In this document: positions 1 to 64,000 of the stretch, piece by piece | How the letters are laid out: every line of letters starts with the position of its first letter | How positions within the stretch are numbered: the first letter of the stretch is position 1 | The notes under the pieces: generated by a model | What the model was told of the DNA's origin: nothing | The model's input: the letters and a program-made list of their open reading frames with translations, nothing else | Databases searched by the model: none | Assembly (NCBI GenBank): GCA_964410905.1 | Contig: CAYPIR010000004.1 | Coordinates: forward strand, 9,878 to 73,877 | Reading direction: 5' to 3' | Origin: an uncultured bacterium | Lineage (GTDB): Bacteria > Omnitrophota > Omnitrophia > Omnitrophales > Aquincolibacteriaceae | DNA: 64,000 nucleotides | Position numbers and translations under genes: made by a program

Positions 1-342
1 ATTCAACGCCGCTTTTAAATTTTCTTCGCCATAAATCTTAATATTTTCTTCAGCATATTTTGGTGTAAGTTGTCCCGAACTCAAAACTTCAACTACCATT
101 TGCCCAATGTGAATATAGTGTTCATAACGAATTTTAAGCAGCTCTTTGGGCGTAAGTTTGTTTCCCAACGCTGATTTTAAATTGGCATAAATAATTTTCT
201 TCTTTTCCCCGCCGAACAAAAATAAAATTCGTCCCAATCCGCGGCCAAAGCACAAGCCCATATTTAATGGAACGCGTTCAAAAACACTCATCAATATGCG
301 GACAAAAGCCGTCGCAAGCTTATCCAGAATTTCTTCTTTCAA
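1..342 (-). CDS. Lipid A biosynthesis lauroyl/myristoyl acyltransferase (LpxL/HtrB family), N-terminal part; gene continues beyond window start
   Basis: Minus-strand translation of 1..342 gives LKEEILDKLATAFVRILMSVFERVPLNMGLCFGRGLGRILFLFGGEKKK..., typical of LpxL-family acyltransferases. The likely TTG start (340-342) overlaps the lpxK stop (TTGA); an ATG at 289-291 is an alternative. It sits downstream of waaA-lpxK. Confidence 0.6.
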   Translation of the reverse strand, partial: MKEEILDKLATAFVRILMSVFERVPLNMGLCFGRGLGRILFLFGGEKKKIIYANLKSALGNKLTPKELLKIRYEHYIHIGQMVVEVLSSGQLTPKYAEENIKIYGEENLKAALN

Positions 343-1388
343 TGATTAACTCCCAAAAGACTTGTTATTTGTTCCGTCAAAACGTCTTCTCCGGAAACTA
401 TTTTCATTCGAGCCGCAAGAACAAGCGGATTTAAATGTTCGGAAATTAAATTTTTGGCGCGAAAAAAATCTTTTTCCGTCGTGAGAATTTCTTCCGCGGC
501 GGCAGACTGCGAAATATCTTTTATTTGTTTTAAATCTTTCCGACTGTAGTTGTGATGATCTAAAAACTCAAAATTGCGCACGGTTTTAAGCCCGGCTCGC
601 TGCAATAAAAGTTGAAACGACCGCGGAGTCCCAACGCCCGCAAAGGTCGCTACCTTTTTTCCCTCTAACTTATCCAAAGAAAATCTAACGCGAGTTTTTG
701 CGCGATACAAAAAAAGCGGCTCCATTGCCGTTTCGACAAATTGGGCTTGGGGCGCAAAACTTTTTAATGTTTCTTTTAATTTTTTATTCTCTTCTAAAGA
801 AATTAAATTTCCGTGCGTTATCACAATGACGCTTGCGCGAGAAAGAGTCTCAAGAGGCTCTCGCAAAATACCGCGCGGAATTAATTTCCCGTTGCCAAAA
901 GGATTAATGGCGTTTATCAAAATCCATTCCGCGTCACGAAACAATTTTTGATGTTGAAATCCATCATCTAACAAAGCCACGTCAACGCGACGTTTTTCTT
1001 CAGCGACCCGCCTTGCGACCTTGAGTCTGTCGCGACCCACTCCGACAACCGCCATTGGCAAATGATGCTGCAGCTCCAGCGCTTCGTCATGGCTATAACC
1101 GCGAGTTAAAACCAGCGGAGTTTTTTTGAAAGTAGAAATTTTCCTAGCAAGCAACTCAGCAAATGGTGTTTTGCCCGTCCCGCCCCAAGTTATATTCCCG
1201 ATGCTAATAACCGGATAAGGTAATCTTGAACGCTTAAAGATGTTTTTTTCATAAAATGAACGCCGCGTTCGAACCGCAAAACCATACACAAAAGAAAAAA
1301 GAGACAATCCAATCTTCCAAAATTCGCTTCCGAATCCATTTTGTTTATTTTCAGCCAAAAGCCGAAAATAATTTTTTATTCCTTCCAT
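339..1388 (-). CDS. lpxK: Tetraacyldisaccharide 4'-kinase
   Basis: 349 aa with the LpxK P-loop GNITWGGTGKTP; adjacent to waaA and an LpxL-like gene. Confidence 0.85.
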   Translation of the reverse strand: MEGIKNYFRLLAENKQNGFGSEFWKIGLSLFSFVYGFAVRTRRSFYEKNIFKRSRLPYPVISIGNITWGGTGKTPFAELLARKISTFKKTPLVLTRGYSHDEALELQHHLPMAVVGVGRDRLKVARRVAEEKRRVDVALLDDGFQHQKLFRDAEWILINAINPFGNGKLIPRGILREPLETLSRASVIVITHGNLISLEENKKLKETLKSFAPQAQFVETAMEPLFLYRAKTRVRFSLDKLEGKKVATFAGVGTPRSFQLLLQRAGLKTVRNFEFLDHHNYSRKDLKQIKDISQSAAAEEILTTEKDFFRAKNLISEHLNPLVLAARMKIVSGEDVLTEQITSLLGVNH

Positions 1389-1417
1389 TTTAAAAACCGT
1401 CCTTTCTAAAAATCTTT

Positions 1418-2731
1418 CTATGAGTTTGGTTTTTCAATATTGTTTTTCACAAACGCTAAAACCCAACCAGCTTGCCTCTTACTTGCCCCGCGCAAAAGAT
1501 TTACGCTCGCGAATGCCTGCTTGCCCAAATTTCCTTTTTTTTCTGTCGACAAGATTATGGAGCGAGCCGCATCTGCCAACTCGTTTTCATCTGAAACTTT
1601 TATAGCGCCATCGCGAGAATTTAAATACTCATAAATTTTTTCAAAATTAAAAACATAACCTCCGTGCAAAATCGCTTTTTTAAACCGCGCGGCCTCAATA
1701 GGATTTTGTCCGCCATGTTTAACCAAACTTCCTCCTATAAAAACAAAATCCGCCATCAAATATGTGTCTCTTAAAATCCCGATTTTATTTAAAATTTGAA
1801 CTTCAGACGCGGGCGTATTTTTTCTCTCAGTCGCCAAAATGGTGTTTAGTTCCTTTTGCGTAAATATGCCGGAGATCTCCGCCGAGCGTTCAATATGTCT
1901 TGGAGCAATAAAAAGTTTTAAATTTGGAAATTCTTTTTTCAACGAGCTAAAAACTCGCGCGACAATTTCTTCTTCGCCCGGATGAGTGCTCCCAACAATC
2001 CAAACAATATCCGCCGCGCTATATCCCCACAAAGTTTTCATTTCCAAAACATCTTTTTCTGTCCAACTTTTTTCATCAACCAAATCAAACTTCATATTGC
2101 CCATATCTCTGACAGCTTCCTCGTCAACGCCAAGCGCGCGAAACCTTTTCGCGTCTTCTTCCGACTGCGCCAAAACAAATTTTATTTTTTGCCATATCGG
2201 CTTTAAAAACCATTTTATTTTTAAATAACGGCTCAGTGACCGCTTTGAAAGCCGCGCGTTAATCATGCCTACTGGGATTTTTCTTTTAAAGGCTTCCGTC
2301 AAAAAGTTAGGCCAAATTTCCGTCTCCACGAGCAGTACGCAAACAGGTTTAAAAAAATCAAAAAACTTCGCGACAATCCAAGAAAAATCAAATGGAAAAT
2401 AACAAACATGCACGCGGGTATTTTCGTATTTTTTTGCTATTTTTTGGCCTGTCGGAGTTACTGTGGTAAACAACACCTTGTATTCATTGTTTGCTTTAAG
2501 CCAATTTTCTAAAAACTTTTCTACCGCTATGGTTTCGCCAACGCTCACGGCATGTATCCAAACCCATTTTCCCGTTTGAAACTTTTCTTGCCACTCCTTA
2601 GGAAAAACTCCGCGCCTCTCATTCCACAAACTTTTGGGATTGCCAGCCTGTCTTATTTTCATTAGAAAAATCGGCGCATAAAAAATCCCGAAAAAAAGAA
2701 ACGCCGTATTGTAAAAAAAAGTTCTTAACAT
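1418..2731 (-). CDS. waaA: 3-deoxy-D-manno-octulosonic acid (Kdo) transferase
   Basis: 437 aa; N-terminal TM segment, WIHAVSVGE motif, glycosyltransferase family 30 features; synteny with lpxK. Confidence 0.85.
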   Translation of the reverse strand: MLRTFFYNTAFLFFGIFYAPIFLMKIRQAGNPKSLWNERRGVFPKEWQEKFQTGKWVWIHAVSVGETIAVEKFLENWLKANNEYKVLFTTVTPTGQKIAKKYENTRVHVCYFPFDFSWIVAKFFDFFKPVCVLLVETEIWPNFLTEAFKRKIPVGMINARLSKRSLSRYLKIKWFLKPIWQKIKFVLAQSEEDAKRFRALGVDEEAVRDMGNMKFDLVDEKSWTEKDVLEMKTLWGYSAADIVWIVGSTHPGEEEIVARVFSSLKKEFPNLKLFIAPRHIERSAEISGIFTQKELNTILATERKNTPASEVQILNKIGILRDTYLMADFVFIGGSLVKHGGQNPIEAARFKKAILHGGYVFNFEKIYEYLNSRDGAIKVSDENELADAARSIILSTEKKGNLGKQAFASVNLLRGASKRQAGWVLAFVKNNIEKPNS

Positions 2732-2734
2732 TTA

Positions 2735-3613
2735 TTACGACCTTGGATGCGAGGCTTCATAAGCATCTTTTAGACGTTGCGTTGTCACATGCGTATAAAT
2801 CTGAGTAGTAGAAAGATTGGCGTGCCCCAAAAGCTCCTGCACGCTTCTTAAATCCGCGCCATTATCTAAAAGATGAGTCGCGAACGAATGTCTGAAAGTG
2901 TGAGGAGAAATTTCCTTTCCCAATCCGCTGCGGCGAACATATTTCAAAACCATTCGCCTAACACTGCGGTCGGTAAGGCGCGTCCCAATTCGGCTTACAA
3001 AAAGAGGTTTTTTTAGTCCGCCCAAGTTTTCTTTAGGAGGTTTTGTTTCTAAATACAAACGAAGCGCGTTTAGCGCCTTATCGCCAACAGGCACCATTCT
3101 CTCTTTTTTGCCTTTACCGCGAACAAGCAGAACTCCGCCGGAAAAATCCAAATCGTCTTTATTTAATCCTTCAAGCTCGCTTACGCGAAGCCCCGAACTA
3201 TAAAGGATTTCCAAAATCGCTCTGTCGCGTTTTTCTTCCCAAGAATTTTTCGCCGGCGCGTTCAAAAGTTTTTCTATTTCCGAAACGTCCATAAATTCAG
3301 GCAATTTTTTTTCTTTTTTCGGAGTAGCAACGCCGGACGCCGGGTTTTGTAATAAAATATTTTCTCGCGCTAAGTATTTAAAAAAGGAACGAAGGCAAGC
3401 AAGTTTTCTGGAAATTGAATTTTTGCAGTAAGCCTTTGTTTTAAGGTGCGCCAAAAACGCTCTGATATCTAAATACGTCAGCTGCTTAATTTCTTTTTTT
3501 TTACTAAATTCCGCGAACTCTCGCAAATCTATCGCGTAATTTTTTATCGTGTGCTTTGACGCGCCTTTTTCCGTTCTAAGAAATCCTAGAAAATTCTCAA
3601 CAAATTTTTCCAT
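2735..3613 (-). CDS. Tyrosine site-specific recombinase, XerC/XerD family
   Basis: 292 aa; C-terminal catalytic region HTFRHSFATHLL...LGHANLSTTQIYTHV (R-H-R-Y signature). Confidence 0.8.
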   Translation of the reverse strand: MEKFVENFLGFLRTEKGASKHTIKNYAIDLREFAEFSKKKEIKQLTYLDIRAFLAHLKTKAYCKNSISRKLACLRSFFKYLARENILLQNPASGVATPKKEKKLPEFMDVSEIEKLLNAPAKNSWEEKRDRAILEILYSSGLRVSELEGLNKDDLDFSGGVLLVRGKGKKERMVPVGDKALNALRLYLETKPPKENLGGLKKPLFVSRIGTRLTDRSVRRMVLKYVRRSGLGKEISPHTFRHSFATHLLDNGADLRSVQELLGHANLSTTQIYTHVTTQRLKDAYEASHPRS

Positions 3614-3619
3614 ACTTTC

Positions 3620-5764
3620 TTATACGTTCTCTTGAGAAAGAGCTTCGTCATCGTTTTTCTGGGGCAATGTGTTGGTTTTATAATCGCATTCAGGATACTT
3701 GGAGCAGCCGTAAAAAACCCGCTGTCCTTTTGCTTTAGTTCTACGCTTTACAAGTTCTCCGCCGCAGCCTTCTTTAGGACAGAAAAACCCTGTCGGAATT
3801 GAACGCGTAAACTTGCAATCAGGAAACCCTGAACATGCCATAAATTTTCCAAATCGCCCAAATTTAATGACAAGCGGTTTGCCGCATTTGTCGCATTTAT
3901 ATTCTGTTTGAATCGGCGCGGGGCGGACATTTTTCATTTCTGTCTGAGCGCGCGTCAAGGCCTCGCCAAATGGTCCATAAAAATCTTTTAAGACTTGCAC
4001 CCATCCGCCTTTTGTTTGCCATTCTCCGCTCGCTATCTCATCTAACTCTTCTTCCATCCTGGCCGTAAATTTTTCGTCTAAAATTGTCGGGAAATGTTGG
4101 ACCAACAAGTCCAAAACCGTTTCGCCAAGTTCCGTAGAAATAAGCGCTTTTGCCTTTCTTTCAACATACATACGCGCCAAAAGAGTCGCGATTGTGGGAG
4201 CATAAGTGCTGGGGCGGCCAATTCCTTTTTCGTCCAAAAGTTCAATCAAACTCGCGTCATTAAAATGCGCCGGAGGTTTCGTGAAATGCTGTTCGCCCAA
4301 AAGTTCACGCAGTAAAAGAGCCTCGCCGGCGCTTAGTTTCGGAAGTTCATTTGACTCCGCCGCCAAATCATCTTCCGCGTCTTGTGTTTCGCTTTTGGGT
4401 TTTTGAAAATCACCGAATACCGCGGTATAGCCCGGGAAAATATTTTTCTTTCCGGTCGTTTTGAAATAATATTTGTTTCCCGCCGTAATAATCACCGCTA
4501 TGTGCTCATCAAGCGTCGGCGTCATTTGAGAAGCAATAAATTTTCTCCAAATCATTTCATAAAGTTTTAACTCATCGGCTTCCAAAAATTGGCGGACTTT
4601 TTCCGGCGTATTTAAAACATTTGTCGGGCGAATCGCCTCATGCGCCTCTTGAGCATTTTTCTTTGCCTTATAAACATTTGGCTTTTCGGGTAAATATTCT
4701 TTGCCAAATGTCCCTAGAATGTATTTTGCCGCCTCGTCCGCCGCTTCAGGAGAAACATTAACGGAGTCCGTTCTCATATAAGTAATCAAGCCTTCGTTCC
4801 CGTCCGCGCCCAAGTCAACGCCTTCATAAAGTTTTTGCGCGATTCGCATCGTGTTGGCGGCCGTAAATCCTAAACGGCTGGAAGCTTCTTGCTGCAATTT
4901 ACTGGTCGTGTAAGGAGCTTGAGGGCGTCTGCGTTTTTGAGTAACATCAACGCTCTCAACGACAAACGGGAGGTTTTCGATTTCTTTTTTAATTTGCTCA
5001 GTAATTTCTTTTTCTTTTAATTTCGCTTTATCATCGCCAATTTGATAAAATCGCGCGGTAAATTTTTTTTCTACTTCCTCGCCGGCTTTTGCGGAAAGGC
5101 TTGCATCAAGCGTCCAATATTCTTCCGGCTTAAACGCCTTAATCTCACGCTCACGTTCAACAATAAACCGCAATGCCACAGATTGAACGCGCCCCGCACT
5201 CAAGCCCCGCCCAACATTTTTCCACAAAAGTGGGCTAATTTGATAACCGACCACGCGATCAAGAATACGACGCGCTTGCTGCGCGTCAACAAGATTCATG
5301 TCAATGTTGCTGGGATTGGCAAAGCCTTTTAAAACCGCGTCCTTCGTAATCGCGCCATATTTAACCCGCAAAAATTTTTGATTATGGTTTTGCTCGGAAA
5401 AAATAGTTTTTAAGTGCCATGCGATAGCCTCCCCTTCGCGGTCTTCATCGGGAGCGAGATAAATAATTTCGCGGTTTTCAGCGTCTTTCTTGAGCTGCTT
5501 CTCGATTTTCTTGGATTTCGGAGGAATAATGTATTCGGGCGTAAAATCATGTTCAATATCTACCGCCATTCGACTTTTAGGGAGGTCGCGAATATGCCCC
5601 ATTGATGCCACAACAAAATAATCTTTGCCTAAAAAATGATTAATTTTTTCGGCTTTGCCGGGTGATTCAACAATCACAAGATACTTAGCCCCGGAACCGC
5701 GCCTTGAAACACTAGCGGACTTAGCTCTTTTTCTAACTTTTTTCATCTTTTCAGAATCAGCCAC
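3620..5764 (-). CDS. topA: DNA topoisomerase I (type IA) with C-terminal zinc-ribbon repeats
   Basis: 714 aa; Toprim region (VVASMGHIRDLP), TYMRTDS active-site region, multiple C-x2-C...C-x2-C zinc fingers at the C-terminus. Confidence 0.9.
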   Translation of the reverse strand: MADSEKMKKVRKRAKSASVSRRGSGAKYLVIVESPGKAEKINHFLGKDYFVVASMGHIRDLPKSRMAVDIEHDFTPEYIIPPKSKKIEKQLKKDAENREIIYLAPDEDREGEAIAWHLKTIFSEQNHNQKFLRVKYGAITKDAVLKGFANPSNIDMNLVDAQQARRILDRVVGYQISPLLWKNVGRGLSAGRVQSVALRFIVEREREIKAFKPEEYWTLDASLSAKAGEEVEKKFTARFYQIGDDKAKLKEKEITEQIKKEIENLPFVVESVDVTQKRRRPQAPYTTSKLQQEASSRLGFTAANTMRIAQKLYEGVDLGADGNEGLITYMRTDSVNVSPEAADEAAKYILGTFGKEYLPEKPNVYKAKKNAQEAHEAIRPTNVLNTPEKVRQFLEADELKLYEMIWRKFIASQMTPTLDEHIAVIITAGNKYYFKTTGKKNIFPGYTAVFGDFQKPKSETQDAEDDLAAESNELPKLSAGEALLLRELLGEQHFTKPPAHFNDASLIELLDEKGIGRPSTYAPTIATLLARMYVERKAKALISTELGETVLDLLVQHFPTILDEKFTARMEEELDEIASGEWQTKGGWVQVLKDFYGPFGEALTRAQTEMKNVRPAPIQTEYKCDKCGKPLVIKFGRFGKFMACSGFPDCKFTRSIPTGFFCPKEGCGGELVKRRTKAKGQRVFYGCSKYPECDYKTNTLPQKNDDEALSQENV

Positions 5765-5984
5765 GACAACTCCTTAATTAAATGAAGACAATTTTAAAGC
5801 CTCGAAAATAAAAAAGTTTTTTGATTCTAATAAAAACCTTGTTTGTTGTAAAACAAAAGTTTATCGGACGCTTTTAACCCTTTTAAAAACAATGACTTAT
5901 AATAAATTCTTATTTTCGCGCCTCGCATACACACAAAAAGGGCAGACCCAAAACGGATCTGCCCCTTATGCAAAAACTTACTTT

Positions 5985-6377
5985 TTAGGCTTCAACCACT
6001 TGCGTTTTTGCCCAAGTATCAGCAAAACGATGTCCCTTTACGAGCAATCCAACAAGTTCAACAATATAGCCCACGACAAGCACAAAAGGAATGATAAGAA
6101 GAATGTTGCGGATAAGAGCTTGAATCAATGTCACTTTTTTGTCTGTTAAACTAATGAGACGGATTTTAACCAGCGCGCGCCCCGGAGAATAAACCGCATC
6201 GCGAAATGCAAGCCACGCAATATTTACAATAACGAGAACAACATTTCTAACAACCTCAGGCGCGGCGACCAAAATAAGCCCGATAACAATCCCTATAACA
6301 ATAGGAATAATCAAAAGGTCTATGAGACCTGCCGCAAAACGTTTTCCTTTACTTGCTGGAACTAACCCCTCTTCCAT
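5985..6377 (-). CDS. RDD-family small membrane protein
   Basis: 130 aa; RFAAGLIDLLI motif followed by hydrophobic helices. Confidence 0.55.
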   Translation of the reverse strand: MEEGLVPASKGKRFAAGLIDLLIIPIVIGIVIGLILVAAPEVVRNVVLVIVNIAWLAFRDAVYSPGRALVKIRLISLTDKKVTLIQALIRNILLIIPFVLVVGYIVELVGLLVKGHRFADTWAKTQVVEA

Positions 6378-6476
6378 ATTGAACCCCTTTCGGTTTAAAT
6401 TTTTAACAAAACAGCCTTTTATAAAAATTCTTTCTCATTGTGTAGGATAGTAACGGCATTTTGTATCATTCCTTAA

Positions 6477-7643
6477 CTACAAAAGCGCCCAGCGGCCTTC
6501 GGGATTTTTGCGTATTTTTTTAGCAAGCTCAAGACAAAGCAATAAGCCGGGCAATTGCGCGGTATCAAGTCCAAGTGCTTCCAAAATCTCATCGCTTGAA
6601 GCAGATCCTTCTTCGGACAAAAATTCCAATATGTTTTTTTCATCTTGATTAAAACTGTCTTTGTTTTTTTCTACCGTTTTAGAAACAAAAAATATTTTTG
6701 ATAGAAAATTTTCTTTTTTATCTTTTTCCGCCTTATCAAGCGTCTTATCTTCCGTCTCTGTTTGTTCTATAAATTTGTTATCAAGCCGCAGCTTATCCGC
6801 CAAAACAAGTAAAACATCTTCCGCTGTTTCAACAAGATAGGCGCCCTCTTTGATAAGCTTATTGGTTCCCCGAGACGTAAGCTGGTCAACCGGGCCAGGC
6901 AGCGCGAAAACATCTCGCCCTTGTTCAACCGCTTGATGCGCGGTTATAAGAGACCCGCTTCGCGCGTGCGCTTCAATAACAAGCGTCGCGCAGGTGAGTC
7001 CTGATAAAATTCTATTACGGCGCGGAAAATTTTCAGGCTTTGGCAGAGTCCCAATAGGATATTCACTTAAAACCGCGCCGCGTTCCGCTATTTGTTCAAA
7101 AAGTTTCCTGTGCTCTTCAGGATAAACTTTATCCATTCCGCAGCCCATTACGGCCAAAGTCCTGCCGTAAGAAATTTGTAAGGCCGCGTCATGAGCTATG
7201 CCGTCAATGCCGCGAGCAAGTCCCGAAACTATAGTAAGTCCTTTTGCCGCTAATTCCTGCGCGAATTTCTTGGTTTGTGTTCTACCGTAAAAACTAGGAT
7301 GCCGCGTCCCGACAATGGCAATGGCATTTTGATCATCGTCGATAATTTCCCCTTTCTTGTATAGGACAAGCGGCGGGTCGGGAATTTCCTTTAAAATTCT
7401 TGGATAAAACTCGTTCGTCCAGCACAAGAAATCAACTCCAAGTTTTTGACAAATCTCAATTTCTTTTTCTGCCGCAAATCGCTCAACTATTCCCTGAAAC
7501 AAGTTTTCATTTTCAATTGCTGCTAAAACATCTCGCGGAGATTTGCCTTCGCTTAAAAAATGTAACGTTCTGCGCCTTCCGGACGCCGAAAGTCTATTAA
7601 GCGTAAGAAATGCTTCTAAATCTTTTGTTTGAATACCGTCCAT
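6477..7643 (-). CDS. dprA: DNA-processing protein DprA (Smf)
   Basis: 388 aa; Rossmann-like DprA core (IVGTRHPS...GCGMDKVYPEEH...FALPG) and C-terminal winged-helix-like tail; conserved dprA-topA neighbourhood. Confidence 0.85.
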   Translation of the reverse strand: MDGIQTKDLEAFLTLNRLSASGRRRTLHFLSEGKSPRDVLAAIENENLFQGIVERFAAEKEIEICQKLGVDFLCWTNEFYPRILKEIPDPPLVLYKKGEIIDDDQNAIAIVGTRHPSFYGRTQTKKFAQELAAKGLTIVSGLARGIDGIAHDAALQISYGRTLAVMGCGMDKVYPEEHRKLFEQIAERGAVLSEYPIGTLPKPENFPRRNRILSGLTCATLVIEAHARSGSLITAHQAVEQGRDVFALPGPVDQLTSRGTNKLIKEGAYLVETAEDVLLVLADKLRLDNKFIEQTETEDKTLDKAEKDKKENFLSKIFFVSKTVEKNKDSFNQDEKNILEFLSEEGSASSDEILEALGLDTAQLPGLLLCLELAKKIRKNPEGRWALL

Positions 7644-7965
7644 ATTCTGCTCCCATTTTTAATGAGAGTAGATTAATTTATTTTTAATTAAAATGCAATT
7701 AAATTATTAATTAAAATTATTTATAAGTTAAAAGCAAAGACATTCTTACAGGCTTTCTCGTATTTAAAATGGAATGTTGACAAAAAATTAGGGAGTAGGT
7801 ACAAAACAACACGGGCTGAAAATCGACCGAAGCTTCGTATCTGCTCCCAATTTTATCTAAAATTTGAGCTCTGCGACGCAAATGTCAGCTTCACCGGCAT
7901 AGTCCGTTACGCCCATTGCCCAAAGCATTGGGACGAAACGGCGAAGAGCCCTCGGCGCTTGTCCT

Positions 7966-10900
7966 TTACGCAGATTTGGCAATTACGAAATCGCTGGCAA
8001 GTTTTTCCGCCAGAGATTTAAAAAGCGTTCCCGCCAAATTCAGGAACCTATTAATCATTTTTTCATTCACAACAATCGGTTTCTCGCGCAGCGCTTCTGT
8101 CAACTCTTCCGCCAACGCGAGTTCGTCTGAGCTGATCATCGCTTTAAGCGAAATGCCGTTTTTGGCAAGAAATTTAACCGCCTCTGTCGCGTCAGAAAAA
8201 ACTTCCACTCTATTTTGAAGATTTTCCGCCGCTATGATTTTTTTAATACTTTCAATTTGCGAACGGTCTTTTTCCAAAATCACAAAACTGCTCCCCGCGT
8301 AAATCGTCTTAGCAAGCGCCAGCAAACCCTTTCCTTTAGCGAGCGCCAAATCCGCGCCCAAAATAAACGAGTCGTTTCCATTAACTTCAAGCCCAAGCGC
8401 TCCAACGGCATTTTGAATAGAAGTTTTAGCCCCTTTGGAAGAAATGCTATTGCTAGCCTCTGTATCAGCGGCCAAACGTTCTGGATTAGCAAGAGCGGAA
8501 GCGAGTCCATCTGTTACCTCTGCCGTTACAAAACGGCTCGAGCTTTCGCTTCCGCCGGCATTTCCGTCCGCTGTTTTATTTTCATTTAGAAAATAAGAAG
8601 ACGGAATGTTTTCTTCATTTTTTCGCGCGCGAACGTCAGCGCGGTAAACTATTGCTTCCACAATAGAGTTTCCGCTTGAACCAAACGCGTCTCTTTTTCT
8701 AACCGTCCAATCTATAGCATTCTCATTTCCGACTCTGGAATACCCTTCATCTCTTCCAAGACGAAGCCTCCTGTCAAATTCCGCCATTGCCTTGTTAAAA
8801 ATTTCCAAAATTTTTTCACTTTCCTTTTCGCTGGGCAGAAGAGTTGTTCCCGCTTGAAATTCTTCGGCATCAACTCCATTTTTCAAATTTTCTTTTTCAA
8901 GCCTAGCCTCTATTGAATATTTCAGATAATGAGGCAGCCGCACAGCCTCAAGCCATTGCGTTCTATCACGGCCGTTCGCGCCTTCACGATTAACCGGAAC
9001 GCCTACCGTCCAACCATCGCCATCTTTTGAATGATAAAAACTATCTCCAGAACGAATGCCGTAAATTCGGCCTCGCAAAGCGTTCACTACAACATAAGAC
9101 GCAGTCGAAGAATTTTGAATGGGAGATTTTGACAAATCAAGAACCTTAAACCACGCCTTACCGTCTTGAACGTTATACGGCTCTGATGAGAAATGAATCA
9201 CATTAAAAAGATTTCTTTCTTTAAATTTTCTCGACATCGCAAATCCGCTTGTCGGATCGGTTTTGCGAATAAGCGCTTTGCCGTCCTTAAAAAATCCTTT
9301 ATATTTTTCGGACTCTATTGTCTTTTTAAGCTGCGAGTAATATCCAAAATCCCAGTTCTTCATTTCATCAAGCAAAGACGGTTCCAAAAATGTTACAAAA
9401 CTCATCACCGCCCGCATCCCTCGCGCGAATGTTCCAACCGCAACATTTCTAGGAAGACCAGAAATTTCTTGCAACAATTCCTTCAAAGCGCCCGGCATTT
9501 CTTGAGCCTTTTGGATTTCGCGGGCGATAAAGTCAGCGTTATTTTGCTTTCCGGCAAAAAGATGTCCCTGCGAAAGATCTAATACTGCTAACAAAAACGG
9601 GTGCCCGACTCGTCCAAGTTCTTTTCTCTCTTTTGTATCAATCCTTGTAATTTTCAGCGCCTGAAATCCTACGTCCTTGGGAATGCCGACATCTAAACCT
9701 CTTTGAGTAATATCGCCGACAGAATACGAGCCGTATTTCGCGCTCAAGCCGGCGTCTTCTATACGAACCGTGCCCACGCCGGGCAACAATCCTTTCCAAA
9801 CGGGTCCGCCCTGTATTCTTCCCCAGACTTTAGCTGCATCACTTTTCTTTCCTTGAGGATAACCAAACCAGCCCCTGTCGAAAACAAGAAGATATACCGG
9901 ACCTTTTTCATAACGGAAAGGATACGCGGTTATCAAGTCCGTGGATGTTACAAACTCTTCATCGCCTGAAATCTTTTGGTTTTGCCGTTTTATAGCTTTT
10001 TCTAAATAGATTTTGTAGCCCGCATTTTTAAATATGGCGGGACTCCACGCTCGCTCATTTGCCGATTCTTGCAAATATTGTCCAAAAACATCTAATACGA
10101 AGGTGTCCAAAAGAGTAAGCGTTTCTTCATCTTTTATCTGTTCGCTTACAACACGGCTTATATCGTTCCATATATCCGCATAATCTTCATCGTAAACAGT
10201 TAGAAAAATCGCCCGTTTTTCTTCAACAGCGCTTACCCCGTCTATTTTCTTAAAAATCCCTTTTCTGAATGCCGCAAAACCCTCAACGGCGTTTCTCTTT
10301 ATTTTTTGGAACTCAGTTTTTTCTGTCTCGTCAAAAATATCTTCAAAGCTCGCGAGCTGCGTTGTATAAAAAACAGCTTTTTGCCAATTCAAAGTTTCCG
10401 CGGTGGCCGCTACGCGCTTAAAAATACTTTTCACTTCTATTCTTCGCGCGATTTCCCGCAACAATCTGCTAGCCTCTGGGATTCGGGTCAGCAGCACATC
10501 CATATTGTCCGTGCTAAGAGAACCCGCCAATTTTTCGATCTCTGTTTTTGCGACAACTTCAATCAATGAGTGCTCATTTTCAAACGGGCTTCTTTTAGTT
10601 TTCACCATTTCATCCGCCCAACCGTTTAAATCTGAATACCCAATGCCTTTAGCCGAGAATTCACTGGCGAGCCTGTCTAATTCTTCATATGTTGCGGCTA
10701 CTATTCTTTGTTCAGATCTGTTATTTTCATCACTTCGCACTTCATCGCGAAGACTTCCCCAAGCCACTTCGTTTTCTTTTACAACTCGCATCCAGAGCAA
10801 GTCTTCTACGCCCTCCACATGCAATTGCTTAGAAAGCGAGTCCACCATAATAAACGGCTGTCTTCCTTTAGTATCATCTATGATAATCGTATAAACCGTT

Positions 10901-13161
10901 CCTGATGCTCTAATTTTAAATTCGACAAGTGTTCCACGCAGTTTCTCTTCTGAAACATTTTTCTTTTCCAAAAACTTTACGATTGTCCCTCTCTCATCTT
11001 TTAAATCATCCTCAGAAAATGAAAAAATAGGCTGTGTTTGCCGCCCGCGATTTTCGCTTCTACTGACAAGATTTTTGGGATACATAAAAAACGAATCGCC
11101 CGCGCCCTTTAAAATCCATTCTTTTTCATCTTTTAAATTCGTAGCCTCTAACAGTTTAGTTAAAATAACTCGACCGGCGGAGTCAGGCATTAACAAATAA
11201 GCGTTTCCATTTTTTTTGTCTAAGTATTTTTGCCGTTCTTCTAAATTTTCCGGCAAATCTCGGGCAATGTTTCTATCCCAAATCTTCTGAGTGAAAACGC
11301 GCACTCGTTTGTTTTTTTCTTCATAAAGCGCCACCAACGCATCGGTGCTTTCAGATCCAATCGCCTTGCGAAATTCCGCAGGAATAGTTATCCGATTTTT
11401 TCCATCAAGATTAAGAAGGAATGTTCCTAAAAATTTACTTTCATAATCAACATCTATTAATTTCCTTAAAACATATTCAACAAGCTGTGGATTAATTTGC
11501 CCAACATTATCAACTATTTGTTTCACGAGAAGAGCGTAATCTCTTCGCCAATTTTCCGGATTCTGCGCTTGAGAGAATCTAATATCGCTCCGAACAGTCG
11601 GAGCTATATATGAACCGGAAACGCTTTTTCGTCCTAAAAGCGCCGTTAGATAATTTTTTTTATCTTGGAATGAAACTTCGCTTATTTTTGGGGTAATGCC
11701 GATATATGAAGCATAGTTTTTTTGAAACGCTTTTTGGAATCCTTCGGTATGAAATCCGCCCGTAATTAAAATCGTTTTTGTTTCGCCAAGTTCTTTTAAG
11801 CGGCTAAAAACGTTTTCCGCCATAAAATTTTCACGCTCAATCGCTCCCTCGTAAAACTTAAGAGCGTTTGAAAAAGTCTCTTTAACGCTCTGAAACTCCG
11901 CTTCGCGCGTAAGAGACAAATCAATTTGGGCGAGCTTAACTATCGATAATTTCTCTTCCCTCAACAAGTCATATTCCCGTCTGGACATTTCAAGCCGCAA
12001 CGCTTTTTTTATGAGTGAATATTCGTTTAAATTTTGAACAAGATTTTTTTCATCATTTGTTTTAATTAATTTTTCTTCGATTTCTTTAATAAGCCGCTCT
12101 ATTTCCGTTTGCAAGGTCTCGATATCAATTTCGGAAGTCAAAATCATTTTTTGTATAAAAACTTTAAGATTCGGATATGCGTCAAAAGAAAAATCTGCGG
12201 GGCTTGCGTCTACCAGACGTTCAAAAATAAACCTTGTTTCGTAAATTGGAAGTTCATTTCGGGAAGCGAGATCAAAGACTTTCTCAATATCAGCCACGAC
12301 TTTAGGATTTTCAAAACCTTCGTTTTTAATGTTTAGTCGAATATCATTTAAAAATTGTTCTTTCTCTTCCTCGAGTTTTTGGGAGGTGGGATTTTTTTCC
12401 GATTTAATTTTGAAATACCGAGTAAGAGCAGGATAATTTATTTGCTCGCTAATGTCCGCTAGATTTTTTTCTAGTTCCGATGAGTATGTCTTCTTTAATC
12501 TCTCAACCCAATCAGTGAGGGTTATTTTCCCGTCTTCGTAAGCAGTTTTCTCCGTTAAAAATTCACGAAGATTTTTATTCAGTTTTTCCCCCGCGGACTT
12601 TTGCCATTTTATATAAATTTTATTCAAAAACGTTTCCACTATTTTACGCTTAGAAAAAACTTCACGATAAAGCTCAAGATTCTTTTTATACTCTTCGGGA
12701 TTTTCAACTCCCCAGCCTTGAACAGCGTCTGGATGCTTCATCAGAAACGCTTCCGCCCCTGTCATTTCTCCCGCGCTCATCAATGCTTTATTAATTTTAT
12801 TTTGGACAGCTTCGTCTTCGGAGAATACGAAAAAATCGGGGTCAAGCTGAAAGCCCGCGCCTTCCATCAAAACCAGATTAATCCCGTAAGATTGGTATAG
12901 ATGCTCCAAAATAGCTTGTATGTTTTTTTGCGCGTCATAATTAGAATGCGCCTCTTGAATATGAACAATAAGCGGCGCGTCATTTTTCGCAAAAACAACT
13001 TTATCAATACTGCCAAGACCAAGCGGAATTTCCAAGCCAAAAGCCTTTGAAGAAGCCCCCGCTGTTACAAGCGTCGGCGCGTTCGCGAAAATATTTGTCG
13101 CAAAAAAAGTGGTTAAAACGCTAATTGATATGATTTTTTTAATTTGATTTTTAAAAGACAT
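7966..13161 (-). CDS. Giant (1731 aa) predicted secreted protein of unknown function. N-terminal Sec signal peptide, TraB/GumN-like N-terminal region, internal MraZ-like module, about 1000 aa unassigned C-terminal region
   Basis: Single uninterrupted ORF with an AAGAGGA RBS before the ATG. N-terminus MSFKNQIKKIISISVLTTFFATNIFANA|PT looks like a signal peptide with an AXA cleavage site. Residues about 577-697 align motif-for-motif with MraZ (see findings). Confidence 0.7.
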   Translation of the reverse strand: MSFKNQIKKIISISVLTTFFATNIFANAPTLVTAGASSKAFGLEIPLGLGSIDKVVFAKNDAPLIVHIQEAHSNYDAQKNIQAILEHLYQSYGINLVLMEGAGFQLDPDFFVFSEDEAVQNKINKALMSAGEMTGAEAFLMKHPDAVQGWGVENPEEYKKNLELYREVFSKRKIVETFLNKIYIKWQKSAGEKLNKNLREFLTEKTAYEDGKITLTDWVERLKKTYSSELEKNLADISEQINYPALTRYFKIKSEKNPTSQKLEEEKEQFLNDIRLNIKNEGFENPKVVADIEKVFDLASRNELPIYETRFIFERLVDASPADFSFDAYPNLKVFIQKMILTSEIDIETLQTEIERLIKEIEEKLIKTNDEKNLVQNLNEYSLIKKALRLEMSRREYDLLREEKLSIVKLAQIDLSLTREAEFQSVKETFSNALKFYEGAIERENFMAENVFSRLKELGETKTILITGGFHTEGFQKAFQKNYASYIGITPKISEVSFQDKKNYLTALLGRKSVSGSYIAPTVRSDIRFSQAQNPENWRRDYALLVKQIVDNVGQINPQLVEYVLRKLIDVDYESKFLGTFLLNLDGKNRITIPAEFRKAIGSESTDALVALYEEKNKRVRVFTQKIWDRNIARDLPENLEERQKYLDKKNGNAYLLMPDSAGRVILTKLLEATNLKDEKEWILKGAGDSFFMYPKNLVSRSENRGRQTQPIFSFSEDDLKDERGTIVKFLEKKNVSEEKLRGTLVEFKIRASGTVYTIIIDDTKGRQPFIMVDSLSKQLHVEGVEDLLWMRVVKENEVAWGSLRDEVRSDENNRSEQRIVAATYEELDRLASEFSAKGIGYSDLNGWADEMVKTKRSPFENEHSLIEVVAKTEIEKLAGSLSTDNMDVLLTRIPEASRLLREIARRIEVKSIFKRVAATAETLNWQKAVFYTTQLASFEDIFDETEKTEFQKIKRNAVEGFAAFRKGIFKKIDGVSAVEEKRAIFLTVYDEDYADIWNDISRVVSEQIKDEETLTLLDTFVLDVFGQYLQESANERAWSPAIFKNAGYKIYLEKAIKRQNQKISGDEEFVTSTDLITAYPFRYEKGPVYLLVFDRGWFGYPQGKKSDAAKVWGRIQGGPVWKGLLPGVGTVRIEDAGLSAKYGSYSVGDITQRGLDVGIPKDVGFQALKITRIDTKERKELGRVGHPFLLAVLDLSQGHLFAGKQNNADFIAREIQKAQEMPGALKELLQEISGLPRNVAVGTFARGMRAVMSFVTFLEPSLLDEMKNWDFGYYSQLKKTIESEKYKGFFKDGKALIRKTDPTSGFAMSRKFKERNLFNVIHFSSEPYNVQDGKAWFKVLDLSKSPIQNSSTASYVVVNALRGRIYGIRSGDSFYHSKDGDGWTVGVPVNREGANGRDRTQWLEAVRLPHYLKYSIEARLEKENLKNGVDAEEFQAGTTLLPSEKESEKILEIFNKAMAEFDRRLRLGRDEGYSRVGNENAIDWTVRKRDAFGSSGNSIVEAIVYRADVRARKNEENIPSSYFLNENKTADGNAGGSESSSRFVTAEVTDGLASALANPERLAADTEASNSISSKGAKTSIQNAVGALGLEVNGNDSFILGADLALAKGKGLLALAKTIYAGSSFVILEKDRSQIESIKKIIAAENLQNRVEVFSDATEAVKFLAKNGISLKAMISSDELALAEELTEALREKPIVVNEKMINRFLNLAGTLFKSLAEKLASDFVIAKSA

Positions 13162-13376
13162 AAGATCCTCTTTCCATCATCACGAGATTTTGAAAACATC
13201 TCAAGAAGATTAACATATCTTTTTCAAAATTCAACCGATTGACAAAGTTTTTTTATATCTCTTTAAAAGCCTTAAGAAACAAAGAAAATTCATAATTCTT
13301 TATGTTTTTTAATGATTATTTTAAGGCGGGTTTTATTAAAATTACTGTATCTTGACAAGCGTCGCTATGAAATGTT

Positions 13377-13817
13377 TTATTTTGCTTCTGCTTTTTCTTT
13401 CCAATTGGCAAGAGTGTTGGAGAAACTTTCATCGAGAATATTGCGAACTTTTTCTTCACCCAAAAGCATTCCCGCTATTCCTAAATTCCAACTGACCTTA
13501 ACATTTACCTGAACGCCGCCATCAACGGATTTTAAAAAATGTTCGCGCTTCATCACTCCGCCCATCGGCAATTTTGCCTCAATCACGGCAAAGCTCATAG
13601 GCTCCCATACGGTAAACTCATTTTCGCTTTCAATATGTTGCTTGCCAATCTCGCATTGCTCAATCCATTTCAATCCCTTGCCTTCAAAGACGCTTCCTGT
13701 TTTGTCAGATTCTCGAACGCCGTCAACCCAGCTGGACATTTTAGAGACATCAGCCAGCATTCCCCAAACTTTTTCCAAGTCGGCGTTAATAATTATTTCT
13801 TTTTCAAGATTACCCAT
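13377..13817 (-). CDS. SRPBCC-superfamily (polyketide cyclase/START-like) small protein
   Basis: 146 aa; MGNLEKEIIINADLEKVWGMLADVSKMSSWVDGV... pattern typical of the SRPBCC ligand-binding fold. Confidence 0.5.
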   Translation of the reverse strand: MGNLEKEIIINADLEKVWGMLADVSKMSSWVDGVRESDKTGSVFEGKGLKWIEQCEIGKQHIESENEFTVWEPMSFAVIEAKLPMGGVMKREHFLKSVDGGVQVNVKVSWNLGIAGMLLGEEKVRNILDESFSNTLANWKEKAEAK

Positions 13818-13829
13818 TTTATAAATCCT

Positions 13830-14597
13830 TTACTTCAGTTTAATCGCGACGGGCGCGTGATCAGAACCCAAAACCGATTTTAAAATAGTAGCTTCACAAA
13901 CGCGCTTTGCAAGATTTTCTGAAACAAAATGATAGTCGATTCTCCATCCTACATTTCTGGCGCGCGCGCCAGTTTTCATATCCCACCAAGAATACTGGTC
14001 AATCTCCCGTTCATGCAAATCTCTAAAAACATCTCTTTGCCCGTCATTTATAAACGAATCAATCCACGCTCTTTCCATCGGCAAAAATCCTGACGTGTTT
14101 TCGTTTTCCTTCGGTCGCGCCAAATCTATTTCTTTGTGCGCCGTATTGTAATCGCCGCAAATTATCACTTCCTTTTTCTTTTTTAATTTCGCAACAAACT
14201 TGGACGTTTTCGCGTAAAAATCCATTTTGTATTGAAGTCGCTCGCTAGAAGCCTTTCCGTTTGGGAAGTAAATATTAAGAAAGAAAAAATCTTTATACTC
14301 TGCGCAAATCGCGCGCCCTTCGGAGTCAAACTTCGCAACACCAAAACCGTTTGTTATTTTTATAGGTTTTTCTTTTGAAAAAATCGCGACACCGCTGTAG
14401 CCGGGTCTCTCGGCGGAATTCCAATATGTGTTGTAGCCATCGGGGTTAAGTAGAAACAAATCGAGTTGTTCTCGGCGGGCTTTGGTTTCTTGAACGCCTA
14501 AAATATCTGGTTGTTCTGTTCGAAGCCACTCCAAGAAACCTTTTTTCTGAGCGGCGCGAATTCCATTCACATTCCAAGAAATGATATTTAGAGTCAT
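13830..14597 (-). CDS. xthA: Exodeoxyribonuclease III (AP endonuclease)
   Basis: 255 aa; N-terminal ISWNVNGIRA, QETK, C-terminal SDHAPV motifs of the ExoIII/APE1 family. Confidence 0.85.
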   Translation of the reverse strand: MTLNIISWNVNGIRAAQKKGFLEWLRTEQPDILGVQETKARREQLDLFLLNPDGYNTYWNSAERPGYSGVAIFSKEKPIKITNGFGVAKFDSEGRAICAEYKDFFFLNIYFPNGKASSERLQYKMDFYAKTSKFVAKLKKKKEVIICGDYNTAHKEIDLARPKENENTSGFLPMERAWIDSFINDGQRDVFRDLHEREIDQYSWWDMKTGARARNVGWRIDYHFVSENLAKRVCEATILKSVLGSDHAPVAIKLK

Positions 14598-14606
14598 TAG
14601 AATAAT

Positions 14607-15020
14607 TTATTTATATAGAGTTAAAAATTCTTGCGCGCGATCAAGCTGATCCGTGCGTATAACAAGACAACCGCTGTCTTGAGAGGAAGACGCGGTGCAA
14701 TAAGCATAAGCTATATTAATATCCGCCTCCGCGAGTCGTTGACAAATTTTAGTAAGCACGCCCGACTTGTTATCGATTTCAATTACAAGAACATCTTGTT
14801 CCGTGACAAAAAGTTCTTCTTGTTCAAGAAGCAGTCCGGCTTTTGTCGGATTATCCACGATAAACCGAACCACGCCATTATCAACCGCGTCATGAACCGT
14901 CATCGCGAGAATATTGATGTTTGCCTCTGATAACACCGAACAAGCCCGAGCCATTACGCCCGGTCTGTTGGATAAAAAAACGGAAAGTTGTTTTTGTATA
15001 GGCATCGCTCGTCTCTCCAT
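14607..15020 (-). CDS. ACT-domain protein (tandem ACT)
   Basis: 137 aa; two beta-alpha-beta-beta-alpha-beta ACT-like halves (LSVFLSNRPGVMARACSVLSEANINI..., IEIDNKSGVLTKICQRLAEADINI...). Confidence 0.55.
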   Translation of the reverse strand: MERRAMPIQKQLSVFLSNRPGVMARACSVLSEANINILAMTVHDAVDNGVVRFIVDNPTKAGLLLEQEELFVTEQDVLVIEIDNKSGVLTKICQRLAEADINIAYAYCTASSSQDSGCLVIRTDQLDRAQEFLTLYK

Positions 15021-15230
15021 CGACTGTTAACAAATATTAACGATAAACTTTTTTAAAAAAGCAAATAAAGTTTATATTCACCAGCTTACTCTTTAGTCAG
15101 CGCCATTTGTTACAAAACATAATTTTTTGCTAGGTTAGAACTGCAAAAGGATATCACGCTAGGAAGCGTCCTTCTAGCTAATTTATGAGAATTTACATTA
15201 ACCGTGTCTGGCAAAAGTCGAACTGACTGG

Positions 15231-15575
15231 TTATGCAAAGGCAGGTCGGCTTAACACATTTGTCGAAGCGTATTTCAAACGAGATCGTTTGGGGCGAATA
15301 ACAATTTCAACATCGTTTCCCAATCGATTTAACATTTCAAAAAGATTGTCTAAAGAGAAAAGGTTTATTTTGCCGTTTAAAAGACAAGACACTTTAGGCT
15401 GTGAAATATTCAGAGTTTCCGCGATTTGTTTTTGTTTTAACCCTCGTTTTTTAATTATTTCGTTAATTTTCAACATCACTTCTGCGCGCGCGCGAATGCG
15501 TTCGGGCATATTTATTTTGATGTCAGAAAACACATCATTGCTTTCGTGTTGAATTTTAATTTTTTGAATCATCAT
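15231..15575 (-). CDS. HigA-type XRE-family antitoxin / HTH regulator
   Basis: 114 aa; HTH (LKQKQIAETLNISQPKVSCLLNG). Its ATG overlaps (ATGA) the stop of the upstream HigB-like reading frame. Confidence 0.65.
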   Translation of the reverse strand: MMIQKIKIQHESNDVFSDIKINMPERIRARAEVMLKINEIIKKRGLKQKQIAETLNISQPKVSCLLNGKINLFSLDNLFEMLNRLGNDVEIVIRPKRSRLKYASTNVLSRPAFA

Positions 15576-15951
15576 TTATTCCCTTTCAAATAATAATTCT
15601 TATAATCCTTTCTCGCCGTTTTAAATCTTGTCCAAATCAGCCTCATTTCTATAAGCGGTGTCTTGATGTCATGCTTCGATTTTTTTGAAAACACTGCAGT
15701 GCATAAATTGCTTTCGGATATTTTATTGTATAAACAACACGGTAAGTTCCGCCTTTGGAATTATCAAAAGTTTTAAATATTCTCGTATTCCCAAAACCTG
15801 ATAACCGATTTGTCCTATAAGGCTACCCTCTGCGCTGGACAAGAAAAAGTCCGTATCCAATATTTTCTTTAACAGACTCTGGGAAACCGTTCTGATCTTC
15901 TCTAGCTAACTCAACGAAATCTATTTTCCTTACTTTTGTCGCATCTTTCAT
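15572..15951 (-). pseudogene. HigB-like (Gp49/RelE-superfamily) toxin, disrupted by an in-frame TAG and a -1 frameshift
   Basis: Minus-strand reading from the ATG at 15951 gives MKDATKVRKIDFVELAREDQNGFPESVKENIGYGLFLVQRRG, then TAG (15823-15825), then PYRTNRLSGFGNTRIFKTFDNSKGGTYRVVYTIKYPKAIYALQCFQ. A run of A7 (plus-strand T7 at 15680-15686) then shifts the frame. In the +1 frame the read continues KKSKHDIKTPLIEMRLIWTRFKTARKDYKNYYLKGNK* and ends on a TGA that overlaps the antitoxin ATG. This matches the HigB consensus (G.YRVIY...LHAFQKKTQKTP..EI..A..R). Confidence 0.6.
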
Positions 15952-16120
15952 AATATATCATATTTGATATAAATTAACGAGCTTCTTGTTTTTACAAAAA
16001 GAATATATTTATATATAAAATATTACATATCAATTTGCATGTCACCGCTCCGTTTTTAACCAAAAAAAGTGCAATAGACGTTGTGCATGCCAATCATTTC
16101 ATGGACAGATTTTGATACTT

Positions 16121-16250
16121 AGTCATCGCATCGATGCCCAATGCATCGATACTGGAAGTACCACAACCTTACGTTTGCAGTCATTCCGCATCGATGCCCA
16201 ATGCATCGATACTGGAAGTACCACAACCTTACGGCACTGTCATTCCGCGC
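16121..16250. repeat. 60-bp direct tandem repeat, about 2.2 copies, each containing the palindrome GCATCGATGC
   Basis: 16127-16173 and 16187-16233 are identical over 47 bp (cgcatcgatgcccaatgcatcgatactggaagtaccacaaccttacg). A third unit starts at 16241 (tcattccgcg) and then diverges. Confidence 0.85.
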
Positions 16251-16523
16251 GTTGCTTTTTAACGTCGCGGAATCCAAATACAAAAAACCTTTAGAACCTG
16301 CAACTTCACTACGTTTCGTGCAGGATGACGCAATAGACGAATGCTACGAGGCAGACTCGCTATTACGTATCGGCGAATTCAAACTGGACGAGACGACAAA
16401 TCCTCGCTTGTTTGTGTCAATGCAATGAGCATTGACTTGTCGCCGATGCCGCTTAACTAATCCTGTTTACGAAATTATTGACTTCTACAGACGTGATAAA
16501 TTTTTTGACCCGTTTTTGCTTTA

Positions 16524-18122
16524 ATGGCAAACTACGCGCCTATGCAACAATTGCAGCCGACAAAAAAACAAAATCTATTGGCACAGCTTTTTAAAATCAA
16601 AGATTTAAGTCTGATTTTAAAAGAATCACACGACCCCGCGAAGCAACTCAAAAAATCGCTAACCGCTCTCGACCTCATTTTCTTAGGCATCGGCGCGATT
16701 ATCGGCGCGGGAATTTTTACCGTAGTCGGAACCGCCGCGGCGGGAGACTTAGTCCGTCCCGGCGCAGGCCCCGGAATTATTCTGTCGTTTGTTTTAAGCG
16801 CTGTCGCGTGCGGTTTTGCCGCTCTTTGTTATTCAGAGTTCGCCGCGATGATTCCAATATCAGGTAGCGCTTACACTTATTCATATGCTTCTTTTGGCGA
16901 GCTCATAGCGTGGGTTATCGGGTGGGATTTGATTTTAGAATATACAGTCGCCAATATCGCTGTCGCAATAAGTTGGTCGGGCTATTTCACAGAATTCATT
17001 CACGGCTTTGGCGTTTATCTTCCAGAGTGGGCAACGGTAGATTTTAAAACAGCGTTTCATGGATTTGAAAAAGCGGCAACGCTGCTAGCGCAGGGGCAAA
17101 CCCTCGAATCTCTTCCCCACGCTCTGCAAAAAACATATCTGGCGATTCACAACGCTCCGCATTTTCTTGGAATGCCGGTTGTGGTAAACGCTCCCGCGTT
17201 TATTATTGTTTTCCTCATTACAACTCTTCTTGTCATCGGCATAAAAGAAAGCGCACGGTTCACTTCGTTTATGGTTGTTATCAAACTTTTGATTTTGGCT
17301 CTTTTTGTAAGCGTAGGAATTTTTTACGTTAAACCGGAAAACTGGACACCGTTTGCCCCGAACGGTTTTGCCGGAATAAAAACAGGCGCCGCCATTGTCT
17401 TTTTTGCTTACATAGGGTTTGACGCCGTGTCCACAGTCGCCGAAGAAACAAAAAATCCGCAAAAAAATCTTCCTATCGGAATTTTAGGCTCGCTGGTTAT
17501 TTGCACGTTTATTTACATAATCGTCTCAGCGATATTTACAGGCATGATCCCGTTTTCATTATTAAAAGAAACTCCCGCGCATCAAAAAGCGGAAGCTCTT
17601 GCTTGGGCAATGCGTTTTATCGGACAAAATTGGGCAACGGGAATTGTCGCTGCGGGCGCGCTAACCGCGCTAACGGCTGTATTGCTTGTTATGCAGCTAG
17701 GACAAACTCGTATATTTTTCGCGATGTCGCGAGACGGGCTTTTGCCTCGTTTTTTTTCAAAAGTTCATCCCAAATTTAAAACACCTTATATCACAACTAT
17801 TTTAACGGGACTTTTCGTTGCGTCCGTGGCGTCGTTTACAAACATAGACGATATGGTCGATTTGACAAACATTGGGACACTATTCGCCTTCGCACTGGTT
17901 TGTTTTGGTGTAATTATTCTGAGAGTAAAAGAGCCGTATAAACATCGTTCTTTTTCCGTTCCATTGAATCCTCTTCTTCCGCTGCTTGGCGTTGCGTCTT
18001 GTGTTTTTTTAATGACAGGGCTTCCGACAATTACGTGGATTCGTTTCGTGATTTGGCTTGTGTTGGGACTTTGTTTTTATTTCATTTACGGATTAAAACA
18101 TAGTCTTTTACATAAAAACTAA
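16524..18122 (+). CDS. Amino acid permease (APC superfamily)
   Basis: 532 aa, 12+ hydrophobic helices; N-terminal signature LDLIFLGIGAIIGAGIFTVVG typical of APC-family amino-acid transporters. Confidence 0.8.
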   Translation: MANYAPMQQLQPTKKQNLLAQLFKIKDLSLILKESHDPAKQLKKSLTALDLIFLGIGAIIGAGIFTVVGTAAAGDLVRPGAGPGIILSFVLSAVACGFAALCYSEFAAMIPISGSAYTYSYASFGELIAWVIGWDLILEYTVANIAVAISWSGYFTEFIHGFGVYLPEWATVDFKTAFHGFEKAATLLAQGQTLESLPHALQKTYLAIHNAPHFLGMPVVVNAPAFIIVFLITTLLVIGIKESARFTSFMVVIKLLILALFVSVGIFYVKPENWTPFAPNGFAGIKTGAAIVFFAYIGFDAVSTVAEETKNPQKNLPIGILGSLVICTFIYIIVSAIFTGMIPFSLLKETPAHQKAEALAWAMRFIGQNWATGIVAAGALTALTAVLLVMQLGQTRIFFAMSRDGLLPRFFSKVHPKFKTPYITTILTGLFVASVASFTNIDDMVDLTNIGTLFAFALVCFGVIILRVKEPYKHRSFSVPLNPLLPLLGVASCVFLMTGLPTITWIRFVIWLVLGLCFYFIYGLKHSLLHKN

Positions 18123-18322
18123 TTTCCTTATATCTTTTTCTCCATCCACTTTTCCTCTTTTAAAAGTCTCTCAACTATCTTCGCCGCGCCAGCCGCGATT
18201 GACGCGATAGGAGTTAATGAAAATTTATTGTTTTTTATAAACGGAGTCGCGTCCATCGATTGATATTCTCGTTTGCGTTTAAATCAGTTTAAAATTTTTT
18301 TTGCGTTTTACGACAAAAAGGG

Positions 18323-18351
18323 TTGACCTTCACGAGAAAATAAAATATAAG
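18323..18351 (+). promoter_or_regulatory. Sigma70-like promoter TTGACC-17-TATAAG upstream of homospermidine synthase
   Basis: TTGACC at 18323-18328, 17-nt spacer, TATAAG at 18346-18351; AAGGAGG RBS at about 18381-18387 before the ATG at 18393. Confidence 0.45.
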
Positions 18352-18392
18352 TAAAAAGTTTGTTCACGCAAATCCTAAAAAAGGAGGCAACG

Positions 18393-19844
18393 ATGCTTAC
18401 TTTCAAAAATAAGATTCTTTTAATCGGCTTCGGCTCGGTCGCGAAATGCGCCCTCCCAATTCTTTTAAAACACATCCGCGTTCCATATAAAAACATCACT
18501 GTCCTAGACTTCGTGGATAAACGCAAAGAGCTTGCCCCTTGGATTAAAAAAGGCATTCATTATTCTCAAGAGCGCATTAATCCGATAAATGTTGCCCGAA
18601 CACTTTCAAAGTATGTTTCATCCGGCGGACTTGTCCTTGACCTCGCGTGGAATATCGACACGCTCGACATGATTACGTGGTGTTATGAGAACAAAGTTTT
18701 ATACATAAATACTTCCGTAGAAGAATGGGATCCGTATGCCAACATAGACGAGGAAACTCCTCTTGAAAAATCTCTTTACTTCAAACAAATGGAGATCAGA
18801 AAACTCACCGCCCAATGGGATGAAGAATCCACAACCGCGGTGCTAGATCACGGCGCGAATCCGGGTCTTATTTCACATTTCACAAAACAAGGTCTCCTTG
18901 ATATTGCGGAAAAAGTTACACGCGATACTGAAGTAGCAAAGCGCGAACGGAAGACTTTAGAGCGGCTAATACGCGATCAAAAATTCCACCGTATCGCGAT
19001 GAAACTTGGCGTAAAAACTATTCACATAAGCGAACGCGATACGCAAATTACTAACCGGCCGAAACAAGTTGATGAATTTGTGGGAACATGGTCAATTGAA
19101 GGGCTTCGTGAGGAAGCGCTAGCTCCTGCCGAAATGGGCTGGGGCACGCATGAAAAAGAACTGCCGGCTCTTGCCTTTCTTCCAGATTACGGTCCGCAAA
19201 ATCAAATATTTCTTTCGCAAATGGGAATGAATACTTGGGTCAGATCTTGGGTTCCGGGATACGAAATTGTCGGAATGCTTATAAGACATGGCGAAGCATT
19301 TACCATTTCGGAAAAACTTACTGTTTGGAAAAACGGCAAAGCAGTTTATCGTCCAACTGTTCATTATGCTTATATGCCGTGCGATGAAACTATCACATCC
19401 CTTCACGAACTCAGATGCCGAAACTATGAGCTGCAGCCCAATTGCCGCATAATGTCCGATGAAATTATAAGCGGCACGGACGCTTTGGGCTCTCTTATTA
19501 TGGGACATAGATACAACTCGTGGTGGACGGGAAGCATGCTTACGATTGATGAAGCGCGCGATTTAGTGCCGCATCAAAATGCCACAACAGTTCAAGTCGC
19601 GATCGGCATTGTTTCCGCGGCGGTTTGGATGATTCAAAATCCCAAAAAAGGCGTGTGCATTCCTGACGACATACCTCACGAAGAAATTCTTGAAACCGCG
19701 AAACCATATCTTGGAACATTCGTATCCGAACCTTACGACTGGACTCCTCTAAAGAACTATCGAATCTTTTTTCCTGAAAATCCAGCGGAGCATTTGGACA
19801 AAAAAAACATCTGGGGATTCAAAAACTTTTTTTTCAAATCATAA
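18393..19844 (+). CDS. hss: Homospermidine synthase
   Basis: About 483 aa from the RBS-supported ATG at 18393; the ORF track starts 33 nt upstream. NAD-binding GFGSVAKCALP, HGANPGLISHF, ERDTQ, WSIEG, GWGTHE and MGHRYNSWWTGS motifs are co-linear with bacterial homospermidine synthases of the saccharopine-dehydrogenase-like family. Confidence 0.75.
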   Translation: MLTFKNKILLIGFGSVAKCALPILLKHIRVPYKNITVLDFVDKRKELAPWIKKGIHYSQERINPINVARTLSKYVSSGGLVLDLAWNIDTLDMITWCYENKVLYINTSVEEWDPYANIDEETPLEKSLYFKQMEIRKLTAQWDEESTTAVLDHGANPGLISHFTKQGLLDIAEKVTRDTEVAKRERKTLERLIRDQKFHRIAMKLGVKTIHISERDTQITNRPKQVDEFVGTWSIEGLREEALAPAEMGWGTHEKELPALAFLPDYGPQNQIFLSQMGMNTWVRSWVPGYEIVGMLIRHGEAFTISEKLTVWKNGKAVYRPTVHYAYMPCDETITSLHELRCRNYELQPNCRIMSDEIISGTDALGSLIMGHRYNSWWTGSMLTIDEARDLVPHQNATTVQVAIGIVSAAVWMIQNPKKGVCIPDDIPHEEILETAKPYLGTFVSEPYDWTPLKNYRIFFPENPAEHLDKKNIWGFKNFFFKS

Positions 19845-20020
19845 ACATTTTCTGGCATCTAACTGTTCTGCGCAAATATTTATTAGATTTTGCGAATTAC
19901 TTCGTATCGCAGAATGACCGCTATAAGGTAGATGGCTTTGACATTTGGTCATTTGTGAAACAGTTGGCGTATGGTTATTCTTATAAAAGTCAAATCTAGC
20001 GCGAGGTCGTATTTTATCTT

Positions 20021-20428
20021 CTATCTTAAATATTCCGTGCATTCCTGCTTCCCCGTTCTGTCATAAAGACAATAAGAAACCAATGCTTTTTTGTTTAGCG
20101 TATCAGCATCAATAGAGGCGCCCGGAATTCCCCATATTATAGAAAGAGGCCAAGACAGCAAATTTAAAAACCCAAAAAGCCATTGGCTAGATTCACCATA
20201 CTCGCCGCAACCTAAGTAAAAATTACCAACCCCAGGCAATATATTCAAGGCTCCAGCAAGCCCAACATTAAAAGGCTTTTCATGATTTCCAACTGATCTA
20301 TCAACAGTTATGCCTTGTCCTCTTAATTGCGACAACGTAGCACGTTCTGTTCCTGATAAACTTGTACATCCTGCCTGAGAAATTAAAATACGCATAATCA
20401 AGCCAATTATAACTATTTGTCTAATCAT
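20021..20428 (-). CDS. Small lipoprotein of unknown function with C-terminal hydrophobic segment
   Basis: 135 aa; signal peptide with lipobox LISQAG|C; glycine-rich motif GALNILPGVGNFYLG; hydrophobic helix WLFGFLNLLSWPLSIIWGIPGA. Confidence 0.45.
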   Translation of the reverse strand: MIRQIVIIGLIMRILISQAGCTSLSGTERATLSQLRGQGITVDRSVGNHEKPFNVGLAGALNILPGVGNFYLGCGEYGESSQWLFGFLNLLSWPLSIIWGIPGASIDADTLNKKALVSYCLYDRTGKQECTEYLR

Positions 20429-20539
20429 CGCCCCTTTCTTTCTTTGGGATATTTAACTTTAAAGCCACTTTAAAAATCGTAAGCATCTTAAAACATACCT
20501 TTGCCTGAGTGTTCTTTTTAGGTATGTTTTTTGATAATG

Positions 20540-20776
20540 ATGGCTATGAAAAATGAACCCGCGGAAATTTAAAAAATTCTTGCCGGCAATATCAAAAAAT
20601 ATCGCGCGAAAGCCGGGCTCACGCAAGAAGAAGCCGCGGAGATTGCTGAATTAACTCTAAAATATTGGCAGCGGCTTGAAATGGTTTCACAAACAGATTT
20701 GCCGTCACTGCCCGCTCTTTTCAAAATAGCCGGCGCCTTAAAGACAACTCCGTCCAGTTTAATCGCCGAAGAATAA
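20540..20776 (+). pseudogene. Small XRE-family HTH regulator with an in-frame TAA after codon 10 (possible pseudogene or non-canonical start)
   Basis: In-frame translation: MAMKNEPAEI, TAA at 20570-20572, then KILAGNIKKYRAKAGLTQEEAAEIAELTLKYWQRLEMVSQTDLPSLPALFKIAGALKTTPSSLIAEE*. There is no ATG, GTG or TTG between the TAA and the HTH. Confidence 0.35.
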
Positions 20777-20816
20777 ACTTCTTGCGTAAACGAAAACGCG
20801 ACTTAAAATCAAGCTT

Positions 20817-21929
20817 ATGCAAACCACTTTTCCCGCTGAAATAAATTTCCCATCAAAGGTTATTTTAAAAAGATACGCGGCGGACGTTATCGCTCGTGAA
20901 TGTTCGGAGTTCGGTAAACGCGGGCTTTTGATTTGCGGAAATTCTCTTGTCAAAAATGGAACTCTCGAAAAATTAAATGAGGCATTTAAACCCGCGTCTC
21001 TTATTGTCGATTTTTTTATTAAGCAATCCGGCGAACCAACAACAGCGGCGCTTGAGCAGGCTATTAAAAAATCTCGCGAGATAAAATCAGATTGGGTTTT
21101 GGGAATTGGAGGCGGAAGCGCCATTGATTTAGCAAAGGCTACGGCGGGACTTTTCAACACATCAAATCTTGTTTCTTTTTATCATCAAGGCGGCGAAATA
21201 GAAAAATCCGGTATTCCGTTTATAGCCGTTCCAACAACGGCCGGGAGCGGCGCGGAAGCAACTCCAAATGCTGTCATAACAGACGGCGAAAAAAAACTAA
21301 AACGCTCAATACTCTCGTCTGATTTTTTAGCAAAAAAAATAATTTTAGACGCCGCTCTTTTACAAGATATTCCATTTTCTACTCTCTGCTATTCGGCAAT
21401 GGACGCTTGGGTTCAAGGCTACGAATCTTTTATATCAAAAAACTCAACGTGGTTTAGCGAAAGCTACGCGCTAAAATCCTTACAACTTGTCAGCCGCAAT
21501 TTAACAAGCGCGTTAAATTCAAAGCATATTGAAAATTTAGAACCCCTTTTGATTGGAAGTTTTCTTGCCGGAGCAGCGCTATCACATTCTCGGCTTGGAG
21601 TTATACACGGACTCGCGCATCCGCTTGGCGCGATTTATGAAGTTCCGCACGGGCTTATTTGCGCCTCGTGTTTTGTCCCCTCTATCAAATTAAATATGGA
21701 AGCAATGGGTTCAAAATACGCTGTCATGAGCCAAGCGGTTGGAGGCGATTTTTTAAAAACTGTTTTTGATTTGCAAAAAACTCTCAATCTTAAATCTCCA
21801 TTCAAAGGTAAAAATATTATAAATCGCGAAAAAATCATCAAAGAAACTCTTGCTTCAGGTTCCACGGCGGCAAATCCAAAAACCATCTCGGAAAAAGATA
21901 TTGAATATATATTGAAAGAGATCTTTTAA
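20817..21929 (+). CDS. Iron-containing (group III) alcohol dehydrogenase family protein
   Basis: 370 aa; GGGSAIDLAKA nucleotide-binding loop, PTTAGSGAEAT, metal-binding His cluster (HGLAHPLGAIYEVPHG). Confidence 0.8.
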   Translation: MQTTFPAEINFPSKVILKRYAADVIARECSEFGKRGLLICGNSLVKNGTLEKLNEAFKPASLIVDFFIKQSGEPTTAALEQAIKKSREIKSDWVLGIGGGSAIDLAKATAGLFNTSNLVSFYHQGGEIEKSGIPFIAVPTTAGSGAEATPNAVITDGEKKLKRSILSSDFLAKKIILDAALLQDIPFSTLCYSAMDAWVQGYESFISKNSTWFSESYALKSLQLVSRNLTSALNSKHIENLEPLLIGSFLAGAALSHSRLGVIHGLAHPLGAIYEVPHGLICASCFVPSIKLNMEAMGSKYAVMSQAVGGDFLKTVFDLQKTLNLKSPFKGKNIINREKIIKETLASGSTAANPKTISEKDIEYILKEIF

Positions 21930-21974
21930 ATCATAAACAAGCTGTTTCGCGACAAACTTATCTTCCCCGCCCTC

Positions 21975-22002
21975 TTGCCCCTCGGATATTTTTTGATATA
22001 AT
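21975..22002 (+). promoter_or_regulatory. Candidate promoter TTGCCC-16-TGaTATAAT (extended -10) upstream of the SulP gene
   Basis: TTGCCC at 21975-21980; TG at 21994-21995; TATAAT at 21997-22002. Confidence 0.35.
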
Positions 22003-22142
22003 CCCTCAAATATTGCCTGCGTCCTATCCCGCTTAGTGAAAGTAGCCTTCACAGTCGCAAAATCACTATCTCGGAAATCTTATTTTGGGCTCCGACAGGC
22101 GTCAATTCATTCACAAAGTTGGTATGAAAGGGCGTCTTCATC

Positions 22143-23855
22143 ATGTTTGTTCCAAAACTTTTTACTACTCTTAAAACCTATTCTTGGGCACAACTTCGTC
22201 AAGATTCTCTCGCGGGAATTATCGTGGGCATCGTGGCTTTCCCGCTTGCGATTGCGTTCGCCATCGCTTCCGGCGTTTCTCCCGACAAAGGGTTTGTTAC
22301 CGCCATTATTGCCGGAGCGATTATCTCCGGGCTTGGTGGAAGCCGCGTTCAAATCGGCGGACCGACCGGCGCATTTGTAATTATTGTTTACAGCGTTCTG
22401 CAAAAGTTTGGAATGAACGGGCTGCTGGTCGCGACTTTTATGGGCGGAATAATTCTGGTCATAATGGGGCTTTTCCGCTTCGGCTCCGTAATAAAATTTA
22501 TGCCGTATCCCGTAATTGTTGGTTTTACAAGCGGCATCGCCGTTATCATTTTCTCCTCACAGATAAGGGACTTCTTAGGGCTTGAAATGTATACCGTTCC
22601 TGCTCCATTTTTGCAAAAATGGGCAGCTTACGCTAACGCCCTTCCAACCATAGATCCTTACGCCGTTGCGATTAGTATATTTTCCCTTGCTGTTTTGATT
22701 TTTTGGAAAAAAGTCTCAAACCGTATCCCTGCCGCTCTTGTGGCGCTTGTGGCGTCTACCTTAATTGCGCATTACTTCAAACTCCCAATAGAAACCATCG
22801 GCAGCAGATTTGGCGAAATCCCCCACACTCTTCCGATGCCAAAATTTCCTTCTATTTCTTGGAGCGAAATTGATAATTTGCTGCCAAGCGCCATGACAAT
22901 CGCGGTGCTTGCCGGCATGGAATCTCTTCTTTCCGCGGTTGTCGCGGACGGTATGATTGAAGGAAAGCATCGACCAAATGTCGAACTTGTGGCGCAAGGA
23001 ATTGCGAATATGGCATCTCCGCTTTTTGGAGGAATTCCCGCGACTGGCGCGATCGCGCGAACCGCCACAAATGTCCACAACGGCGGAAGAACTCCGGTCG
23101 CCGGACTTGTCCATTGCGTCGTTCTTTTGGCAATTATGTTTTTCTTAGGCAAATGGATTTCTTTAGTTCCGCTTGCCACTCTTGCCGCAATTCTCATTGT
23201 CGTTGCCTACAATATGGGCGAACAAAGATCGTTCGCGATGATTTTACGAAGCCCCAAAAGCGACGCCGCGGTTTTGCTCGTTACTTTTTCTCTAACAGTT
23301 TTGGCCGATTTAACTATCGCCATTCAAGTCGGTCTGTTTTTGGCAATGCTTCTTTTTATGCGCCGGATGGCGCTTGTCACAAATATTGGCGTTTTTACAA
23401 AAGAGTTGAAAGACTCGCCCGACCCAAGCTACGACCCAAACTCCGTCAACAAACGAGACATGCCTCCGCAAACTGAGGTCTATGAAATTAACGGCCCTTT
23501 TTTCTTCGGAGCTTCTTATAAGTTTATGGCGGCAATGGGCGGGATTGAAACAAAATCAAAGGTTCGCGTTCTCCGTATGCGGAATGTTCTCGCTTTGGAT
23601 GCCACGGGACTTCACACTTTAACTGAGGTTTACAAGACGCTAAAAAAGCGAAATGTCTCTCTTTTGATTTCAGACTTGCACACGCAGCCGTTAATCGCGA
23701 TGGAACGCTCGGGGCTTTTAGAAGAAATTGGCGAAGGTAATTTATTTGGGAATATCGATGACGCGTTAAATCGCGCTCGCGAAATTTTAGGCTTACCGCA
23801 AATCCCGCGGCCTGTTCCGTTTGTGCCTACAGTTGAGCGCGAAAAGTCTGTTTAA
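22143..23855 (+). CDS. SulP-family inorganic anion transporter with C-terminal STAS domain
   Basis: 570 aa; N-terminal SulP signature (LAGIIVGIVAFPLAIAFAIASGVSP), multiple TM helices, C-terminal STAS-like fold (YEINGPFFFGASYKF...). Confidence 0.85.
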   Translation: MFVPKLFTTLKTYSWAQLRQDSLAGIIVGIVAFPLAIAFAIASGVSPDKGFVTAIIAGAIISGLGGSRVQIGGPTGAFVIIVYSVLQKFGMNGLLVATFMGGIILVIMGLFRFGSVIKFMPYPVIVGFTSGIAVIIFSSQIRDFLGLEMYTVPAPFLQKWAAYANALPTIDPYAVAISIFSLAVLIFWKKVSNRIPAALVALVASTLIAHYFKLPIETIGSRFGEIPHTLPMPKFPSISWSEIDNLLPSAMTIAVLAGMESLLSAVVADGMIEGKHRPNVELVAQGIANMASPLFGGIPATGAIARTATNVHNGGRTPVAGLVHCVVLLAIMFFLGKWISLVPLATLAAILIVVAYNMGEQRSFAMILRSPKSDAAVLLVTFSLTVLADLTIAIQVGLFLAMLLFMRRMALVTNIGVFTKELKDSPDPSYDPNSVNKRDMPPQTEVYEINGPFFFGASYKFMAAMGGIETKSKVRVLRMRNVLALDATGLHTLTEVYKTLKKRNVSLLISDLHTQPLIAMERSGLLEEIGEGNLFGNIDDALNRAREILGLPQIPRPVPFVPTVEREKSV

Positions 23856-23946
23856 CTTTCTTGAAGCGAAAAAGAAAATTTTTGCGCGTTTGTTATCATT
23901 TTCGTGCTCATAAATCCGAGGAATGAACACTAAAGAGCTGCACTTG

Positions 23947-24279
23947 CTACAGTTTTTGAACTCGTTTTTTTATTTCCTCTATAAGCTGCAGTCCAACTTC
24001 CCTGTCATAATTGGAAGAATCGTATTGAGTGTTCAAAATAATAAAAATTTCCCGAAGCATTCTTTGTATTAAAAAAATTTTCTCACCCTGCCGTCCAAGC
24101 TTTTCAATAATGGCGTATAAAAATGACTTCATCGAATGTATCGCATCGTAATTGAGCGTTTTTTCTTTCCCGCACCAAAAAAATTCTAATTCCATGAGAG
24201 CATTTTCCAACAAATTAAGGCTTTCCGCCACGCCGCCTCTCTTTAAACTGTTTTCTGTATCTGTAATTTTTCCGTTCAT
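23947..24279 (-). CDS. Hypothetical protein (110 aa); weak resemblance to HEPN-like / HI0074-type helical proteins
   Basis: ORF with no recognisable catalytic motif; predicted all-helical; divergent from the XRE-cupin regulator. Confidence 0.35.
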   Translation of the reverse strand: MNGKITDTENSLKRGGVAESLNLLENALMELEFFWCGKEKTLNYDAIHSMKSFLYAIIEKLGRQGEKIFLIQRMLREIFIILNTQYDSSNYDREVGLQLIEEIKKRVQKL

Positions 24280-24444
24280 GCGAGGATACTTACCACGTCA
24301 TTTTTACTAGAGCAAGCTAGCCTGACGAAGTTTTTTAAAATATCTTTTTAGTTTTTATTGAAAAATAAACTGTTATAATACGCTCTCTATAGAAATTTAT
24401 ATGACTATTTTTCTATTTTAAAAAACTTATAAGGAGAGGTTGTT

Positions 24445-25083
24445 ATGTATGAAGAATTAAACAAAGATTTGAACGCGCAAGAAAAAGGCAAGCGGCCAAA
24501 ACGAATGCCTTTTTGGGGAAAGGCTATCAAACTTTTACTTTCACAAAAATCCGATTCCACCAAACCCAAATCTGTTAACTGGCTGTCGCAAAAAACGGGT
24601 ATAAATGAAAAAAATCTTCATAACATTATTGCGGGCAGGATTCTTGACCCTACATCAGAAAAACTTGTCGCCATCGCGGACGCTTTTGAAATATCTTTTT
24701 CAGAATTTGCGGCAATAGCTATGGGAGAAAATGAAGGAAACTTTTATGTCTGCGGATTTGGAGATAGAGGGTTTGTTGATTATCCGCAGCACGGTCTTAG
24801 CATTCAAACGCTTACGCCTCAGGCTAAAACCAGTCGTGATTTTTTCCTTGGCCGGCTGAGGATAAAACCATTTAAAGATTTGAGAAAATGGAAGTTTAAG
24901 GAAAACTCTACAGTTGCGATTTTTGTTGAATCGGGAACTTTGGAAATGACTTACGGAAGCAGTAAAAAAACAATTCATTCAAATGAATCGGTTTACTTTG
25001 ACGCTTCAGTGCCGCACAAAATCAAAAACATTGACTCAATCGAAGCCATACTTTTTCTCGTAACCAATCCGTCAATTTTTTAA
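24445..25083 (+). CDS. XRE-family HTH plus C-terminal cupin-domain transcriptional regulator
   Basis: 212 aa; N-terminal HTH (WLSQKTGINEKNLHNIIAGR), C-terminal cupin-like beta region (VAIFVESGTLEMTYGSSKKTIHSNESVYFDASVPHKIKN). Confidence 0.6.
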   Translation: MYEELNKDLNAQEKGKRPKRMPFWGKAIKLLLSQKSDSTKPKSVNWLSQKTGINEKNLHNIIAGRILDPTSEKLVAIADAFEISFSEFAAIAMGENEGNFYVCGFGDRGFVDYPQHGLSIQTLTPQAKTSRDFFLGRLRIKPFKDLRKWKFKENSTVAIFVESGTLEMTYGSSKKTIHSNESVYFDASVPHKIKNIDSIEAILFLVTNPSIF

Positions 25084-25121
25084 TAAATCGCCGCGTCCCT
25101 GAATTGAATCGCCTTGCGTGT

Positions 25122-26285
25122 TTAAAACAACTTCGCGATTCGTTCTACGGCCCGCTCAATATCTTTTTCAGAAGTTGCAAAACTCATCCTAATATGCTTT
25201 GAGCTTCCAAACGGCTCACAAGGAATAACGGCGACATGCGCTTCTTCTAGCAATTTCTTAGCGACATCGAACGCGGAAAGCCCTGTGGCGCTGATGTCCG
25301 TAAAAAGATAAAAAGCGCCGTTAGGTTTAAAAGGCTTGAAGGTTCCAACAGCTTTTAGTTTTTCAATAAAGAAGTCTCTGCGTTTTTCATAAATTTTTCG
25401 CATACGCTCCGCTTCGATATCACCTTTTTCTAGAGCCGCGACGCCGCCCGCTTGCGTAAATGAAACAGTGTTTGAGGTAGAATGACTTTGAATGCTCGAG
25501 ACTGCTTTGGCAAGAGATTTTTCAGGAATCGCCGCGTATCCAAGCCGCCAGCCCGTCATGGCATACGCTTTGCTATGCCCATTTATAATTACAGTTTGCT
25601 TGGCGACTTCCGAGTCGACAGCGGCGATTGATATGTGCTTTGAACCATCAAAAATAAGTTTTTCGTAAATCTCATCGCTTAGAACCACAAGATTGGAATA
25701 TTTTTTTATCACATTGCAAAGCGCCTGTAATTCTTCTTTGGAATAAACCGCGCCTGTCGGATTCGATGGAGCGTTTAAAATCAGCACTTTGGATTTAGGC
25801 GTAAGTTTTGCTTCAAGTTTTTCGGGAGTAATTTTAAAGCTAGTCTCCGCGTCAGTTTCGATAAAAACGCTTTTGCCGCCTAATACGGTTACCATTTCCG
25901 GATAACTTAGCCAATATGGAACGGGAATTAAAACTTCATCATCCGGATTCAATAACGCGAAGAGAACGTTAAAAATAGCGTGTTTCGCGCCGGTGCTCAC
26001 AACAATTTGGTCGGCAGAAAACTCTAATCCCTGATCACGTTTTAGTTTATGGGCAATAGCCTCTCTTAATTCTTGCGTCCCAGAAACAGCCGTATATTTT
26101 GTCTGACCTTTTTTAAGAGCATCAATAGCCGCGTCTTTAATAAAATCCGGCGTGTCAAAATCAGGTTCTCCCGCGCTGAGAGAAATCACGTCTATGCCTT
26201 GAGCTTTCATAGCCTTTGCTTTTGCCGCGATTTCCAAAGTTACGGAAGGCTTTACAGCTGCAACACGTTTTGCAATTTCCATCAT
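25122..26285 (-). CDS. Pyridoxal-phosphate-dependent aminotransferase, class I (aspartate aminotransferase-like)
   Basis: 387 aa; fold-type I signature including NPTG and the SKAYAMTGWRLGY lysine region. Confidence 0.8.
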   Translation of the reverse strand: MMEIAKRVAAVKPSVTLEIAAKAKAMKAQGIDVISLSAGEPDFDTPDFIKDAAIDALKKGQTKYTAVSGTQELREAIAHKLKRDQGLEFSADQIVVSTGAKHAIFNVLFALLNPDDEVLIPVPYWLSYPEMVTVLGGKSVFIETDAETSFKITPEKLEAKLTPKSKVLILNAPSNPTGAVYSKEELQALCNVIKKYSNLVVLSDEIYEKLIFDGSKHISIAAVDSEVAKQTVIINGHSKAYAMTGWRLGYAAIPEKSLAKAVSSIQSHSTSNTVSFTQAGGVAALEKGDIEAERMRKIYEKRRDFFIEKLKAVGTFKPFKPNGAFYLFTDISATGLSAFDVAKKLLEEAHVAVIPCEPFGSSKHIRMSFATSEKDIERAVERIAKLF

Positions 26286-26298
26286 TTTTCCCTTTATG

Positions 26299-26334
26299 AA
26301 AAAAGACAGGAGTGCTCATAAAAGCACCCCTGTC
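26299..26334 (-). terminator. Rho-independent terminator after rplQ (hairpin followed by T-run on the minus strand)
   Basis: gacaggagtgct-cataaa-agcacccctgtc (plus 26305-26334); on the minus strand the stem is followed by TTTTTT (plus A6 at 26299-26304), 45 nt downstream of the rplQ stop. Confidence 0.55.
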
Positions 26335-26379
26335 CCAGTTTAAAATCTTAGGTTGTAAAAATTTAAAGAAAACGCCTTA

Positions 26380-26967
26380 TTATTGTTCATCTCCCTTAAG
26401 AAATTTTCTAAGCGTCCCAAGAAATCCGCCTTTTTTGTTTGTTTCTTTTTTCTCAGGTTTTTCTTTTGTTTCTTCAACTTCCTTTGCCGCTTTTTTAGTT
26501 TTCTTCTCAGCGGTTTTGGAGGCTGTCTTTACTGTTTTCTTTTCATCTGCCGCTTCGACGGCTTTAACTGATTTGCTTTTTTTCTTGCTGTCTTTTTTCG
26601 CAGGCGCTTCAAAAACCGCCGTCCATTCTAAAAGCGCTTTTTCCGCGCCATCGCTAGCGCGAAACCCTAAGCGAAGTACACGCGTATAGCCGCCGGCGCG
26701 CTCTTTCAAAAGCGGAGCTATTTTCTTAATAAGAATATCCGCGATTTTAGGATCACGGACTTTTGAGATCAAAAGCCTTCTAGCGTGAAGCCCTTCGCGT
26801 TTCGCGATAGTAACCGCTTTGTCCGCAAAGCTGCTGACTTCCTTCGCGCGAGCATAAGTAGTTTCAATTCTCTTATGCAAAACAAGCGCGCGAAGAATGT
26901 TTCTAAGCATCGCCGTGCGGTGTGAACTAACAACTCCTAATTTTCTTCTACGTCGTTGATGTCGCAT
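26380..26967 (-). CDS. rplQ: 50S ribosomal protein L17 with about 70-aa Lys/Ala/Glu-rich C-terminal extension
   Basis: N-terminal 120 aa is canonical L17 (MRHQRRRRKLGVVSSHRTAMLRNI...GGYTRVLRLG); the tail is ...APAKKDSKKKSKSVKAVEAADEKKTVKTASKTAEKKTKKAAKEVEETKEKPEKKETNKK.... Confidence 0.85.
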   Translation of the reverse strand: MRHQRRRRKLGVVSSHRTAMLRNILRALVLHKRIETTYARAKEVSSFADKAVTIAKREGLHARRLLISKVRDPKIADILIKKIAPLLKERAGGYTRVLRLGFRASDGAEKALLEWTAVFEAPAKKDSKKKSKSVKAVEAADEKKTVKTASKTAEKKTKKAAKEVEETKEKPEKKETNKKGGFLGTLRKFLKGDEQ

Positions 26968-26975
26968 AATTAACC

Positions 26976-27980
26976 TTAAGCCTCCGCAGAATTATCTACA
27001 GCAGCCGAAGCCACATGACCAGCGACATTGTATCCAAGATGAAGATTCATCTTTTCCAAAATCGCATTAATTTCGTTAAGTGATTTTTTTCCGAAGTTTT
27101 TATACTTCAGCATTTGCGCTTCTGATTTTTGAACTAATTCGCCGATGGTTTTAATATTGGCGGCTTCTAAGCAATTTGCGCTTCTGACCGAAAGTTCTAA
27201 TTCGCTGATTGGTTTGTTGAGAAGATCAGCAAACTCATCGGTCTTTACATTTTCTTCCTCTTCTTCATCTTCGGGAAGTTCGCCGTAATTGACGAAAATA
27301 TCGAGATGGCGCTGAAGAATATTTGATGCATACAAAAGTGCGTCTTCCGGTCCCATTGCTCCATTCGTCCAAATTTCAAGAATCAAACGGTCGTAGTCCG
27401 TTATCTGTCCGACGCGCGTGTCTTCCACCGCAAAATTAACCTTGATCACGGGAGAAAAAATCGAGTCAACCGCGACAACGCCGATTGAAGCATCTTCTTT
27501 TTTATTTTTTTCTGCCGGAGCATAACCGCGGCCGCGCCCGACTTCCATTTCCAAACGAACGTGTTTATCTTTGCTAAGCGTAAAAATAACCTGCTCTGGA
27601 TTCACGATCTCAACGGTTTCGTCTGTTTGAATATCGCTAGCCTTAACAACGCCTGCTTTTTTTGCGTCAACAAAAATTGTTTTAGGCCCCTTGCCGCTAT
27701 AACGCAAAACAAGCTTTTTTACATTCATAACAATTTGCGCGCCGTCTTCAACTATTCCATCCATAGCTGAAAACTCGTGCAACATTCCATCCGACTTAAT
27801 ACTAGTAACCGCAGCGCCTTCAATTGATGAAATTAAAACACGGCGAAGCGCGTTTCCAATTGTCGTTCCATAACCACGTTCAAAAGGTTCAGCAACGAAC
27901 TTACCGTAAGTAGGCGTTACCGAACTTTGATCTAACTCTAAACGCTTTGGTGTTTCAAACGTTCTCCAACGGATACCCAT
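26976..27980 (-). CDS. rpoA: DNA-directed RNA polymerase subunit alpha
   Basis: 334 aa; NTD dimerisation and CTD motifs; position between rpsD and rplQ. Confidence 0.9.
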   Translation of the reverse strand: MGIRWRTFETPKRLELDQSSVTPTYGKFVAEPFERGYGTTIGNALRRVLISSIEGAAVTSIKSDGMLHEFSAMDGIVEDGAQIVMNVKKLVLRYSGKGPKTIFVDAKKAGVVKASDIQTDETVEIVNPEQVIFTLSKDKHVRLEMEVGRGRGYAPAEKNKKEDASIGVVAVDSIFSPVIKVNFAVEDTRVGQITDYDRLILEIWTNGAMGPEDALLYASNILQRHLDIFVNYGELPEDEEEEENVKTDEFADLLNKPISELELSVRSANCLEAANIKTIGELVQKSEAQMLKYKNFGKKSLNEINAILEKMNLHLGYNVAGHVASAAVDNSAEA

Positions 27981-28032
27981 TTTATTTCCTCCTTATGCAA
28001 ACAATAATAGAAAACTTTGCGAGTTGTTTTTA

Positions 28033-28656
28033 TTACTTTGAGAACAACTCAACGATGAACGATTCTTCCACAGGGATTCCAGCATCAGTCTTGGTAGGAA
28101 GACGTGCTATTTCTCCCAAAACTTTGGCACGATCAAGAGCAAGCCACTCAGGAGCCGTAAGGTCTTTCCATTTCTCAAGATTGTCTTTGACTCTTTTGAT
28201 GGTTGCTTCTTTTTGCTTAACTCCAACTTTATCTCCGACTTTGCAGACATAAGATGGAATATTTACTTTTTTGCCATTTACGGTGATATGCCCATGTCCG
28301 ACCATTTGTCTCGCTTCACGGCGTGAACCGGAAAAAAGAAGACGAAAAACAATGTTGTCCAAACGGCGTTCATGAAGCTCAATCAATTTTTCACCGGTAA
28401 CGCCTTTGGTTTTAAGCGCGCGCGCGAAGAACACACGAAATTGACGCTCTGTAACGCCATAAATTCTTTTCATTTTTTGCTTCTCGCGCAACTGAACGCC
28501 ATAGTCGGATATTTTCTGCCGAGCTTGCCCGTGTTGACCCGGCGCTTTGCTCAAACGTTTGTCGTGTTTTTCATCTGTTGTGCGACGACCTTTAAGACCT
28601 AGGTTAATCCCCTCACGGCGATGCAACCTAATAACTGGACCGCGGTATCTTGACAT
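28033..28656 (-). CDS. rpsD: 30S ribosomal protein S4
   Basis: 207 aa; MSRYRGPVIRLHRREGINL N-terminus, S4 domain. Confidence 0.9.
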   Translation of the reverse strand: MSRYRGPVIRLHRREGINLGLKGRRTTDEKHDKRLSKAPGQHGQARQKISDYGVQLREKQKMKRIYGVTERQFRVFFARALKTKGVTGEKLIELHERRLDNIVFRLLFSGSRREARQMVGHGHITVNGKKVNIPSYVCKVGDKVGVKQKEATIKRVKDNLEKWKDLTAPEWLALDRAKVLGEIARLPTKTDAGIPVEESFIVELFSK

Positions 28657-28659
28657 AAA

Positions 28660-29031
28660 TTACACTCTCCTCTTTTTAGGGGGACGGCACCCATTGTGCG
28701 GCACCGGCGTAATATCGTGAATAGCACTAATTGCAAGTCCCACTGCTTGAAGAGCGCGAATCGCTGATTCGCGTCCCGCGCCAGGTCCCTTAATATAAAC
28801 TTCAACTTCTTTCATTCCGAATTCCAGCGCTTTTTTTGCCGCCTTTTCAGACGCAATCTGAGCGGCAAAGGGCGTAGATTTTTTTGAGCCTTTAAATCCG
28901 GAAGAGCCCGACGATTCCCAGCAAATAGCGTTTCCGCCCGCATCGGTAATCGTAATTATTGTGTTATTAAAACTCGCGGCGATGTGCGCCACTCCGCGAG
29001 CGATATGTTTAAGTTTTTTCTTTTTTGCCAT
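28660..29031 (-). CDS. rpsK: 30S ribosomal protein S11
   Basis: 123 aa; [18 protein letters not shown]... canonical S11. Confidence 0.9.
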
Positions 29032-29057
29032 ATAAGTCCTCTGTTCTTTAAACCTTA

Positions 29058-29441
29058 TTATTTTCCAACTGGCTTTGGAGCAAGCCCGCCAACTGTTTTA
29101 CGTTTTCCTTTGCGAGTTCTCGCATTGGTGTGAGTTCTTTGACCGCGGCAAGGAAGTCCTTTCAAATGCCGAGATCCGCGATAACTTCTAGTGTCCATAA
29201 GACGCTTGATGTTTTGCTGAATTTCACGGCGAAGATCGCCCTCCACTTTCGTTTCTTTTTGAATGATAGAGGTAATCAACGAAACCTCAGCATCCGTCAA
29301 ATCTTTTGCGCGTTTCGCAAAATCGATTTTCGCTTCCGTCAAAACTTTTTTAGAAAGCTTTTTCCCGATTCCGAACAAATAAGTCAATGCGACATCTACT
29401 CGCTTTTCTCTCGGAATATCAACACCAATGATACGCGGCAT
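29058..29441 (-). CDS. rpsM: 30S ribosomal protein S13
   Basis: 127 aa; [26 protein letters not shown] canonical S13. Confidence 0.9.
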
Positions 29442-29461
29442 ATTTTAAATCCTTTCTTAAA

Positions 29462-29575
29462 TTAACCTTGTCGTTGTTTATGCTTGGGATTGCTGCAAAT
29501 CACATAAACATAACCTTTGCGACGAACAATCTTGCAATTTTCACAAATCCTTCTCACAGAACTTCTTACTTTCAT
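29462..29575 (-). CDS. rpmJ: 50S ribosomal protein L36
   Basis: Not in the ORF track (37 aa): [37 protein letters not shown], with C-x2-C...C...H zinc ribbon; between infA and rpsM. Confidence 0.8.
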
Positions 29576-29593
29576 CTCATCACCTCTTATAAC

Positions 29594-29812
29594 CTATTTG
29601 ACTCGAAACGTTATTCTTCCGCGCGTTAAATCATATGGCGAAAGTTCCATTTTTACTTTATCCCCGGGAAGAATACGAATGTAATGCATTCTCATTTTCC
29701 CAGAAACATGCGCTAAAACCTTATGCCCATTTTCAAGTTCTACTCGAAACATAGCGTTAGGCAAAGGCTCTACCACTGTTCCTTCTACTTCAACCGCGTC
29801 TTCTTTTGGCAT
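29594..29812 (-). CDS. infA: Translation initiation factor IF-1
   Basis: 72 aa; S1-like OB fold [32 protein letters not shown]. Confidence 0.9.
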
Positions 29813-29819
29813 GTTAAAT

Positions 29820-30572
29820 TTAAGCCTCTCCGCGTGTTAAATTCAAAAAACCGCCTTTTACGAAAGCGATTGTATCTTCATAATGGCTGGCATTTTTACC
29901 ATCTTGCGTTACAACTGTCCAGTTATCCGAAAGCGTCTTAACCGCATAATGTCCGTCTGTTACCATCGGCTCTATCGCTAAAACCATTCCTTCTTCAATC
30001 TTCGCGCCGCGGCCGCGCCTTCCATAATTTGGAACTTGCGGATCTTCATGGAGATGCCGCCCGATAGCGTGCCCCGTATAATCTCTAACAACTCCAAAGC
30101 CGCGTGTTTCAATGTATTGCTGAATCACCTCAGCAAAATCGCCAATCCGCCAACCCGGCTTATATTGAAAAAGAGCTTCGTCCAAAGATTCTTTAGCAAC
30201 TGCAACAAGGGCATTTGTCCTTTTATCAGCTCCACCGACTATCCATGTTCTAGCGGCGTCTGAATAATAACCTTTCAACTTCGCCCCGATATCAAAACTT
30301 ACAACATCGCCTTTTTGGAGTTTGCGGCTGCCCGGAATTCCGTGAACGACTTCTTCATTGATAGAAATACAAGTCGTTTTAGGATATCCGCAATATCCTT
30401 TAAACGCTGGCTCTCCGCCATTTTCGCGAATAATTTTTTCCGCCACCGTATCCAACTCATCCGTTGTCCTTCCCTCGGAAACTAAGGGCTGAACAACCGC
30501 AAAAACTTTTTTTAAAATATCGCCAGAATCTCGCATCAACTCGATTTCTCGAGCAGATTTAAGTTCTATCAT
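29820..30572 (-). CDS. map: Methionine aminopeptidase type I
   Basis: 250 aa; pita-bread fold and metal ligands; conserved position after adk. Confidence 0.9.
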
Positions 30573-30584
30573 AAAAAGTTTTTC

Positions 30585-31235
30585 CTAAGCAAATTTTTCA
30601 AAAAGCGCTTCTAAAGTTTTTTGCACCGAAGGAGCATCTCCTTCTGCCAGAACATCATGCAAAACACCCTTTTTTCCATAAAATTCAACAAGCGGTTTTG
30701 TTGATTCTTGATAAACTTTCAAGCGATTCAAAATCGTTTCCGGCTCGTCATCCTTACGAGTTATTAGCGGTAAGTTGTGGCAATCGCAAATTCCTTCGAC
30801 TTTTGGCGGCATATTTTTAACATGATAAATTTTACCGGTTACAGAACAAAGTCGGCGGCCTGAGAGCCGTTCAAGAAGAACCTTATCAGACGCCTCAAAA
30901 TTTATTACTGCCGTTAACGCGATTTGTTCGTCTTTTAAAAATTTTTCCAAAGACTCCGCTTGCCCAATTGTCCTTGGATAACCGTCTAAAATAAATCCTT
31001 TGGCACTTTTAAGCGCGCGAATTTCCGCAGCCATCATGTCATTGACAAGAGCATCAGAAACAAGTTCGCCGCGCGCGATTACATCTTTTGCGATACTGCC
31101 AAGTTCCGTTCCTTCTTTAATATTTCTTCGCAATATATCTCCCGCCGCAAGTTGGACGACGCCGTATTTATCACAAATAATTTTCGCGTGCGTTCCCTTG
31201 CCCGCGCCCGGAGGCCCCAAGAAAATTAAGTTCAT
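30585..31235 (-). CDS. adk: Adenylate kinase
   Basis: 216 aa; P-loop GPPGAGKGT; LID with cysteines. Confidence 0.9.
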   Translation of the reverse strand: MNLIFLGPPGAGKGTHAKIICDKYGVVQLAAGDILRRNIKEGTELGSIAKDVIARGELVSDALVNDMMAAEIRALKSAKGFILDGYPRTIGQAESLEKFLKDEQIALTAVINFEASDKVLLERLSGRRLCSVTGKIYHVKNMPPKVEGICDCHNLPLITRKDDEPETILNRLKVYQESTKPLVEFYGKKGVLHDVLAEGDAPSVQKTLEALFEKFA

Positions 31236-31237
31236 GA

Positions 31238-32590
31238 TTATCGCCGCCCTTTAAGTTTTCCGCGTTTTATGAACCCGTCGTAATGGCGCATCACAAGCTG
31301 GGATTCAACATTTTTCATAACATCCAAAACGACACCAACAATAATTAAAAGTCCGGTGCCGCCAAAAAAACTGGCAATCAGAAATGGTATATTCAAAACA
31401 TGCGGCGAAGAAATAATTTTAGGGAAAAGCGCGATAAGCGCCAAAATGACCGCCCCAGCAGTCGCGATTCTCGTCATCAAATAATCCAAATATTCCGCCG
31501 TGTTTCTTCCGGGACGAATGCCCGGAATAAATCCGCCGTATTTTTGAAGATTTTCACTCACTTCAATCGGATTAAATGTTATCGCTGTATAAAAGAAGGT
31601 AAAGAAAACAATCAAAAGAGCGTCAAGCGCCATATAGCCGCCGGAACCATAACTTATGGCTTGCGCGATTCTTGTAAAAGCTCCGGCATTAGGGAAAAAT
31701 CCAGCTATGGTCGCGGGAAACAAAATAACTGATTGGGCAAAGATAATTGGAATAACGCCCGCTTGGTTTACCTTAAGCGGCAAATATGTACTTTGACCTC
31801 CATACGTGCGATGCCCGCGGATTTGTTTCGCGTATTGCACCGGAATTTTGCGCTGACCTTGTATAATCAAAATCAAAAACACCACCGCGCCGACAAATAA
31901 AACACACATTACCGCGAATTTCCACCACGCAAGCTGCTGATGCGACATATCCAGCGGCGACAATAAAACCCAAGTTTGCCGCAACGCTTCTGGAAGCGAC
32001 TCAATAATACCAGCGGTGATAATAATCGACATGCCATTGCCGATTCCATGCGCATCTATTTGTTCACCAAGCCACATAATAAATGCCGTGCCGGTAGTCA
32101 TCGTCAACATACACATCAAACGAAATCCCCAGCCGGGATTTGGGACAATCACGGTTCCGCCAAATGCCGCGGGATTTTCAAGCCAAAGAGCAATAAAAAA
32201 AGTTTGAAGAATGCTTAAAACAATCGTTCCATAGCGCGTATATTGAATTATTTTTTTTCGGCCTTCCTCGCCTTCTTTTGCCATTTTTTCAAGAGCGGGA
32301 ATTACCACCGTGAGAAGCTGCAGAATAATAGACGCGGATATATAAGGCATAATGCCCAAAGCGAAAATAGTCGCTTTTTGAAGCGCTCCGCCTGTAAACA
32401 TCCCCATGAATCCGAGCAGATTGCCACCCGCCATGTGCTGTTGAAAAAATCTCGCAAGAGCCACGCCGTCTATGCCGGGAGTGGGAATATATGTCCCGAT
32501 TCTATAAACAACGATAATCGCAAAAGTGAAGAAAATCTTTTTACGAAGATCGGGAACTTTTAAAATATTACTGAACGCCTGTAGCACCAA
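31238..32590 (-). CDS. secY: Preprotein translocase subunit SecY
   Basis: 450 aa; 10 TM helices; conserved position in the spc cluster. Confidence 0.9.
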   Translation of the reverse strand: MVLQAFSNILKVPDLRKKIFFTFAIIVVYRIGTYIPTPGIDGVALARFFQQHMAGGNLLGFMGMFTGGALQKATIFALGIMPYISASIILQLLTVVIPALEKMAKEGEEGRKKIIQYTRYGTIVLSILQTFFIALWLENPAAFGGTVIVPNPGWGFRLMCMLTMTTGTAFIMWLGEQIDAHGIGNGMSIIITAGIIESLPEALRQTWVLLSPLDMSHQQLAWWKFAVMCVLFVGAVVFLILIIQGQRKIPVQYAKQIRGHRTYGGQSTYLPLKVNQAGVIPIIFAQSVILFPATIAGFFPNAGAFTRIAQAISYGSGGYMALDALLIVFFTFFYTAITFNPIEVSENLQKYGGFIPGIRPGRNTAEYLDYLMTRIATAGAVILALIALFPKIISSPHVLNIPFLIASFFGGTGLLIIVGVVLDVMKNVESQLVMRHYDGFIKRGKLKGRR

Positions 32591-32611
32591 AACTCCGTTC
32601 TTTTACGTTAG

Positions 32612-33046
32612 TTATTTAGTGGTAAGAAGAACCGCTTGACCGCCTGCGGCTTCAATTTTTGTTTTTGCCGAAGAGCTAAAGAGATGCGCTTTCACAACAA
32701 CAGCTTTTTTTATTTCGCCAACTCCTAAAATTTTAACTCCATCGCGCAGTTGGGAAACAATTCCTTTAGAAACTAAAATTTCCGGCGTAACTTCTTTTTC
32801 TGAAAGAGAAGCAATCTTTTCTAAGTTTACAACTGCATAAACTTTTTTAAATGCGACCCGGCTAAACCCGCGCTTAGGGAGCTTGCGATAAAGAGGATTT
32901 TGTCCGCCTTCAAACCCCGGATTCAAAGCAAATCCTGAACGAGCGCGTTGACCTTTATGGCCCTTTGTGGAAGTTTTCCCATGTCCGGAACCGATTCCGC
33001 AGCCAAGTCGTTTTTTTCTTTTTTTATAAGGAAATTTTGCTCTCAT
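32612..33046 (-). CDS. rplO: 50S ribosomal protein L15
   Basis: 144 aa; KRLGCGIGSGHGKTSTKGHKGQ canonical L15. Confidence 0.9.
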   Translation of the reverse strand: MRAKFPYKKRKKRLGCGIGSGHGKTSTKGHKGQRARSGFALNPGFEGGQNPLYRKLPKRGFSRVAFKKVYAVVNLEKIASLSEKEVTPEILVSKGIVSQLRDGVKILGVGEIKKAVVVKAHLFSSSAKTKIEAAGGQAVLLTTK

Positions 33047-33061
33047 GACCTTTTCTCTTTC

Positions 33062-33610
33062 TTAATCCAAACGAGTTTTTCGGTCGACAAGCGAGGTCAA
33101 ACCGTTAATTGCCGCTTTTAAAACATTAATTGAGTTATCACTTCCAAGACTTTTCGTAAGAATATCTTTTATCCCGCAAGCTTCGCATACCGCACGGACT
33201 GAACCTCCCGCAATAATACCGGTGCCGGGCGCCGCTGGCTTTAGTAAAACTTTTGCCGCGCCGTATCGCCCAAGAATTTCGTGAGGAATAGTAGTTCCCT
33301 TTAGTGTGATTTTTATAGAATTTTTTCGCGCCGCGGCAAGAGCCTTGCGAATAGCATCGGCAACTTCATTCGCTTTCCCTTGAGCGTATCCTAAAGAAGC
33401 CTCAGCGCCGCCAACAACAACCAACGCGCTAAATGAAAAACGCTTGCCGCCTTTCACAACCTTTGAACAGCGATTTACTTGAATAACCTTTTCATAAGCT
33501 GACGACCCGTCTGCCGCCATAGAAGAAGCTCGTGATGAGCGAGAAGGCGCATTTGTTTTTTTTGCTTCTGTTTTTTGCTGTTCATTTTGTGTTGCGTCTG
33601 TTTTTGGCAT
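33062..33610 (-). CDS. rpsE: 30S ribosomal protein S5 (with about 40-aa N-terminal low-complexity extension)
   Basis: Canonical S5 core ([26 protein letters not shown]...). The ORF-track start at 33661 overlaps rplR, so the likely start is the internal Met (MPKTDATQ...) at 33610. Confidence 0.8.
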
Positions 33611-33638
33611 ACTGCTTAAGTTTCCTTTCACTAAAACT

Positions 33639-34001
33639 TTAAAATTGAATTCCGCCGGCACGAATTGCTTCCGCCAACGCTTTCACTCGTCCGTGATATA
33701 AATATCCGCCTCTATCAAAAGAAATTTGCTTAATTCCCTTTGCCTGCAAAAGATTAGCAAAAGCTTTCCCAACCTGTTCGGATACGGAAATTTTGCCTTT
33801 AACGCCTTTTTTAGAGATTTCAGAACTTCTGGAAGAAATCGAAGCTAAAGTTTTGTTAGATTCATCATCAATCGCTTGAACAGAAATATTTGTAAGCGAG
33901 CGGTTTACAACAACGCGCGGCCGTTCTGCCGAACCGATAACTTTTTTACGAATTCTGCGATGTCTTTGAATTCTTCCCCAAATTTTATTAACCTGCGCCA
34001 T
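33639..34001 (-). CDS. rplR: 50S ribosomal protein L18
   Basis: 120 aa canonical L18. Confidence 0.9.
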
Positions 34002-34025
34002 AAATTCTTTACTCCTTCAATAAGA

Positions 34026-34562
34026 TTAACTGACCGCTTTTCCTTGTTTGCGGCGCACATGCTCATCAATATAACGAATGCCTTTGCCCTTGTAAGGCTC
34101 AGGTTTCATAAAATTACGAATTTCCGCCGCAACCTGTCCGACTCGCTGTTTATCAGCTCCTGTAATAACAACGGACGTTGGTTTAGGGCATTTAATTTCA
34201 ACATCTTTGTTAAAAACATAATCTATAGGATGCGTAAAACCAAGCACGAGCGAAAGGACATTTCCCTTAACAGCCGCCTTCATACCGACACCAACAATCT
34301 CAAGCTCTTTTGAGTATCCTTCGGTAACGCCTACCACCATATTTTTTATCAAATTTCTAACAAGCCCATGCAAAGCGCGATCAGTGCGAATATCTGTTGA
34401 ACGCGTAACGAGAACCTCATTTCCCTCGATTTTCACAGTTATTCTCGGATGAACATCAAGAGTCAATGCGCCTTTTGGCCCCTGAACTTGCACTTTTTTT
34501 CCCTGTACCGATACTTTTACTTTTTCTGGAATTACAACGGGTTTTTTTCCAATACGTGACAT
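34026..34562 (-). CDS. rplF: 50S ribosomal protein L6
   Basis: 178 aa; MSRIGKKPVVIPEKVKV canonical L6. Confidence 0.9.
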   Translation of the reverse strand: MSRIGKKPVVIPEKVKVSVQGKKVQVQGPKGALTLDVHPRITVKIEGNEVLVTRSTDIRTDRALHGLVRNLIKNMVVGVTEGYSKELEIVGVGMKAAVKGNVLSLVLGFTHPIDYVFNKDVEIKCPKPTSVVITGADKQRVGQVAAEIRNFMKPEPYKGKGIRYIDEHVRRKQGKAVS

Positions 34563-34582
34563 ATTTTCCCTCTATTAATGCT

Positions 34583-34984
34583 TTACCAAACTGTGCAAAG
34601 GATCTCGCCGCCAACTTTAGCTTCACGAGCCTGTTTACCTGTCAAAACACCCTTAGGCGTTGTCAAAATAGCAACTCCCAAACCGCCTAACACTTTAGGA
34701 ATCTCATCGCATCCGACATAAACACGAAGCCCCGGCGTAGAAATACGTTTTAGTCCGCGTATAGCGGTCTTCTTCCCTTCAGTTAAATACTTAAGATGAA
34801 CCCGCGCGAATTTTTTATTTCCATCATTGAAAGGTTTTACGCTTTCAATAAAACCTTCGTTTTTCAAAATCTCTGCTAGGCGGATTGTGATTTCTGAAGC
34901 AGGAACACTTATCTTTTCTTTGTGTGCCTTAGAAGCATTTCGGATAGCCGTTAAAAAGTCTCCGATAAAATCGTAACGCGACAT
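34583..34984 (-). CDS. rpsH: 30S ribosomal protein S8
   Basis: Likely starts at the internal Met (MSRYDFIGDFLTAIRNA), matching the canonical S8 N-terminus; the ORF-track start at 35011 adds 9 residues. Confidence 0.85.
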   Translation of the reverse strand: MSRYDFIGDFLTAIRNASKAHKEKISVPASEITIRLAEILKNEGFIESVKPFNDGNKKFARVHLKYLTEGKKTAIRGLKRISTPGLRVYVGCDEIPKVLGGLGVAILTTPKGVLTGKQAREAKVGGEILCTVW

Positions 34985-35004
34985 GAAACCTTTTCCTCTC
35001 TGTT

Positions 35005-35190
35005 TTACCAACTAGATTTGACAACGCCGGGCAACATTCCCGTATTGGCCAATTCGCGAAAACAAATTCTGCAAATAGAAAATTTACGAATATAACCTCG
35101 CGGACGACCGCATCGCTGACAACGATGATATTTTCTAACCTTAAACTTAGGTTCTGATCTTTGCTTAACAATTAAACATGTTTTTGCCAT
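35005..35190 (-). CDS. rpsZ: 30S ribosomal protein S14, zinc-binding type Z
   Basis: 61 aa; C-x2-C...C-x2-C (CQRCGRP...CRIC). Confidence 0.85.
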
Positions 35191-35191
35191 A

Positions 35192-35761
35192 TTAGTTACC
35201 CTGCTTTCTAAAAGGAAACCCTAAAAGTTCCAGCAATCTTTTGCCTTCTATTCTATTTTTCGCAGTCGTTACAAATGTAATATCCATTCCTTGAGTTTTT
35301 TTCATTTTATCAAATTCAACTTCCGGGAAAATAGTTTGTTCGGTAAGTCCAAGCGTATAATTCCCTCTTTGATCGAAGCTTTTATCCAAAAACCCGCGAA
35401 AGTCGCGAATGCGCGGCATAGCAACATTAAAAAGTCTGTCCAAAAATTCATACATACGACCGCGACGCAAAGTAACTTTAAGTCCGATTGGAGATCCCTG
35501 TCGAAGCTTAAAAGCAGAAATAGATTTTTTCGCGCGCGTTACAACTGGCTTTTGACCAACAATTCGACTAAGTTCAACAGCCAATTGATCTAAAATCTTA
35601 ATATCCTCTTGCCCTTCTCTTACGCCCATGTTTATAACAACTTTTTCTAATTTAGGCGCTTGCATGAGATTTTTATACGAAAATTCCTCTAAAAGAACTG
35701 GGATAACCTCGCTGCGATATTTTTCAAGCAACCTTGGAAGAGAACTAGCCTTAACGCTCAT
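35192..35761 (-). CDS. rplE: 50S ribosomal protein L5
   Basis: 189 aa canonical L5. Confidence 0.9.
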
Positions 35762-35763
35762 AA

Positions 35764-36072
35764 TTATAAAACCTCTCCTGACGCTTTAACGATACGATGC
35801 TTCGTCCCATCGGCAAGGATTGTGTAGCCGACTCGCGACGCTTTACCGCTTCGTGGGCAAACAAGTTTCACATTTGAAATATGCAACTTGCCTTCCATTT
35901 TTGTAATGCCGCCCTTAGGATTTTCTTGACTCTTCCTAAGGTAACATGTTCTGTAATTAATTTTTTCAATCAACAACGTTTCTTCTTTAGGAAAAACCCG
36001 CATCACGCGGCCTTTCTTGCCAGAATCTTTCCCTCGAGTAACAATAACTTCATCGCCTTTACGAATTTTCAT
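35764..36072 (-). CDS. rplX: 50S ribosomal protein L24
   Basis: 102 aa; [23 protein letters not shown] motif. Confidence 0.9.
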
Positions 36073-36074
36073 AA

Positions 36075-36443
36075 CTAAACAACCTCCGGAGCAAGGGAAA
36101 TTATCTTAGAAAAATCATAATCACGAAGCTCACGAGCCACAGGCCCAAAAATACGTGTTCCGCGTGGATTTTTCTGATTATCTATCAATACAATCGCGTT
36201 TGAAGAAAATTTAACCGAAGAACCGTCTTTCCGCTTAACAGGCGATTTCGTCCTAACTACAACAGCCTTAACAACCTCTCCCTTTTTAACCGTTCCTGTC
36301 GGGATAGCCTCTTTTACGGACGCTGTAATAATATCACCAACCTGCGCAGTTCTTTTGCTATGACGCCCTAGAACGCCTATCATCGCAGCTTTTTTAGCGC
36401 CGCTGTTATCTGCTATTTCTAAAACCGATCTCATCTGTATCAT
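36075..36443 (-). CDS. rplN: 50S ribosomal protein L14
   Basis: 122 aa; [18 protein letters not shown] canonical L14. Confidence 0.9.
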
Positions 36444-36703
36444 GACTTAATCACCTTTACCAGACGCCACCGCTTTGTTTTGGAAATTGGACGAGTTTCG
36501 ACAATCTGAACTCTATCGCCTTCTTTTGCTTCATTTTTTTCATCATGGGCGGAGTATTTAATATGGCGTTTAATAATCTTATTAAATTTCGCATGTTGCA
36601 AAAGACGAGTTACAAGGACAACTATAGTCTTGTTCGTCTTAGAACTAACGACCACTCCTTCGCGAACTCGCTTATTCTGAGTTTCCACTGTTTCATCGGT
36701 CAT
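36440..36703 (-). CDS. rpsQ: 30S ribosomal protein S17
   Basis: 87 aa canonical S17 OB fold. Confidence 0.9.
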
Positions 36704-36906
36704 ACTTTTTTCTCGCCTTTCTTCTTTTCATTAATCACAGTCTTCACTCTTGCAATCGCTTTTTTAGCCTCTTTAAGGGTTGATTGCTTTTCAAGTTTTC
36801 CGGTCTTATGCTGGAAGCGATATTGCATAAGTTCTTTTTTAAGAGACACAACTTTTTCATTCAGCTCATCAACGCTAAGATCTCTATAATCCGCGATTTT
36901 CGTCAT
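36700..36906 (-). CDS. rpmC: 50S ribosomal protein L29
   Basis: Likely start at the internal Met ([18 protein letters not shown]); the ORF-track start at 36924 overlaps rplP. Confidence 0.8.
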
Positions 36907-36907
36907 A

Positions 36908-37327
36908 TTATATCGTAACCTCACGTTTTACAAATTTTGTTCTAAAAGGGATTTTGTGCGCGCAAAGTCGCATCGCCGAGCGAGCCATTTCTTCCGGGAT
37001 TCCTCCCATTTCAAAAAGAATTCTGCCCGGCTTAATGACCGCGACATAATGTTCAGGAGCGGCTTTCCCTTTTCCCATACGAGTTTCAGCTGGTTTCTTT
37101 GAAACCGATTTGTCGGGAAAAACACGCAGCCAAATTTTACCACCGCGCTTAACATGTCTGGTCAAAGCAACGCGCGCTGCTTCAATTTGAATACCTGTTA
37201 ACCAATGGCAATCCAGCGCCTTTAATCCATATTCACCGAAAGCAAGCGAACTTCCGCGAGTCGCGACTCCGCGCATCCATCCGCGTTGTTGTTTTCTAAA
37301 TTTAACTCTGCTAGGCTGTAGGGCCAT
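36908..37327 (-). CDS. rplP: 50S ribosomal protein L16
   Basis: 139 aa canonical L16. Confidence 0.9.
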
Positions 37328-38075
37328 CGTTCTTACTCTCCTCTACGGAAGGTTCCGACTTCTTCTCTTTATTTTCCGCTTTTTGCAACTCTTCCTCGAC
37401 TGATTTAAACTTCTTTTCAAGTTCAAGTTTCTGAGCTTCTTGTTCTTTCTTTATCAAAATATCACCTTTATAAATCCACGCTTTGCATCCGATCGCGCCA
37501 TAAGTTGTATGCGCTTCAGCAAAACCATAATCCACATCCGCGCGAAAAGTACTTAGCGGAACTTTGCCTTCATGATATTTTTCCTCACGCGCGATTTCCG
37601 TGCCGCCTAACCTGCCTTTGCATTGAACTTTTATTCCAAGAGCGCCTTTTTGCATAGCAAGTTGAATTGCTTTCTTCATCGCTCGGCGAAAACCTATGCG
37701 TTTCTCAAGCTGCATCACAATGTTCTCCGCGACAAGCTGCGCGTCAATTTGCGGCATTTTTACTTCTTTAATATCCAAGAAAACTTCGTTTTTCGTAAGA
37801 GACGCGAGGTCTTCTTTGATTTTATCTATTTCTTGCCCTCTTCGTCCGATGATAACTCCCGGCTTAGCGGCAAAAATACGTAATCTAACGCGGTCCCCGG
37901 ATCTGTCTATTTCAATAGAAGAAACACCAGCTGGAGCGAGCTTTTTTTTCAAATATTTGCGAATTTCAAGATCTTCCATTAACACAACGCCAGCGTCTCT
38001 TTTCGCAAACCAACGCGCTTTCCAAGGTTTAATATATCCTACGCGCAATCCATACGGATGAACTTTCTGACCCAA
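37311..38075 (-). CDS. rpsC: 30S ribosomal protein S3 (with Lys/Glu-rich C-terminal extension)
   Basis: 254 aa; [24 protein letters not shown]; KH and S3-C domains; tail ...[33 protein letters not shown]. Confidence 0.9.
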
Positions 38076-38101
38076 AATATCCTCCCTATTCCTTACATAA
38101 T

Positions 38102-38554
38102 TTAAGCCGCTGCCGCGACTTTTTTCTTATTTTTTGTTTTCGCTTCATCTGAAACACGACCGCCCCAGATTTTATTTCCTTCACAAACAACTATTGTCAA
38201 ATGGGTTGTTCTTTTCAAGAGACGATCCGCGCGCCCCATTGAACGAGTCAAAAACCGTTTAAAAACCGGTCCGCCATCCGCTTTTGCTTCTGTAACATAA
38301 AGACGTTTTTCATCAAGTCCAAGATTTTTAGCATTAGCGATAGCACTCTTTAATGTTTTTAAAGCAAATCGCGCGCCCTTTTGTTTCAGAAGAGACAATA
38401 TACCAACCGAATCCATCGCCATTTTTTTACGAATTGTTCCAAGAACAACTCGCATTTTACGCGGTGCTATTCTTATATGCTTGGTAAGAGCCCTAACTCG
38501 TCTGTTCGACGGCGTATATTCTGTTTTTGCTTTCTTTTCTTCTTTTTTAGCCAT
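38102..38554 (-). CDS. rplV: 50S ribosomal protein L22 (with N-terminal extension)
   Basis: 150 aa canonical L22 core. Confidence 0.9.
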   Translation of the reverse strand: MAKKEEKKAKTEYTPSNRRVRALTKHIRIAPRKMRVVLGTIRKKMAMDSVGILSLLKQKGARFALKTLKSAIANAKNLGLDEKRLYVTEAKADGGPVFKRFLTRSMGRADRLLKRTTHLTIVVCEGNKIWGGRVSDEAKTKNKKKVAAAA

Positions 38555-38568
38555 ATTTGACTCTCAGA

Positions 38569-38868
38569 CTATGTCGTAGAACTTGCGGCGGCAGCCTTCG
38601 CTTTATCGCCAGAAGCACTGTGTTTTTTAAATGTTCTTGTTGGCGAAAATTCTCCAACTTTATGCCCAACCATATTCTCTGAAACAAAAACGCTATGAAA
38701 CGTTTTTCCGTTATGAACCGACAAAGTTACACCCACAAACTCCGGCGTAATTGTAGATCGGCGGGACCAAGTTTTAATCGGTCGACGATCTTTTTTTTGA
38801 TTTGCGACAACGACTTTACTTAAAAGTTTCTCGTCTACATAGACGCCTTTTTTTGAGGAACGACTCAT
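38569..38868 (-). CDS. rpsS: 30S ribosomal protein S19
   Basis: 99 aa canonical S19. Confidence 0.9.
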
Positions 38869-39692
38869 TTTCTTCTATCCTTCACAATGTATTTGTTTGA
38901 AGCTTTATATCGTTTGCGAGTTTTAAATCCCTTCGCGCCTACTCCTGTAGGGCTTTGCGGATGTTTTCCGCTCTTGGATTTACCTTCACCGCCGCCCAAC
39001 GGATGGTCAACAGGGTTACGAGCGATACCTCTTGAAACTGGACGCCGTCCAAGCCAACGCGCACGACCGGCTTTCCCAAGAACAACATTTTCATGGTCTA
39101 TATTGGAACATTGTCCAATTGTCGCATACGAATCGACGGGTACTTTTCTAACTTCGCCTGATGGCAATTTAATATGCGCCATATCATTTTCTTTAGCAAG
39201 AATCTGCGCCGCAACTCCTCCGGCGCGCGCTAATTTTCCACCTAAGCCCGGTCGAAGCTCCACATTATGTATCATTGCCCCTTCAGGAATTTTTGTTAGA
39301 GGAAGATGATTTCCAAGCTTCACTTCAACATCTGACCCGCTAACAACCTTGTCGCCAACCTTTAAACCGTCAGGAGAAAGAATATAGCTTTTTTCTCCTC
39401 CGACATACTCAACCAAAGCAATGCGCGCGCTGCGATTAGGATCATACTCCACAGTTAAAACGGTAGCCTCAACATCGACTCTATTTCGGCGAAAATCCAC
39501 CAAGCGAATTCTTCGTTTATGCCCCCCGCCGATTCTGCGAGAAGTTATATGCCCATGATTGTTTCTTCCGCCGCTTCCCTTTTTGACATATGTCAAAGAT
39601 TTATAAGGTCTATCAGTGGTAACCTCTGAAAAATCCGATACATTCCCGTATCTTCGAGTCGGCGTTGTAGGTTTAAATTTTATAAGTCCCAT
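38865..39692 (-). CDS. rplB: 50S ribosomal protein L2
   Basis: 275 aa canonical L2. Confidence 0.9.
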
Positions 39693-39702
39693 ATCATTTC
39701 CT

Positions 39703-39990
39703 TTATTTCGTCAAATCGATTTTTTCGCCTTTTTTCAAAGTAACAATCGCTTTCTTCCAAGAGGCAGTCTGACCTTGAACATAGCGAACTCTGCGCCATT
39801 TCCCAGAAACATTTATTGTGTTAACTTTTTCCACATGCACAGAAAAAACTTTTTCAACCGCCGACTTAATTTCTTTTTTATTTGCCTTTGAGTGGACGCG
39901 AAAGCCATATTGATTAGCACTCTGAGAGGCTTTGGAAAATTTTTCCGTAATCAACGGCTCAACAATCACATCATACACATTAAGATTCAT
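39703..39990 (-). CDS. rplW: 50S ribosomal protein L23
   Basis: 95 aa canonical L23. Confidence 0.9.
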   Translation of the reverse strand: MNLNVYDVIVEPLITEKFSKASQSANQYGFRVHSKANKKEIKSAVEKVFSVHVEKVNTINVSGKWRRVRYVQGQTASWKKAIVTLKKGEKIDLTK

Positions 39991-40636
39991 GAGCCTTCTC
40001 CTTGTTTGAAACCGACAGCCTCTTGTCGATCGCTTCTACAGTTTTTTCATCAATAATAACCTTTTCGCGCTGCATTAAATCATACGCGCTAAATTCAGCC
40101 GCAGATCTAATCTCAATCCATGCTCTCAAATTACGCGCCACTCGTTTCAGCTCCGGAGTTACAGCGTTCACAATATAAACTACTTTTTTATTCAAAACAG
40201 GCAACGCTTTGGCTATTTCCGCAAATTCTTTTGTCTTTAAAGTTTTCAGCTCAAAAGACTCCAAAAGCATCAGATTTTTTTCTGCCGCGCGAACGCTTAA
40301 CATCACGCGTAACGCGTTGTTGCGAATGTCTTTAGAAAGACGAATGGTATAGTCCCGTTGATGCGGTCCAAAAGTTGTTCCGCCGCCAACCCAAATTGGA
40401 GAACGAATCGAACTATGTCTAGCGCGGCCTGTTCCCTTTTGCTTCCATGGTTTTTTCCCGCCGCCACGAACTTCTGCTCGCGTTTTTGTATCAACCGTCC
40501 CTTTCCGCAAGTTTCCAGAATACGCATTACGAACAAGTTCAAGCAGGCGCTCATTTTTACGAACCCCATAAACATCAGGATTCAAAACGACTTCTTGCTT
40601 CTTCTTCCCCTCTTTAGAGTAAAGAAGTACCTTCAT
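39980..40636 (-). CDS. rplD: 50S ribosomal protein L4
   Basis: 218 aa canonical L4. Confidence 0.9.
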   Translation of the reverse strand: MKVLLYSKEGKKKQEVVLNPDVYGVRKNERLLELVRNAYSGNLRKGTVDTKTRAEVRGGGKKPWKQKGTGRARHSSIRSPIWVGGGTTFGPHQRDYTIRLSKDIRNNALRVMLSVRAAEKNLMLLESFELKTLKTKEFAEIAKALPVLNKKVVYIVNAVTPELKRVARNLRAWIEIRSAAEFSAYDLMQREKVIIDEKTVEAIDKRLSVSNKEKAHES

Positions 40637-40669
40637 TTTTTTATACCTTTCTTTCTTATCTGTCTAGTT

Positions 40670-41416
40670 TTAGGAACCAGACTTGGAATCGTCTTGAGGT
40701 TTCTCGGTCGGAGAGGATTCCGCGGGAACTTCCTTTGAGGACTCCTGCTTAGCTTTCACTTTCCAAGAACTCTTTTTTCCACGTTTCAAAGAATCGCGAA
40801 TAACAAGATACCCGCCTTCAGCGCCTGGGACACTACCGCTCAACGCCAAAAGGTTATTCTCCGAATCCACTTTCACAACTTTTAAATTATGAACACAAAC
40901 ACTCTCATTGCCCATATGACCAGGAAGTCCCTTCCCTTTTCTCACTTTCTTACGACATCCTTTTCCTCCGGCAACAGAGCCAATGCCGCCTGGTACTCGT
41001 CCAAACATAGAGCCATGCCCTGCGACGCCGCCAGCATAGTTCAATCTCTTAACAACGCCTTGAAATCCTTTGCCAATCGAGGTCCCTTCGACATCCACAT
41101 ACTGTCCTACTTCAAAATTTTCCGCGCGAAGCTCACTACCCACTTCCAAATTTTTTAAATCTTCCGTTCTAATTTCATGGAGAACCTTAAGAAGAGGCGT
41201 GTTAGCTTTTTTGCAAATACCAACCTTTGCCTTTGTAATACGCTTTTCAATGGCCTGATCAAAACCTATTTGAACTCCCAAATACCCATTTTTTTCTTTC
41301 GTTCTAAGCGCTGTTACATAACAAGGCCCGACTTCAACAACTGTAACGGGAACCTGCCGCCCTTCAGCATCAAACAACTGCGACATTCCAATTTTTTTTC
41401 CAATTAATCCAACCAT
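40670..41416 (-). CDS. rplC: 50S ribosomal protein L3 (with acidic/Ser-rich C-terminal extension)
   Basis: 248 aa; canonical L3 core; tail ...KVKAKQESSKEVPAESSPTEKPQDDSKSGS. Confidence 0.9.
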   Translation of the reverse strand: MVGLIGKKIGMSQLFDAEGRQVPVTVVEVGPCYVTALRTKEKNGYLGVQIGFDQAIEKRITKAKVGICKKANTPLLKVLHEIRTEDLKNLEVGSELRAENFEVGQYVDVEGTSIGKGFQGVVKRLNYAGGVAGHGSMFGRVPGGIGSVAGGKGCRKKVRKGKGLPGHMGNESVCVHNLKVVKVDSENNLLALSGSVPGAEGGYLVIRDSLKRGKKSSWKVKAKQESSKEVPAESSPTEKPQDDSKSGS

Positions 41417-41427
41417 AACACTCTCTT

Positions 41428-41742
41428 TTAAAGTTTAATTTCGACATCAACACCCGCGGGCAAATCCAATTTCATCAATGCGTCCACGGTTCGCGAGGTC
41501 GGTTCTTCAAGTTCAATTAATCTTTTATGCGTTCTAATTTCAAACTGATCTCTAGCTTTTTTATTAATATGAGGACCACGCAAAACTGTTGTCTTCCAAA
41601 TATTAGTAGGAAGAGGTATTGGGCCGACAATCTTCGCGCCTGTTTTTCGCGCCGTTCCAACTATTTCTTGAACAGATTGATCTAAAACACGATGATCATA
41701 AGCTTTAAGTTTAATGCGAATTTTTTCTTTTACTTGTGCCAT
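41428..41742 (-). CDS. rpsJ: 30S ribosomal protein S10
   Basis: 104 aa canonical S10. Confidence 0.9.
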
Positions 41743-41747
41743 TTTTT

Positions 41748-43829
41748 TTATCCTGCGATAATTTTATCGGCTATCATTTTAGGAACTTCTTGATATGAAT
41801 GCGGCTCCATTGTGTATGTTGCTCTACCTTGAGATAAAGATCGAACTGCAGTTGCGTAACCAAACATTTCAGACAAAGGGACAAGTCCTTTAATCGCCTT
41901 AAGATGCCCTCTATTGGTAAGTTCTTGTATCACGCATCTCCGAGAATTGAGGTCTCCAATAACATCTCCCATATATTCTTCGGGAACCAAAACTTCAACA
42001 AACATAATCGGCTCAAGAAGAACAGGCTTTGCTCTCTGAAACGCTTCTTTGAAAGCAAAAATACCCGCCATTTTAAAAGCGATTTCCGAAGAGTCAACGT
42101 CGTGATAACTTCCATCATAAACTATCGCTTTAATATCTGTTACTGGATAACCGGCAAGAACACCATTCGCGCAAGCATCTTCAACTCCCGCTTCAACAGC
42201 AGGGATATATTCTCTCGGAATTGATCCGCCGACAACTTTGTTTTCAAATTCATTTCCTTTGCCGCGTTCCAAAGGCTCAATTTTAAGAAAGCAATGTCCA
42301 TATTGTCCGCGCCCGCCCGTTTGCTTAATAAATTTTCCTTCAGCTTGAGCTGACGCCTGAATAGTTTCCTTGTAAGCTACTTGAGGTTTACCAACATTAA
42401 CCTGGACATTATACTCGCGCTTCATGATGTCCACTTTAATATCCAAATGGAGCTCTCCCATTCCACCGATCAAAGTTTGAACCGTTTCCTGATCTGTTTT
42501 TACTCGGAAAGTAGGATCTTCATTAACAAGCTTTGCAATAGCATCCGACATGCGATCGCGGTCAACTTTGGTTTTAGGCTCGACAGCCATCCAAATAACC
42601 GGATCAGGAACAAACATATCTTCAAGCTGAATTGGAGCGCTTTCCAAACATAAAGAATCGCCCGTTTTTACATCCTTAAGACCAACCGCGGCGACAATGT
42701 TTCCAGCGCCCGCTTCACTAATTTCTTCGCGTTTATTTGCATGCATTAGAAGGAGTCGGCCGAGGCGTTCTGTTTTTCCAGTCCGAACATTATAAATATA
42801 GGAACTGGAAGCAAGCGTTCCTGAATAGATACGAATAAATGTCAAAGAACCTACAAATTTATCACTCGCAATTTTAAACGCATAACATGTTAAAGGTTCG
42901 TTATCGTCTGCGTTGCGGATAATTTCATTTTCCGTCCCCGGCTCAAGCCCTTTAACCGGCGGAATATCTTTTGGTGAAGGTAAATAATCGACAACCGCAT
43001 CCAAAAGCTGTTGAATACCTTTGTTTTTAAGCGCCGAACCCACAACAACTGGCGACATTTTTAAAGCAATGGTTCCCTTGCGTATCGCCGCTTTAATTTC
43101 CGCAACAGTTGGCTCCTGACCTTCAATAAACTTATGCATCAAAGCATCATCATATTCCGACACTTTTTCAATCATAAATTCGCGCGCCTTTTTAGATTGC
43201 TCTAAATAATCCGCGGGAATATCTTCTGTCGTATATTCTTTACCTAAAGTATCATCATTAAAAATATAAGCTTTCATTTTAACCAGATCGATCATACCGC
43301 GAAACTTATCTTCACGCCCAAGAGGAACTTGTATCGGAACAGGATTCGCGCCAAGCTGATCGCGCATTTGCTGAACATTTCTTTCAAACTCCGCACCGGT
43401 TCTATCCATCTTATTAATAAACGCGACGCGAGGAACATCGTAACGGTCCGCTTGACGCCAAACGGTTTCGGACTGCGGCTCAACTCCTTCTACAGCGCCA
43501 AAAACCGCAACGCAGCCGTCTAGAACGCGTAAAGAACGCTCTACTTCAATCGTAAAATCAACGTGTCCAGGTGTGTCGATTAAATTAATACGGCAATCTT
43601 TCCAAAAGCATGTGGTAGCCGCGGAAGTAATAGTGATACCGCGTTCCTGCTCTTGTTCCATCCAGTCCATAACCGCGGCGCCTTCATGGACTTCGCCGAT
43701 CTTATGCGTTCGTCCGGTGTAATAAAGAATGCGTTCAGACGTTGTCGTCTTCCCCGCATCAATATGGGCCGCTATACCGATGTTACGAATTTTTTCTAAC
43801 GGATAATGTATTTTCTTTTCTTCATCCAT
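41748..43829 (-). CDS. fusA: Elongation factor G
   Basis: 693 aa; GTP-binding G1-G4 motifs ([18 protein letters not shown]) plus domains II-V. Confidence 0.9.
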
Positions 43830-43843
43830 TTTATTTTTACCGT

Positions 43844-44311
43844 TTACCAGCGATAATGAGCAAAAGCTCGATTAGCTTCCGCCATTTTATGCATATCTTC
43901 GCGCTTCTTTATTGAAGAACCCGTTTTGTTAAACGCGTCTATTACTTCTTGCGCAAGTTTCTCGTTCATGGGTTTGCCTTTTCTTTCACGAGAGAAACTT
44001 CGAATCCAACGAAGGGCTAAAGAATAACCGCGATCTTCAGGAACGCTTACGGGGACTTGATAGGTTGCTCCACCAACTCGCCGAGACTTGGTCTCCAAAA
44101 GAGGACGCGTATTATCTAATGCCGCACGAAAAATTTCAAGCGGTTCTTTTGAAGTTTTTTCTTTAATAATATCCAATGCATCATAAACAATTTTTTCAGC
44201 AACAGATTTTTTGCCGCACTCCATTACTACATTAATCAGCTTTGCGACAAGCAAATCACCATATCGTTGATCAGGATTTATCTGACGTTTTTGTGCGCGT
44301 CTTCTTCTCAT
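43844..44311 (-). CDS. rpsG: 30S ribosomal protein S7
   Basis: 155 aa canonical S7. Confidence 0.9.
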
Positions 44312-44697
44312 TTCTTTGCTTCCTTTTTCGGAGTTTTTGCGCCATATTTGGAACGCGATTTTGTTCGATCGGCAACCCCTGCAGCATCAAGTTTTCCACG
44401 AACAATGTGATAGCGAACACCAGGAAGATCTTTAACGCGGCCACCACGAACAAGAACTATAGAGTGTTCTTGAAGGTTATGCCCAACGCCGGGTATATAT
44501 GCTGTAACTTCTTCGCCATTTGTTAAACGAACACGTGCTATTTTACGAAGTGCCGAGTTTGGTTTTTTCGGCGTTTGCGTTCTAACAATCAAACAAACAC
44601 CTTTACGAAAAGGAGAATTATTCAAAGCCGGCGACTTCGATTTCTCTTTAAATTTTCTTCTTCCAAAACGTATCAACTGATTTATGGTCGGCGCCAT
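44308..44697 (-). CDS. rpsL: 30S ribosomal protein S12
   Basis: 129 aa; [14 protein letters not shown]...[10 protein letters not shown] canonical S12. The ATG shares a base with the rpoC TAA stop (TAATG). Confidence 0.9.
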
Positions 44698-47600
44698 TAT
44701 GCTTTCTCCTTCGATGTTTCCGATGTCTCCGCGGATGTGTCATCTTTATCGCCGACAATATCCGGCAACACACCTGTAAGATCTTTTTCTATATCAATAT
44801 TGTGATGGGCCTTAAAACCTGTTCCGGCAGGTATCAAATGTCCCATAATTACATTTTCTTTTAGACCTTGTAAATAATCTCTTTTGCCCGCGGAAGACGC
44901 TTCGGTCAAAACACGGGTTGTCTCCTGAAAGCTTGCGGCAGAAATAAAACTGTCTGTTGTCAAAGACGCCTTTGTAATTCCAAGAAGGATCGGCGTCCCC
45001 TTCGCTGGCTCTTTGCCTTTTTTAATCATCTTTGCATTTTCTTCCGCAAATTTTAATTTCTCAACATGTGAACCAACAAGAAATTCCGTGTCTCCCGAAT
45101 CTTCGATCTTAACCTTACGCAGCATTTGCCGAACTATAGTTTCAATATGCTTATCGTTCAAACGGACACCTTGCAAGCGATAAACATCTTGCACTTCTTT
45201 AACAAGATATTCTTGCAAATCTCTTTCGCCTGAAACTCTCAATTTATCTTGCAATACGACAGGGCCATCTACTAGCTGATCTCCCGCTTTGACCTTATCG
45301 CCTCTGTAAACATTCAAATGTTTTCCATGCGAGATTTCGTATTCAGCTGCCATCCCAGACGCGCTCTTAACAATAATCTTTCTCTTTCCTTTGGCGATCT
45401 CTCCGATTTCAACAACGCCGTCAATTTCAGAAATAACCGTAGGGTTCTTAGGTTTACGAGCTTCAAAAAGTTCCGCGACGCGCGGCAAACCGCCTGTAAT
45501 ATCGCGAGTTTTTGCCGTTTTGCGCGGTGTCTTCGCAAGCAAAGTTCCACCCGTTATTTCTTGACCATCTTTCACAATTATATGCGCCCCTATTGGAATA
45601 GGATAGAAAGCAAGAGTTTCACCTTTTTCGCCCAAAAGAAGAACTTGAGGATGCATATCTTCCTTATGTTCGATAATGACGCGCTCGGTCATCCCCGTAG
45701 TCGAGTCAACTTCTTCGTTCATGGTCACGCCGTCTTCAACATCTTCATAGCGGACCTTGCCCGCGACTTCAGTTAAAATAGGAACAGTATATGGATCCCA
45801 CTTTACAAAGATTTCGCCTTTTTTAACAACATCGCCATCTTTGTAATAAATAATCGCGCCTGTTGGAATTGTATAACGTTCAAGTTCGCGGCCTGTCGTA
45901 TCGTGTATTGATAACTGCCCGTTACGATTAAGAACCACGATTTCGCCGGACTTAGTAACGACAGTTTTCAAACTATGATATTGCAGCGCTCCTTCGCTGC
46001 GCGTCCTGTAGTATGATTGCTCAATGACACGCGACGCTGTTCCGCCGATGTGGAATGTTCTCATCGTCAACTGCGTTCCAGGTTCACCAATTGACTGCGC
46101 GGCAATAATTCCAACCGCCGTCCCTTGCTCGACAAGTCGTCTTGTGGCAAGGTCTCGGCCATAGCATTTCGCGCAAACGCCTTTTTTTGATTCGCAGCAA
46201 AGAACCGAACGAACACGAATTTTTTCTATCCCCGCCTCTTCTATCTTCTTGACAGTTACTTCATCAATCAAATCTCCAGATTTAACGATAGTTTGGTCGG
46301 TAATAATATCAACAACATTGTTCAAAGCAACGCGCCCTAAAATTCTATCTGAAAGAGGAACTATGACTTCTTCTCCTTCATACACCGGTTCCATTACAAC
46401 GCCGTTCAAAGTTCCGCAATCTTCTTCATTAATAATCACATCTTGAGCGACGTCGACAAGACGGCGAGTCAGATAACCAGAGTCTGCTGTTTTTAAAGCT
46501 GTATCCGCCAATCCTTTACGCGCTCCGTGCGTAGAAATAAAATATTCAAGAACTGTCAAGCCTTCGCGGAAATTGGCGGTGATAGGATTCTCGATAATTT
46601 CGCCCGATGGTTTCGCCATTAAACCGCGCATACCTGCCAACTGACGAATCTGCTGCTTAGAACCGCGCGCACCAGAATCCGCCATCATAAAAATAGAGTT
46701 AAAAGAATCAAGAGCCTCGAACATAATGTCGGAAACTCTGTCTGTTGTGTGCGTCCAAATGTCTATTACTTTGTTATATCGTTCACCGTCCGTAATTACG
46801 CCTTGCTTGTATTGATTTTCTATCGATTTAACCTCTTTACGAGCTTCTGCCAAAATGGTTTCTTTTGCCGCTGGAATTTGTATATCATCAATTCCGATAG
46901 ACAAACCAGCCGCCGTTGCTTCCGCAAATCCAAGCGCTTTCAGCCGATCAAGAAGTCCCACGACTTCAGCGTGCCCAAAAGAGTTGTAACATTCAGCGAT
47001 AATTTTAGAAAGGCGACCCTTATTGACTATATCGTTGACATATCTAAATCCCTTCGGCAGAACTTCGTTAAAAAGGATGCGTCCCATAGTCGTGTCAACA
47101 ACGGAACCGTTCGCCAAGCGGACCTTACACTTCGCGTGTTTATGAATTTGTTTATCCTGAAAAGCCAAAATTGCTTCTTGAAAATCACTAAAAAACAATC
47201 CTTCTCCAAAATCTTTCTCGCGCATCTTGGTCAAATAATAAATACCAAGAACAATGTCTTGCGTTGGAGTCATAATAGGCTGACCGCTTGCCGGCGAAAA
47301 AATATTGTTGGCGGAAAGCATCAAAATACGCGCTTCCATTACGGCTTCCATAGAAAGAGGAACGTGCACTGCCATTTGGTCGCCGTCAAAGTCCGCATTA
47401 AAAGCCGTACAAACAAGCGGATGTATTCTAATTGCATGCCCTTCAATAAGTTTTGGCTCAAAAGCTTGTATACCAAGTCTGTGAAGAGTTGGCGCACGGT
47501 TCAGCATAACAGGGTGCTCTTTAATAACTTCTTCTAAAATATCCCAAACTTCCGGCTTAACACGCTCAACCATCTTTTTAGCTGAACGAATTGTGTGAAC

Positions 47601-48746
47601 ATGCCCGCGTTCTTTTAGTTTACGAATAATGAAAGGCTCAAAAAGCTCTAAAGCCATTTTCTTAGGGAGACCGCATTGATGAAGCTGAAGTTCTGGACCA
47701 ATAACAATTACTGAACGGCCGGAATAGTCAACACGTTTTCCGAGTAAGTTCTGACGAAAACGTCCTTGTTTGCCTTTGAGCATATCGCTCAAAGATTTCA
47801 GGGGACGATTTCCAGAGCCAAGAACAGCGCGCCCATGCCTACCATTGTCAAAAAGCGCGTCAACCGCTTCTTGAAGCATTCTTTTTTCGTTGCGAATAAT
47901 CACATCGGGAGCTTTTAAATCTAAAAGTTTACGAAGCCGATTATTACGGTTAATCACGCGGCGATAAAGGTCATTCAAATCACTCGTGGCAAATCGTCCG
48001 CCGTCAAGGGCGACCAAAGGCCGCAAATCGGGCGGAATAACCGGAATAGTCCTTAAAATCATCCATTCAGGACGATTTCCAGATTTATAAAAAGCTTCAA
48101 CTATCTTTAAAATTTTAACCGCTCTAGCGCGCGCCTGTTTGGACTTCGCCGCTTTTAAAGCGCGATGCCATTTTTCTGTCATCTTTTTTAAGTCTAATTC
48201 CGTCAAAAGCGTTTGAATCGCCTCCGCGCCCATTTGCGCGATAAAATTTTCCGGGCCGTATTGTTCTTGAGCTTTCAAAAACTCTTCTTCCGTCAAAAGT
48301 TGGCGGGGCTTAAGAGGTGTTTGTTTAGGATCAAGAACAATGTATTCCTCGTAATATAAAACTTTTTCAAGAGCGCGAACGCTTAGATCAAGCAAGTTCC
48401 CGATTCGCGAAGGCATCGTTTTAAAAAACCAAATATGCGAAACCGGCGTTACGAGATCAATGTGTCCCATTCGTTCTCGGCGAACACGAGACTGTGTAAC
48501 TTCTACTCCGCAGCGATCACAAACCACGCCTTTGTGCTTAATGCGTTTATATTTACCGCACGCGCATTCATAATCTTTGCTTGGACCAAAAATCTTTTCG
48601 CAAAAAAGCCCATCTTTTTCCGGCTTTAATGTTCTATAGTTAATCGTCTCTGGTTTCTTAACTTCGCCGCGCGACCATTTTCTAATCGACTCTGGAGATG
48701 CGATGCGAATTGAAACGGAATCAAAAGTATTCACGCTATAGTTCAT
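44697..48746 (-). CDS. rpoC: DNA-directed RNA polymerase subunit beta'
   Basis: 1349 aa; zinc finger CxxC..CxxC at the N-terminus and the NADFDGD catalytic motif. Confidence 0.95.
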
Positions 48747-51700
48747 ACTTTGAATGTCTCCCTTGCTTCCTTCTGCTTATCTTCCGCAGATTTTTCATTG
48801 TTATTACCAAAAGCCGCTTTCGCGCTTCCGGAACGCTCCGGATCAATATCTAAACCTAATGCTTGCAATTCTTTTACAAGAACATTAAACGATTCCGGGG
48901 TCCCCGCGTGCAAAGCCGGTTCGCCTTTTACAATAGCCTCATACACACGAGTTCTTCCGACAACATCATCCGACTTTACAGTCAAAAGTTCTTGCAAAGT
49001 AAACGCTGCGCCATACGCCTCAAGCGCCCAAACTTCCATTTCGCCAAAACGCTGTCCGCCAAATTGCGCTTTTCCGCCAAGCGGCTGCTGAGTTACAAGC
49101 GAATAAGGACCTATCGAACGAGCATGAATTTTATCATCCGCCAAGTGATGCAGCTTCAACATATAAATATGTCCGACAGTCGTCTTTTCTTGAAACCTTT
49201 CGCCCGTGCGTCCATCGTAAAGATGCGTTTTACCATCAGGCGAAATCTTCGCTTCTTCCATAACTTTTCTAATTTCTTTTTCGGTGGCGCCGCTAAAAAC
49301 CGGCGTCTCAACATCGAAGCCCAATTTTCTTGCTGCCCAGCCAAGATGCGTTTCAAGAATTTGTCCAACATTCAGACGGGAAGGAACGCCGAGAGGATTT
49401 AAAATAATCTCCACGGGCGTGCCGTCTTCGAGAAACGGCATATCTTCTTCCGGCAGCACTTTAGCAACAACACCTTTATTGCCATGACGTCCCGCCATTT
49501 TGTCTCCAACGGAAATCTTCCGTTTGGAGCAAACATAAACCACCACTTTTTTAATGACGCCGGGAGGCAATTCATCTCCCTTTTTAACTCTGTCCATCTC
49601 ACGAGTTCTTTCGGCAACCAATTCATCAATTTCATCGCCCCAAACACGCGCGATTTTTTTGATGCTTTCTTCAACGTCCGGGTCATCATCCAAACGAAGA
49701 GAATCCCAATCACAATCTTCCAGTTTTTTGAGATCATTCTTAGAAATCACATGTCCGCTCTTTATGAGAATTTCGCCTAATTTATCATCAAGCAAATCCT
49801 CTGAGAGTTTCTTTCCCACAACCAAATCGGCGACTTTGTTTAAACGCTCTTTTTTAAGCAAATCAATACGGTCGTTATAGCGTTCTTTAATTTCGGTGAT
49901 TTCTTTATTTTCTTGCTTCTTCTCTTCTTTAGTTTTAGCGGCTGATTCTTTGCGCGCAAAAGATTTAACATCAACAACGACGCCTTCTACTCCGGGCGGA
50001 ACAGTTAACGATGCGTCTCGGACATCTCCCGCTTTTTCACCAAAAATCGCTCTTAAAAGTTTTTCTTCCGGAGAAAGTTCTATTTCGGATTTGGGAGTAA
50101 TTTTCCCGACAAGAATATCACCGGGCTTTACTTCCGCGCCAATGCGAATCACGCCTTCTTCATCAAGATTTTTTAACGTTTCTTCGCTAACATTGGGGAT
50201 ATCGCGAGTAATCTCTTCGTTCCCAAGCTTAGTATCACGAGCCTCAATGTCAAACTCTTCAATATGCAGCGATGTGTAGACATCTTCTTTACAAAGTTTC
50301 TCGCTAACAATAATAGCGTCTTCAAAGTTATATCCGCGCCATGGCATAAACGCGACGACCACATTTCGTCCAAGCGCAAGGTCTCCGCCATGAGTCGCTG
50401 CTCCGTCGGCAATAACATCCCCGCGTTTCACTTTATCGCCCACTTCCACAAGCGGCCGTTGATTGATACATGTTCCAGCGTTGGAGCGTTTAAATTTACG
50501 AAGCTTGTAAGAAAAATCATCTATCAAAATTTCTTCGGCAGAAACAGCTTTTACAGTTCCTCGGGATTTAGCGATTACGACAGCGCCTGAATCTTTTGCA
50601 ACATGCTTTTCCATTCCAGTACCAACGATAGGAGCTTCTGGGTTAAGCAAAGGAACGGCCTGGCGTTGCATGTTAGATCCCATCAACGCACGGTTTGCGT
50701 CATCATGCTCCAAAAAAGGTATCAACGCGGCAGCTACTGATACAAGCTGTCTCGGAGAAACATCCATGTAATCTATCTCTTCTGGTCTTTTTGTAGGAAA
50801 ATCTCCGCGAAATCTGCAAGAAATGGCTTCAGAAACAAAGCGTCCGTTTTTATCCAATTCCGCGTTCGCCTGAGCAACAACATATTTGTCCTCTTCATCC
50901 GCCGTCAAATAATCAATCTGCTCAGTAACTCGTCCTTTTACAACCTTGCGATAAGGACTTTCAAGAAACCCGCGTTCATTTACTCTGGCAAATGTGCTAA
51001 GCGAAGCGATAAGTCCAATGTTTGGACCTTCCGGCGTTTCAATAGGGCAAACTCTTCCGTAATGAGAAGAATGAACGTCTCTTACCTCAAAACCCGCGCG
51101 TTCGCGAGAAAGGCCGCCAGGTCCTAGAGCCGAAAGACGACGCTTATGCGTCAATTCCGCCAAAGGATTGGTTTGGTCCATAAATTGAGAAAGCTGGCTG
51201 CGTCCGAAGAAATCTTTAATTACCGCTGATATTAATTTAGGATTAATTAAATTATGAGGCATCGCGGCTTCTAAATCATAAATGGACATGCGCTCAACGC
51301 AAGAGCGTTTCATTCGCGAAAGCCCTACATGAAATTGATTTTGAAGCAGTTCACCAACTGAACGGACGCGGCGATTTCCCAAATGATCAATATCATCTAT
51401 CTTAACTTCGCCCGCGCGAAGCTTCAAAAGTCTTCCGATGACATCAACTACGTCTCCGGGCTTTAAAGTGGTACTAGAAATATCCGATCCGGTTGTTCCC
51501 TTTCCAAGTTTTTTGTTGAGCATATAACGCCCAACGCGTCCCAAATCGTATCGTTGTGGATCAAAAAAAAGTTTGTGAATAAGGTCTTTAGAGCTCGCCT
51601 CAGTCGGAGGATCTCCGGGTCTAACCTTTCGATAAATGGCAATTTGCGCTTCTCTTGTATCTCTATATGGGTCTTTGGCAAGAGTGGTTACGAGAGCCTT

Positions 51701-52537
51701 ATCATCTTCAGAAACAAGAACCATGGAAAAGGATGAAACGCCAGCAGCCACAAACTGCTCAAGAATATCTTGCGTCAACTGCGTAGCGGCAGAAGCTAAA
51801 AGCTCTTTGCTTTCCGGATGGAAAACATCTTCCGCTAAGAACTTATCTTCGCAGTTTTTTATTTTCGATTGATTAAACGCGCTAATTTTTTCTATAGGAT
51901 AAAGTTGCTCACAAATTTCATAAGCGGAAGAATATCCTAACGCGCGAAGAAGTGTTGTCGCTAAAATTTTACGGCGGCGGTCAATGTAAGCATAAAGAAC
52001 ATCGTTAGGATCCGCTTCAAATTCAAGCCACGCGCCGCGGTAAGGAATAATTTTAACGCTATAAATTTTCTTACCGCTTGTGTGTATGCTTTCCTCACAA
52101 GAAATTCCGGGAGAACGATGCAATTGACTGACAATTACCCTCTCTGCCCCGTTAATAATAAATGTCCCGGTTTCCGTCATAAGCGGAAGCTCTCCGATAT
52201 AAACTTCCTGCTCTTTGGCGAGACCTTTTCTGACAAGGCGCAGTTTCACTTTAAGAGGCGCAGCATATGTCATACCTCTTTTTTGACATTCCGGAATAGA
52301 ATACTTGGGTTTCCCAAGAGAATATCCTTGATATTCAAGACGGCAGGTTCCGTCGAAGCTTTCAATAGGGAAGCAATCAGAAAACGCAGCATGTAAACCG
52401 CGACTTTTGCGGCGGCGGTCAGTACATCCCTCTTGCAAAAACTCATCATACGAATTCTTTTGAATCTCCACTAAATTGGGAATTTCTTTCGCATCCTGAA
52501 TTTTTGTATAGCTTTTTCTATTGATCAAAGATTTCAT
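48743..52537 (-). CDS. rpoB: DNA-directed RNA polymerase subunit beta
   Basis: 1264 aa; canonical beta-subunit conserved regions; ATGA overlap with rpoC. Confidence 0.95.
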
Positions 52538-52593
52538 TAGGAATTGTCCTCCTTAAGGACAGCGTTAAATATTATTTTTACGCTTGCCAGATG

Positions 52594-53004
52594 TTACTTG
52601 ATCTCAACCTTAGCACCTTGTGCTTCCAAAACAGTTTTGATTTTGGCAGCATCATCTTTACTAACGTCTTCCTTAATAGTCTTCGGCGCGCCGTCAACAA
52701 GATCTTTCGCTTCTTTCAAACCAAGATTTGTAATCGTGCGAATTTCTTTAATAACATTAATTTTTTTATCGCCTGCGCTGGCGAGAACAACCGTAAAACT
52801 GGTTTTTTCTTCTGTCGCCGCAGCTCCTGCTGCCACACCGCCTGCCGCCGCAACCGCTACTGGGGCTGCCGCTGCCGCGCTAACGCCAAATTTATCTTCG
52901 AGTGCTTTCACTAGATCTGCTAGTTCCAACACGGTCAAAGTCTCAATCGAGGTAAGAATCGATTGCAATTTATCGGATATTTTTACTTCTGCTGCTTCTG
53001 TCAT
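52594..53004 (-). CDS. rplL: 50S ribosomal protein L7/L12
   Basis: 136 aa; Ala-rich hinge and CTD. Confidence 0.9.
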
Positions 53005-53066
53005 GGCTACTGCCTCCTTAATTGAATTTCCTTTATCAGGACATTCCTCGTTAATCTAAAGACTAC

Positions 53067-53597
53067 CTAAGCCGCGCTTGCGGCTTCTTTTTTCTTGCGA
53101 AGTTCAGACAACACAACTACAAAATTACGGCTAACCGCGCTAAGGACATTCGCAAATCCTTGTAGGGGGGAATTGACGCGTAAAACAAGTTGCGTTAAAA
53201 GTTCTTTTTTGGAAGGAAGACTCGCGAGCTGCTTAATAAAAGCATCACCATAAACTTGCCCTTCAAAAACAACTCCCGCAGGTTTCCATTTCTCATTAGT
53301 TTTAGCGAAATCTACCAATTTCTTTGATATCTCTTGCGGATCTTTGTCGCCAAAAGTAATAATAACGGAACCATTTAAATACTGTTCAGCACCGGCGACA
53401 TTGAGTTGTTTAAAAATTTTTCGCGCTATTGCGTGCTTTACCATCAATGAACGATTAGAAACTTTTTCAAGTCCGCGTCGGATATCAGAAATATCTAAAA
53501 CAGAAATGCCATCCAAATTAGAAATAAACGCGTATGGACTCTTCTCAAGCTCTTTTACGATTTCGTTATATATCAATTCTTTTTCAAATGAAGGCAT
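53067..53597 (-). CDS. rplJ: 50S ribosomal protein L10
   Basis: 176 aa canonical L10. Confidence 0.9.
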   Translation of the reverse strand: MPSFEKELIYNEIVKELEKSPYAFISNLDGISVLDISDIRRGLEKVSNRSLMVKHAIARKIFKQLNVAGAEQYLNGSVIITFGDKDPQEISKKLVDFAKTNEKWKPAGVVFEGQVYGDAFIKQLASLPSKKELLTQLVLRVNSPLQGFANVLSAVSRNFVVVLSELRKKKEAASAA

Positions 53598-53600
53598 AAC

Positions 53601-54287
53601 TTACAACGCTCCTGTATTAAGCCTAAGACCCGGCCCATGAGTAGAAGCAATATGAATAGTCTTTAAATATTCACCTTTACTCGTCGCGGGCTTAAAATCC
53701 TTAACCGCTTTAATGACGGCTCGCGCATTTTCCAAAAGGCTCTCTTCAGAAAAAGATAACTTTCCGCAAACCGCGTGAAGACCTGCCGTTTTATCGCTTT
53801 TGAATTCAATTCGTCCCGCCTTAACTTCTTTTACAGCGCGGCCAACCTGCGGAGTTACTGTCCCGGTTTTAGGCGTAGGCATCAAGCCTTTGGGTCCTAA
53901 AACACGCCCCAGCTTACTAACTTCTCTCATCATGTCTGGGTGAGCGACAACAATATCAAAATCCAAGAAACCATTTTTCACTTTCTCAACTAGGTCCTCA
54001 CCGCCAACAATATCCGCTCCTTCGGTTTCGGCCTCACGCGCGCTTTCGCCCTTCGCAAAACAAATAACTCTAACGGATTTTCCGCTTCCGTGCGGCAACG
54101 CCACCGTTCCACGAACATTTTCATCGCCTTGTTCAGCGCGAATCCCTAGCTGAAAATTGATAGAAACCGTTTCGTCCGCTTTGCCCAACTCAACTTGTTT
54201 TAAAATCTTAACAGCTTCCGGCAAAGAATAAATTTTCCCTTCTTCAACCAAAGCCGACCTTTTTTGATATCGTTTACTGCGTTTCAT
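53601..54287 (-). CDS. rplA: 50S ribosomal protein L1
   Basis: 228 aa canonical L1. Confidence 0.9.
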   Translation of the reverse strand: MKRSKRYQKRSALVEEGKIYSLPEAVKILKQVELGKADETVSINFQLGIRAEQGDENVRGTVALPHGSGKSVRVICFAKGESAREAETEGADIVGGEDLVEKVKNGFLDFDIVVAHPDMMREVSKLGRVLGPKGLMPTPKTGTVTPQVGRAVKEVKAGRIEFKSDKTAGLHAVCGKLSFSEESLLENARAVIKAVKDFKPATSKGEYLKTIHIASTHGPGLRLNTGAL

Positions 54288-54300
54288 AAGTTTCCCATCT

Positions 54301-54732
54301 TTACTTAGATTTAATTACTTCAATTCCCATACTACGCGCCACCCCCTCAACAATACGGGCGGCACTTTCAATCTTTGTTGTATTCAAATCCACCATTTTC
54401 GCGCGAGCAATTTCGAGAACCTGTTCTCTGGTAAGTTTTCCAATAATAGATTTGCCCGGCTCAGAGGAAGCCTTCGCCAATCCGACCACTTTTTTGATTT
54501 GGGCTGCAACCGGCGGGGTCTTTAAAATAAAAGAAAAGGATTTGTCTTTATAAACAGTCAAAACAACCGGAAGAATTGTTCCCGGTCGATCTTTTGTTCT
54601 TTCATTGAACTGCTTACAAAATTCCATAATATTAACGCCATGTTGGCCAAGCGCGGGACCAATAGGCGGGGCTGGATTTGCTTGTCCTCCAGCAATTTGC
54701 AACTTAATCTTTACTTTAATTTCTTTTGCCAT
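54301..54732 (-). CDS. rplK: 50S ribosomal protein L11
   Basis: 143 aa; [29 protein letters not shown] canonical L11. Confidence 0.9.
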
Positions 54733-54735
54733 TTT

Positions 54736-55269
54736 CTATATCTTTTCTACTTGCCAATATTCAAGTTCTACAGGTGTTGAACGACCAAAAATCGTAACCA
54801 TGACACGAAGTTTTCCGCGTTCAGGGTTAATTTGCTCAATCGTTCCGTTAAAATTAGCGAACGAACCTTCCTTAACACGAACGCTCTCGCCTTCTTCAAA
54901 TTCAACCTTCGGTTTTGGCTTAGTTTGCTTCTCCTCTTGCTCACGAATAATTTCACTGACCTCTTTTTCAGTAAGCGGTAGCGGTTTTTTACCAGAGCCA
55001 ATAAAACCAGAAATTCCCGGCGTATTGCGAACAACATACCAACTATCATCGTTCAATTCCATTTTGACCAAAATATAACCGGGAAAAAACTTTCGTTCGC
55101 TGACGCGTTTTTTTCCCGCCTTAACTTCGCTAACCTTTTCGGTCGGAATTAAAACTTCATGTATTAAATGCGAAAGGCCAGCATTTTCAGCATGATTAAT
55201 CAGACTCGCTCTAGCTTTTGCTTCAATGCCTGTCTGAGTGTGAACAACATACCATTTTGAATCGGCCAT
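54736..55269 (-). CDS. nusG: Transcription termination/antitermination factor NusG
   Basis: 177 aa; NGN domain (WYVVHTQTG) and C-terminal KOW motif. Confidence 0.9.
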   Translation of the reverse strand: MADSKWYVVHTQTGIEAKARASLINHAENAGLSHLIHEVLIPTEKVSEVKAGKKRVSERKFFPGYILVKMELNDDSWYVVRNTPGISGFIGSGKKPLPLTEKEVSEIIREQEEKQTKPKPKVEFEEGESVRVKEGSFANFNGTIEQINPERGKLRVMVTIFGRSTPVELEYWQVEKI

Positions 55270-55271
55270 AA

Positions 55272-55454
55272 TTAATCAATCAAAAGTTTAAGAACACTTG
55301 AAATGCAAAAATCAACCGCAGCAATAAAAGCGGAAGCGATAAATGTAACCACAATCACTACAAGAGTCGCCTGCCAAACCTCATTCCACGTTGGCCATGT
55401 CACCTTTTTTAGTTCTTGATACGTTTCTTGAAAAAAATTGGATACTTTTTGCAT
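55272..55454 (-). CDS. secE: Preprotein translocase subunit SecE
   Basis: 60 aa; single TM; ...ELKKVTWPTWNEV... motif; position between nusG and tRNA-Trp. Confidence 0.8.
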   Translation of the reverse strand: MQKVSNFFQETYQELKKVTWPTWNEVWQATLVVIVVTFIASAFIAAVDFCISSVLKLLID

Positions 55455-55499
55455 TTAATCTTCCTGTTTATTTTTCACTGCCCGCCCAACTAACAACTC

Positions 55500-55572
55500 A
55501 GGCCTGGCAGGACTCGAACCTGCAACATGCGGTTTTGGAGACCGCCGCTCTACCAATTGGAGCTACAGGCCT
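55500..55572 (-). tRNA. tRNA-Trp (anticodon CCA)
   Basis: Minus-strand sequence AGGCCTGTAGCTCCAATTGGTAGAGCGGCGGTCTCCAAAACCGCATGTTGCAGGTTCGAGTCCTGCCAGGCCTG folds as a cloverleaf; anticodon loop cTCCAaa; T-loop GGTTCGAGTCC. End coordinates are approximate. Confidence 0.8.
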
Positions 55573-55600
55573 ATATCTCGTCCGAGCTCCGAAAATTTTT

Positions 55601-55750
55601 TTATTTTTTTTCGCGAAAAAGAACGCGCTTCCGACACGCCGGGCAATATTTATTCCGCTCAATCTTGTCCGGGTTTGTTTTTTTGTTCTTCCTAGTCCAA
55701 TACGACGTTTTATGCTCACAGGAAGAAACTAATGAAATTATTTCACGCAT
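55601..55750 (-). CDS. rpmG: 50S ribosomal protein L33 (zinc-binding type)
   Basis: Absent from the ORF track (49 aa): MREIISLVSSCEHKTSYWTRKNKKTNPDKIERNKYCPACRKRVLFREKK; matches the L33 pattern (...YxT.KNKK..P.K.E..KYCP.C.K...H.E.K). Confidence 0.8.
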   Translation of the reverse strand: MREIISLVSSCEHKTSYWTRKNKKTNPDKIERNKYCPACRKRVLFREKK

Positions 55751-55886
55751 CGAAATAAAACCTTTGTTTATGTTTTAACTAAATTTCGTTTACAACCATA
55801 AAAATAACTACAAGATCTCTTATGGCGAAAATAAACACCTTGTAGTATTGGGATTCGCCTAATACAAAATCTATATGCAGATGATG

Positions 55887-57086
<1,200 letters not shown>

Positions 57087-57121
57087 TGTTATTCTCCCTT
57101 TATGGTTGTTTTGACATCCTA

Positions 57122-57194
57122 AGCTGGAGATGGGGATTGAACCCATGACCTCATCCTTACCAAGGATGTGCTCTACCAACTGAGCTACTCCAGC
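57122..57194 (-). tRNA. tRNA-Thr (anticodon GGU)
   Basis: Minus-strand GCTGGAGTAGCTCAGTTGGTAGAGCACATCCTTGGTAAGGATGAGGTCATGGGTTCAATCCCCATCTCCAGCT; anticodon loop cTTGGTaa; T-loop GGTTCAATCC. End coordinates are approximate. Confidence 0.8.
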
Positions 57195-57515
57195 ACTTAC
57201 AGTGCTTTCGCTCGCTCTCTACAAAAAAGTTTTACAAAAAAATAATGAAGACTTTCTTTCAGAAGAAAATAAAACGCAGATAAATCACGAGGCACTATGC
57301 GTAGACAGTTCTCCCTACAGAAGAAAGAGAGCGGTATTGTAATAAAAAATTTTTCTGTGTCAAATATTTTTTTTATTTTTTTATTTTTTTCATTTCAACT
57401 CAAGTGACACAAATTCCATTCAGCATCTTTCTCATTAAAAATATTTTCATCTCACAATTCTGGCGCAACTCTTGCTTAAGCCCTGTCGGGAGATAAATCT
57501 TCTTCGTTCAACGCT

Positions 57516-57544
57516 TTGACAATCATACAAGTTTGCGTGATAAT
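57516..57544 (+). promoter_or_regulatory. Sigma70-like promoter TTGACA-17-GATAAT upstream of the atp operon
   Basis: TTGACA 57516-57521, 17-nt spacer, GATAAT 57539-57544; preceded by an AT-rich T-tract region (57340-57400). Confidence 0.4.
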
Positions 57545-57597
57545 GAGCAAATTTTACGGCGATTTTCACAGCATTTATTGAGAAAACCTCCCTAACT

Positions 57598-57843
57598 TTG
57601 GAAAACAACCCTAAAGATACACAACAAATTTTTGTTATGTTCGCTTTAGCGACTTCTTTGCCGATGACGCTTTTAAGCGGACCTCTTGTTGGTTATCTTT
57701 TAAGCCGTTGGCTAATTGACCAATTTACATGGAATCAATCAACAACTTTAATTTTTGTATTAATAGGCCTGCTTGGTTCTGTAATACAAACAATAAAATT
57801 ATTAAAACTTCTTCTTATGCATAGCAAGCGAAAAGAAAAATGA
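57598..57843 (+). CDS. Small membrane protein, AtpZ/AtpI-like (ATP synthase operon first gene)
   Basis: 81 aa; two hydrophobic helices; the stop overlaps the atpB start (ATGA). Confidence 0.5.
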   Translation: MENNPKDTQQIFVMFALATSLPMTLLSGPLVGYLLSRWLIDQFTWNQSTTLIFVLIGLLGSVIQTIKLLKLLLMHSKRKEK

Positions 57844-58670
57844 ATGCGACTTTAGAACACACAGCCGAAGCGGCAACTAAACATGCGGCGGAAGAATTGC
57901 CGAATTTTATTACGTTGCTGGAGCACATTTTCCCCAAATCGGACTTTGTCCATTTTCTTGTTCAGCGAGAAAATGTTTTCTTCTCATTTTTAGTTTTAGG
58001 GCTTATCGCGATAACGGCGCTCATCGCGGCAAATAAAAAAAGTTTTCTTCCAAAAGGCATTCAAAACCTTTGGGAAATTATAGTTGAAGGAATTGAAAAT
58101 TTTGTTACAAGTATTCTTGGGCATAAAGGGCTTGAACATGTCCCATTTCTCGGAACCATTTTCTTATATATATTGTTTCAAAATTGGCTTGGAATTATTC
58201 CTTTATTTAAATCTCCAACGAGCGCTTGGAGCACAACTATCGCTCTTTCTCTCGTTACTATGGTATACATCCAGCTCACCGGCATAAAAGAGCACGGGCT
58301 TGGCGGATATCTAAAGCATTTATCGGGAAACCCTGCCGGCTTGCTCGGGCTTTTGCTAGTCCCTTTGATGCTTGTAATTAATTTAAGCATTGAGTTTCTT
58401 GCAGTTCCGCTAAGTCTTTCCCTTCGTCTTTTTGCGAATGTGTCGAGCGAAGATAAGCTTTTATTCAAATTCGCCGAGCTCAATGTGATGTATAAATTTT
58501 TACCTTTTTTCTTTCAATTATTCGCAAATGTTCTAGTCGTTATTTTTAGTTTTGTTCAGGCGTTTGTGTTTTTGCTTTTATCAACCGTTTACATCTCGCT
58601 GATCTTGCCGCATGATCACGAAGAGATTTCAGAAGCGGCAACAGAAAACAATCTCGGTTCAACTCATTAA
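57840..58670 (+). CDS. atpB: F0F1 ATP synthase subunit a
   Basis: 276 aa; conserved Arg in LSLRLFANV helix; 5-6 TM helices. Confidence 0.85.
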   Translation: MNATLEHTAEAATKHAAEELPNFITLLEHIFPKSDFVHFLVQRENVFFSFLVLGLIAITALIAANKKSFLPKGIQNLWEIIVEGIENFVTSILGHKGLEHVPFLGTIFLYILFQNWLGIIPLFKSPTSAWSTTIALSLVTMVYIQLTGIKEHGLGGYLKHLSGNPAGLLGLLLVPLMLVINLSIEFLAVPLSLSLRLFANVSSEDKLLFKFAELNVMYKFLPFFFQLFANVLVVIFSFVQAFVFLLLSTVYISLILPHDHEEISEAATENNLGSTH

Positions 58671-58690
58671 CAAAAAAGGAGCATTCAATT

Positions 58691-58921
58691 ATGGACTCAC
58701 ACGTAGCCTTAGGTTTTGCACTTCCACTTGGCCTCGCAATTACAGCGGTTGGTTCGGCGCTCGCTCTTGGGAAAGCCGTCGCTTCCGCGCTTGACGCCAC
58801 CGGCCGCCAGCCAGAAGCCGCGCAAAAAATTCTTGTAAACATGATGGCGGGCTGCGCGCTAATCGAAGCTCTTACTCTTTATGTTTTGATTTTCGGATTC
58901 GTTTTGATGGGCAAAATCTAA
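58691..58921 (+). CDS. atpE: F0F1 ATP synthase subunit c
   Basis: 76 aa; hairpin with GxGxGxG packing motif and conserved carboxylate (ALIEALTLY). Confidence 0.9.
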   Translation: MDSHVALGFALPLGLAITAVGSALALGKAVASALDATGRQPEAAQKILVNMMAGCALIEALTLYVLIFGFVLMGKI

Positions 58922-58934
58922 GAAAGTATTTTCT

Positions 58935-59435
58935 ATGGATTTCTTTCAAGAAAACATTCATTTAGGTGAAGTCGGAGTCCAGCTTCTTGCTTTTTTAATC
59001 GTATTTTTTACGCTTAAAAAATTCGCGTGGAAACCTTTGCTCGATATTATTCGGTCAAGAAAAGAACGCCTCGCGAGCGAGTGGCAGGATATCGAAAAGA
59101 ACAAAACAAGCGTCGCCGAACTTCAAGCTGATTATCAAAAACGTCTGCAAAAAATCGAGGACGAGGCGCGGGTAAAAATGCAGGAAGCGATTCAAGAAGG
59201 CCGCTCACTTGCTCGCGAAATTCAAGAAAAAGCCCGCAAGGAATCTCAAGACTCTTTTGAAAAAGCGAAAGCAAACATAAATCTTGAGATAGAAAAAGCG
59301 CGCGTAACTCTCCGCCAAGAAATAGCGGCTCTTTCTTTGCGGGTAACCGAAAAAATTCTGCAAGAGCAGCTCGACCAAACCTCGCAAGAAAAAAAGGCGC
59401 TTGAGCTTTTGTCTGAATTGGAGAAAAAGTTATGA
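58935..59435 (+). CDS. atpF: F0F1 ATP synthase subunit b
   Basis: 166 aa; single N-terminal TM plus long charged coiled-coil. Confidence 0.8.
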   Translation: MDFFQENIHLGEVGVQLLAFLIVFFTLKKFAWKPLLDIIRSRKERLASEWQDIEKNKTSVAELQADYQKRLQKIEDEARVKMQEAIQEGRSLAREIQEKARKESQDSFEKAKANINLEIEKARVTLRQEIAALSLRVTEKILQEQLDQTSQEKKALELLSELEKKL

Positions 59436-59995
59436 AGGATTCTGTCGCCGCCGAACGTTACGCCCGCGCAATATTCGCGGTAGCAAAAGAAAAAAATTCT
59501 TTAGAACCGGTGGAAAATTCGTTCGCTTCTTTTGTCGCCCGCTTAAAATCCGAACCCAAAATATCGGCCGTTATGAATAATCCCGCGATTTCCGCGAAAG
59601 AGAAAATAACTTTTTCAAAAGCGGTATTGGGCTCCACAGCGCCGTCTATTCTATTAGATTTTTTCAGCGTCATTATCGAAAAAAAAAGATTCGCTCTTTT
59701 GCCTGAAATTCAAGAAACGTTTCACATGTCTTTTGAAAAATATTCGGGCATACAAGAAGTTAAAGTGCTTTCAGCGGTATCTCTTTCGCCTTCTTTTTTA
59801 AATCGCCTTCAAGAAACTTTGGCGAAAAAACTTAAAACAAAAATCCGTCTGCTGACATCCGTTCAAAAGGATTTACTCGGCGGCTTTGTTGTCCGTTTCG
59901 CGGGAAAAGAAATAGATTGCAGTTTTAAAAACCGTCTTGATGAAATAAAACAAAAACTCTTTGATGATATTGAGGAAGGAATCTCTCATGCTTAA
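59432..59995 (+). CDS. atpH: F0F1 ATP synthase subunit delta (OSCP)
   Basis: 187 aa; [15 protein letters not shown]-terminus typical of OSCP/delta. Confidence 0.8.
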
Positions 59996-61490
59996 ACCCG
60001 AAGAAGTTACACAGGCCTTAGAAAAAGAAATTCAAAAATACGAAACCAAACTTGAAATGAAATCCGTTGGCTACGTGTTGCAAGTGGGCGATGGCATCGC
60101 GCGAGTCTACGGGCTTGACGATGTAATGTCGGGTGAAATTGTTATGTTCAAAAATGGCGAAGCGGGGCTTGTCTTGAACCTTGAGCCGCATCATGTCGGC
60201 GTGGTCATTTTGGGCGATGATAGCGATATTAAAGAAGGCGACTCCGTAAAACGAACGGGAAAAATCGCGCAAGTCCCTGTTGGAGACGCGTTAAAAGGCC
60301 GAGTTATAAATCCTCTTGGTGAACCTATTGACGGCAAGGGACCCATCGTTACGAAAAAAACTCGTCCGATTGAGTCTTTGCCTCCCTCTGTCATTCAAAG
60401 ACAGCCTGTTAAAGAACCTCTTCAGACGGGCATTAAAGCCATTGACGCAATGATTCCTATTGGACGCGGGCAGCGCGAGCTTATTATTGGCGACCGCCAA
60501 ACAGGCAAAACCTCTATTCTTATTGACACTATTTTAAATCAAAAAACAACGGGTGTTCATTGCATATATGTCGCTATTGGACAAAAACTTTCAAGCGTTG
60601 TGGCGCTAGCTGAGACTTTAGAAAAACACGGGGCGATGGAATATACGACTATAGTCTCAGCGTCAAGCGATGATCCCGCTCCCCTTCAATATCTCGCGCC
60701 ATACGCGGGCGCGGCGATCGGCGAAGATTCTCTTTTTAATGGAAAACACGCTCTAGTTGTTTATGACGACTTATCAAAACACGCCGTCGCGTATCGCCAA
60801 CTTTCCCTTCTTTTGCAACGCCCTCCGGGGCGCGAAGCATATCCGGGAGATGTTTTTTATCTTCATTCTCGTCTTTTAGAACGCGCGGCAAAACTTCGCG
60901 AAGATTTAGGAGGCGGCTCACTCACCGCACTTCCTGTCATTGAAACGCAGTTGGGCGATATCTCAGCCTATATTCCGACAAATGTTATTTCAATTACGGA
61001 CGGACAAATTTATCTCGAAAGTGATCTGTTTTACGCGGGTGTGCGCCCGGCAATTAACGTTGGACTTTCTGTATCCCGAGTAGGCGGAAACGCTCAAACA
61101 AAAGCCATCAAACAAGTTGCTGGTATGTTGCGGCTTGCGCTCGCGCAATATCGCGAACTTCAAGCCTTCGCGCAGCTTTCAACAGATTTGGACGCGTCCA
61201 CCAAAGCCCAGCTTACGCGCGGCGAGAGAATGGTTGAAATTTTGAAACAAAAAGACTTGCAGCCTCTCCCGATAGAAAAGCAAGTAGTCAGTATTTTTGC
61301 GGGCAACGAAGGCTTACTTGATGATTTGCCGATTGGCGATGTCGGAAGATTTGAGTTGTTATTGTGGGATTTTATAGAAAAAAATAACGCTGAGATTTTC
61401 TTAGAAATAGCGAAAAAACAAACTATCTCTGACGAGTTGAAAGAAAAACTTAAAAACGTTATCACTAAATTTAAACAGGATTTCAAATAA
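59988..61490 (+). CDS. atpA: F0F1 ATP synthase subunit alpha
   Basis: Walker [10 protein letters not shown]. The start is taken at the ATG at 59988, which overlaps the atpH stop; the ORF-track start at 59961 lies inside atpH. Confidence 0.9.
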
Positions 61491-61492
61491 CA

Positions 61493-62365
61493 ATGTCCGG
61501 GCAACTTCGCGCGCTAAAAACCAGAATTCGAGGAATTGAGAACACTCAAAAGATTACTCGTGCCATGGAAATGGTTGCGGCGTCAAAATTAAAGCGTTTC
61601 CAAAATCTTTACGAGCAAACTATTCCATATGTCCAAACTCTGGAAAATGTTTTAGGCAGACTTTTAAAATCAGAAACTAAACTGCCGCATCCTCTAACTG
61701 AAAAAAGAGAGCAAAAAACCATCGCCGTTCTTGTCATCACATCGGACACGGGACTTTGTGGATCTTATAATCAAGGGCTTATCAGCGCAGCGGAAAAATT
61801 TATAGTCGGACAAAAGTCAAAAAATCCGCTGCTTCTTTCTGTAGGAAAAAACGGCACATCCGCGTTTTCTCGCATCGGGCTAAAATCGCATAAAACTTGG
61901 GTGGACACAAAGACATCGCGATTAGAGGCCGTCATTGAAGAAGTTACAGAAATTGTCCAACAACTTTTTTTATCAAACAAAGTCGATTCTGTTTACGCTG
62001 TCTACAGTCATTTTGCAAGCCGCTCTTCGTTCAATCCGACAACGGAGCAGATTCTTCCTTTTGAATTAAAAGCCGACTTAAAACTAAAAGAAACTCATTC
62101 GGGCGACACATACATTATGGAGCCGAGTCCAGAGTCGCTTTTTTCGCGCCTTGTGCCTCTTGTGTTTGGCGCGAAGCTGCGTTCTATATTCATGGAATCT
62201 TTCATATCGGAACAAATGGCGAGAATGAACGCTATGTCGCAAGCGGCAAAAAATGCTTTTGATTTAATCAATATTCTCGTGCTGCTTCGCAACAAAATGC
62301 GGCAAGCGGCAATTACAAACGAATTAATTGAAATTGTTTCCGGCTCTCGCGCTTTAAAAAGTTAA
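61493..62365 (+). CDS. atpG: F0F1 ATP synthase subunit gamma
   Basis: 290 aa canonical gamma (MSGQLRALKTRIRGIENTQKITRAMEMVAASKLKR). Confidence 0.9.
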   Translation: MSGQLRALKTRIRGIENTQKITRAMEMVAASKLKRFQNLYEQTIPYVQTLENVLGRLLKSETKLPHPLTEKREQKTIAVLVITSDTGLCGSYNQGLISAAEKFIVGQKSKNPLLLSVGKNGTSAFSRIGLKSHKTWVDTKTSRLEAVIEEVTEIVQQLFLSNKVDSVYAVYSHFASRSSFNPTTEQILPFELKADLKLKETHSGDTYIMEPSPESLFSRLVPLVFGAKLRSIFMESFISEQMARMNAMSQAAKNAFDLINILVLLRNKMRQAAITNELIEIVSGSRALKS

Positions 62366-63799
<1,434 letters not shown>

Positions 63800-63814
63800 A
63801 AAGAAAGATATTTT

Positions 63815-64000
63815 ATGACAGCAGAATATTCACTAAAAATTATTACACCTCAAGGAATCGCCTATGAAGGTTCAGTCTCTCATACGCTTGTTCCAGCCGA
63901 AACGGGTTTTGTGGGAGTTCTTGCCCATCACGCTCCTTATCTCGTTTCATCAGCGGGCGGAACAATTGTAATAAGAGAAAAAAGCGGAAGCGAAAAACGC
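63815..64000 (+). CDS. atpC: F0F1 ATP synthase subunit epsilon (N-terminal part; continues beyond window)
   Basis: MTAEYSLKIITPQGIAYEGSVSHTLVPAETGFVGVLAHHAPYLV... beta-sandwich N-domain of epsilon. Confidence 0.8.
   Translation, partial: MTAEYSLKIITPQGIAYEGSVSHTLVPAETGFVGVLAHHAPYLVSSAGGTIVIREKSGSEKR

Follow-up and report, generated by a model that had tools for sequence, protein, structure and literature searches.

A compact Omnitrophota protein with a signal-peptide-like N-terminus, a predicted TIKI/erythromycin-esterase-type head, shuffled cargo modules and RSExR-like delimiters

Introduction

The Omnitrophota are widespread, tiny, host-dependent bacteria with very long proteins. These 'very long' or 'giant' proteins are the subject of two preprints (West-Roberts et al. 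2023, bioRxiv 10.1101/2023.11.21.568195; Nielsen & Lui 2026, bioRxiv 10.64898/2026.06.07.730766), and the preprint literature describes the long proteins of the phylum as multi-enzyme clusters, 94% of which have a signal peptide or a TM helix. It has been suggested that they are cleaved after translation, and the published work states that no cleavage points are known; West-Roberts et al. discuss cleavage and name no sites. The peptidases reported at the N-terminus of the giants are C39 and S8 peptidases, not TIKI-type domains. Text searches found no mention of TraB or MraZ in either preprint, of TIKI, esterase or ChaN in the 2023 preprint, or of the terms 'motif', 'linker' and 'cleav-' in the 2026 preprint.

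A second described system of relevance is the TIKI/Ere/ChaN/TraB superfamily, whose hallmark is an alpha/beta fold with a parallel beta-sheet flanked by helices (PMC6254334). PrgY, GumN, HopBA1, RRSP and the erythromycin esterase Bcr135 are among its further members. RRSP, a TIKI-fold protease, is itself a module of a MARTX toxin.

Here we analyze a 1731-aa protein encoded in a 64,000-nucleotide stretch of DNA (the window). The gene appears to be a compact member of an apparently undescribed, Omnitrophota-only family of long modular 'beads-on-a-string' proteins. The family has in common with the Omnitrophota giants the phylum and the succession of a signal peptide, putative in the family, and a string of sugar-metabolism, kinase or regulator Pfam domains (PPDK_N, HAD, response regulator, PGM, starch synthase). 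It differs from them in length: the lower limit for a giant is 10,000 aa in the definition of Nielsen & Lui and 30,000 aa in that of West-Roberts et al., whereas our protein, at 1,731 aa, falls short of either and its relatives mostly have 1,000-7,500 aa.

Results

An uninterrupted 5.2-kb gene

The ORF starts with an ATG, and a Shine-Dalgarno-like sequence lies ahead of it:

7966..13161, minus strand: whole ORF, 1731 aa plus stop codon (ORF reading)
13166..13175, minus strand: Shine-Dalgarno-like GGAAAGAGGA, 4 nt upstream of the ATG (direct sequence reading)

The frame is free of interruptions over 5.2 kb, no other ORF in the window is as long, and its product is identical to protein P0001 on an NCBI contig of 124 kb. 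GC content and skew are even along the ORF apart from a single dip at 12000-12499. We found dprA downstream, and SRPBCC, xthA and ACT upstream, which confirms the position between these genes given by the first-pass annotation, which had been made from the sequence of the window. Paralogues and internal repeats were considered and dropped: tblastn and self-blastp recovered neither a second copy in the window nor internal repeats.

We also considered whether the ORF is an artefact, i.e. an assembly chimera or separate genes fused by a sequencing error. The domain combination had indeed seemed implausible at first pass, and at three related loci (L058, L062 and L067) the head gene runs on in an overlapping second frame, so that frameshifts do happen in such MAG assemblies. 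An artefact is nevertheless hard to reconcile with an open frame of this length and uniform composition, and homologues from independent assemblies are collinear with the protein over each of its junctions: a single HSP with P0042 covers query residues 17-705 and hence the head-MraZ junction, P0009 spans residues 662-811 (junction between the MraZ-like module and the small domain that follows), and a single HSP with P0032 covers residues 808-1731. Furthermore, the head...tail layout recurs in P0002, P0034, P0035, P0039 and P0042. We therefore reject an assembly chimera, regard an artefact of either kind as extremely improbable and retain the view that this is a real large gene.

The head domain carries a predicted TIKI-type catalytic set

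The signal-peptide-like N-terminus is followed by a large domain of ~520 aa, hereafter the head, in which the following elements were located:

11452..13053, minus strand: head domain, residues 37-570, predicted Ere/ChaN/TIKI/TraB-superfamily alpha/beta core
12946..12954, minus strand: E70-A71-H72 of IVHIQEAH, putative first acidic residue and first His of the 2His/2Glu set
12862..12864, minus strand: E100 of LMEGA, predicted second catalytic Glu, invariant (27/27)
11833..11835, minus strand: R443 of ERENFM, conserved basic residue of TIKI-type enzymes, invariant (27/27)
11749..11760, minus strand: G468-G469-F470-H471 of ILITGGFH, second His motif

This region had been proposed to belong to the TraB/GumN family. 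Profile searches did not bear this out: the TraB model PF01963 has no match in the full protein (Pfam hmmscan, E<=10), no Pfam or NCBIfam model matches the head at E<=10, and a comparison of the head alignment with PDB sequence profiles gave no more than chance-level matches. The superfamily assignment itself, by contrast, is supported by fold and motifs. The predicted structure displays an alpha/beta fold with a helix-flanked parallel beta-sheet core, which is split by a helical insert (residues ~155-460) and prolonged by a helical extension at its C-terminal side. When the head was compared with the PDB by Foldseek, the best E value (0.14) was not significant; superfamily structures still ranked first.

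The head is 22-41% identical to 26 family members. In the head alignment H72 is invariant (27/27) and position 70 is D or E in 25/27 sequences, while G468, G469 and H471 are invariant and F470 is conserved in 26/27. E70-x-H72 would be the counterpart of E3900-x-H3902 of RRSP (PMC6254334). E100 stands 28 residues past H72, the same spacing as between H3902 and E3930 of RRSP and between H85 and E113 of Bcr135; R443 would correspond to R4001 of RRSP, and H471 lies 28 residues after R443, as compared to 29 between R4001 and H4030. At the sequence level, the set E-x-H, E, R, H is therefore present in the order, and with nearly the spacing, seen in RRSP and Bcr135. The main departure concerns the distance between E100 and R443, which amounts to ~343 mostly helical residues in the head and to 71 residues in RRSP. 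Taken with the structure model, these features predict that the head has the erythromycin-esterase/ChaN/TIKI/TraB-superfamily fold with an intact E-x-H, E, R, H set. It is further set apart from its TIKI/TraB relatives in that it escapes the Pfam and NCBIfam models made for them and always forms the N-terminal domain of a very long modular protein.

An MraZ-like module and further segments follow the head

The remainder of the protein was divided as follows:

11062..11439, minus strand: MraZ-like module, residues 575-700 (PF02381 and alignment to PDB MraZ)
10837..11031, minus strand: small alpha/beta domain, residues 711-775, of low model confidence, recurring in relatives
9967..10704, minus strand: all-helical domain, residues 820-1065 (pLDDT ~70-87)
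8992..9951, minus strand: module M1, residues 1071-1390, beta-sandwich, helical bundle and second beta-sandwich
8569..8991, minus strand: low-confidence helices and disordered linker, residues 1391-1531 (structure model)
7969..8568, minus strand: C-terminal tail, residues 1532-1731, conserved helical lead-in and Rossmann-like alpha/beta domain, ending ...IAKSA

The MraZ-like module comprises two SpoVT/AbrB halves, each with a DxxxR motif (LDGKNR and DSAGR). It reaches 40 bits against PF02381 (cut-off 23) over two stretches, one of which is residues 577-636, and it aligns with the MraZ proteins of known structure 9qlg and 1n0e across both halves. The whole MraZ fold is thus represented, with both motifs kept, as the first-pass annotation had proposed. 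Its score against the NCBIfam MraZ equivalog, 35.4 bits, is far under the 162-bit cut-off; the module thus fits the PF02381 family and not the functional MraZ equivalog. Canonical MraZ, the repressor of the division/cell-wall (dcw) cluster, is a stand-alone protein of ~150 aa encoded by the first gene of the dcw (mra) operon, whereas here the module is an internal part of a 1731-aa protein with a signal-peptide-like N-terminus, whose gene has dprA, SRPBCC, xthA and ACT as neighbours. Also unlike canonical MraZ, the module turns up again, shuffled, among the cargo of at least five other members of the family (P0009, P0040, P0042, L004, where it forms a tandem pair, and L019). We infer that it serves as a reusable piece of cargo and does not represent an exported dcw regulator of the cell that produces it.

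The last ~1000 residues had been described as devoid of recognizable motifs, and to the extent that this refers to Pfam it stands: Pfam and NCBIfam searches at E<=10 returned nothing above cut-offs for M1 or the tail. In addition, an alignment of residues 711-1731 gave chance-level matches only against PDB sequence profiles, and a word-index homologue search with the same residues returned the query alone. However, homologues and the structure model reveal a modular organization of this part, with a helical domain, a recurrent amylase-like M1 and a family-wide tail. M1 and the tail were found by exhaustive HMMER searches with residues 711-1731 alone, mostly in proteins starting with the head. 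The small alpha/beta domain also occurs in L001, P0005, P0009, P0032 and P0033, and the helical domain is collinear with P0032 and P0033. M1 bears a partial likeness to the GH13 alpha-amylase family; the (beta/alpha)8 pattern is not seen in it, and with respect to the barrel and the Asp/Glu/Asp triad it does not qualify as a GH13 member. No homologues of residues 1391-1531 were detected. The Rossmann-like tail occupies the extreme C-terminus of many members, which end in ...[S/M/A]-A; the last residue is Ala in 45/59 and 18/23 members, against a background of 11%.

The head defines a large family with interchangeable cargo

At least 527 loci sharing the signal-peptide-like N-terminus and the head were confirmed by tblastn in GTDB species representatives; their proteins measure from 1,000 to over 3,900 aa. 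Among the best 79 of these loci, all named records are from Omnitrophota, the rest being titled 'uncultured bacterium', and a single assembly contains up to four paralogues. The proteins recovered by the word-index search (31 matches) and by exhaustive HMMER (50 matches) almost all have 1,000-7,500 aa, and those that are named come from Omnitrophica/Omnitrophota. The longest relative recovered has 7,471 aa, and many extend for more than 3,900 aa, to the edge of the flank taken.

The ACT-xthA-SRPBCC group lies upstream of the head gene at 17 of the best 79 loci, as well as at a metagenome locus (L080). These syntenic relatives have kept the head and carry a different cargo of 1,255 to more than 3,900 aa. 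The same head in the same genomic setting is therefore combined with different cargo, which shows that the cargo part is evolutionarily fluid. Flanking-ORF clustering revealed no protease or secretion gene conserved beside the head genes; only ACT, xthA and SRPBCC recur, at 17-18 loci.

The cargo of relatives includes UDP-glucose dehydrogenase, UDPGP, PPDK_N, a response-regulator receiver and MarC, and sigma-70 regions are also among the family modules. The domain mix of our protein can therefore no longer be called unprecedented: the at least 527 Omnitrophota loci pair the same head with varied cytoplasmic-type modules, MraZ modules recur among them, and the two preprints cited above describe long multi-enzyme proteins with signal peptides. 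Our protein displays the whole set of family characters, i.e. signal-peptide-like N-terminus, predicted TIKI-type head, shuffled modules, delimiters (here degenerate) and ...[S/M/A]-A end. It is plausible that the new surface, periplasmic or regulatory system for which the gene had been put forward as a candidate is a property of the family and not of this gene alone.

The NAD- and ATP-dependent enzymes, the receiver domains and the DNA-binding fold found in these proteins would have no obvious substrates outside the cytoplasm, an observation in tension with export.

The N-terminus resembles a Sec signal

One further element precedes the head:

13054..13161, minus strand: residues 1-36, signal-peptide-like N-terminus (K4/K8/K9, hydrophobic residues 10-26, family n/h/c pattern)

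Lysines at positions 4, 8 and 9 are followed by a hydrophobic stretch (I10-A26) and by small-residue sites, so that the n- and h-regions expected of a Sec signal cleaved by signal peptidase I are present; the n/h/c pattern is found in 104/111 family members. The N-terminus thus looks like a Sec signal, in agreement with the first-pass annotation, which had however placed cleavage after ANA (26-28). That site is unlikely because it has a Pro (P29) at +1, a residue that disfavours cleavage by signal peptidase I at this position. By contrast, AGA (34-36), followed by S37, fits the AxA and +1 rules and aligns with the AxA of homologues, which makes it the more plausible of the two predicted sites.

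It could be argued that the segment is an uncleaved anchor, or does not translocate anything at all, and that the modules are membrane-tethered in the cytoplasm, with DNA or another protein as the ligand of the MraZ-like module there. The typically cytoplasmic nature of the cargo (MraZ, receiver, UDP-glucose dehydrogenase, PPDK_N, sigma-70 regions) speaks for such an arrangement, as do the Pro behind the first AxA-like site and the h-region FFxTNxL, which is unusually conserved for a generic signal peptide in the closest subfamily. Four points weigh against it. According to the positive-inside rule, positive charges before a hydrophobic segment favor an N-in, C-out orientation, and K4, K8 and K9 have this placement. 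Most members have an AxA site in a suitable position behind the segment. TIKI, GumN, ChaN and PrgY, well-known members of the superfamily, are extracytoplasmic, which agrees with a signal peptide on the 1731-aa protein. Finally, DeepTMHMM assigns signal peptides to many Omnitrophota long proteins (bioRxiv 10.64898/2026.06.07.730766). On balance we consider a cytoplasmic location rather unlikely.

An RSExR motif lies between modules

Three occurrences of a short motif, the putative delimiter RSExR in degenerate or atypical form (D for E, or N/Q at x), are found in the protein:

11578..11592, minus strand: RSDIR (524-528), delimiter variant after a low-confidence head loop
11047..11061, minus strand: RSENR (701-705), delimiter directly past the MraZ-like module
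10705..10719, minus strand: RSEQR (815-819), delimiter in a disordered linker, opening the helical domain

These are the only matches to the relaxed motif in the whole window. A homologue (L002) has RSEMR at the place equivalent to RSDIR. In 142 proteins RSExR occurs 453 times as compared to 9.4 times in shuffles, i.e. about 50-fold above chance, and of the four-of-five patterns that occur more than a few times none is more strongly enriched (425 against 6.2 expected, in 94 proteins). It is rarer than expected within the module cores (head, 7 against 66 expected; M1, 0 against 7.8; tail, 0 against 2.8), and its distance outside the module edges ranges from a few residues to a few tens: around the MraZ modules of relatives, it is found 3-5 residues upstream in 5/6 cases and at the C-terminal edge in 3/6. 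The strict motif is missing from 23/117 long head-bearing proteins, three of which repeat RPExR instead.

All synonymous codon families are used to encode RSExR, with some bias at the first R and at S. Selection therefore acts on the motif at the protein level, and a DNA-level repeat or recombination signal was dropped. Neither the head domain nor RSExR was found to be described for Omnitrophota in full-text searches of the literature; the matches to RSELR and RSEVR in the literature refer to an unrelated PL7 alginate-lyase motif.

RSExR could mark cut sites. Alternatively, it could cap domains or act as a hinge without being cleaved, a reading made possible by the shortness of the dip in hydrophobicity around the motif (about +/-10 residues). 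In that case the protein would be an uncut, exported multi-domain scaffold of the envelope or periplasm, RSExR being a helix cap, a hinge or a docking motif and the substrate of the head being external, for instance an ester or a peptide of the host or prey envelope. Consistent with this, two of the three motifs of our protein are at the start of a helix after a loop, the strict motif is absent from the 23 long members mentioned above, M1 resembles accessory domains of carbohydrate enzymes, and the TIKI superfamily comprises esterases (Ere) and non-enzymatic binders (ChaN, PMT) as well. A five-residue motif in which three or four positions never change while the flanks vary would however be unusual for a purely structural linker, and the same is true of its enrichment strictly between unrelated modules. 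Moreover, the actual end of the protein, ...A[RK]SA, is similar to the N-terminal half of RSExR, which one would expect were a shared C-terminal end to be produced or recognised. An uncut scaffold is, in our opinion, on the unlikely side, with a real chance of being correct.

Discussion

Our tentative reading, to which we give a little less than an even chance, is that the protein is a compact member of the Omnitrophota family, exported and equipped with a His/Glu-hydrolase head, and that its modules are either kept tethered or freed at RSExR. The protein would be translocated by Sec and its signal removed near A36|S37. The head would then work as a His/Glu hydrolase, be it a protease or an esterase, and the modules would either remain together as a tethered extracytoplasmic assembly or be released by cleavage at RSExR, for which the head would be the obvious candidate protease. 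We accordingly speak of an exported modular polyprotein or scaffold, cleavage being a supposition drawn from the motif.

In its most far-reaching form, which we regard as speculative and probably incorrect, this would amount to a bacterial polyprotein system, in which exported precursors are cut at RSExR by the TIKI-type head or a partner protease, freeing enzymes and regulators that possibly act on or in a host or prey. The suggestion that the products act outside the producer stems from reports that members of the phylum depend on hosts or are predators. MARTX and other autoprocessing toxins, as well as viral polyproteins, likewise consist of one long polypeptide with unrelated modules and a built-in hydrolase, and the likeness is a functional analogy only. 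Unlike MARTX, the head family lacks RTX repeats as well as a cysteine protease domain, its predicted hydrolase is at the N-terminus, and its putative delimiter is a fixed RSExR; its proteins are not known to be delivered into other cells. If the polyprotein reading were true, the freed set would in the present case include an MraZ-like DNA binder, and RSExR would be the missing 'cleavage point' code of Omnitrophota long proteins.

Three features of the family are absent from the literature searched: the conserved, predicted N-terminal hydrolase of the TIKI/erythromycin-esterase superfamily, RSExR at the boundaries and the conserved extreme C-terminus. Together they offer a concrete way of dissecting the long proteins of the phylum into modules whose structures can then be predicted, and the head and RSExR provide a specific hypothesis, namely processing, for which the 1,731-aa protein is a small, tractable family member. 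Finally, 'cytoplasmic' folds such as MraZ behind signal peptides would be explained as interchangeable cargo rather than as misplaced regulators.

Reading frame and gene neighbourhood

The window protein is encoded by the longest ORF in the window, a single uninterrupted frame lying, as the first-pass annotation had described it, between dprA and a group of SRPBCC, xthA-like and ACT genes:

7966..13161, minus strand: window-protein ORF, 1731 aa, uninterrupted frame
Downstream neighbours: topA, RDD-family gene, dprA
Upstream neighbours: SRPBCC (Polyketide_cyc2), Exo_endo_phos (xthA-like), ACT and HTH genes

Its ATG start, as read from the sequence, is preceded by GGAAAGAGGA. GC composition and GC skew are even across the ORF, except for one 500-nt dip at 12000-12499. 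This segment (GC 0.324 versus ~0.40-0.46), which falls inside the helical insert of the head domain, is also the sole positive GC-skew bin of the gene. The homologue search returned a protein identical to the window protein on a 124 kb NCBI contig (P0001). The ORF is very unlikely to be an assembly chimera: collinear alignments with the homologues P0042 (query residues 17-705), P0009 (662-811) and P0032 (808-1731) run along the window protein.

A TIKI-superfamily head with a conserved residue set

No Pfam or NCBIfam model matched the head (residues ~37-570), even at E<=10, and a profile search with the head found no match among PDB sequences. We aligned 27 head sequences and found H72, E100-G101, G151, Y158, F436-Y437, R443, G468-G469-H471, P491 and Y504 to be invariant. 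The AlphaFold2 model built from this alignment has a mean pLDDT of 83.3 and a pTM of 0.81, with only residues 1-37 and 511-520 poorly defined. Active enzymes of the TIKI/Ere/ChaN/TraB superfamily are defined by a 2His/2Glu set and a conserved basic residue (PMC6254334); this set comprises E3900-x-H3902, E3930, R4001 and H4030 in RRSP, and the His-Glu pair of Bcr135 is H85/E113 (PMC6254334).

Table. Head residues, their conservation in the 27-sequence alignment and their counterparts
E70-x-H72: D/E 25/27, H 27/27; RRSP counterpart E3900-x-H3902
E100: 27/27; 28 after H72; RRSP E3930, 28 after H3902; Bcr135 spacing also 28
R443: 27/27; RRSP counterpart R4001
H471: 27/27; 28 after R443; RRSP H4030, 29 after R4001

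The secondary structure of the model fits this correspondence: H72 follows strand 64-69, E100 follows strand 96-99, and R443 lies in a helix ahead of strand 462-467, after which comes H471. The head differs from RRSP in the separation of E100 and R443, which is 343 residues, mostly a helical insert, as opposed to 71. Foldseek found no significant match of the head in the PDB (best E 0.14); Bcr135, EreC, ChaN and HopBA1 were nonetheless among its best-ranked, non-significant matches. The region earlier described as TraB/GumN-like thus belongs there at the superfamily level, as judged from spacing and conserved residues, but not to the family proper, there being no Pfam TraB match. The catalytic residue set apparently is intact, and the head would act as a hydrolase.

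A putative signal peptide, probably cleaved near residue 36

Residues 1-36 (MSFKNQIKKIISISVLTTFFATNIFANAPTLVTAGA) carry three lysines ahead of ~17 moderately hydrophobic residues (Kyte-Doolittle 19-mer maximum 1.53); the same scan detected no second strongly hydrophobic segment elsewhere in the protein. This charge/hydrophobic/AxA layout, common to 104 of the 111 family members examined, agrees with the Sec signal proposed previously. The proposed ANA cleavage site (26-28), by contrast, is followed by Pro29, and a proline at +1 blocks signal peptidase I. Cleavage between AGA (34-36) and S37 fits instead: it satisfies the -3/-1 rule, and close homologues have their AxA at the aligned position (e.g. 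...TPAPVAYA/ANVES). The window protein is predicted to be exported via Sec and cleaved near residue 36.

The putative signal peptide has a hydrophobic core of unusually conserved sequence, reading VTFF[VA]TNTLTP[AS]P in P0002-P0007 and in loci L001-L016, and TTFFATNIF at residues 17-25 of the window protein. Such conservation exceeds the needs of a generic Sec signal and may reflect a dedicated recognition step.

Modules downstream of the head

The full MraZ-like module announced by the first-pass annotation held up. PF02381 scores 40 bits (cut-off 23) in two stretches within residues 575-700, and phmmer aligns the module with the full length of the solved MraZ structures 9qlg, 9sx6 and 1n0e, with the DxxxR motifs LDGKNR and DSAGR in register. 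Against the NCBIfam MraZ equivalogs, the module stays far short of the cut-off (35 versus 162 bits). By these profiles, residues 575-700 are a MraZ-fold module rather than an orthologue of the dcw-cluster repressor. Other MraZ modules occur in P0009, P0040, P0042 and the head-gene loci L019 and L004, the last with a tandem pair.

A word-index search with residues 711-1731 returned only the query itself; an exhaustive HMMER search against 1.84 billion representatives gave 50 proteins. Domain mapping delineated a module, M1, with a core at 1130-1396 that reaches 805-1426 in the nearest relatives, and a tail (1532-1731) whose alignment reaches the last residue in 12 of the 14 relatives with a tail match. 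The AlphaFold2 model of 711-1731 (pLDDT 70, multi-domain pTM 0.46) resolves several domains. The last ~1000 residues, initially reported as devoid of any recognisable motif, therefore contain modules that recur in relatives.

Table. AlphaFold2 model of residues 711-1731
711-775: small alpha/beta domain, low confidence
765-825: disordered linker, pLDDT < 50
820-1065: helical domain, pLDDT ~70-87
1071-1390: M1 (beta-sandwich, helical bundle, beta-sandwich), pLDDT 80-96
~1391-1568: low-confidence helices, then disorder
1570-1730: Rossmann-like domain, pLDDT 80-95

A large Omnitrophota family with variable cargo

The 31 matches of the first homologue search are all 1,000-3,000 aa long and align over their N-terminal 500-560 residues with 22-41% identity; those that are named come from Candidatus Omnitrophica/Omnitrophota. 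The Pfam domains that follow the head differ from one relative to another: PPDK_N/PEP-utilizers, UDP-glucose dehydrogenase, methyltransferases, sigma-70 regions, MBL, PGM, FBPase and HATPase_c. Elsewhere in the family, the cargo also includes UDPGP, part of a phosphorylase, a receiver domain and the membrane domain MarC. Proteins matched by residues 711-1731 alone mostly start with the same head and reach 7,471 aa. Scanning a single genome for each GTDB species, we confirmed at least 527 head loci; the best 79 of these are spread over 49 assemblies, with as many as four paralogues in one assembly, and every named record among them is an Omnitrophota MAG or SAG, the remainder being titled 'uncultured bacterium'. 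The head is at the N-terminus of the ORF in every locus, and many head ORFs are already longer than 3,900 aa where the fetched flank ends. Since varied cargo follows the same head across members, the domain mix once called unprecedented is the normal state of the family.

Four loci (L053, L030, L076 and L071) each carry two head-family genes within ~20 kb, which suggests local duplication or paralogue clustering. In L058, a head gene (2-3853) appears to continue in a second (3813-8357), then a third (8132-10474) overlapping frame, and the head genes of L062 (9965-13207, 13072-21663) and L067 (27-2174, 1993-4284) in a second one. These continuation ORFs could result from MAG assembly frameshifts, real frameshifts or pseudogenes.

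In 17 loci (including L001-L008, L010, L011, L015, L016, L019, L036, L041 and L049) plus the metagenome locus L080, which encodes P0042, ACT, xthA-like and SRPBCC genes lie upstream of a same-strand head gene, as in the window (13377-15020). The heads of these genes keep 32-42% identity while their cargo differs, which further argues against an assembly chimera.

Table. Syntenic head genes
P0042 (L080; 5265-9032): 1,255 aa, head-MraZ-MarC-tail
Window protein: 1,731 aa
L041: 1,885 aa
L019: 3,218 aa
L004: 3,737 aa
L005: 3,750 aa
Eleven others: run past the fetched flank, ten > 3,900 aa

The gap between SRPBCC and the head gene is 2-3 kb in most of these loci and only ~215 bp in the window; in L080 it holds an opposite-strand 734-aa gene. 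Note that P0042 carries its multi-pass MarC domain (PF01914) after the MraZ module and ahead of the tail; several membrane crossings are therefore predicted for some family members.

An RSExR motif delimits the modules

The motif was first seen in P0042, where RSEVR stands before and after the MraZ module and before the tail. We counted 453 copies of R-S-E-x-R in 142 head-bearing proteins (361,000 aa), versus 9.4 in residue shuffles. The density is 1.25 per 1,000 aa, compared with 0.19 in other ORFs of the same loci, several of which resemble frameshifted continuations of head genes. The continuation ORFs of L058, L062 and L067 carry it. When all 4-of-5 patterns were counted without bias in the region beyond residue 600, RSExR (425 observed, 6.2 expected, 94 proteins) was the most enriched with more than a handful of occurrences. 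The same region contains HHHxN once in each of 16 proteins (0.1 expected), presumably a piece of a conserved cargo domain.

Position x is L/V/M/A/I in 81% of the copies, Ser or Ala predominate at positions -1 and -2, and acid-rich residues follow; the flanks are otherwise unconserved and the surrounding low-hydrophobicity zone is short. Every synonymous codon family is represented at the motif, and R1 and S show some bias; this indicates a constraint on the protein.

Table. RSExR inside module cores
Head: 7 observed, 66 expected
M1: 0 observed, 7.8 expected
Tail: 0 observed, 2.8 expected

The motif lies 3-5 residues upstream of MraZ modules (5/6), 12-52 upstream of the tail (11/13), 11-36 downstream of M1 (12/27) and within ~65 residues of the head's end (36/111). 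The three copies in the window protein are atypical, degenerate forms at module edges, and R[ST][ED]xR matches nowhere else in the window's six-frame ORFs of at least 150 aa:

11578-11592, minus strand: RSDIR, residue 524, relaxed motif
11047-11061, minus strand: RSENR, residue 701, relaxed motif
10705-10719, minus strand: RSEQR, residue 815, relaxed motif

Strict RSExR is absent from 23 of 117 long head proteins, three of which repeat RPExR instead (23 observed, 0.7 expected), suggesting a lineage-specific version of the delimiter.

The extreme C-terminus is conserved as well. Alanine is the last residue in 45/59 database members and 18/23 complete locus ORFs (~77%; 11% in other ORFs of the same loci), the typical ending being ...[A/S/T]-x-[S/M/A]-A. 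Among the 14 tail relatives, the last residues are [RH]SA in 12 and ASA in one; the closest subfamily ends in ...ARSA and the window protein in ...AKSA (KSA, residues 1729-1731, 7969-7977). The delimiter's upstream half ([A/S]-R-S-E) looks similar to this ending, a likeness with no firm interpretation.

Implications for long Omnitrophota proteins

Long Omnitrophota proteins have been described in which a C39 or S8 peptidase domain lies at the N-terminus, close to a signal peptide (West-Roberts et al. 2023, bioRxiv 10.1101/2023.11.21.568195), and those of at least 10,000 aa, classed as multi-enzyme metabolic clusters, tandem-repeat scaffolds or dockerin types, have a signal peptide or TM helices in 94% of cases (Nielsen & Lui 2026, bioRxiv 10.64898/2026.06.07.730766). 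In text searches, TraB and MraZ were absent from both papers, TIKI, esterase and ChaN were absent as domain names from the former, which discusses cleavage and names no sites, and 'motif', 'linker' and 'cleav-' were absent from the latter. RSExR strings occurred only in unrelated alginate-lyase papers in a full-text literature search of incomplete coverage, so an earlier description elsewhere is possible.

We infer that the modules would act tethered outside the cytoplasm, or be freed by cleavage at RSExR, for which the head would be the obvious candidate protease. The main difficulty is that a large share of the cargo in the family (NAD- or ATP-dependent enzymes, receiver domains, MraZ) would lack substrates outside the cytoplasm, which leaves room for a membrane-tethered cytoplasmic protein or, more speculatively, for delivery into a host or prey cell, given that Omnitrophota, cultured and inferred, are reported to be predators or to depend on hosts.

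The window protein, small and tractable, belongs to a large family that is specific to this phylum and falls within the known long multi-enzyme proteins of Omnitrophota. The TIKI-type head, the RSExR delimiter and the conserved C-terminus appear to be new features. The RSExR motif lets the question of long-protein processing be tested directly.

What the first reader, a model, noticed from the sequence alone, without database searches (positions are those of the whole stretch)
11070..11435. Complete MraZ-like double DxxxR module embedded in the middle of the giant ORF
Residues about 577-697 read FLLNLDGKNRITIPAEFRKAIGSESTDALVALYEEKNKRVRVF...YLLMPDSAGRVILTKLLEATNLKDEKEWILKGAGDSFFMY. This lines up motif-for-motif with both halves of canonical MraZ. 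The B. subtilis first half is [23 protein letters not shown].... The E. coli second half is [36 protein letters not shown]. MraZ is normally a standalone protein of about 150 aa that regulates the dcw cluster and has a swapped-hairpin (AbrB/MazE-like) DNA-binding fold. Here it is internal to a 1731-aa protein, with no mraW/ftsL neighbours.
Basis: partly seen in the sequence, partly recalled or inferred. Interest (0 to 1): 0.7.

Follow-up and report, generated by a model that had tools for sequence, protein, structure and literature searches.

The report
MraZ cassette in secreted modular giant
A complete DNA-binding MraZ domain, normally a small stand-alone cell-division regulator, sits in-frame inside a 1731-residue exported protein of an Omnitrophota-type bacterium, as one of several interchangeable modules separated by a short recurring linker motif that may mark cleavage points.

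Summary
Residues 577-700 of one uninterrupted 1731-aa ORF (window 7966-13161, minus strand) form a full two-half MraZ module. Pfam PF02381 scores 47.7 bits against a cut-off of 23. The AF2 model has core pLDDT near 95, and its 16 best PDB matches are all MraZ. Both DxxxR motifs and the three known base-contacting residues (K588, R590, R664) are present.

It is not a canonical MraZ. It has no start codon of its own, it lacks the C-terminal tail that builds MraZ rings, and it has no dcw or rsmH neighbours.

The host ORF belongs to an Omnitrophota-restricted family with 74 genome loci and 80 metagenome loci. The family has:
- a Sec-signal-like N-terminus;
- shuffled internal modules (MraZ, NDK, UDP-glucose dehydrogenase, receiver and others);
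- in a subfamily, a conserved C-terminal domain.

Modules are separated by an R-S-E-x-R motif that is about 100-fold enriched. It is conserved as peptide rather than DNA, and it changes in concert per genome (RAExR, RPExR, LSDxR). MraZ modules start 3-5 residues after it.

My best reading, which is inferred, is a processed secreted polyprotein with MraZ as a DNA-binding cargo.

The parts
7966..13161 (-). Giant ORF, 1731 aa, uninterrupted (stop codon 7966-7968)
   Evidence: ORF listing. The identical protein P0001 is on record from an NCBI contig of 124 kb.
13057..13161 (-). Residues 1-35: Sec-signal-like N-terminus. Positive n-region (K4, K8, K9), hydrophobic stretch IISISVLTTFFATNIF, then small-residue sites ANA and AGA
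   Evidence: Sequence. The same layout is found in 24 of 31 family N-termini. F19, T22 and N23 are invariant among close relatives. This is a heuristic reading; no signal-peptide predictor was available.
11452..13044 (-). Residues ~40-570: conserved family N-domain with an alpha/beta core of the Tiki/TraB/ChaN/erythromycin-esterase type plus a ~300-residue helical insert. Family-invariant residues are H72, E100, G101, R443, G468, G469 and H471
11578..11592 (-). R524-S-D-I-R528: first linker-type motif, at the end of the N-domain core just after a low-confidence loop
   Evidence: Regex scan. pLDDT is below 50 at residues 510-520. Relatives carry RSExR at the equivalent place: L060 at 514 and L002 at 528.
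11062..11433 (-). Residues 577-700: MraZ module, two SpoVT/AbrB-type halves forming one cradle
   Evidence: Pfam, NCBIfam, profile, structure model and fold search.
11392..11406 (-). First DxxxR (D586 G K588 N R590). K588 and R590 correspond to Lys13 and Arg15 of Mycoplasma MraZ
   Evidence: Sequence, alignments, residue roles from PMC12957436.
11170..11184 (-). Second DxxxR (D660 S A G R664). R664 corresponds to Arg86
11047..11061 (-). R701-S-E-N-R705: linker motif closing the MraZ module, six residues after its last strand
   Evidence: It lies in a low-confidence stretch of the model, with pLDDT about 58.
10762..11046 (-). Residues 706-800: small module X1 of unknown function. It is also found, at other positions, in P0009, P0033, P0005, L001 and L013
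   Evidence: blastp and phmmer.
10705..10749 (-). R805-D-E-V-R809 and R815-S-E-Q-R819: two linker-type motifs closing X1
8971..10014 (-). Residues ~1050-1397: module X2 of unknown function, shared with L009, L013, L004, L003, L027 and L001 at different positions
   Evidence: phmmer, domain E-values 1e-27 to 1e-36, with a much weaker partial match in L001 (1.4e-5). No Pfam, PDB, PADLOC or PHROGs match.
8629..8643 (-). R1507-A-D-V-R1511: degenerate linker motif preceding the C-terminal domain
   Evidence: Relatives have RAEVR, RSELR or RSEVR at the aligned position.
7969..8628 (-). Residues 1512-1731: conserved C-terminal domain ending ...AKSA. Wherever it occurs it is at the extreme C-terminus
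   Evidence: The profile finds it at the C-terminal end of P0002, P0009, P0047, P0008, L004, L006, L011 and L027. There is only a weak sub-threshold HAD-like Pfam hit.

Best explanation
SHOWN. The segment is a genuine MraZ-fold module. It keeps both DxxxR motifs and the three residues that contact bases in solved MraZ-DNA complexes. It is one in-frame cassette of a modular giant protein.

The host protein belongs to a family found here only in Omnitrophota. The family has a Sec-signal-like N-terminus, a conserved N-terminal domain with a Tiki/TraB/ChaN/erythromycin-esterase-like fold and invariant His/Glu/Arg/His residues, a variable string of shuffled modules and, in a subfamily that includes this protein, a conserved C-terminal domain.

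Modules are separated by a short motif, R-S-E-x-R, more generally R-x-[ED]-x-R. The motif is selected at the peptide level and changes in concert within a genome.

INFERRED (most likely mechanism). The protein is exported. The R-x-E-x-R sites are recognition sites of a co-evolving protease, either the N-domain itself or a trans-acting enzyme. The chain is therefore a polyprotein whose modules are released or at least hinged at these sites.

The MraZ cassette begins 3-5 residues after such a site in relatives, at the position of the native MraZ N-terminus, and ends 1-6 residues before the next one. Because it lacks the ring-forming C-terminal tail, it would act as a monomeric or low-order DNA-binding cradle that recognises GTG-type boxes. 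It would not be the cell's own dodecameric or octameric dcw repressor.

Since it sits behind a signal peptide, its DNA target is more likely outside the producer's cytoplasm (host or prey DNA, or extracellular DNA) than the producer's own dcw promoter.
For: MraZ identity: Pfam 47.7 bits against a cut-off of 23; end-to-end alignment to MraZ models; AF2 core pLDDT about 95; the top 16 PDB fold hits are all MraZ.

DNA-contact residues: D11, K13, R15, D82 and R86 are all kept in the query and five other family modules; two more differ at one position each (P0047 K13Q, L027 D82G), at 26-35% identity to the query for the three aligned. Their roles are taken from PMC12957436.

Missing tail: 1-6 residues separate the last strand from the linker motif, against a median of 26 residues of tail in 35 stand-alone MraZ proteins.

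Family: 30 homologues share residues 1-560. All 74 genome loci are Omnitrophota or unnamed MAGs, with several paralogues per genome and many ORFs longer than 3900 aa. A further 80 metagenome loci were found.

Linker motif:
- 67 occurrences against 0.87 expected.
- 282 occurrences in 185,526 aa, i.e. 15.2 per 10 kaa, against 1.06 in other ORFs of the same loci.
- Replicated in metagenome loci: 9.8 against 0.33 per 10 kaa.
- The flanks are unconserved.
- 248 distinct 15-mers encode the 282 sites.
- Pfam domains lie inside inter-motif segments.

Concerted variants: RPE[SA][RK] 16 times in L017, LSD[SAT]R 11 times in L040, and RAExR 14 and 16 times in two paralogues of one genome.

Query: 5 sites matching R[SAD][ED]xR against 0.17 expected, reached in 0 of 5000 shuffles.

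MraZ cassettes directly follow the motif in P0009, P0033, P0047, L004, L005, L027 and L078, at positions ranging from about 290 to 1550.

Signal-like N-termini occur in 24 of 31 members.

Literature context: Omnitrophota long proteins tile many housekeeping Pfam domains and 94% carry a signal peptide or TM helices (10.64898/2026.06.07.730766). Cleavage has been proposed but no cleavage points are known (10.1101/2023.11.21.568195).
Against: No cleavage has been observed; the motif could serve another purpose.

In the query the motif is degenerate (RSENR, RDEVR, RSEQR, RADVR), and the site in front of the MraZ module is lost (DYESK), so this MraZ may not be released at its N-terminal side.

The N-domain's link to a protease-containing superfamily rests on fold similarity only. 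No Pfam or PDB sequence-profile hit was found and Foldseek E-values are 0.1-0.7. That superfamily also contains esterases and haem binders.

The catalytic-type residues are invariant even in distant members where I found no motif.

The signal peptide is judged by eye and simple hydropathy only, and a Pro follows the first AxA site.

Many cargo modules in relatives are cofactor-dependent cytoplasmic enzymes (NAD- or ATP-dependent), which is odd for an exported protein.

No MraZ-type operator array was found in the window, and no target DNA is known.
Confidence: 0.45

Rival explanations
1. Uncleaved multi-domain surface or periplasmic scaffold. The chain stays intact. The MraZ-fold module serves as a protein- or ligand-binding adaptor, as swapped-hairpin AbrB/MazE-type domains can. 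The R-x-E-x-R motif is a hinge or docking motif, not a cleavage site.
For: Other Omnitrophota proteins carry 2-6 tandem MraZ-like modules behind a signal or TM segment, with DxxxR positions largely degenerate (P0032, P0034, P0037). This shows the fold is used there for something other than canonical DNA binding. The query has lost the motif in front of its MraZ module. No cleavage data exist.
Against: In the query's own family the base-contacting residues are almost always kept, despite 26-35% identity to the query among the close relatives aligned, which argues for retained DNA binding. The genome-wide concerted change of the linker motif calls for a specific reader. The motif sits in unconserved, low-confidence linkers.
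Confidence: 0.3
2. Membrane-tethered cytoplasmic regulator. The N-terminal hydrophobic helix is an anchor rather than a cleaved signal, and the bulk of the protein faces the cytoplasm. The MraZ module binds the organism's own chromosome, possibly replacing or supplementing a canonical MraZ at the dcw promoter.
For: DNA-contact residues are intact. Cargo modules in relatives are typical cytoplasmic enzymes and regulators: UDP-glucose dehydrogenase, NDK, a receiver domain and sigma-70 region 4. Nielsen & Lui read their TM-only class of long proteins as membrane-anchored with cytoplasmic bulk.
Against: The charge distribution is positive before the hydrophobic stretch and neutral or negative after it in the query and 23 other family members (24 of 31), which predicts N-in/C-out, i.e. 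export. The Tiki/ChaN/TraB-type folds I know of act outside the cytoplasm or as effectors (my own knowledge, not tested). The module lacks the oligomerisation tail, and oligomerisation enhances DNA affinity. No operator-like repeats lie in the window.
Confidence: 0.15
3. Artefact: an assembly chimera, a decayed pseudogene, or a chance in-frame read-through that joins an mraZ gene to neighbouring genes.
For: The source is a metagenome-assembled contig. The query's linker motifs are degenerate. One relative (P0009) is split from its N-terminal part by a break in the frame.
Against: The ORF runs 5196 nt without a stop. The same N-domain/MraZ/.../C-domain layout occurs in independent assemblies from different sources: P0047 from JGI, P0009 and P0033 from NCBI, and L004, L005, L027 and L078. 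Invariant residues are kept in all domains. GC content of the MraZ segment (38%) is close to that of the gene (41%) and the window (42%).
Confidence: 0.03

Closest known systems
Canonical MraZ (Pfam PF02381; E. coli, Mycoplasma; PDB 1n0e, 9qlg, 9sz7)
   Same: It has two SpoVT/AbrB-type halves in one chain forming a cradle, and both DxxxR motifs. Lys13, Arg15 and Arg86 equivalents are present (K588, R590, R664). The N-terminal FxGxF start is conserved, and the whole-length fold matches.
   Different: It is internal to a 1731-aa signal-bearing protein with no start codon of its own. It lacks the ~26-aa C-terminal tail that forms the ring interface. It scores far below NCBIfam equivalog cut-offs. 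It is not at the head of a dcw cluster and no rsmH is nearby.
Omnitrophota long 'multi-enzyme' proteins (Nielsen & Lui 2026, bioRxiv 10.64898/2026.06.07.730766; West-Roberts et al. 2023, bioRxiv 10.1101/2023.11.21.568195)
   Same: The relatives are from the same phylum. Unrelated housekeeping-type domains tile one polypeptide, and a signal peptide or TM content is the rule. Relatives exceed 3900 aa.
   Different: This member is short (1.7 kaa, below their 10-kaa cut). Term searches of both texts for MraZ, TraB and erythromycin esterase found nothing, 'linker' was absent from both, and West-Roberts et al. state that cleavage points are unknown.
MARTX toxins and other processed bacterial polyproteins (for example gingipain/HagA polyproteins); comparison from my own knowledge
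   Different: No cysteine-protease (CPD) domain, RTX repeats or gingipain domains were found, and processing is not demonstrated. This is an analogy, not membership.
Tiki/TraB/ChaN/erythromycin-esterase superfamily (N-domain only)
   Different: No sequence-profile match was found. A ~300-residue helical insert splits the core. The activity (protease, esterase or binder) is unknown.
AbrB/MazE/SpoVT swapped-hairpin domains
   Same: They share the beta-barrel 'cradle' and the DxxxR signature. Weak sub-threshold hits were seen to PF04014 (MazE_antitoxin) and TIGR01439.
   Different: Those form the cradle from two chains. Here, as in MraZ, one chain supplies both halves.

Membership tests
MraZ (PF02381 domain family) | Profile score above the Pfam gathering threshold, with two half-domains | tested here: met
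   47.7 bits against 23, two stretches.
MraZ (PF02381 domain family) | DxxxR motif in each half, and Lys13/Arg15/Arg86-type base contacts | tested here: met
   D586...R590, D660...R664 and K588. Residue roles come from PMC12957436.
MraZ (PF02381 domain family) | Single-chain swapped-hairpin cradle flanked by helices (the MraZ fold) | tested here: met
   AF2 pLDDT 86.8. The top 16 PDB hits are all MraZ, TM 0.71-0.78.
Canonical MraZ orthologue (dcw repressor) | NCBIfam equivalog score | tested here: not met
   22-41 bits against cut-offs of 98-257.
Canonical MraZ orthologue (dcw repressor) | Stand-alone protein of about 150 aa with its own start codon | tested here: not met
   It is internal to a 1731-aa ORF. 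The Met1 position is Lys576 (AAA), with no in-frame start codon nearby.
Canonical MraZ orthologue (dcw repressor) | C-terminal helices that build the octamer or dodecamer ring | tested here: not met
   6 residues in the query (1-3 in relatives) separate the last strand from the linker motif, against a median tail of 26 residues in 35 stand-alone MraZ proteins. The interface is described.
Canonical MraZ orthologue (dcw repressor) | First gene of the dcw cluster, followed by rsmH | tested here: not met
   The neighbours are dprA/topA/xerC and SRPBCC/xth. No RsmH motif occurs in the window.
Canonical MraZ orthologue (dcw repressor) | Binds spaced GTG-type repeats at its own promoter | tested here: inconclusive
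   No array of three or more GTG[GT] boxes occurs in the 64-kb window. The real target could lie elsewhere. Binding itself cannot be tested with these tools.
Tiki/TraB/ChaN/Ere superfamily (N-domain) | Shared alpha/beta core fold | tested here: met
Tiki/TraB/ChaN/Ere superfamily (N-domain) | Sequence-profile membership (Pfam TraB, ChaN or Ere families) | tested here: not met
   No such Pfam hit even at E<=10. The profile search against PDB found nothing.
Tiki/TraB/ChaN/Ere superfamily (N-domain) | Conserved His/Glu/Arg/His active-site constellation | tested here: inconclusive
   H72, E100, R443 and H471 are invariant in 26 sequences.
Omnitrophota long multi-enzyme proteins | Omnitrophota origin; signal peptide or TM helices; many unrelated domains in one chain; length of at least 10 kaa | tested here: inconclusive
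   The relatives are Omnitrophota MAGs, the N-terminus is signal-like, and the architecture is modular.
Processed polyprotein | Recurring inter-module recognition motif, specific to the system | tested here: met
   The motif is about 100-fold enriched, selected at the peptide level, and varies in a genome-specific way.
Processed polyprotein | Demonstrated cleavage at those sites by a cognate protease | not testable with these tools
   This needs proteomics or biochemistry. The candidate proteases are only inferred: the N-domain fold and an S8 subtilase module in L002.

The most novel reading that the evidence does not exclude
The R-x-E-x-R sites are cleavage sites of a previously unrecognised bacterial polyprotein system in host-dependent Omnitrophota. 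Exported giant precursors would be cut into many housekeeping-like modules. The released tail-less MraZ would be an effector that enters the host or prey cell and binds its dcw (GTG-box) promoter to block division. As I recall from the MraZ literature (not re-checked here), excess MraZ is toxic to E. coli.
Probability: 0.12. Interest if true: 0.85.

Novelty: new variant of a known kind. Interest (0 to 1): 0.62.

Why it matters
MraZ is among the most conserved bacterial regulators and, in the searches made here, is almost always a small stand-alone protein at the head of the division/cell-wall cluster. Of 74 hits in 1.84 billion representative proteins, 67 were of ordinary size.

Here the fold has been stripped of its oligomerisation tail but keeps its DNA-reading residues, and it is placed behind an export signal as one cassette of a modular giant protein. 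That is an unexpected new context for it.

More broadly, the linker motif gives a concrete sequence-level handle on an open question about Omnitrophota giant proteins. Authors have proposed that these proteins are cut into pieces, but noted that no cleavage points are known. A short peptide motif that varies per genome and brackets whole domains predicts exact fragment boundaries, and mass spectrometry can test those. The motif would also let the giant proteins be divided rationally for structure prediction and expression.

Tried and rejected
- The word-indexed homology search with the MraZ segment alone found nothing. With an alignment of fused modules it found only six ordinary MraZ proteins, so it gave no survey of fusions. 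The exhaustive representative search was used instead.
- The source contig could not be retrieved. Exact look-ups of the giant protein and of the neighbouring DprA returned 'not on record'. The genome-collection scan did not return the query's own locus; the best hit was 43% identical. The question of a canonical mraZ-rsmH elsewhere in the genome therefore stays open.
- A first attempt to scan genomes with the 26-sequence alignment failed because no stretch was conserved enough. A 5-sequence alignment worked.
- A metagenome scan with MraZ-module patterns found no confirmed relatives. A viral-contig scan for the N-domain found none either, so there is no sign of a phage origin.
- PADLOC and PHROGs gave no hits for the whole protein, so it is not a recognisable defence or phage protein.
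- The N-domain profile against PDB sequences gave only noise. The AFDB library was unavailable.
- A search for MraZ-type operator repeats in the window found none.
- A DNA-level explanation of the motif, as a recombination or cassette site, is rejected. The 282 sites are encoded by 248 different 15-mers using all synonymous codons, with only a modest bias towards CGY and TCN codons.
- Ser-dependent chemistry at the motif (phosphorylation, or an N-O shift) is rejected as a general mechanism, because whole genomes use Ala or Pro in place of Ser.
- A literature search for the motif strings returned only unrelated matches.
- Weak PDB hits of residues 1332-1388 to fucose-binding lectins (E 0.1-1) were judged insignificant.


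Full report
1. THE OBSERVATION

The finding's coordinates (11070-11435) translate to nonsense on the plus strand. It is residues 577-697 of a single ATG-to-stop ORF, 7966-13161 (-), 1731 aa, with no interruption.

Pfam PF02381 (MraZ) scores 47.7 bits on residues 554-724, against a gathering threshold of 23, in two stretches. Five NCBIfam MraZ models align essentially end-to-end to residues 575-708, but at 22-41 bits, far below their equivalog cut-offs of 98-257. So this is an MraZ-family domain and not an orthodox MraZ orthologue.

An exhaustive phmmer search of 1.84 billion representative proteins gave 74 hits at E<=1e-3, of which 67 are ordinary 128-206-aa MraZ proteins. A profile built from the stand-alone hits aligns to residues 581-714 over HMM positions 11-145 of 168. 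It finds nothing else in the six-frame translation of the window.

The two DxxxR motifs are D586-GKN-R590 and D660-SAG-R664, read directly. They lie in invariant or nearly invariant columns of a 39-sequence alignment.

An AF2 model of residues 560-721 has mean pLDDT 86.8, about 95 across the core. Its 16 best Foldseek PDB matches are all MraZ chains, with probability 1.00 and target-normalised TM 0.71-0.78.

2. HOW THE MODULE DIFFERS FROM CANONICAL MraZ

The 2026 structures of Mycoplasma genitalium MraZ with DNA show two things (PMC12957436). Lys13, Arg15 and Arg86 make the base-specific contacts with GTG(T/G) boxes. The C-terminal helices alpha5 and alpha6, together with alpha2-alpha3 and the N-terminus, form the ring-oligomer interface. 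A tail-deleted F36R/F52R mutant is monomeric and still binds DNA specifically, with reduced affinity.

In the window protein the three contact residues are present as K588, R590 and R664. After the last barrel strand ('DSFFMY'), however, only six residues precede the sequence RSENR and then the next module. In close relatives only 1-3 residues do. Thirty-five stand-alone MraZ proteins carry a median of 26 further residues.

The position of Met1 is Lys576, with no in-frame ATG, GTG or TTG nearby, so separate translation is unlikely.

The genomic context is dprA, an RDD protein, topA, xerC/D, kdtA and lpxK downstream, and SRPBCC, xth, ACT and HTH genes upstream. No RsmH signature occurs in the window, and no GTG-box arrays were found.

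3. WHAT THE HOST PROTEIN IS

Thirty other proteins of 1000-3000 aa share the first ~560 residues at 22-41% identity, and otherwise carry very different Pfam domains. These include PEP-utilising domains, UDP-glucose dehydrogenase, methyltransferases, an MBL-fold hydrolase, sigma-70 region 4, HATPase_c, FBPase II and an M23 peptidase.

A scan of one genome per species found 74 loci. All are in Omnitrophota or unnamed MAGs, often with two or three paralogues per genome. Many ORFs run off the fetched 10 kb, so they exceed 3900 aa. A metagenome scan added 80 loci, some of which are the same contigs. None was found on viral contigs.

The N-terminus is signal-like in 24 of 31 members, with a positive n-region, a hydrophobic stretch and a neutral or negative region after it.

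H72, E100, G101, R443, G468, G469 and H471 are invariant across 26 members. From my own knowledge this matches the His/Glu/Arg/His pattern of that superfamily. I did not verify the superposition.

A ~220-residue C-terminal domain ending in A[RK]SA is always at the extreme C-terminus. It is found in the query, P0002, P0008, P0009, P0047, L004, L006, L011 and L027.

Two further regions of the query also recur at other positions in relatives: X1 (residues 706-800) and X2 (residues ~1050-1397). Every recognisable piece of the protein is therefore a movable cassette.

4. THE LINKER MOTIF

While reading the relatives I noticed RSE[VMLI]R at module borders.

Enrichment:
- 67 occurrences in 37 proteins against 0.87 expected from shuffles.
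- 282 occurrences in 185,526 aa of the genome-locus ORFs.
- 15.2 per 10 kaa, against 1.06 in the other ORFs of the same loci, where the residual hits lie in other giant ORFs.
- In the metagenome loci, 9.8 per 10 kaa in ORFs of at least 1000 aa, against 0.33 in ORFs of 150-700 aa.

The surrounding residues are not conserved. They tend to be small residues before the motif and acidic residues after it. The 282 sites are encoded by 248 different 15-mers using all synonymous codons, so selection acts on the peptide.

The Pfam domains that could be placed (NDK, alanine dehydrogenase, S8 subtilase) lie within inter-motif segments.

Members that lack RSExR have their own variant, repeated many times: RPE[SA][RK] 16 times in L017, LSD[SAT]R 11 times in L040 and RAExR 14 times in L055. 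Paralogues in one genome share the variant. In JBMONI, L055 and L071 have RAE 14 and 16 times, and in nzgw330 both L034 and L073 use RAE.

Concerted, genome-specific change at many sites is what one expects of a recognition site read by a co-evolving factor, as with viral polyprotein cleavage sites. The replacement of Ser by Ala or Pro rules out chemistry that depends on the Ser.

The query carries five sites of the relaxed form R[SAD][ED]xR, at residues 524, 701, 805, 815 and 1507. The expected number is 0.17, and 0 of 5000 shuffles reach five. They fall at the end of the N-domain core, after MraZ, after X1 (two sites) and before the C-domain.

5. MraZ AS A RECURRING CASSETTE

MraZ modules occur in P0009 (residues 291-415), P0033, P0047, L004 (two copies), L005 (from residue 1254), L027 (from residue 1548) and L078 (from residue 649).

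Each starts 3-5 residues after a linker motif, at the position of the native MraZ N-terminus. Examples are RSEVR-GQG-IFTGSY, RSEVR-AAGP-FLGSF and RSEVR-FLSTF. Each ends just before another motif.

All eight modules compared keep R15 and R86; D11, K13 and D82 are kept with one exception each at K13 and D82 (P0047 K13Q, L027 D82G).

In the query the upstream site has decayed to DYESK.

A second group of proteins, at least one of them Omnitrophota (P0037), carries 2-6 tandem MraZ-like modules behind a signal or TM segment. One of them, P0032, also has Fic and kinase-like domains. In this group the DxxxR positions are often degenerate.

6. INTERPRETATION

Shown:
- a true MraZ-fold, DNA-contact-competent module that lacks the oligomerisation tail;
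- embedded as a cassette in an Omnitrophota family of signal-bearing modular giant proteins;
- a Tiki/TraB/Ere-like N-domain;
- a genome-specific R-x-E-x-R linker code.

Inferred:
- the linker is a protease recognition site and the protein is a processed polyprotein;
- the MraZ cassette acts as a monomeric or low-order DNA binder outside the producer's cytoplasm.

I put this at about 0.45. The main rivals are an uncleaved scaffold in which the fold is an adaptor (0.3), a membrane-tethered cytoplasmic regulator (0.15) and an artefact (0.03).

The published descriptions of Omnitrophota long proteins fit the general picture. They report multi-enzyme tiling, 94% with a signal peptide or TM helices, and a cleavage proposal with no known cleavage points. 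The term searches found no mention of MraZ or of TraB- or erythromycin-esterase-type domains in either text, 'linker' was absent from both, and West-Roberts et al. note that cleavage points are unknown.

7. VERDICT

For novelty I file this as a new variant of a known kind: an MraZ domain in a new architecture and probably a new role, inside a recently described class of Omnitrophota long proteins.

The linker motif is the part most likely to matter, because it makes the cleavage hypothesis for these proteins directly testable. Interest 0.62.

Noticed in passing
P0032 (1481 aa), P0034 (632 aa), P0037 (347 aa), P0059 (611 aa); not in the window: A second kind of MraZ-containing protein. It has 1-6 tandem MraZ-like modules behind an N-terminal signal or TM segment. 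P0032 also has Fic and protein-kinase-like domains. The DxxxR positions are often degenerate in the tandem-repeat members (P0032, P0034, P0037); single-module P0059 keeps all five. P0037 is annotated as Omnitrophota.
   Followed up: partly
window 7969-8628 (-); also the C-termini of P0002, P0008, P0009, P0047, L004, L006, L011, L027: A conserved ~220-aa C-terminal domain that always ends the protein with ...A[RK]SA and is preceded by a linker motif. Only a weak sub-threshold HAD-like Pfam hit was found. The strictly terminal position and conserved last residues suggest a sorting or anchoring role.
   Followed up: partly
window 8971-10014 (-) (residues ~1050-1397) and 10762-11046 (-) (residues 706-800): Two modules with no match in Pfam, PDB, PADLOC or PHROGs recur at different positions in other family members. 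They are uncharacterised domain families specific to these giant proteins.
   Followed up: partly
L002:4536-16253 (+), residues 1348-1525 of the ORF: One family member carries a subtilase (Peptidase_S8) module among its cassettes. It is a possible in-cis processing protease.
   Followed up: no
L075:309-1385 and 1455-8792 (+): The gene of P0009 is preceded by a 358-aa ORF about 70 nt upstream, and P0009 begins at query residue 317. The N-domain is probably split there by a frameshift, a stop or a sequencing error.
   Followed up: no
window 13077-13104 (-) (residues 19-28 of the giant ORF; equivalent positions in relatives): The hydrophobic N-terminal segment is conserved at sequence level (FFxTNxxxP; F19, T22 and N23 are invariant among close relatives). 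This is unusual for an ordinary Sec signal peptide and hints at a dedicated recognition or sorting step.
   Followed up: no
window 44700-48776 (-) and 48746-52552 (-): Two large adjacent ORFs of 1359 and 1269 aa have sizes typical of rpoC and rpoB. They were not annotated here.
   Followed up: no
window 15231-15575 (-): A small HTH_37/HTH_3 protein of 114 aa, of the type often seen as HigA-like antitoxins, lies three genes upstream of the giant ORF. No partner toxin was looked for.
   Followed up: no
L038:2-9748 (+), L050:12076-21669 (+), L058:12582-21581 (+), L063:10415-16549 (+): Other giant ORFs next to family members also carry 3-6 RSExR motifs. Some may be the same gene continued after a frame break. 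The motif may therefore extend beyond proteins with the N-domain.
   Followed up: no

What the first reader, a model, noticed from the sequence alone, without database searches (positions are those of the whole stretch)
15572..15951. HigB-type toxin gene inactivated by both an amber stop and a -1 frameshift, with the HigA-type antitoxin left intact
The reading frame upstream of the XRE antitoxin (15231-15575) clearly encodes a Gp49/HigB-like RelE-superfamily toxin; it has the characteristic G.YRV.Y...I.AL..F.KK....IKTP..E motif. It carries an in-frame TAG at 15823-15825, after ...GLFLVQRRG. It also carries a 1-nt deficit in a homopolymer, A7 on the coding strand, at 15680-15686. The downstream part (KKSKHDIKTPLIEMRLIWTRFKTARKDYKNYYLKGNK*) is only readable in the +1 frame. 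That frame ends on a TGA overlapping the antitoxin ATG, which is the classic TA coupling. The pair is therefore a decaying toxin-antitoxin module with the antitoxin/regulator retained.
Basis: seen in the sequence. Interest (0 to 1): 0.5.

Follow-up and report, generated by a model that had tools for sequence, protein, structure and literature searches.

The report
Dead toxin gene, intact antitoxin
This is an ordinary decaying toxin-antitoxin pair in an uncultured Omnitrophota bacterium: the toxin gene is broken by a stop codon and a one-base deletion, while its partner antitoxin/repressor gene is still whole.

Summary
On the minus strand, 15951-15572 is a Gp49-type (PF05973, RelE/ParE superfamily) toxin gene. 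It has an in-frame TAG at 15825-15823. It also has a 1-nt deletion in an A run (A7 at 15686-15680; an intact relative has A8 at the same codons). Its last frame ends in a TGA overlapping the ATG of an intact HTH_37 (HigA-superfamily) antitoxin at 15575-15231.

Both lesions are identical in four independently assembled public contigs. TAG is a normal stop in this genome, and most of the 99 other A/T runs of 7 or more lie inside long ORFs that stay open. Sequencing error and recoding are therefore very unlikely.

After conceptual repair the toxin aligns without gaps to intact 117-aa relatives at 43-46% identity. It scores only 49.6 bits against Pfam Gp49, where relatives score 78-91, and it has lost near-invariant residues. 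The antitoxin scores 87 bits, like its relatives (86-92). The -10 box and operator palindrome are conserved.

Best reading: a horizontally acquired Gp49/HTH_37 module, absent from about 30 syntenic Omnitrophota genomes, whose toxin has died while the autoregulating antitoxin persists. This is a known phenomenon and of low interest.

The parts
15954..15971 (-). Operator-like palindrome TATATCAAATATGATATA (7-bp arms, 4-nt spacer) just upstream of the toxin ATG
   Evidence: The same palindrome, TATACCAAATATGGTATA, sits between the -35 and -10 boxes of relatives L005/L006/L008. The window copy differs by a symmetric C>T / G>A pair that keeps the dyad. Binding by the antitoxin is inferred, not tested.
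15952..15960 (-). Extended -10-like element TGaTATATT, conserved with relatives (TGgTATATT). The -35 equivalent (15980-15975, TCGTTA) is poor compared with TTGACT in relatives.
   Evidence: Gap-free DNA alignment. The consensus scan did not flag this site and proposed a different weak site at 16045-16017. Promoter use is inferred.
15826..15951 (-). Toxin remnant, segment 1: codons 1-42 (MKDATKVRKIDFVELAREDQNGFPESVKENIGYGLFLVQRRG)
   Evidence: The N-terminus resembles that of the Nitrosospira multiformis plasmid homologue (MQDVRK...).
15823..15825 (-). Premature in-frame TAG (codon 43). It aligns with AAG (Lys) codons of intact relatives (GAG is the adjacent upstream codon), one base change away.
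   Evidence: It is identical in 4 independent contigs. TAG terminates 11 of 62 long ORFs in the window.
15682..15822 (-). Toxin remnant, segment 2: codons 44-90, the beta-sheet core (PYRTNRLSGFGNTRIFKTFDNSKGGTYRVVYTIKYPKAIYALQCFQK)
   Evidence: This segment alone hits Pfam Gp49 at 30.5 bits. An exhaustive HMMER search finds family members at no more than about 52% identity.
15680..15686 (-). A7 homopolymer carrying a 1-nt deletion in the conserved F-Q-K-K-S codons
   Evidence: Intact relative L005 reads TGT TTT CAA AAA AAA GCG (A8) at the same place. The run is identical in 4 independent contigs.
15572..15681 (-). Toxin remnant, segment 3: the C-terminal helix, readable only in the -1 frame (..KSKHDIKTPLIEMRLIWTRFKTARKDYKNYYLKGNK*). 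The TGA at 15574-15572 overlaps the antitoxin start.
   Evidence: The same 4-nt toxin/antitoxin overlap occurs in the N. multiformis plasmid homologue.
15580..15586 (-). Shine-Dalgarno-like AAAGGGA, 4 to 7 nt upstream of the two candidate antitoxin ATGs (15575, 15572)
   Evidence: Read directly. Its function is inferred. The public gene call P0001 starts at the second ATG.
15231..15575 (-). Intact HTH_37 / HigA-superfamily antitoxin and presumed autorepressor (114 aa, or 113 aa from the second ATG)
   Evidence: Pfam PF13744 at 87.0 bits over profile positions 1-80 of 80. PDB relatives by sequence are 2o38, 2a6c, Mtb HigA2 7ewc and S. pneumoniae HigA 6af3_B. Relatives' antitoxins score 85.6-91.8 bits.
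15156..15178 (-). Weak hairpin downstream of the antitoxin stop; a possible terminator
   Evidence: The stem is short and the T tract poor, within the number expected by chance. Low confidence.

Best explanation
The locus is a horizontally acquired type II toxin-antitoxin operon of the Gp49 (PF05973, RelE/ParE-fold mRNA interferase) / HTH_37 (PF13744, HigA-superfamily) kind. It has the usual toxin-first order. It lies in the chromosome of a Candidatus Omnitrophota bacterium.

The toxin gene is a genuine pseudogene.
- A point mutation created TAG at codon 43.
- Slippage removed one A from an A8 run in the conserved FQKKS codons.
- The coding sequence has additionally drifted away from the family consensus.
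- No active toxin can therefore be made.

The antitoxin gene is intact. Inferred, not shown: it is still transcribed from the conserved operon promoter through the dead toxin gene, translated from its own Shine-Dalgarno sequence, and represses that promoter by binding the conserved palindrome.

With no cognate toxin to neutralise, it now acts only as a small autoregulated DNA-binding protein. It is either a transient leftover or is kept because it can neutralise related incoming toxins (anti-addiction).
For: Shown:
- The lesions and frames are as described.
- Family membership of both genes holds.
- The repaired toxin aligns gap-free at 43-46% identity with intact 117-aa toxins that precede 54-59%-identical antitoxins.
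- An intact relative has A8 at the A7 site.
- The lesions are identical in four independently assembled contigs.
- TAG ends 11 of 62 long ORFs, and most of the 99 A/T runs of 7 or more lie in long ORFs that remain open.

Asymmetric decay:
- The repaired toxin scores 49.6 bits against Pfam Gp49, where four intact relatives score 78.5-91.3.
- The antitoxin scores 87.0 bits against 85.6-91.8.
- On a family HMM built from sequences chosen for similarity to the window itself, the window copy scores 110.7 bits against 152-169.
- Near-invariant family residues are replaced: E60K (98% E), H86Q (92% H), K48N, G95D.
- Among intact relatives toxin identity (84-87%) is similar to antitoxin identity (79-88%). 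For the window it is 43-44% against 54-55%.

Regulation and fold:
- The -10 box and operator palindrome are conserved with a dyad-preserving double change.
- A modelled family member matches RelE, HigB2 and S. pneumoniae HigB structures.

Foreign origin:
- The module is absent from about 30 syntenic Omnitrophota loci.
- Local GC is 34.6% against about 42%.
- The family is common on plasmids: 266 records, annotated as RelE/ParE family toxin followed by an HTH regulator.
Against: - No expression data exist. Promoter use, antitoxin translation and operator binding are inferred.
- The four supporting contigs are from one strain-level population (no true SNPs). Three of the runs share an accession series and may include the reads behind the window's own assembly.
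- The window toxin has no close intact relative anywhere (best about 50%). Part of its low family score could therefore reflect a divergent lineage rather than post-inactivation drift.
- The order of events (missense, stop, deletion) cannot be resolved.
- Whether selection or mere recency keeps the antitoxin open is not proven.
Confidence: 0.88

Rival explanations
1. The two lesions are sequencing or assembly errors, and the organism carries an intact, functional toxin gene.
For: One lesion lies in a homopolymer, a classic error site. The source is evidently a metagenome-assembled genome, since its relatives are all MAGs.
Against: - The TAG is not a homopolymer error.
- Four independently assembled contigs from four runs carry both lesions.
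- Most of the 99 other A/T runs of 7-9 in the window lie within long ORFs that remain open.
- Even after repair the protein is an unusually poor family member, with radical changes at near-invariant positions.
Confidence: 0.03
2. The toxin is made on purpose at very low level by recoding. This would need read-through of TAG plus -1 ribosomal frameshifting, or transcriptional slippage, on the A-run (C AAA AAA T). The gene would then be a throttled toxin rather than a dead one.
For: The A7 run in frame CAA AAA AAT allows tRNA-Lys re-pairing in the -1 frame. The -1 frame stays open to a stop that is neatly coupled to the antitoxin start.
Against: - Two independent low-efficiency events would be needed.
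- TAG is an ordinary stop here, ending 11 of 62 ORFs.
- The 90 nt after the run has no stimulatory structure (z = -0.08), and no Shine-Dalgarno-like stimulator lies upstream.
- Intact relatives encode the protein in one frame, one with A8 at this site, so the arrangement is derived and not conserved.
- Conserved residues are lost.
Confidence: 0.02
3. The whole module is neutral debris. The antitoxin is intact only because the toxin died recently, and it has no retained function.
For: - The remnant has only one stop and one indel and is still fully alignable, so inactivation is not ancient.
- No polymorphism data are available.
- No second Gp49 toxin is visible in the 64-kb window.
Against: - The asymmetry is strong. 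The toxin has lost about 35 bits of Pfam signal and several near-invariant residues, while the antitoxin scores like those of intact modules.
- The operator dyad and -10 box are preserved.
- This suggests a period in which the antitoxin was constrained and the toxin was not.
- That period could, however, predate the disabling mutations, for example if the toxin was attenuated first.
Confidence: 0.35

Closest known systems
Gp49 (PF05973) / HTH_37 (PF13744) type II TA modules, e.g. those carried by Tn3-family transposons (Tn4662a, TnDsu1, TnPosp1; PMC7157771) and the annotated pair on Nitrosospira multiformis plasmid 1 (NC_007615.1)
   Same: - Both Pfam families match.
- The gene order is toxin first.
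- The overlap is 4 nt (ATGA).
- Sizes are about 117-128 aa and 109-117 aa.
- Identity to the N. multiformis toxin is 41% over 125 aa, including the long N-terminus.
   Different: - The toxin is disrupted by a stop and a 1-nt deletion and has drifted.
- The location is chromosomal, in Omnitrophota.
- No transposase, resolvase or plasmid genes lie nearby.
Intact metagenomic relatives L005-L009 (closest antitoxins in 5.8 billion proteins)
   Same: - The antitoxins are 54-59% identical and the toxins 43-46%, in a gap-free alignment.
- The same extended -10 box and the same operator palindrome are present.
   Different: - The relatives have 117-aa open toxin genes with a Shine-Dalgarno leader and a 10-13 nt intergenic gap.
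- The window copy has a longer N-terminus, an overlapping stop/start, and the two lesions.
Structurally characterised RelE-fold mRNA interferases: M. tuberculosis RelE1/RelE2 (9g12, 3g5o), V. cholerae HigB2 (5jaa), S. pneumoniae HigB (6af3/6af4)
   Same: - The fold of a modelled family member matches (Foldseek prob 0.97-1.0, TM 0.5-0.67).
- The window antitoxin matches S. pneumoniae HigA and Mtb HigA2 by sequence.
- The family is listed as performing ribosome-dependent mRNA degradation (PMC11980606).
   Different: - Sequence identity is only 11-20%, and there are no direct sequence hits to any PDB toxin.
- V. cholerae HigB2 is filed under PF06296, not PF05973 (PMC11980606).
- The model was of relative P0012, not of the window protein.
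Documented decayed TA loci with surviving antitoxins: parE pseudogene/ParD in Caulobacter crescentus, frameshifted YacB/YacA in Shigella flexneri, degraded modules behind 'orphan' antitoxins in Klebsiella (PMC7354431), and Tn5501.5 with a truncated toxin and intact antitoxin (PMC7157771)
   Same: The outcome is the same: the toxin is inactivated by a frameshift, a stop or a truncation, and the antitoxin ORF is left whole.
   Different: The toxin family and the host phylum differ. Here there are two lesions plus measurable drift of the toxin sequence.

Membership tests
Gp49-like toxin (Pfam PF05973, RelE/ParE superfamily) | Sequence match to the family profile above the curated threshold | tested here: met
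   The repaired 126 aa scores 49.6 bits against a cut-off of 23.9, over profile positions 4-90 of 90. The unrepaired middle segment alone scores 30.5 bits.
Gp49-like toxin (Pfam PF05973, RelE/ParE superfamily) | An uninterrupted ORF encoding the whole domain (needed for a functional member) | tested here: not met
   TAG at codon 43 and a 1-nt deletion at codons 90/91. The locus is a pseudogene of the family, not a functional member.
Gp49-like toxin (Pfam PF05973, RelE/ParE superfamily) | Conservation of near-invariant family residues | tested here: not met
   23 of 36 columns conserved at 70% or more are kept. E60K (98% E), H86Q (92% H), K48N and G95D are radical changes. Which of these residues are catalytic is not known to me.
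Gp49-like toxin (Pfam PF05973, RelE/ParE superfamily) | RelE/BECR fold | tested here: inconclusive
   An AF2 model of relative P0012 (pLDDT 83) matches RelE, HigB2 and HigB structures. P0012 also has a non-native C-terminus.
Gp49-like toxin (Pfam PF05973, RelE/ParE superfamily) | Ribosome-dependent mRNA cleavage activity | not testable with these tools
   The family assignment comes from the literature (PMC11980606). No activity is expected from this copy.
Classical HigB families (PF05015 HigB-like, PF09907 HigB) | Sequence match to those profiles | tested here: not met
   No hit at E<=1. 'HigB-type' is correct only in the loose sense used for Gp49 members such as Mtb HigB1/HigB3 (PMC11980606).
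HTH_37 / HigA-superfamily antitoxin (PF13744) | Full-length match to the family profile; intact ORF | tested here: met
   87.0 bits over profile positions 1-80 of 80 in an open 114-aa ORF. The score equals those of antitoxins from intact modules.
HTH_37 / HigA-superfamily antitoxin (PF13744) | Located immediately downstream of, and translationally coupled to, a RelE-fold toxin gene | tested here: met
   ATGA overlap at 15575-15572. The same layout occurs in relatives and in NC_007615.1.
HTH_37 / HigA-superfamily antitoxin (PF13744) | Binds a palindromic operator in its own promoter and neutralises the toxin | not testable with these tools
   A conserved palindrome overlapping the -10 region is present. 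Binding and neutralisation are inferred.
Type II TA operon (functional addiction module) | Both a functional toxin and a functional antitoxin | tested here: not met
   The toxin is disrupted. The locus is a remnant.

The most novel reading that the evidence does not exclude
The toxin is not dead but gated by double recoding. Rare TAG read-through together with -1 slippage on the A7 run would yield trace amounts of an attenuated RelE-fold toxin. That would make this a new way of throttling a toxin-antitoxin system. A milder version is that the surviving antitoxin is actively kept as an anti-addiction factor or co-opted regulator in Omnitrophota (I put that at about 0.3, with low interest).
Probability: 0.02. 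Interest if true: 0.65.

Novelty: new member of a known kind. Interest (0 to 1): 0.15.

Why it matters
It matters little beyond correct annotation.
- The stretch 15572-15951 should be annotated as a pseudogene (Gp49/RelE-family toxin), not as two or three small hypothetical ORFs.
- The downstream gene should be annotated as an orphaned HigA-superfamily antitoxin or regulator.

It is a clean, well-controlled example of asymmetric decay of a TA module: the toxin drifts while the antitoxin and operator are held. It comes from a poorly studied phylum, so it could serve as a data point for surveys of TA turnover and of 'orphan' antitoxins. It does not open a new question.

Tried and rejected
1. The word-indexed protein search with the repaired toxin found nothing. 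The family had to be reached through the antitoxin and an exhaustive HMMER run with the 47-aa core.

I therefore modelled a relative, P0012. It later proved to be a truncated family member itself.

3. NCBIfam gave no toxin hit. PDB sequence and profile searches gave no toxin hit.

4. A DNA pattern allowing A6-A9 at the run found no match in JGI metagenome contigs. No intact allele of this exact gene is on record.

5. I considered a third lesion, namely loss of the ancestral start codon and Shine-Dalgarno sequence. In a gap-free alignment the ATG of the 117-aa relatives corresponds to AAA in the window. I dropped this idea because the N. multiformis plasmid homologue has the same long N-terminus (MQDVRK against MKDATK) and an ATG close to its -10 box. 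ATG 15951 is therefore probably native.

6. I suspected the QKK-coding A-run of being a recurrent frameshift hotspot, because P0012 and P0018 diverge after FQKKSK. For P0012 the DNA shows a truncation or rearrangement, not a frameshift. P0018 was not checked.

7. No RNA family lies in or around the locus, and there is no tRNA nearby.

8. dN/dS was not attempted, because divergence from the nearest relatives is saturated.

Full report
**Observation**

- On the minus strand an ATG at 15951 opens a frame that reads MKDATKVRKIDFVELAREDQNGFPESVKENIGYGLFLVQRRG. It then meets TAG at 15825-15823.
- The same frame continues as PYRTNRLSGFGNTRIFKTFDNSKGGTYRVVYTIKYPKAIYALQCFQK, up to an A7 run at 15686-15680. 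After the run it degenerates (NRSMTSRHRL*).
- The frame one base back reads ...FSKKSKHDIKTPLIEMRLIWTRFKTARKDYKNYYLKGNK. It stops at TGA 15574-15572, overlapping the ATG (15575-15573) of an open 114-aa ORF at 15575-15231.
The downstream frame is the -1 frame, which corresponds to a 1-nt deletion.

**What the two genes are**

- The conceptually repaired 126-aa protein matches Pfam Gp49 (PF05973) at 49.6 bits, E 4e-13, against a cut-off of 23.9. The match covers profile positions 4-90 of 90 and so runs across both lesions.
- No other toxin family, including the classical HigB families, appears at E<=1.
- The downstream ORF is a full-length HTH_37 (PF13744) protein at 87 bits.
- Its PDB sequence relatives include Mtb HigA2 (7ewc) and S. 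pneumoniae HigA (6af3_B).
- Gp49/HTH_37 is a recognised type II TA pairing with the toxin gene first. Gp49 is listed among ribosome-dependent mRNA-degrading RelE/ParE-superfamily toxins (PMC7157771; PMC11980606).
- An AlphaFold model of a family member (pLDDT 83) finds RelE, V. cholerae HigB2 and S. pneumoniae HigB as its best solved matches.
- In plasmid records, 266 homologues at about 40% identity are annotated 'type II toxin-antitoxin system RelE/ParE family toxin'.
- One example is Nitrosospira multiformis plasmid 1. Its toxin is followed, with the same 4-nt overlap, by an HTH regulator.

**Related sequences**

- The antitoxin's nearest relatives in a 5.8-billion-protein collection are 55-59% identical.
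- Their contigs carry intact 117-aa Gp49 genes immediately upstream.
- The repaired window toxin aligns to these without a single gap at 43-46% identity, with BLASTP E 9e-37.
- The TAG falls on a Lys column. Relatives read GAG AAG or GAG AAA there, so one base change suffices.
- Relative L005 reads TGT TTT CAA AAA AAA GCG, an A8 run, exactly where the window has A7. The frameshift is therefore a plain one-base slippage deletion in the conserved F-Q-K-K codons.
- An exhaustive HMMER search of 1.84 billion representatives with the 47-aa core found 77 hits. None was above about 52% identity.
- A DNA pattern tolerant of A6-A9 found nothing in JGI metagenomes. No intact allele of this particular gene is known.

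**Are the lesions real?**

- The exact antitoxin protein occurs on four Logan contigs assembled independently from runs SRR11845623, -24, -25 and SRR27197510.
- All four are identical to the window through the remnant, including TAG and A7.
- TAG terminates 11 of 62 long ORFs in the window, so it is an ordinary stop.
- The window contains 99 A/T runs of 7 or more. Most lie in long ORFs that remain open. The run at 15680-15686 lies in none of them, and it is the only one where I found a homology-supported frame break.
- Caveat: the four contigs represent one strain-level population, and some of those runs may underlie the window's own assembly.

**Is it recoding?**

- This would need two independent inefficient events.
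- The 90 nt downstream of the run fold no better than shuffles (z = -0.08).
- Relatives encode the protein in a single frame.
- I rate this at about 2%.

**Asymmetric decay**

| Measure | Window | Intact relatives |
|---|---|---|
| Toxin (repaired), Pfam Gp49 | 49.6 bits | 86.7, 78.5, 82.6, 91.3 bits |
| Antitoxin, Pfam HTH_37 | 87.0 bits | 85.6, 91.8, 88.3, 90.9 bits |
| Toxin, family HMM built from sequences picked for similarity to the window | 110.7 bits | 152-169 bits |

- Of 36 columns conserved at 70% or more, 13 differ in the window copy. Radical changes at near-invariant positions are E60K, H86Q, K48N and G95D.
- Among intact relatives toxin identity (84-87%) is similar to antitoxin identity (79-88%). 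For the window against relatives it is 43-44% against 54-55%.
- The toxin has therefore evolved under relaxed constraint while the antitoxin has not.
- Part of the difference could be lineage divergence, and the order of the disabling events is unknown.

**Regulatory region**

- Relatives have TTGACT, a 17-nt spacer, then TATATT preceded by TG. The palindrome TATACCAAATATGGTATA lies between the boxes.
- The window keeps TGaTATATT (15960-15952) and the palindrome as TATATCAAATATGATATA (15971-15954). The palindrome shows a symmetric C>T/G>A change that preserves the dyad.
- The -35 equivalent is poor.
- The antitoxin has its own AAAGGGA upstream.
- Inferred: the operon promoter still drives the antitoxin through the dead toxin gene, and the antitoxin represses it at the palindrome.
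- I first thought the native start codon had also been lost, because the relatives' ATG aligns with AAA. The N. multiformis homologue shares the window's longer N-terminus, so I withdrew that.

**Context**

- The window is a chromosomal segment carrying ribosomal-protein and rpoBC-sized genes at 90% coding density.
- It comes from a Candidatus Omnitrophota bacterium. The best ExoIII matches, at 72%, are all to Omnitrophota MAGs.
- The ACT-ExoIII-SRPBCC block next to the module is syntenic in about 30 Omnitrophota species. None has the TA module.
- In those species an rRNA operon lies there instead.
- Local GC is 34.6% against about 42%.
- No mobile-element genes flank the module.
- The module is thus a lineage-specific acquisition at a synteny breakpoint.

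**Verdict**

- The phenomenon of an inactivated toxin with a surviving antitoxin is well documented (PMC7354431; PMC7157771). This is a new but ordinary member of a known kind.
- Interest is about 0.15.

Noticed in passing
window 15021-16523, compared with L013, L016, L019, L034: In related Omnitrophota a 16S-tRNA-tRNA-23S-5S rRNA operon sits directly upstream of the ACT-ExoIII block, and many MAG contigs end there. In the window that position holds the TA remnant and then a divergent amino-acid permease. No rRNA occurs anywhere in the 64 kb. This is either a rearrangement or relocation of the rRNA operon in this lineage, or conceivably an assembly join.
   Followed up: partly
window 16127-16233 (+): There is a perfect tandem duplication: two 47-nt copies 60 nt apart, each containing the near-palindrome ATCGATGCCCAATGCATCGAT. 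It lies in the intergenic region between the TA remnant and the permease and occurs nowhere else in the window. The Logan contig L001 shows a single copy, which may be repeat collapse. Its function is unknown.
   Followed up: partly
L092 1413-1799 (protein P0012): This is another decayed family member. Its Gp49 core ends right after FQKKSKK and continues into unrelated sequence, and no antitoxin follows. Decay of this toxin family seems common. P0018 also diverges after FQKKSKSGI but was not examined.
   Followed up: partly
window 15954-15971 versus L005/L006/L008 promoters: The operator palindrome differs from the relatives' by a symmetric pair of substitutions (TATACC..GGTATA to TATATC..GATATA). 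The pattern looks like co-variation that maintains dyad symmetry for a dimeric HTH repressor.
   Followed up: partly
window 7966-13161 (-): A 1731-aa ORF has only one weak Pfam hit, an MraZ-like segment at residues 577-636 (40 bits). It is a giant protein of unknown function downstream of the SRPBCC/ExoIII genes.
   Followed up: no
window 15001-16000: This is the lowest-GC kilobase of the window, at 34.6% against a typical 40-46%. That is consistent with a foreign origin of the TA module.
   Followed up: yes

Follow-up and report, generated by a model that had tools for sequence, protein, structure and literature searches.

Genomic context of the repeat locus

The window analysed here is a whole 64-kb stretch of Omnitrophota DNA, and all positions given below are those of the window. 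The locus is a non-coding stretch of 572 bp (15952–16523), longer than the roughly 440 nt given in a first-pass annotation of the sequence, and it lies between divergent genes. A toxin pseudogene is transcribed divergently from the gene of an amino-acid permease, and the genes that frame the locus are as follows.

15231–15575, minus strand: intact antitoxin gene of the HTH_37/XRE type (PF13744, E = 7.6e-25)
15572–15951, minus strand: pseudogene of a Gp49/HigB-like type II toxin, with one in-frame stop and one frameshift in the six-frame translation
16524–18122, plus strand: APC-family amino-acid/polyamine permease, whose nearest named relatives are all from Candidatus Omnitrophota, at 65–78% identity

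The repaired translation of the toxin pseudogene matched PF05973 (E = 4.3e-13), and the Gp49/HTH toxin-antitoxin (TA) module is evidently decaying. The locus encodes a candidate DNA-binding protein, the HTH_37 antitoxin, for which a word-indexed protein database returned no relatives. A palindrome, ATATCA-N4-TGATAT, occupies 15955–15970, immediately upstream of the toxin start. The sole promoter-like site was found on the minus strand at 16045–16017, at the TA operon, while no terminator-like site was found on either strand and no upstream promoter-like site on the plus strand. The other neighbours are xth, a gene for an ACT-domain protein and a saccharopine-dehydrogenase-like gene. A very large ORF of 1731 aa is located about 3 kb upstream of the locus (7966–13161, minus strand).

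The base composition changes sharply across the locus. The GC content is 47–49% in the block 16121–16430, 27–35% in the TA module and its flanks, and 37% in the 93 bp nearest the permease. The repeat block, being higher in GC than the flanking spacer, therefore looks inserted and not like ordinary spacer. A gene remnant was considered for the interval and rejected, as Pfam and PADLOC searches of the long stop-free frames of 16040–16530 gave only sub-threshold noise. No recorded entry was returned for the antitoxin in its 114-aa form or for the intergenic ORFs, which are 95, 75 and 60 aa long.

Structure of the tandem repeat units

Repeat and pattern searches identified two 47-nt copies that are 100% identical and offset by 60 bp, a repeat pair for which 0 occurrences are expected by chance (100 shuffles). 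In both copies, GCATCGATGC is followed after a gap of 5 nt by GCATCGATAC, in agreement with the first-pass annotation, and the spacer between the two repeats is 13 nt. The 60-bp unit of that annotation is, in register, a unit of 59 nt, in which a head of 10 nt is followed by a hairpin core and then by a variable linker of 5–6 nt. The repeat features of the locus are listed below.

16121–16179, plus strand: unit 1, with a head carrying a 2-nt deletion (AGTCAT--CGC), an 8-5-8 hairpin core ATCGATGC/CCAAT/GCATCGAT, then ...CACAACCTTACG and the linker TTTGCA
16127–16173, plus strand: 47-nt copy 1, with GCATCGATGC at 16128–16137 and GCATCGATAC at 16143–16152
16180–16238, plus strand: unit 2, with the head GTCATTCCGC, the hairpin TTCCG-C-ATCGATGC-CCAAT-GCATCGAT-AC-TGGAA, then ...CACAACCTTACG and the linker GCACT
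16187–16233, plus strand: 47-nt copy 2, with GCATCGATGC at 16188–16197 and GCATCGATAC at 16203–16212
16239–16329, plus strand: full palindromic element of 91 nt, GTCATTCCGCGCG...CGTGCAGGATGAC, a member of the repeat family found on three foreign contigs (L014, L015 and L016)
16242–16273, plus strand: strong local hairpin in the 5' arm of the element, ATTCCGCGCGTT / GCTTTTT / AACG-T-CGCGGAAT
16416–16436, plus strand: further 8-5-8 hairpin, GTCAATGC/AATGA/GCATTGAC, found with a post hoc search pattern

In each unit, the ClaI-site palindrome makes up the 5' arm of a stem of 8 bp, which closes on a loop of 5 nt and is lengthened by the pairing of TTCCG with TGGAA. The perfect 10-bp palindrome is nested in an imperfect one of 22 bp (CATTccGCATCGATGCccAATG). 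Folding of unit 2 as DNA gave −10.3 kcal/mol for the plus strand and −12.0 kcal/mol for the minus strand, and folding as RNA gave −15.7 and −25.6 kcal/mol, respectively. The hairpin is stronger on the minus strand because one C-A mismatch turns into a G-U pair. The linkers are wholly different, although the 47-nt cores are 100% identical, a combination that could also come from selection acting on the core, perhaps as a binding site.

The repeat was confined to this locus in every search of the window. Four sites matching GCATCGATRC were observed in the window, all within the repeat, where 0.2 were expected. A 46-mer of the repeat had no further occurrence in the window with 3 mismatches allowed (0 expected), and a word-7 blastn search of the whole intergenic region against the window returned no other similarity longer than 13 nt. 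The array was absent from the output of Tandem Repeats Finder.

The hairpin at 16416–16436 shares its geometry and its ATGC-N5-GCAT core with the unit hairpins. Located where the GC-richer block 16121–16430 ends on the right, it is close to the starts of two independently assembled contigs described below (16420 and 16431). We also considered a restriction-site effect on ATCGAT, which was rejected as 16 sites were observed in the window against 16.2 expected, with no depletion or enrichment. GTAC, on the other hand, was about 4-fold depleted across the whole window (16 observed against 68 expected under a Markov model), GGTACC and CGTACG were absent from it, and AGTACT occurred once. This depletion suggests that the target of a GTAC-specific restriction system is avoided, and the repeat units contain two of the window's 16 GTAC sites.

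A 91-nt palindromic element adjoins the repeat units

What had been described as a third truncated unit does begin with the 10-mer GTCATTCCGC at 16239, but it is really the head of a complete 91-nt imperfect palindrome. The element ends, GTCATTCCGCGCG and CGTGCAGGATGAC, form a terminal stem of 13 bp with 1 mismatch and 2 G-T pairs. An nhmmer search with a profile built only from 5 foreign elements matched the window at 16239–16328 over model positions 1–77 of 78 (E = 5.2e-7, 25.6 bits). This was the single significant match in the 64-kb window, the next having E = 2.1. Four foreign segments also singly matched the same interval with E-values from 9.4e-7 to 2.6e-8, values that are inflated by the small region searched (491 nt of intergenic sequence) and carry little independent weight.

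The foreign elements came from an Aeromonadales MAG, GCA_054010055.1 (L014), and from two ENA metagenome scaffolds (L015 and L016). Within these sources, the element occurs once in 20 kb of L014, at least 5 times in the 3.4-kb L015 and twice in the 0.6-kb L016, whereas profile and blastn searches placed it at one locus in the 64-kb window. The family element is 78 nt long and reads GTCATTCCGA(G/C)CG.AGT.GAGGAATC...GATCCTTCAACT.CGCTAC.CTAC.TTCAGGATGAC, and its termini, GTCATTCCG...CAGGATGAC, are common to the window copy. The main divergence of the window copy is in its 5' arm, where the insert is 10 nt larger, and the copy scored 25.6 bits against 87–92 bits for the family members. These comparisons show, at the level of sequence, that the 91-nt element is homologous to elements of other uncultured bacteria, including the gammaproteobacterial MAG. 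Its mobility or dispersal in the source genome is unproven, with a single locus in 64 kb. Neither a transposase partner nor a target-site duplication nor an empty site could be identified, and no close relative with conserved synteny was found.

RNAalifold predicts a consensus fold that is a single long hairpin, with 22 pairs joining the 5' arm to the 3' arm, and this fold is kept in the window copy. Two of the pairs show compensatory double changes from A-U to C-G in the window copy, a covariation that is weak support at the low power of an alignment of six sequences, five of them close relatives. The local hairpin of the 5' arm (16242–16273) can also be written ATTCCGCGCGTT...AACGTCGCGGAAT. 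It was considered as a terminator and rejected, as no T-run follows it on either strand.

Several further features were observed around the foreign elements. They are followed by CTGTTTTTTCT (L014, 10130–10145; L015, 2269–2285; L016, 450–465), and their long hairpin together with the T-run could act as an intrinsic terminator; the window element has no such CTGTTTTTTCT tail or T-run. A MazE/PIN toxin-antitoxin pair in L015 (2378–3048) has copies of the 78-nt element on both sides (region 2023–3357). The MazE/PIN pair there and the Gp49/HTH module here hint at an association of the repeat family with small TA cassettes. In the same scaffold, at 1480–1780, related palindromic units (GATCCTTCGACTT.GCTCAGGATGAC and GTCATCCTGAGTG...GCGGAA) are located inside an ORF for quinolinate phosphoribosyltransferase (733–1926). 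Hairpins of the form GTCAT(T/C)C(C/T)GAGCG...CGCTC(A/G)G(A/G)ATGAC are common in MAGs of many phyla and give spurious ORFs of the 'VIPSE.../...LRF.QDD' type, and the units at L015 1480–1780 are related to hairpins of this GTCAT(T/C)C type.

The repeats also explain the ORFs called across them. A phmmer search with the 95-aa ORF (16141–16428) against 1.84 billion representatives gave a single borderline match, P0122 (E = 5.6e-4), an internally repeated pseudo-protein that matches only the translation of 16236–16330. P0122 as a query in turn returned two more such repeat-derived ORFs. The first-pass annotation had already regarded the ORFs at 16112–16294 and 16141–16428 as repeat-derived artefacts, and the sole phmmer match, itself a spurious ORF over repeats, bears this out.

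Searches of wider collections returned nothing further. A 21-mer from one half of the hairpin (against GTDB genomes) and a 22-mer from the other half (against JGI metagenomes) matched nothing related, in collections that do not contain the source genome. The 47-mer was thus specific to this locus, as had been asked of it, within the 64-kb window and the collections scanned, which lack the source genome. IMG/VR scans with three patterns and a blastn search of the window intergenic region against phages and plasmids gave no match, nor did blastn of L016 against phages and plasmids or Rfam searches at the L015 and L016 elements. No entry for the family was found in Rfam or in the searchable literature, where searches with the element sequence or the run accessions returned only unrelated primers. 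Three exact-pattern matches lay in high-GC coding DNA of unrelated organisms, had no similarity past the seed and were set aside as chance. The second half of the unit is matched exactly over 23 nt (CTGGAAGTACCACAACCTTACGT) inside a 1075-aa ORF of a high-GC organism (L013, 3616–3638), and this is judged to be chance, with about 0.1 expected for the collection by a rough estimate of its size.

Tandem head arrays in the window and at foreign loci

The foreign full elements are directly preceded by 2–3 tandem head units with a period of 22–25 nt, in L014, L015 and both copies of L016. The foreign head unit is GTCATTCCGAGCC(C)CAAACCTTT, also written GTCATTCCGAG... The layout in the window is the same: two head-bearing units of 59 nt (period 59–60 nt) precede the full element, and all three share one orientation. 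Unit 2 and the full element begin with the identical 10-mer GTCATTCCGC, at 16180 and 16239, and the head of unit 1 differs by its 2-nt deletion. The window units are longer than the foreign ones, carrying a hairpin of their own between TTCCG and TGGAA.

Homology between unit and element over the full length of the unit was not supported: with the head removed, the similarity between the 59-nt units and the element's 5' part was not significant (p = 0.22, shuffling). A profile of the foreign 23-nt head unit did not match the window units, a profile of that length being too short to score. The parallel between the window and foreign arrays thus consists of a shared head and a shared architecture, and the rest is best described as analogy and not as demonstrated whole-unit homology.

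Independent assemblies and copy number

Logan contigs carrying the same genes at 100% identity were obtained from four runs. On the left side, L009 (SRR11845623) stops with the final base of the first 47-mer (16173), L011 (SRR11845624) stops at 16156, 30 nt into the 47-mer, and L012 (SRR27197510) ends at 15855, short of the repeat. From the right, L001 starts at 16420 and L002 at 16431. The ends of L009 and L011 are where a k=31 graph must branch at a tandem 47-mer that can be entered and left by two paths each, so that the two-copy arrangement is supported independently of the MAG.

In L010 (SRR11845625), a single unit is read through: the left flank, the 47-mer, GCACT and GTCATTCCGCGCG... 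follow one another up to 16266. This one-unit form is either an allele from which one of two units was deleted or a low-coverage assembly collapse. The inner junction TTTGCAGTCATTC cannot be produced by simple duplication of the one-unit form. L010 crosses the 47-mer unbroken, which argues for no other context of the 47-mer in that metagenome. Its stop at 16266 lies 29 nt past 16237, which is 2 nt before the GTCAT head of the element. A k=31 break would be expected there if further copies of the element were present in the metagenome, which is suggestive only.

The permease upstream region

The array had been placed in a long leader of the permease gene. Orthologues of the permease at 77–79% identity have upstream intergenic gaps of about 110 bp (L005–L007), 163 bp (L008) and about 230 bp. 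L008 has a divergent neighbour, and its permease promoter therefore lies within 163 bp. The upstream regions of the orthologues showed no homology to window positions 16100–16430 and no synteny. Rfam 15 gave no match at the gathering score in the window and none even at E<=10 in 15900–16600, so that the proposed Rfam check for an RNA leader came back empty. A permease leader of 300–400 nt is unlikely from these comparisons, which lent the long-leader interpretation no support.

A TTGAC motif was seen 19–20 nt upstream of the permease ATG in three orthologues (window, 16505–16526; L005, about 3980–4003; L008, about 1200–1224), and the surrounding sequence in L005 and L008 is TTGACAAG.TCT.AAC.TCCATGG. 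This motif near the permease start may be a conserved promoter or a translation-initiation signal.

Origin of the array

The feature is real and non-random, and it belongs with the small palindromic repeat elements; its tandem-head architecture is unusual. We favour, with a probability of about 0.55, the reading that a slippage-type process reiterated the 5' head part of a small, palindromic, non-coding element of the MITE/REP-like kind, selfish or structural, and so produced the array. The locus would accordingly be laid out as head, hairpin and linker twice over (16121–16238), followed by the complete 91-nt element (16239–16329). At such hairpin-forming DNA, slipped-strand mispairing of GTCATTCCGC heads, or unequal recombination between them, would generate the units and keep them near-identical. 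This process could also delete a unit, taking two copies to one, and would account for a possible one-unit allele. The ClaI-type palindromes would be nothing other than the hairpin stem of each unit. The cluster would sit in a horizontally disturbed, decaying spot beside a TA remnant and would exert no dedicated control over the permease; any effect would probably be of the generic REP/BIME kind, as a DNA or RNA hairpin or as a spacer between divergent promoters. The first-pass annotation had itself named a dispersed REP/MITE-like repeat as what would overturn its regulatory reading. The family of the fused element is indeed multi-copy in other genomes, while the window holds one locus.

The main rival, which we consider doubtful, is a neutral local duplication, in which unequal exchange between chance repeats of 8–10 nt (GTCAT..CGC) around a segment of about 50 bp produced the array and its adjacency to the element is incidental. 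The direct repeats GTCATTCCGC do bracket the unit, there are only two copies, and the body of the unit has no significant similarity to the element. Yet the inner junction TTTGCAGTCATTC is not expected from a simple doubling of the one-unit form, the bracketing repeat coincides exactly with the head that is conserved in the element family, and head reiteration recurs in four foreign copies of the element. It is hardly credible that the second copy is an artefact of mis-assembled strain variants: L010 (SRR11845625) does read through with one unit, but the junction CCTTACG-TTTGCAGTCATTC-CGCATCG has the 47-mer on both sides and must therefore exist in reads, and L009 and L011 stop at the k=31 branch points 16173 and 16156.

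Iterated operators, at which a dimeric protein would bind the ATCGAT-centred palindromes and control one or both divergent promoters, were the proposal of the first-pass annotation, and nothing was found in their support beyond the properties of the repeat and its surroundings. We consider them unlikely. The regulator would be the HTH_37 antitoxin or an amino-acid-responsive regulator, and the sites would be the four GCATCGAT boxes, spaced 15, 45 and 15 bp. Such a function would suit a perfect 10-bp palindrome within an imperfect one of 22 bp, the restriction of every GCATCGATRC site of the window to the array, identical 47-nt cores set beside freely varying linkers, and an intact HTH protein encoded about 550 bp away. 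The array, however, starts about 80 bp upstream of the sole promoter-like TA site (16045–16017) and lies 290–400 bp from the permease start; ATATCA-N4-TGATAT at the toxin start is the better candidate for a TA operator; the permease orthologues have no such sites, and the antitoxin has no close relatives for comparison. The palindrome is moreover fully accounted for as the hairpin stem of a unit fused to a family element. A structured RNA, transcribed as a hairpin array in a permease 5' leader (plus strand) or in an sRNA or TA leader (minus strand), appears improbable. The predicted folding energy of 16105–16285 is far below that of shuffled sequences (z = −4.1 on the plus strand and −6.3 on the minus strand), the G-U pair strengthens the minus-strand hairpin (−25.6 against −15.7 kcal/mol), and the long hairpin of the 91-nt element has its two compensatory pairs. 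Against this, any palindromic repeat in DNA should have a low folding energy, and mobile palindromic elements should show compensatory changes in their DNA hairpins just as much; there is no Rfam family at E<=10, no upstream promoter-like site on the plus strand, no terminator on either strand and no homologous leader in the orthologues. More speculative, and in our view very improbable, is that the GTCATTCCG...CAGGATGAC elements and the head modules are sites at which an undescribed mobile system recombines or transposes, moving small cassettes such as TA pairs between distant phyla (Omnitrophota and Gammaproteobacteria). The heads would then be recognition modules for a recombinase or an ssDNA transposase, and the 59-nt units a lineage-specific version. 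The context that supports this reading is that the elements flank MazE/PIN in L015 and adjoin Gp49/HTH here.

The reiterated-head reading, if correct, is a warning against taking palindromic tandem repeats in long intergenic regions for operators or riboswitch-like leaders. The repeat also explains the two spurious ORFs and the short-read assembly breaks at the locus, and it links an Omnitrophota locus with a small palindromic repeat family that is also present in a gammaproteobacterial MAG. If the head arrays and the TA association hold genome-wide, the elements could serve as a possible marker of horizontal DNA flow among uncultured bacteria and as a tractable case of hairpin-driven tandem reiteration.

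Comparison with known repeat systems

Several systems that share single traits with the locus were rejected. CRISPR, which the first-pass annotation had rightly discounted, would not fit two 47-nt repeats 13 nt apart, fewer than three repeats in all, with no cas-like neighbour. Integron attC sites were rejected as the element ends are GTCATTC...GGATGAC, without the AAC and GTT triplets of the RYYYAAC/GTTRRRY core sites, and replicon iterons as the neighbours include no rep gene or origin and there are only two repeats. The locus resembles an antitoxin RNA of type III TA systems (ToxI/CptI-type) in having a short direct-repeat array followed by a strong hairpin at a TA locus; however, no gene of the ToxN/AbiQ/CptN/TenpN type was found downstream on either strand with Pfam and PADLOC, there is no terminator or U-tract, and the neighbouring TA module is of type II.

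REPs and BIMEs of E. coli and pseudomonads are associated with RAYT, have GTAG or GTGG heads and occur every few kb, and the units of BIMEs alternate in orientation. The locus is like them in its short, imperfect, intergenic palindromes, which are clustered with short linkers, form hairpins on both strands, are non-coding and give spurious ORFs. It differs in the head, which is GTCAT(T/C)C and not GT(A/G)G, in the direct orientation of all units where those of BIMEs alternate, and in the lack of a second unit, palindrome or element copy in the whole 64 kb, a length over which REPs would recur every few kb. Among the neighbouring genes scanned there was no transposase.

The likeness to MITEs and to Rickettsia palindromic elements (RPEs) lies in a non-coding element of 78–128 nt with imperfect terminal inverted repeats, which is multi-copy in L015. 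The window element has the terminal inverted repeats, the small size (91 nt) and the non-coding nature of a MITE, with no protein family match. Tandem head arrays are not classical for MITEs, and there is no known autonomous partner. RPEs are in-frame insertions within ORFs, and the GTCATCCTGAG / CTCAGGATGAC units likewise lie inside the L015 ORF called QRPTase.

The closest likeness is to the L014/L015/L016 family, with which the window element shares a full-length profile match, the same termini, the long-hairpin fold and tandem heads upstream. The window locus is set apart from that family by head units of 59 nt that carry an 8-5-8 hairpin of their own, in contrast to the foreign units of 22–25 nt.
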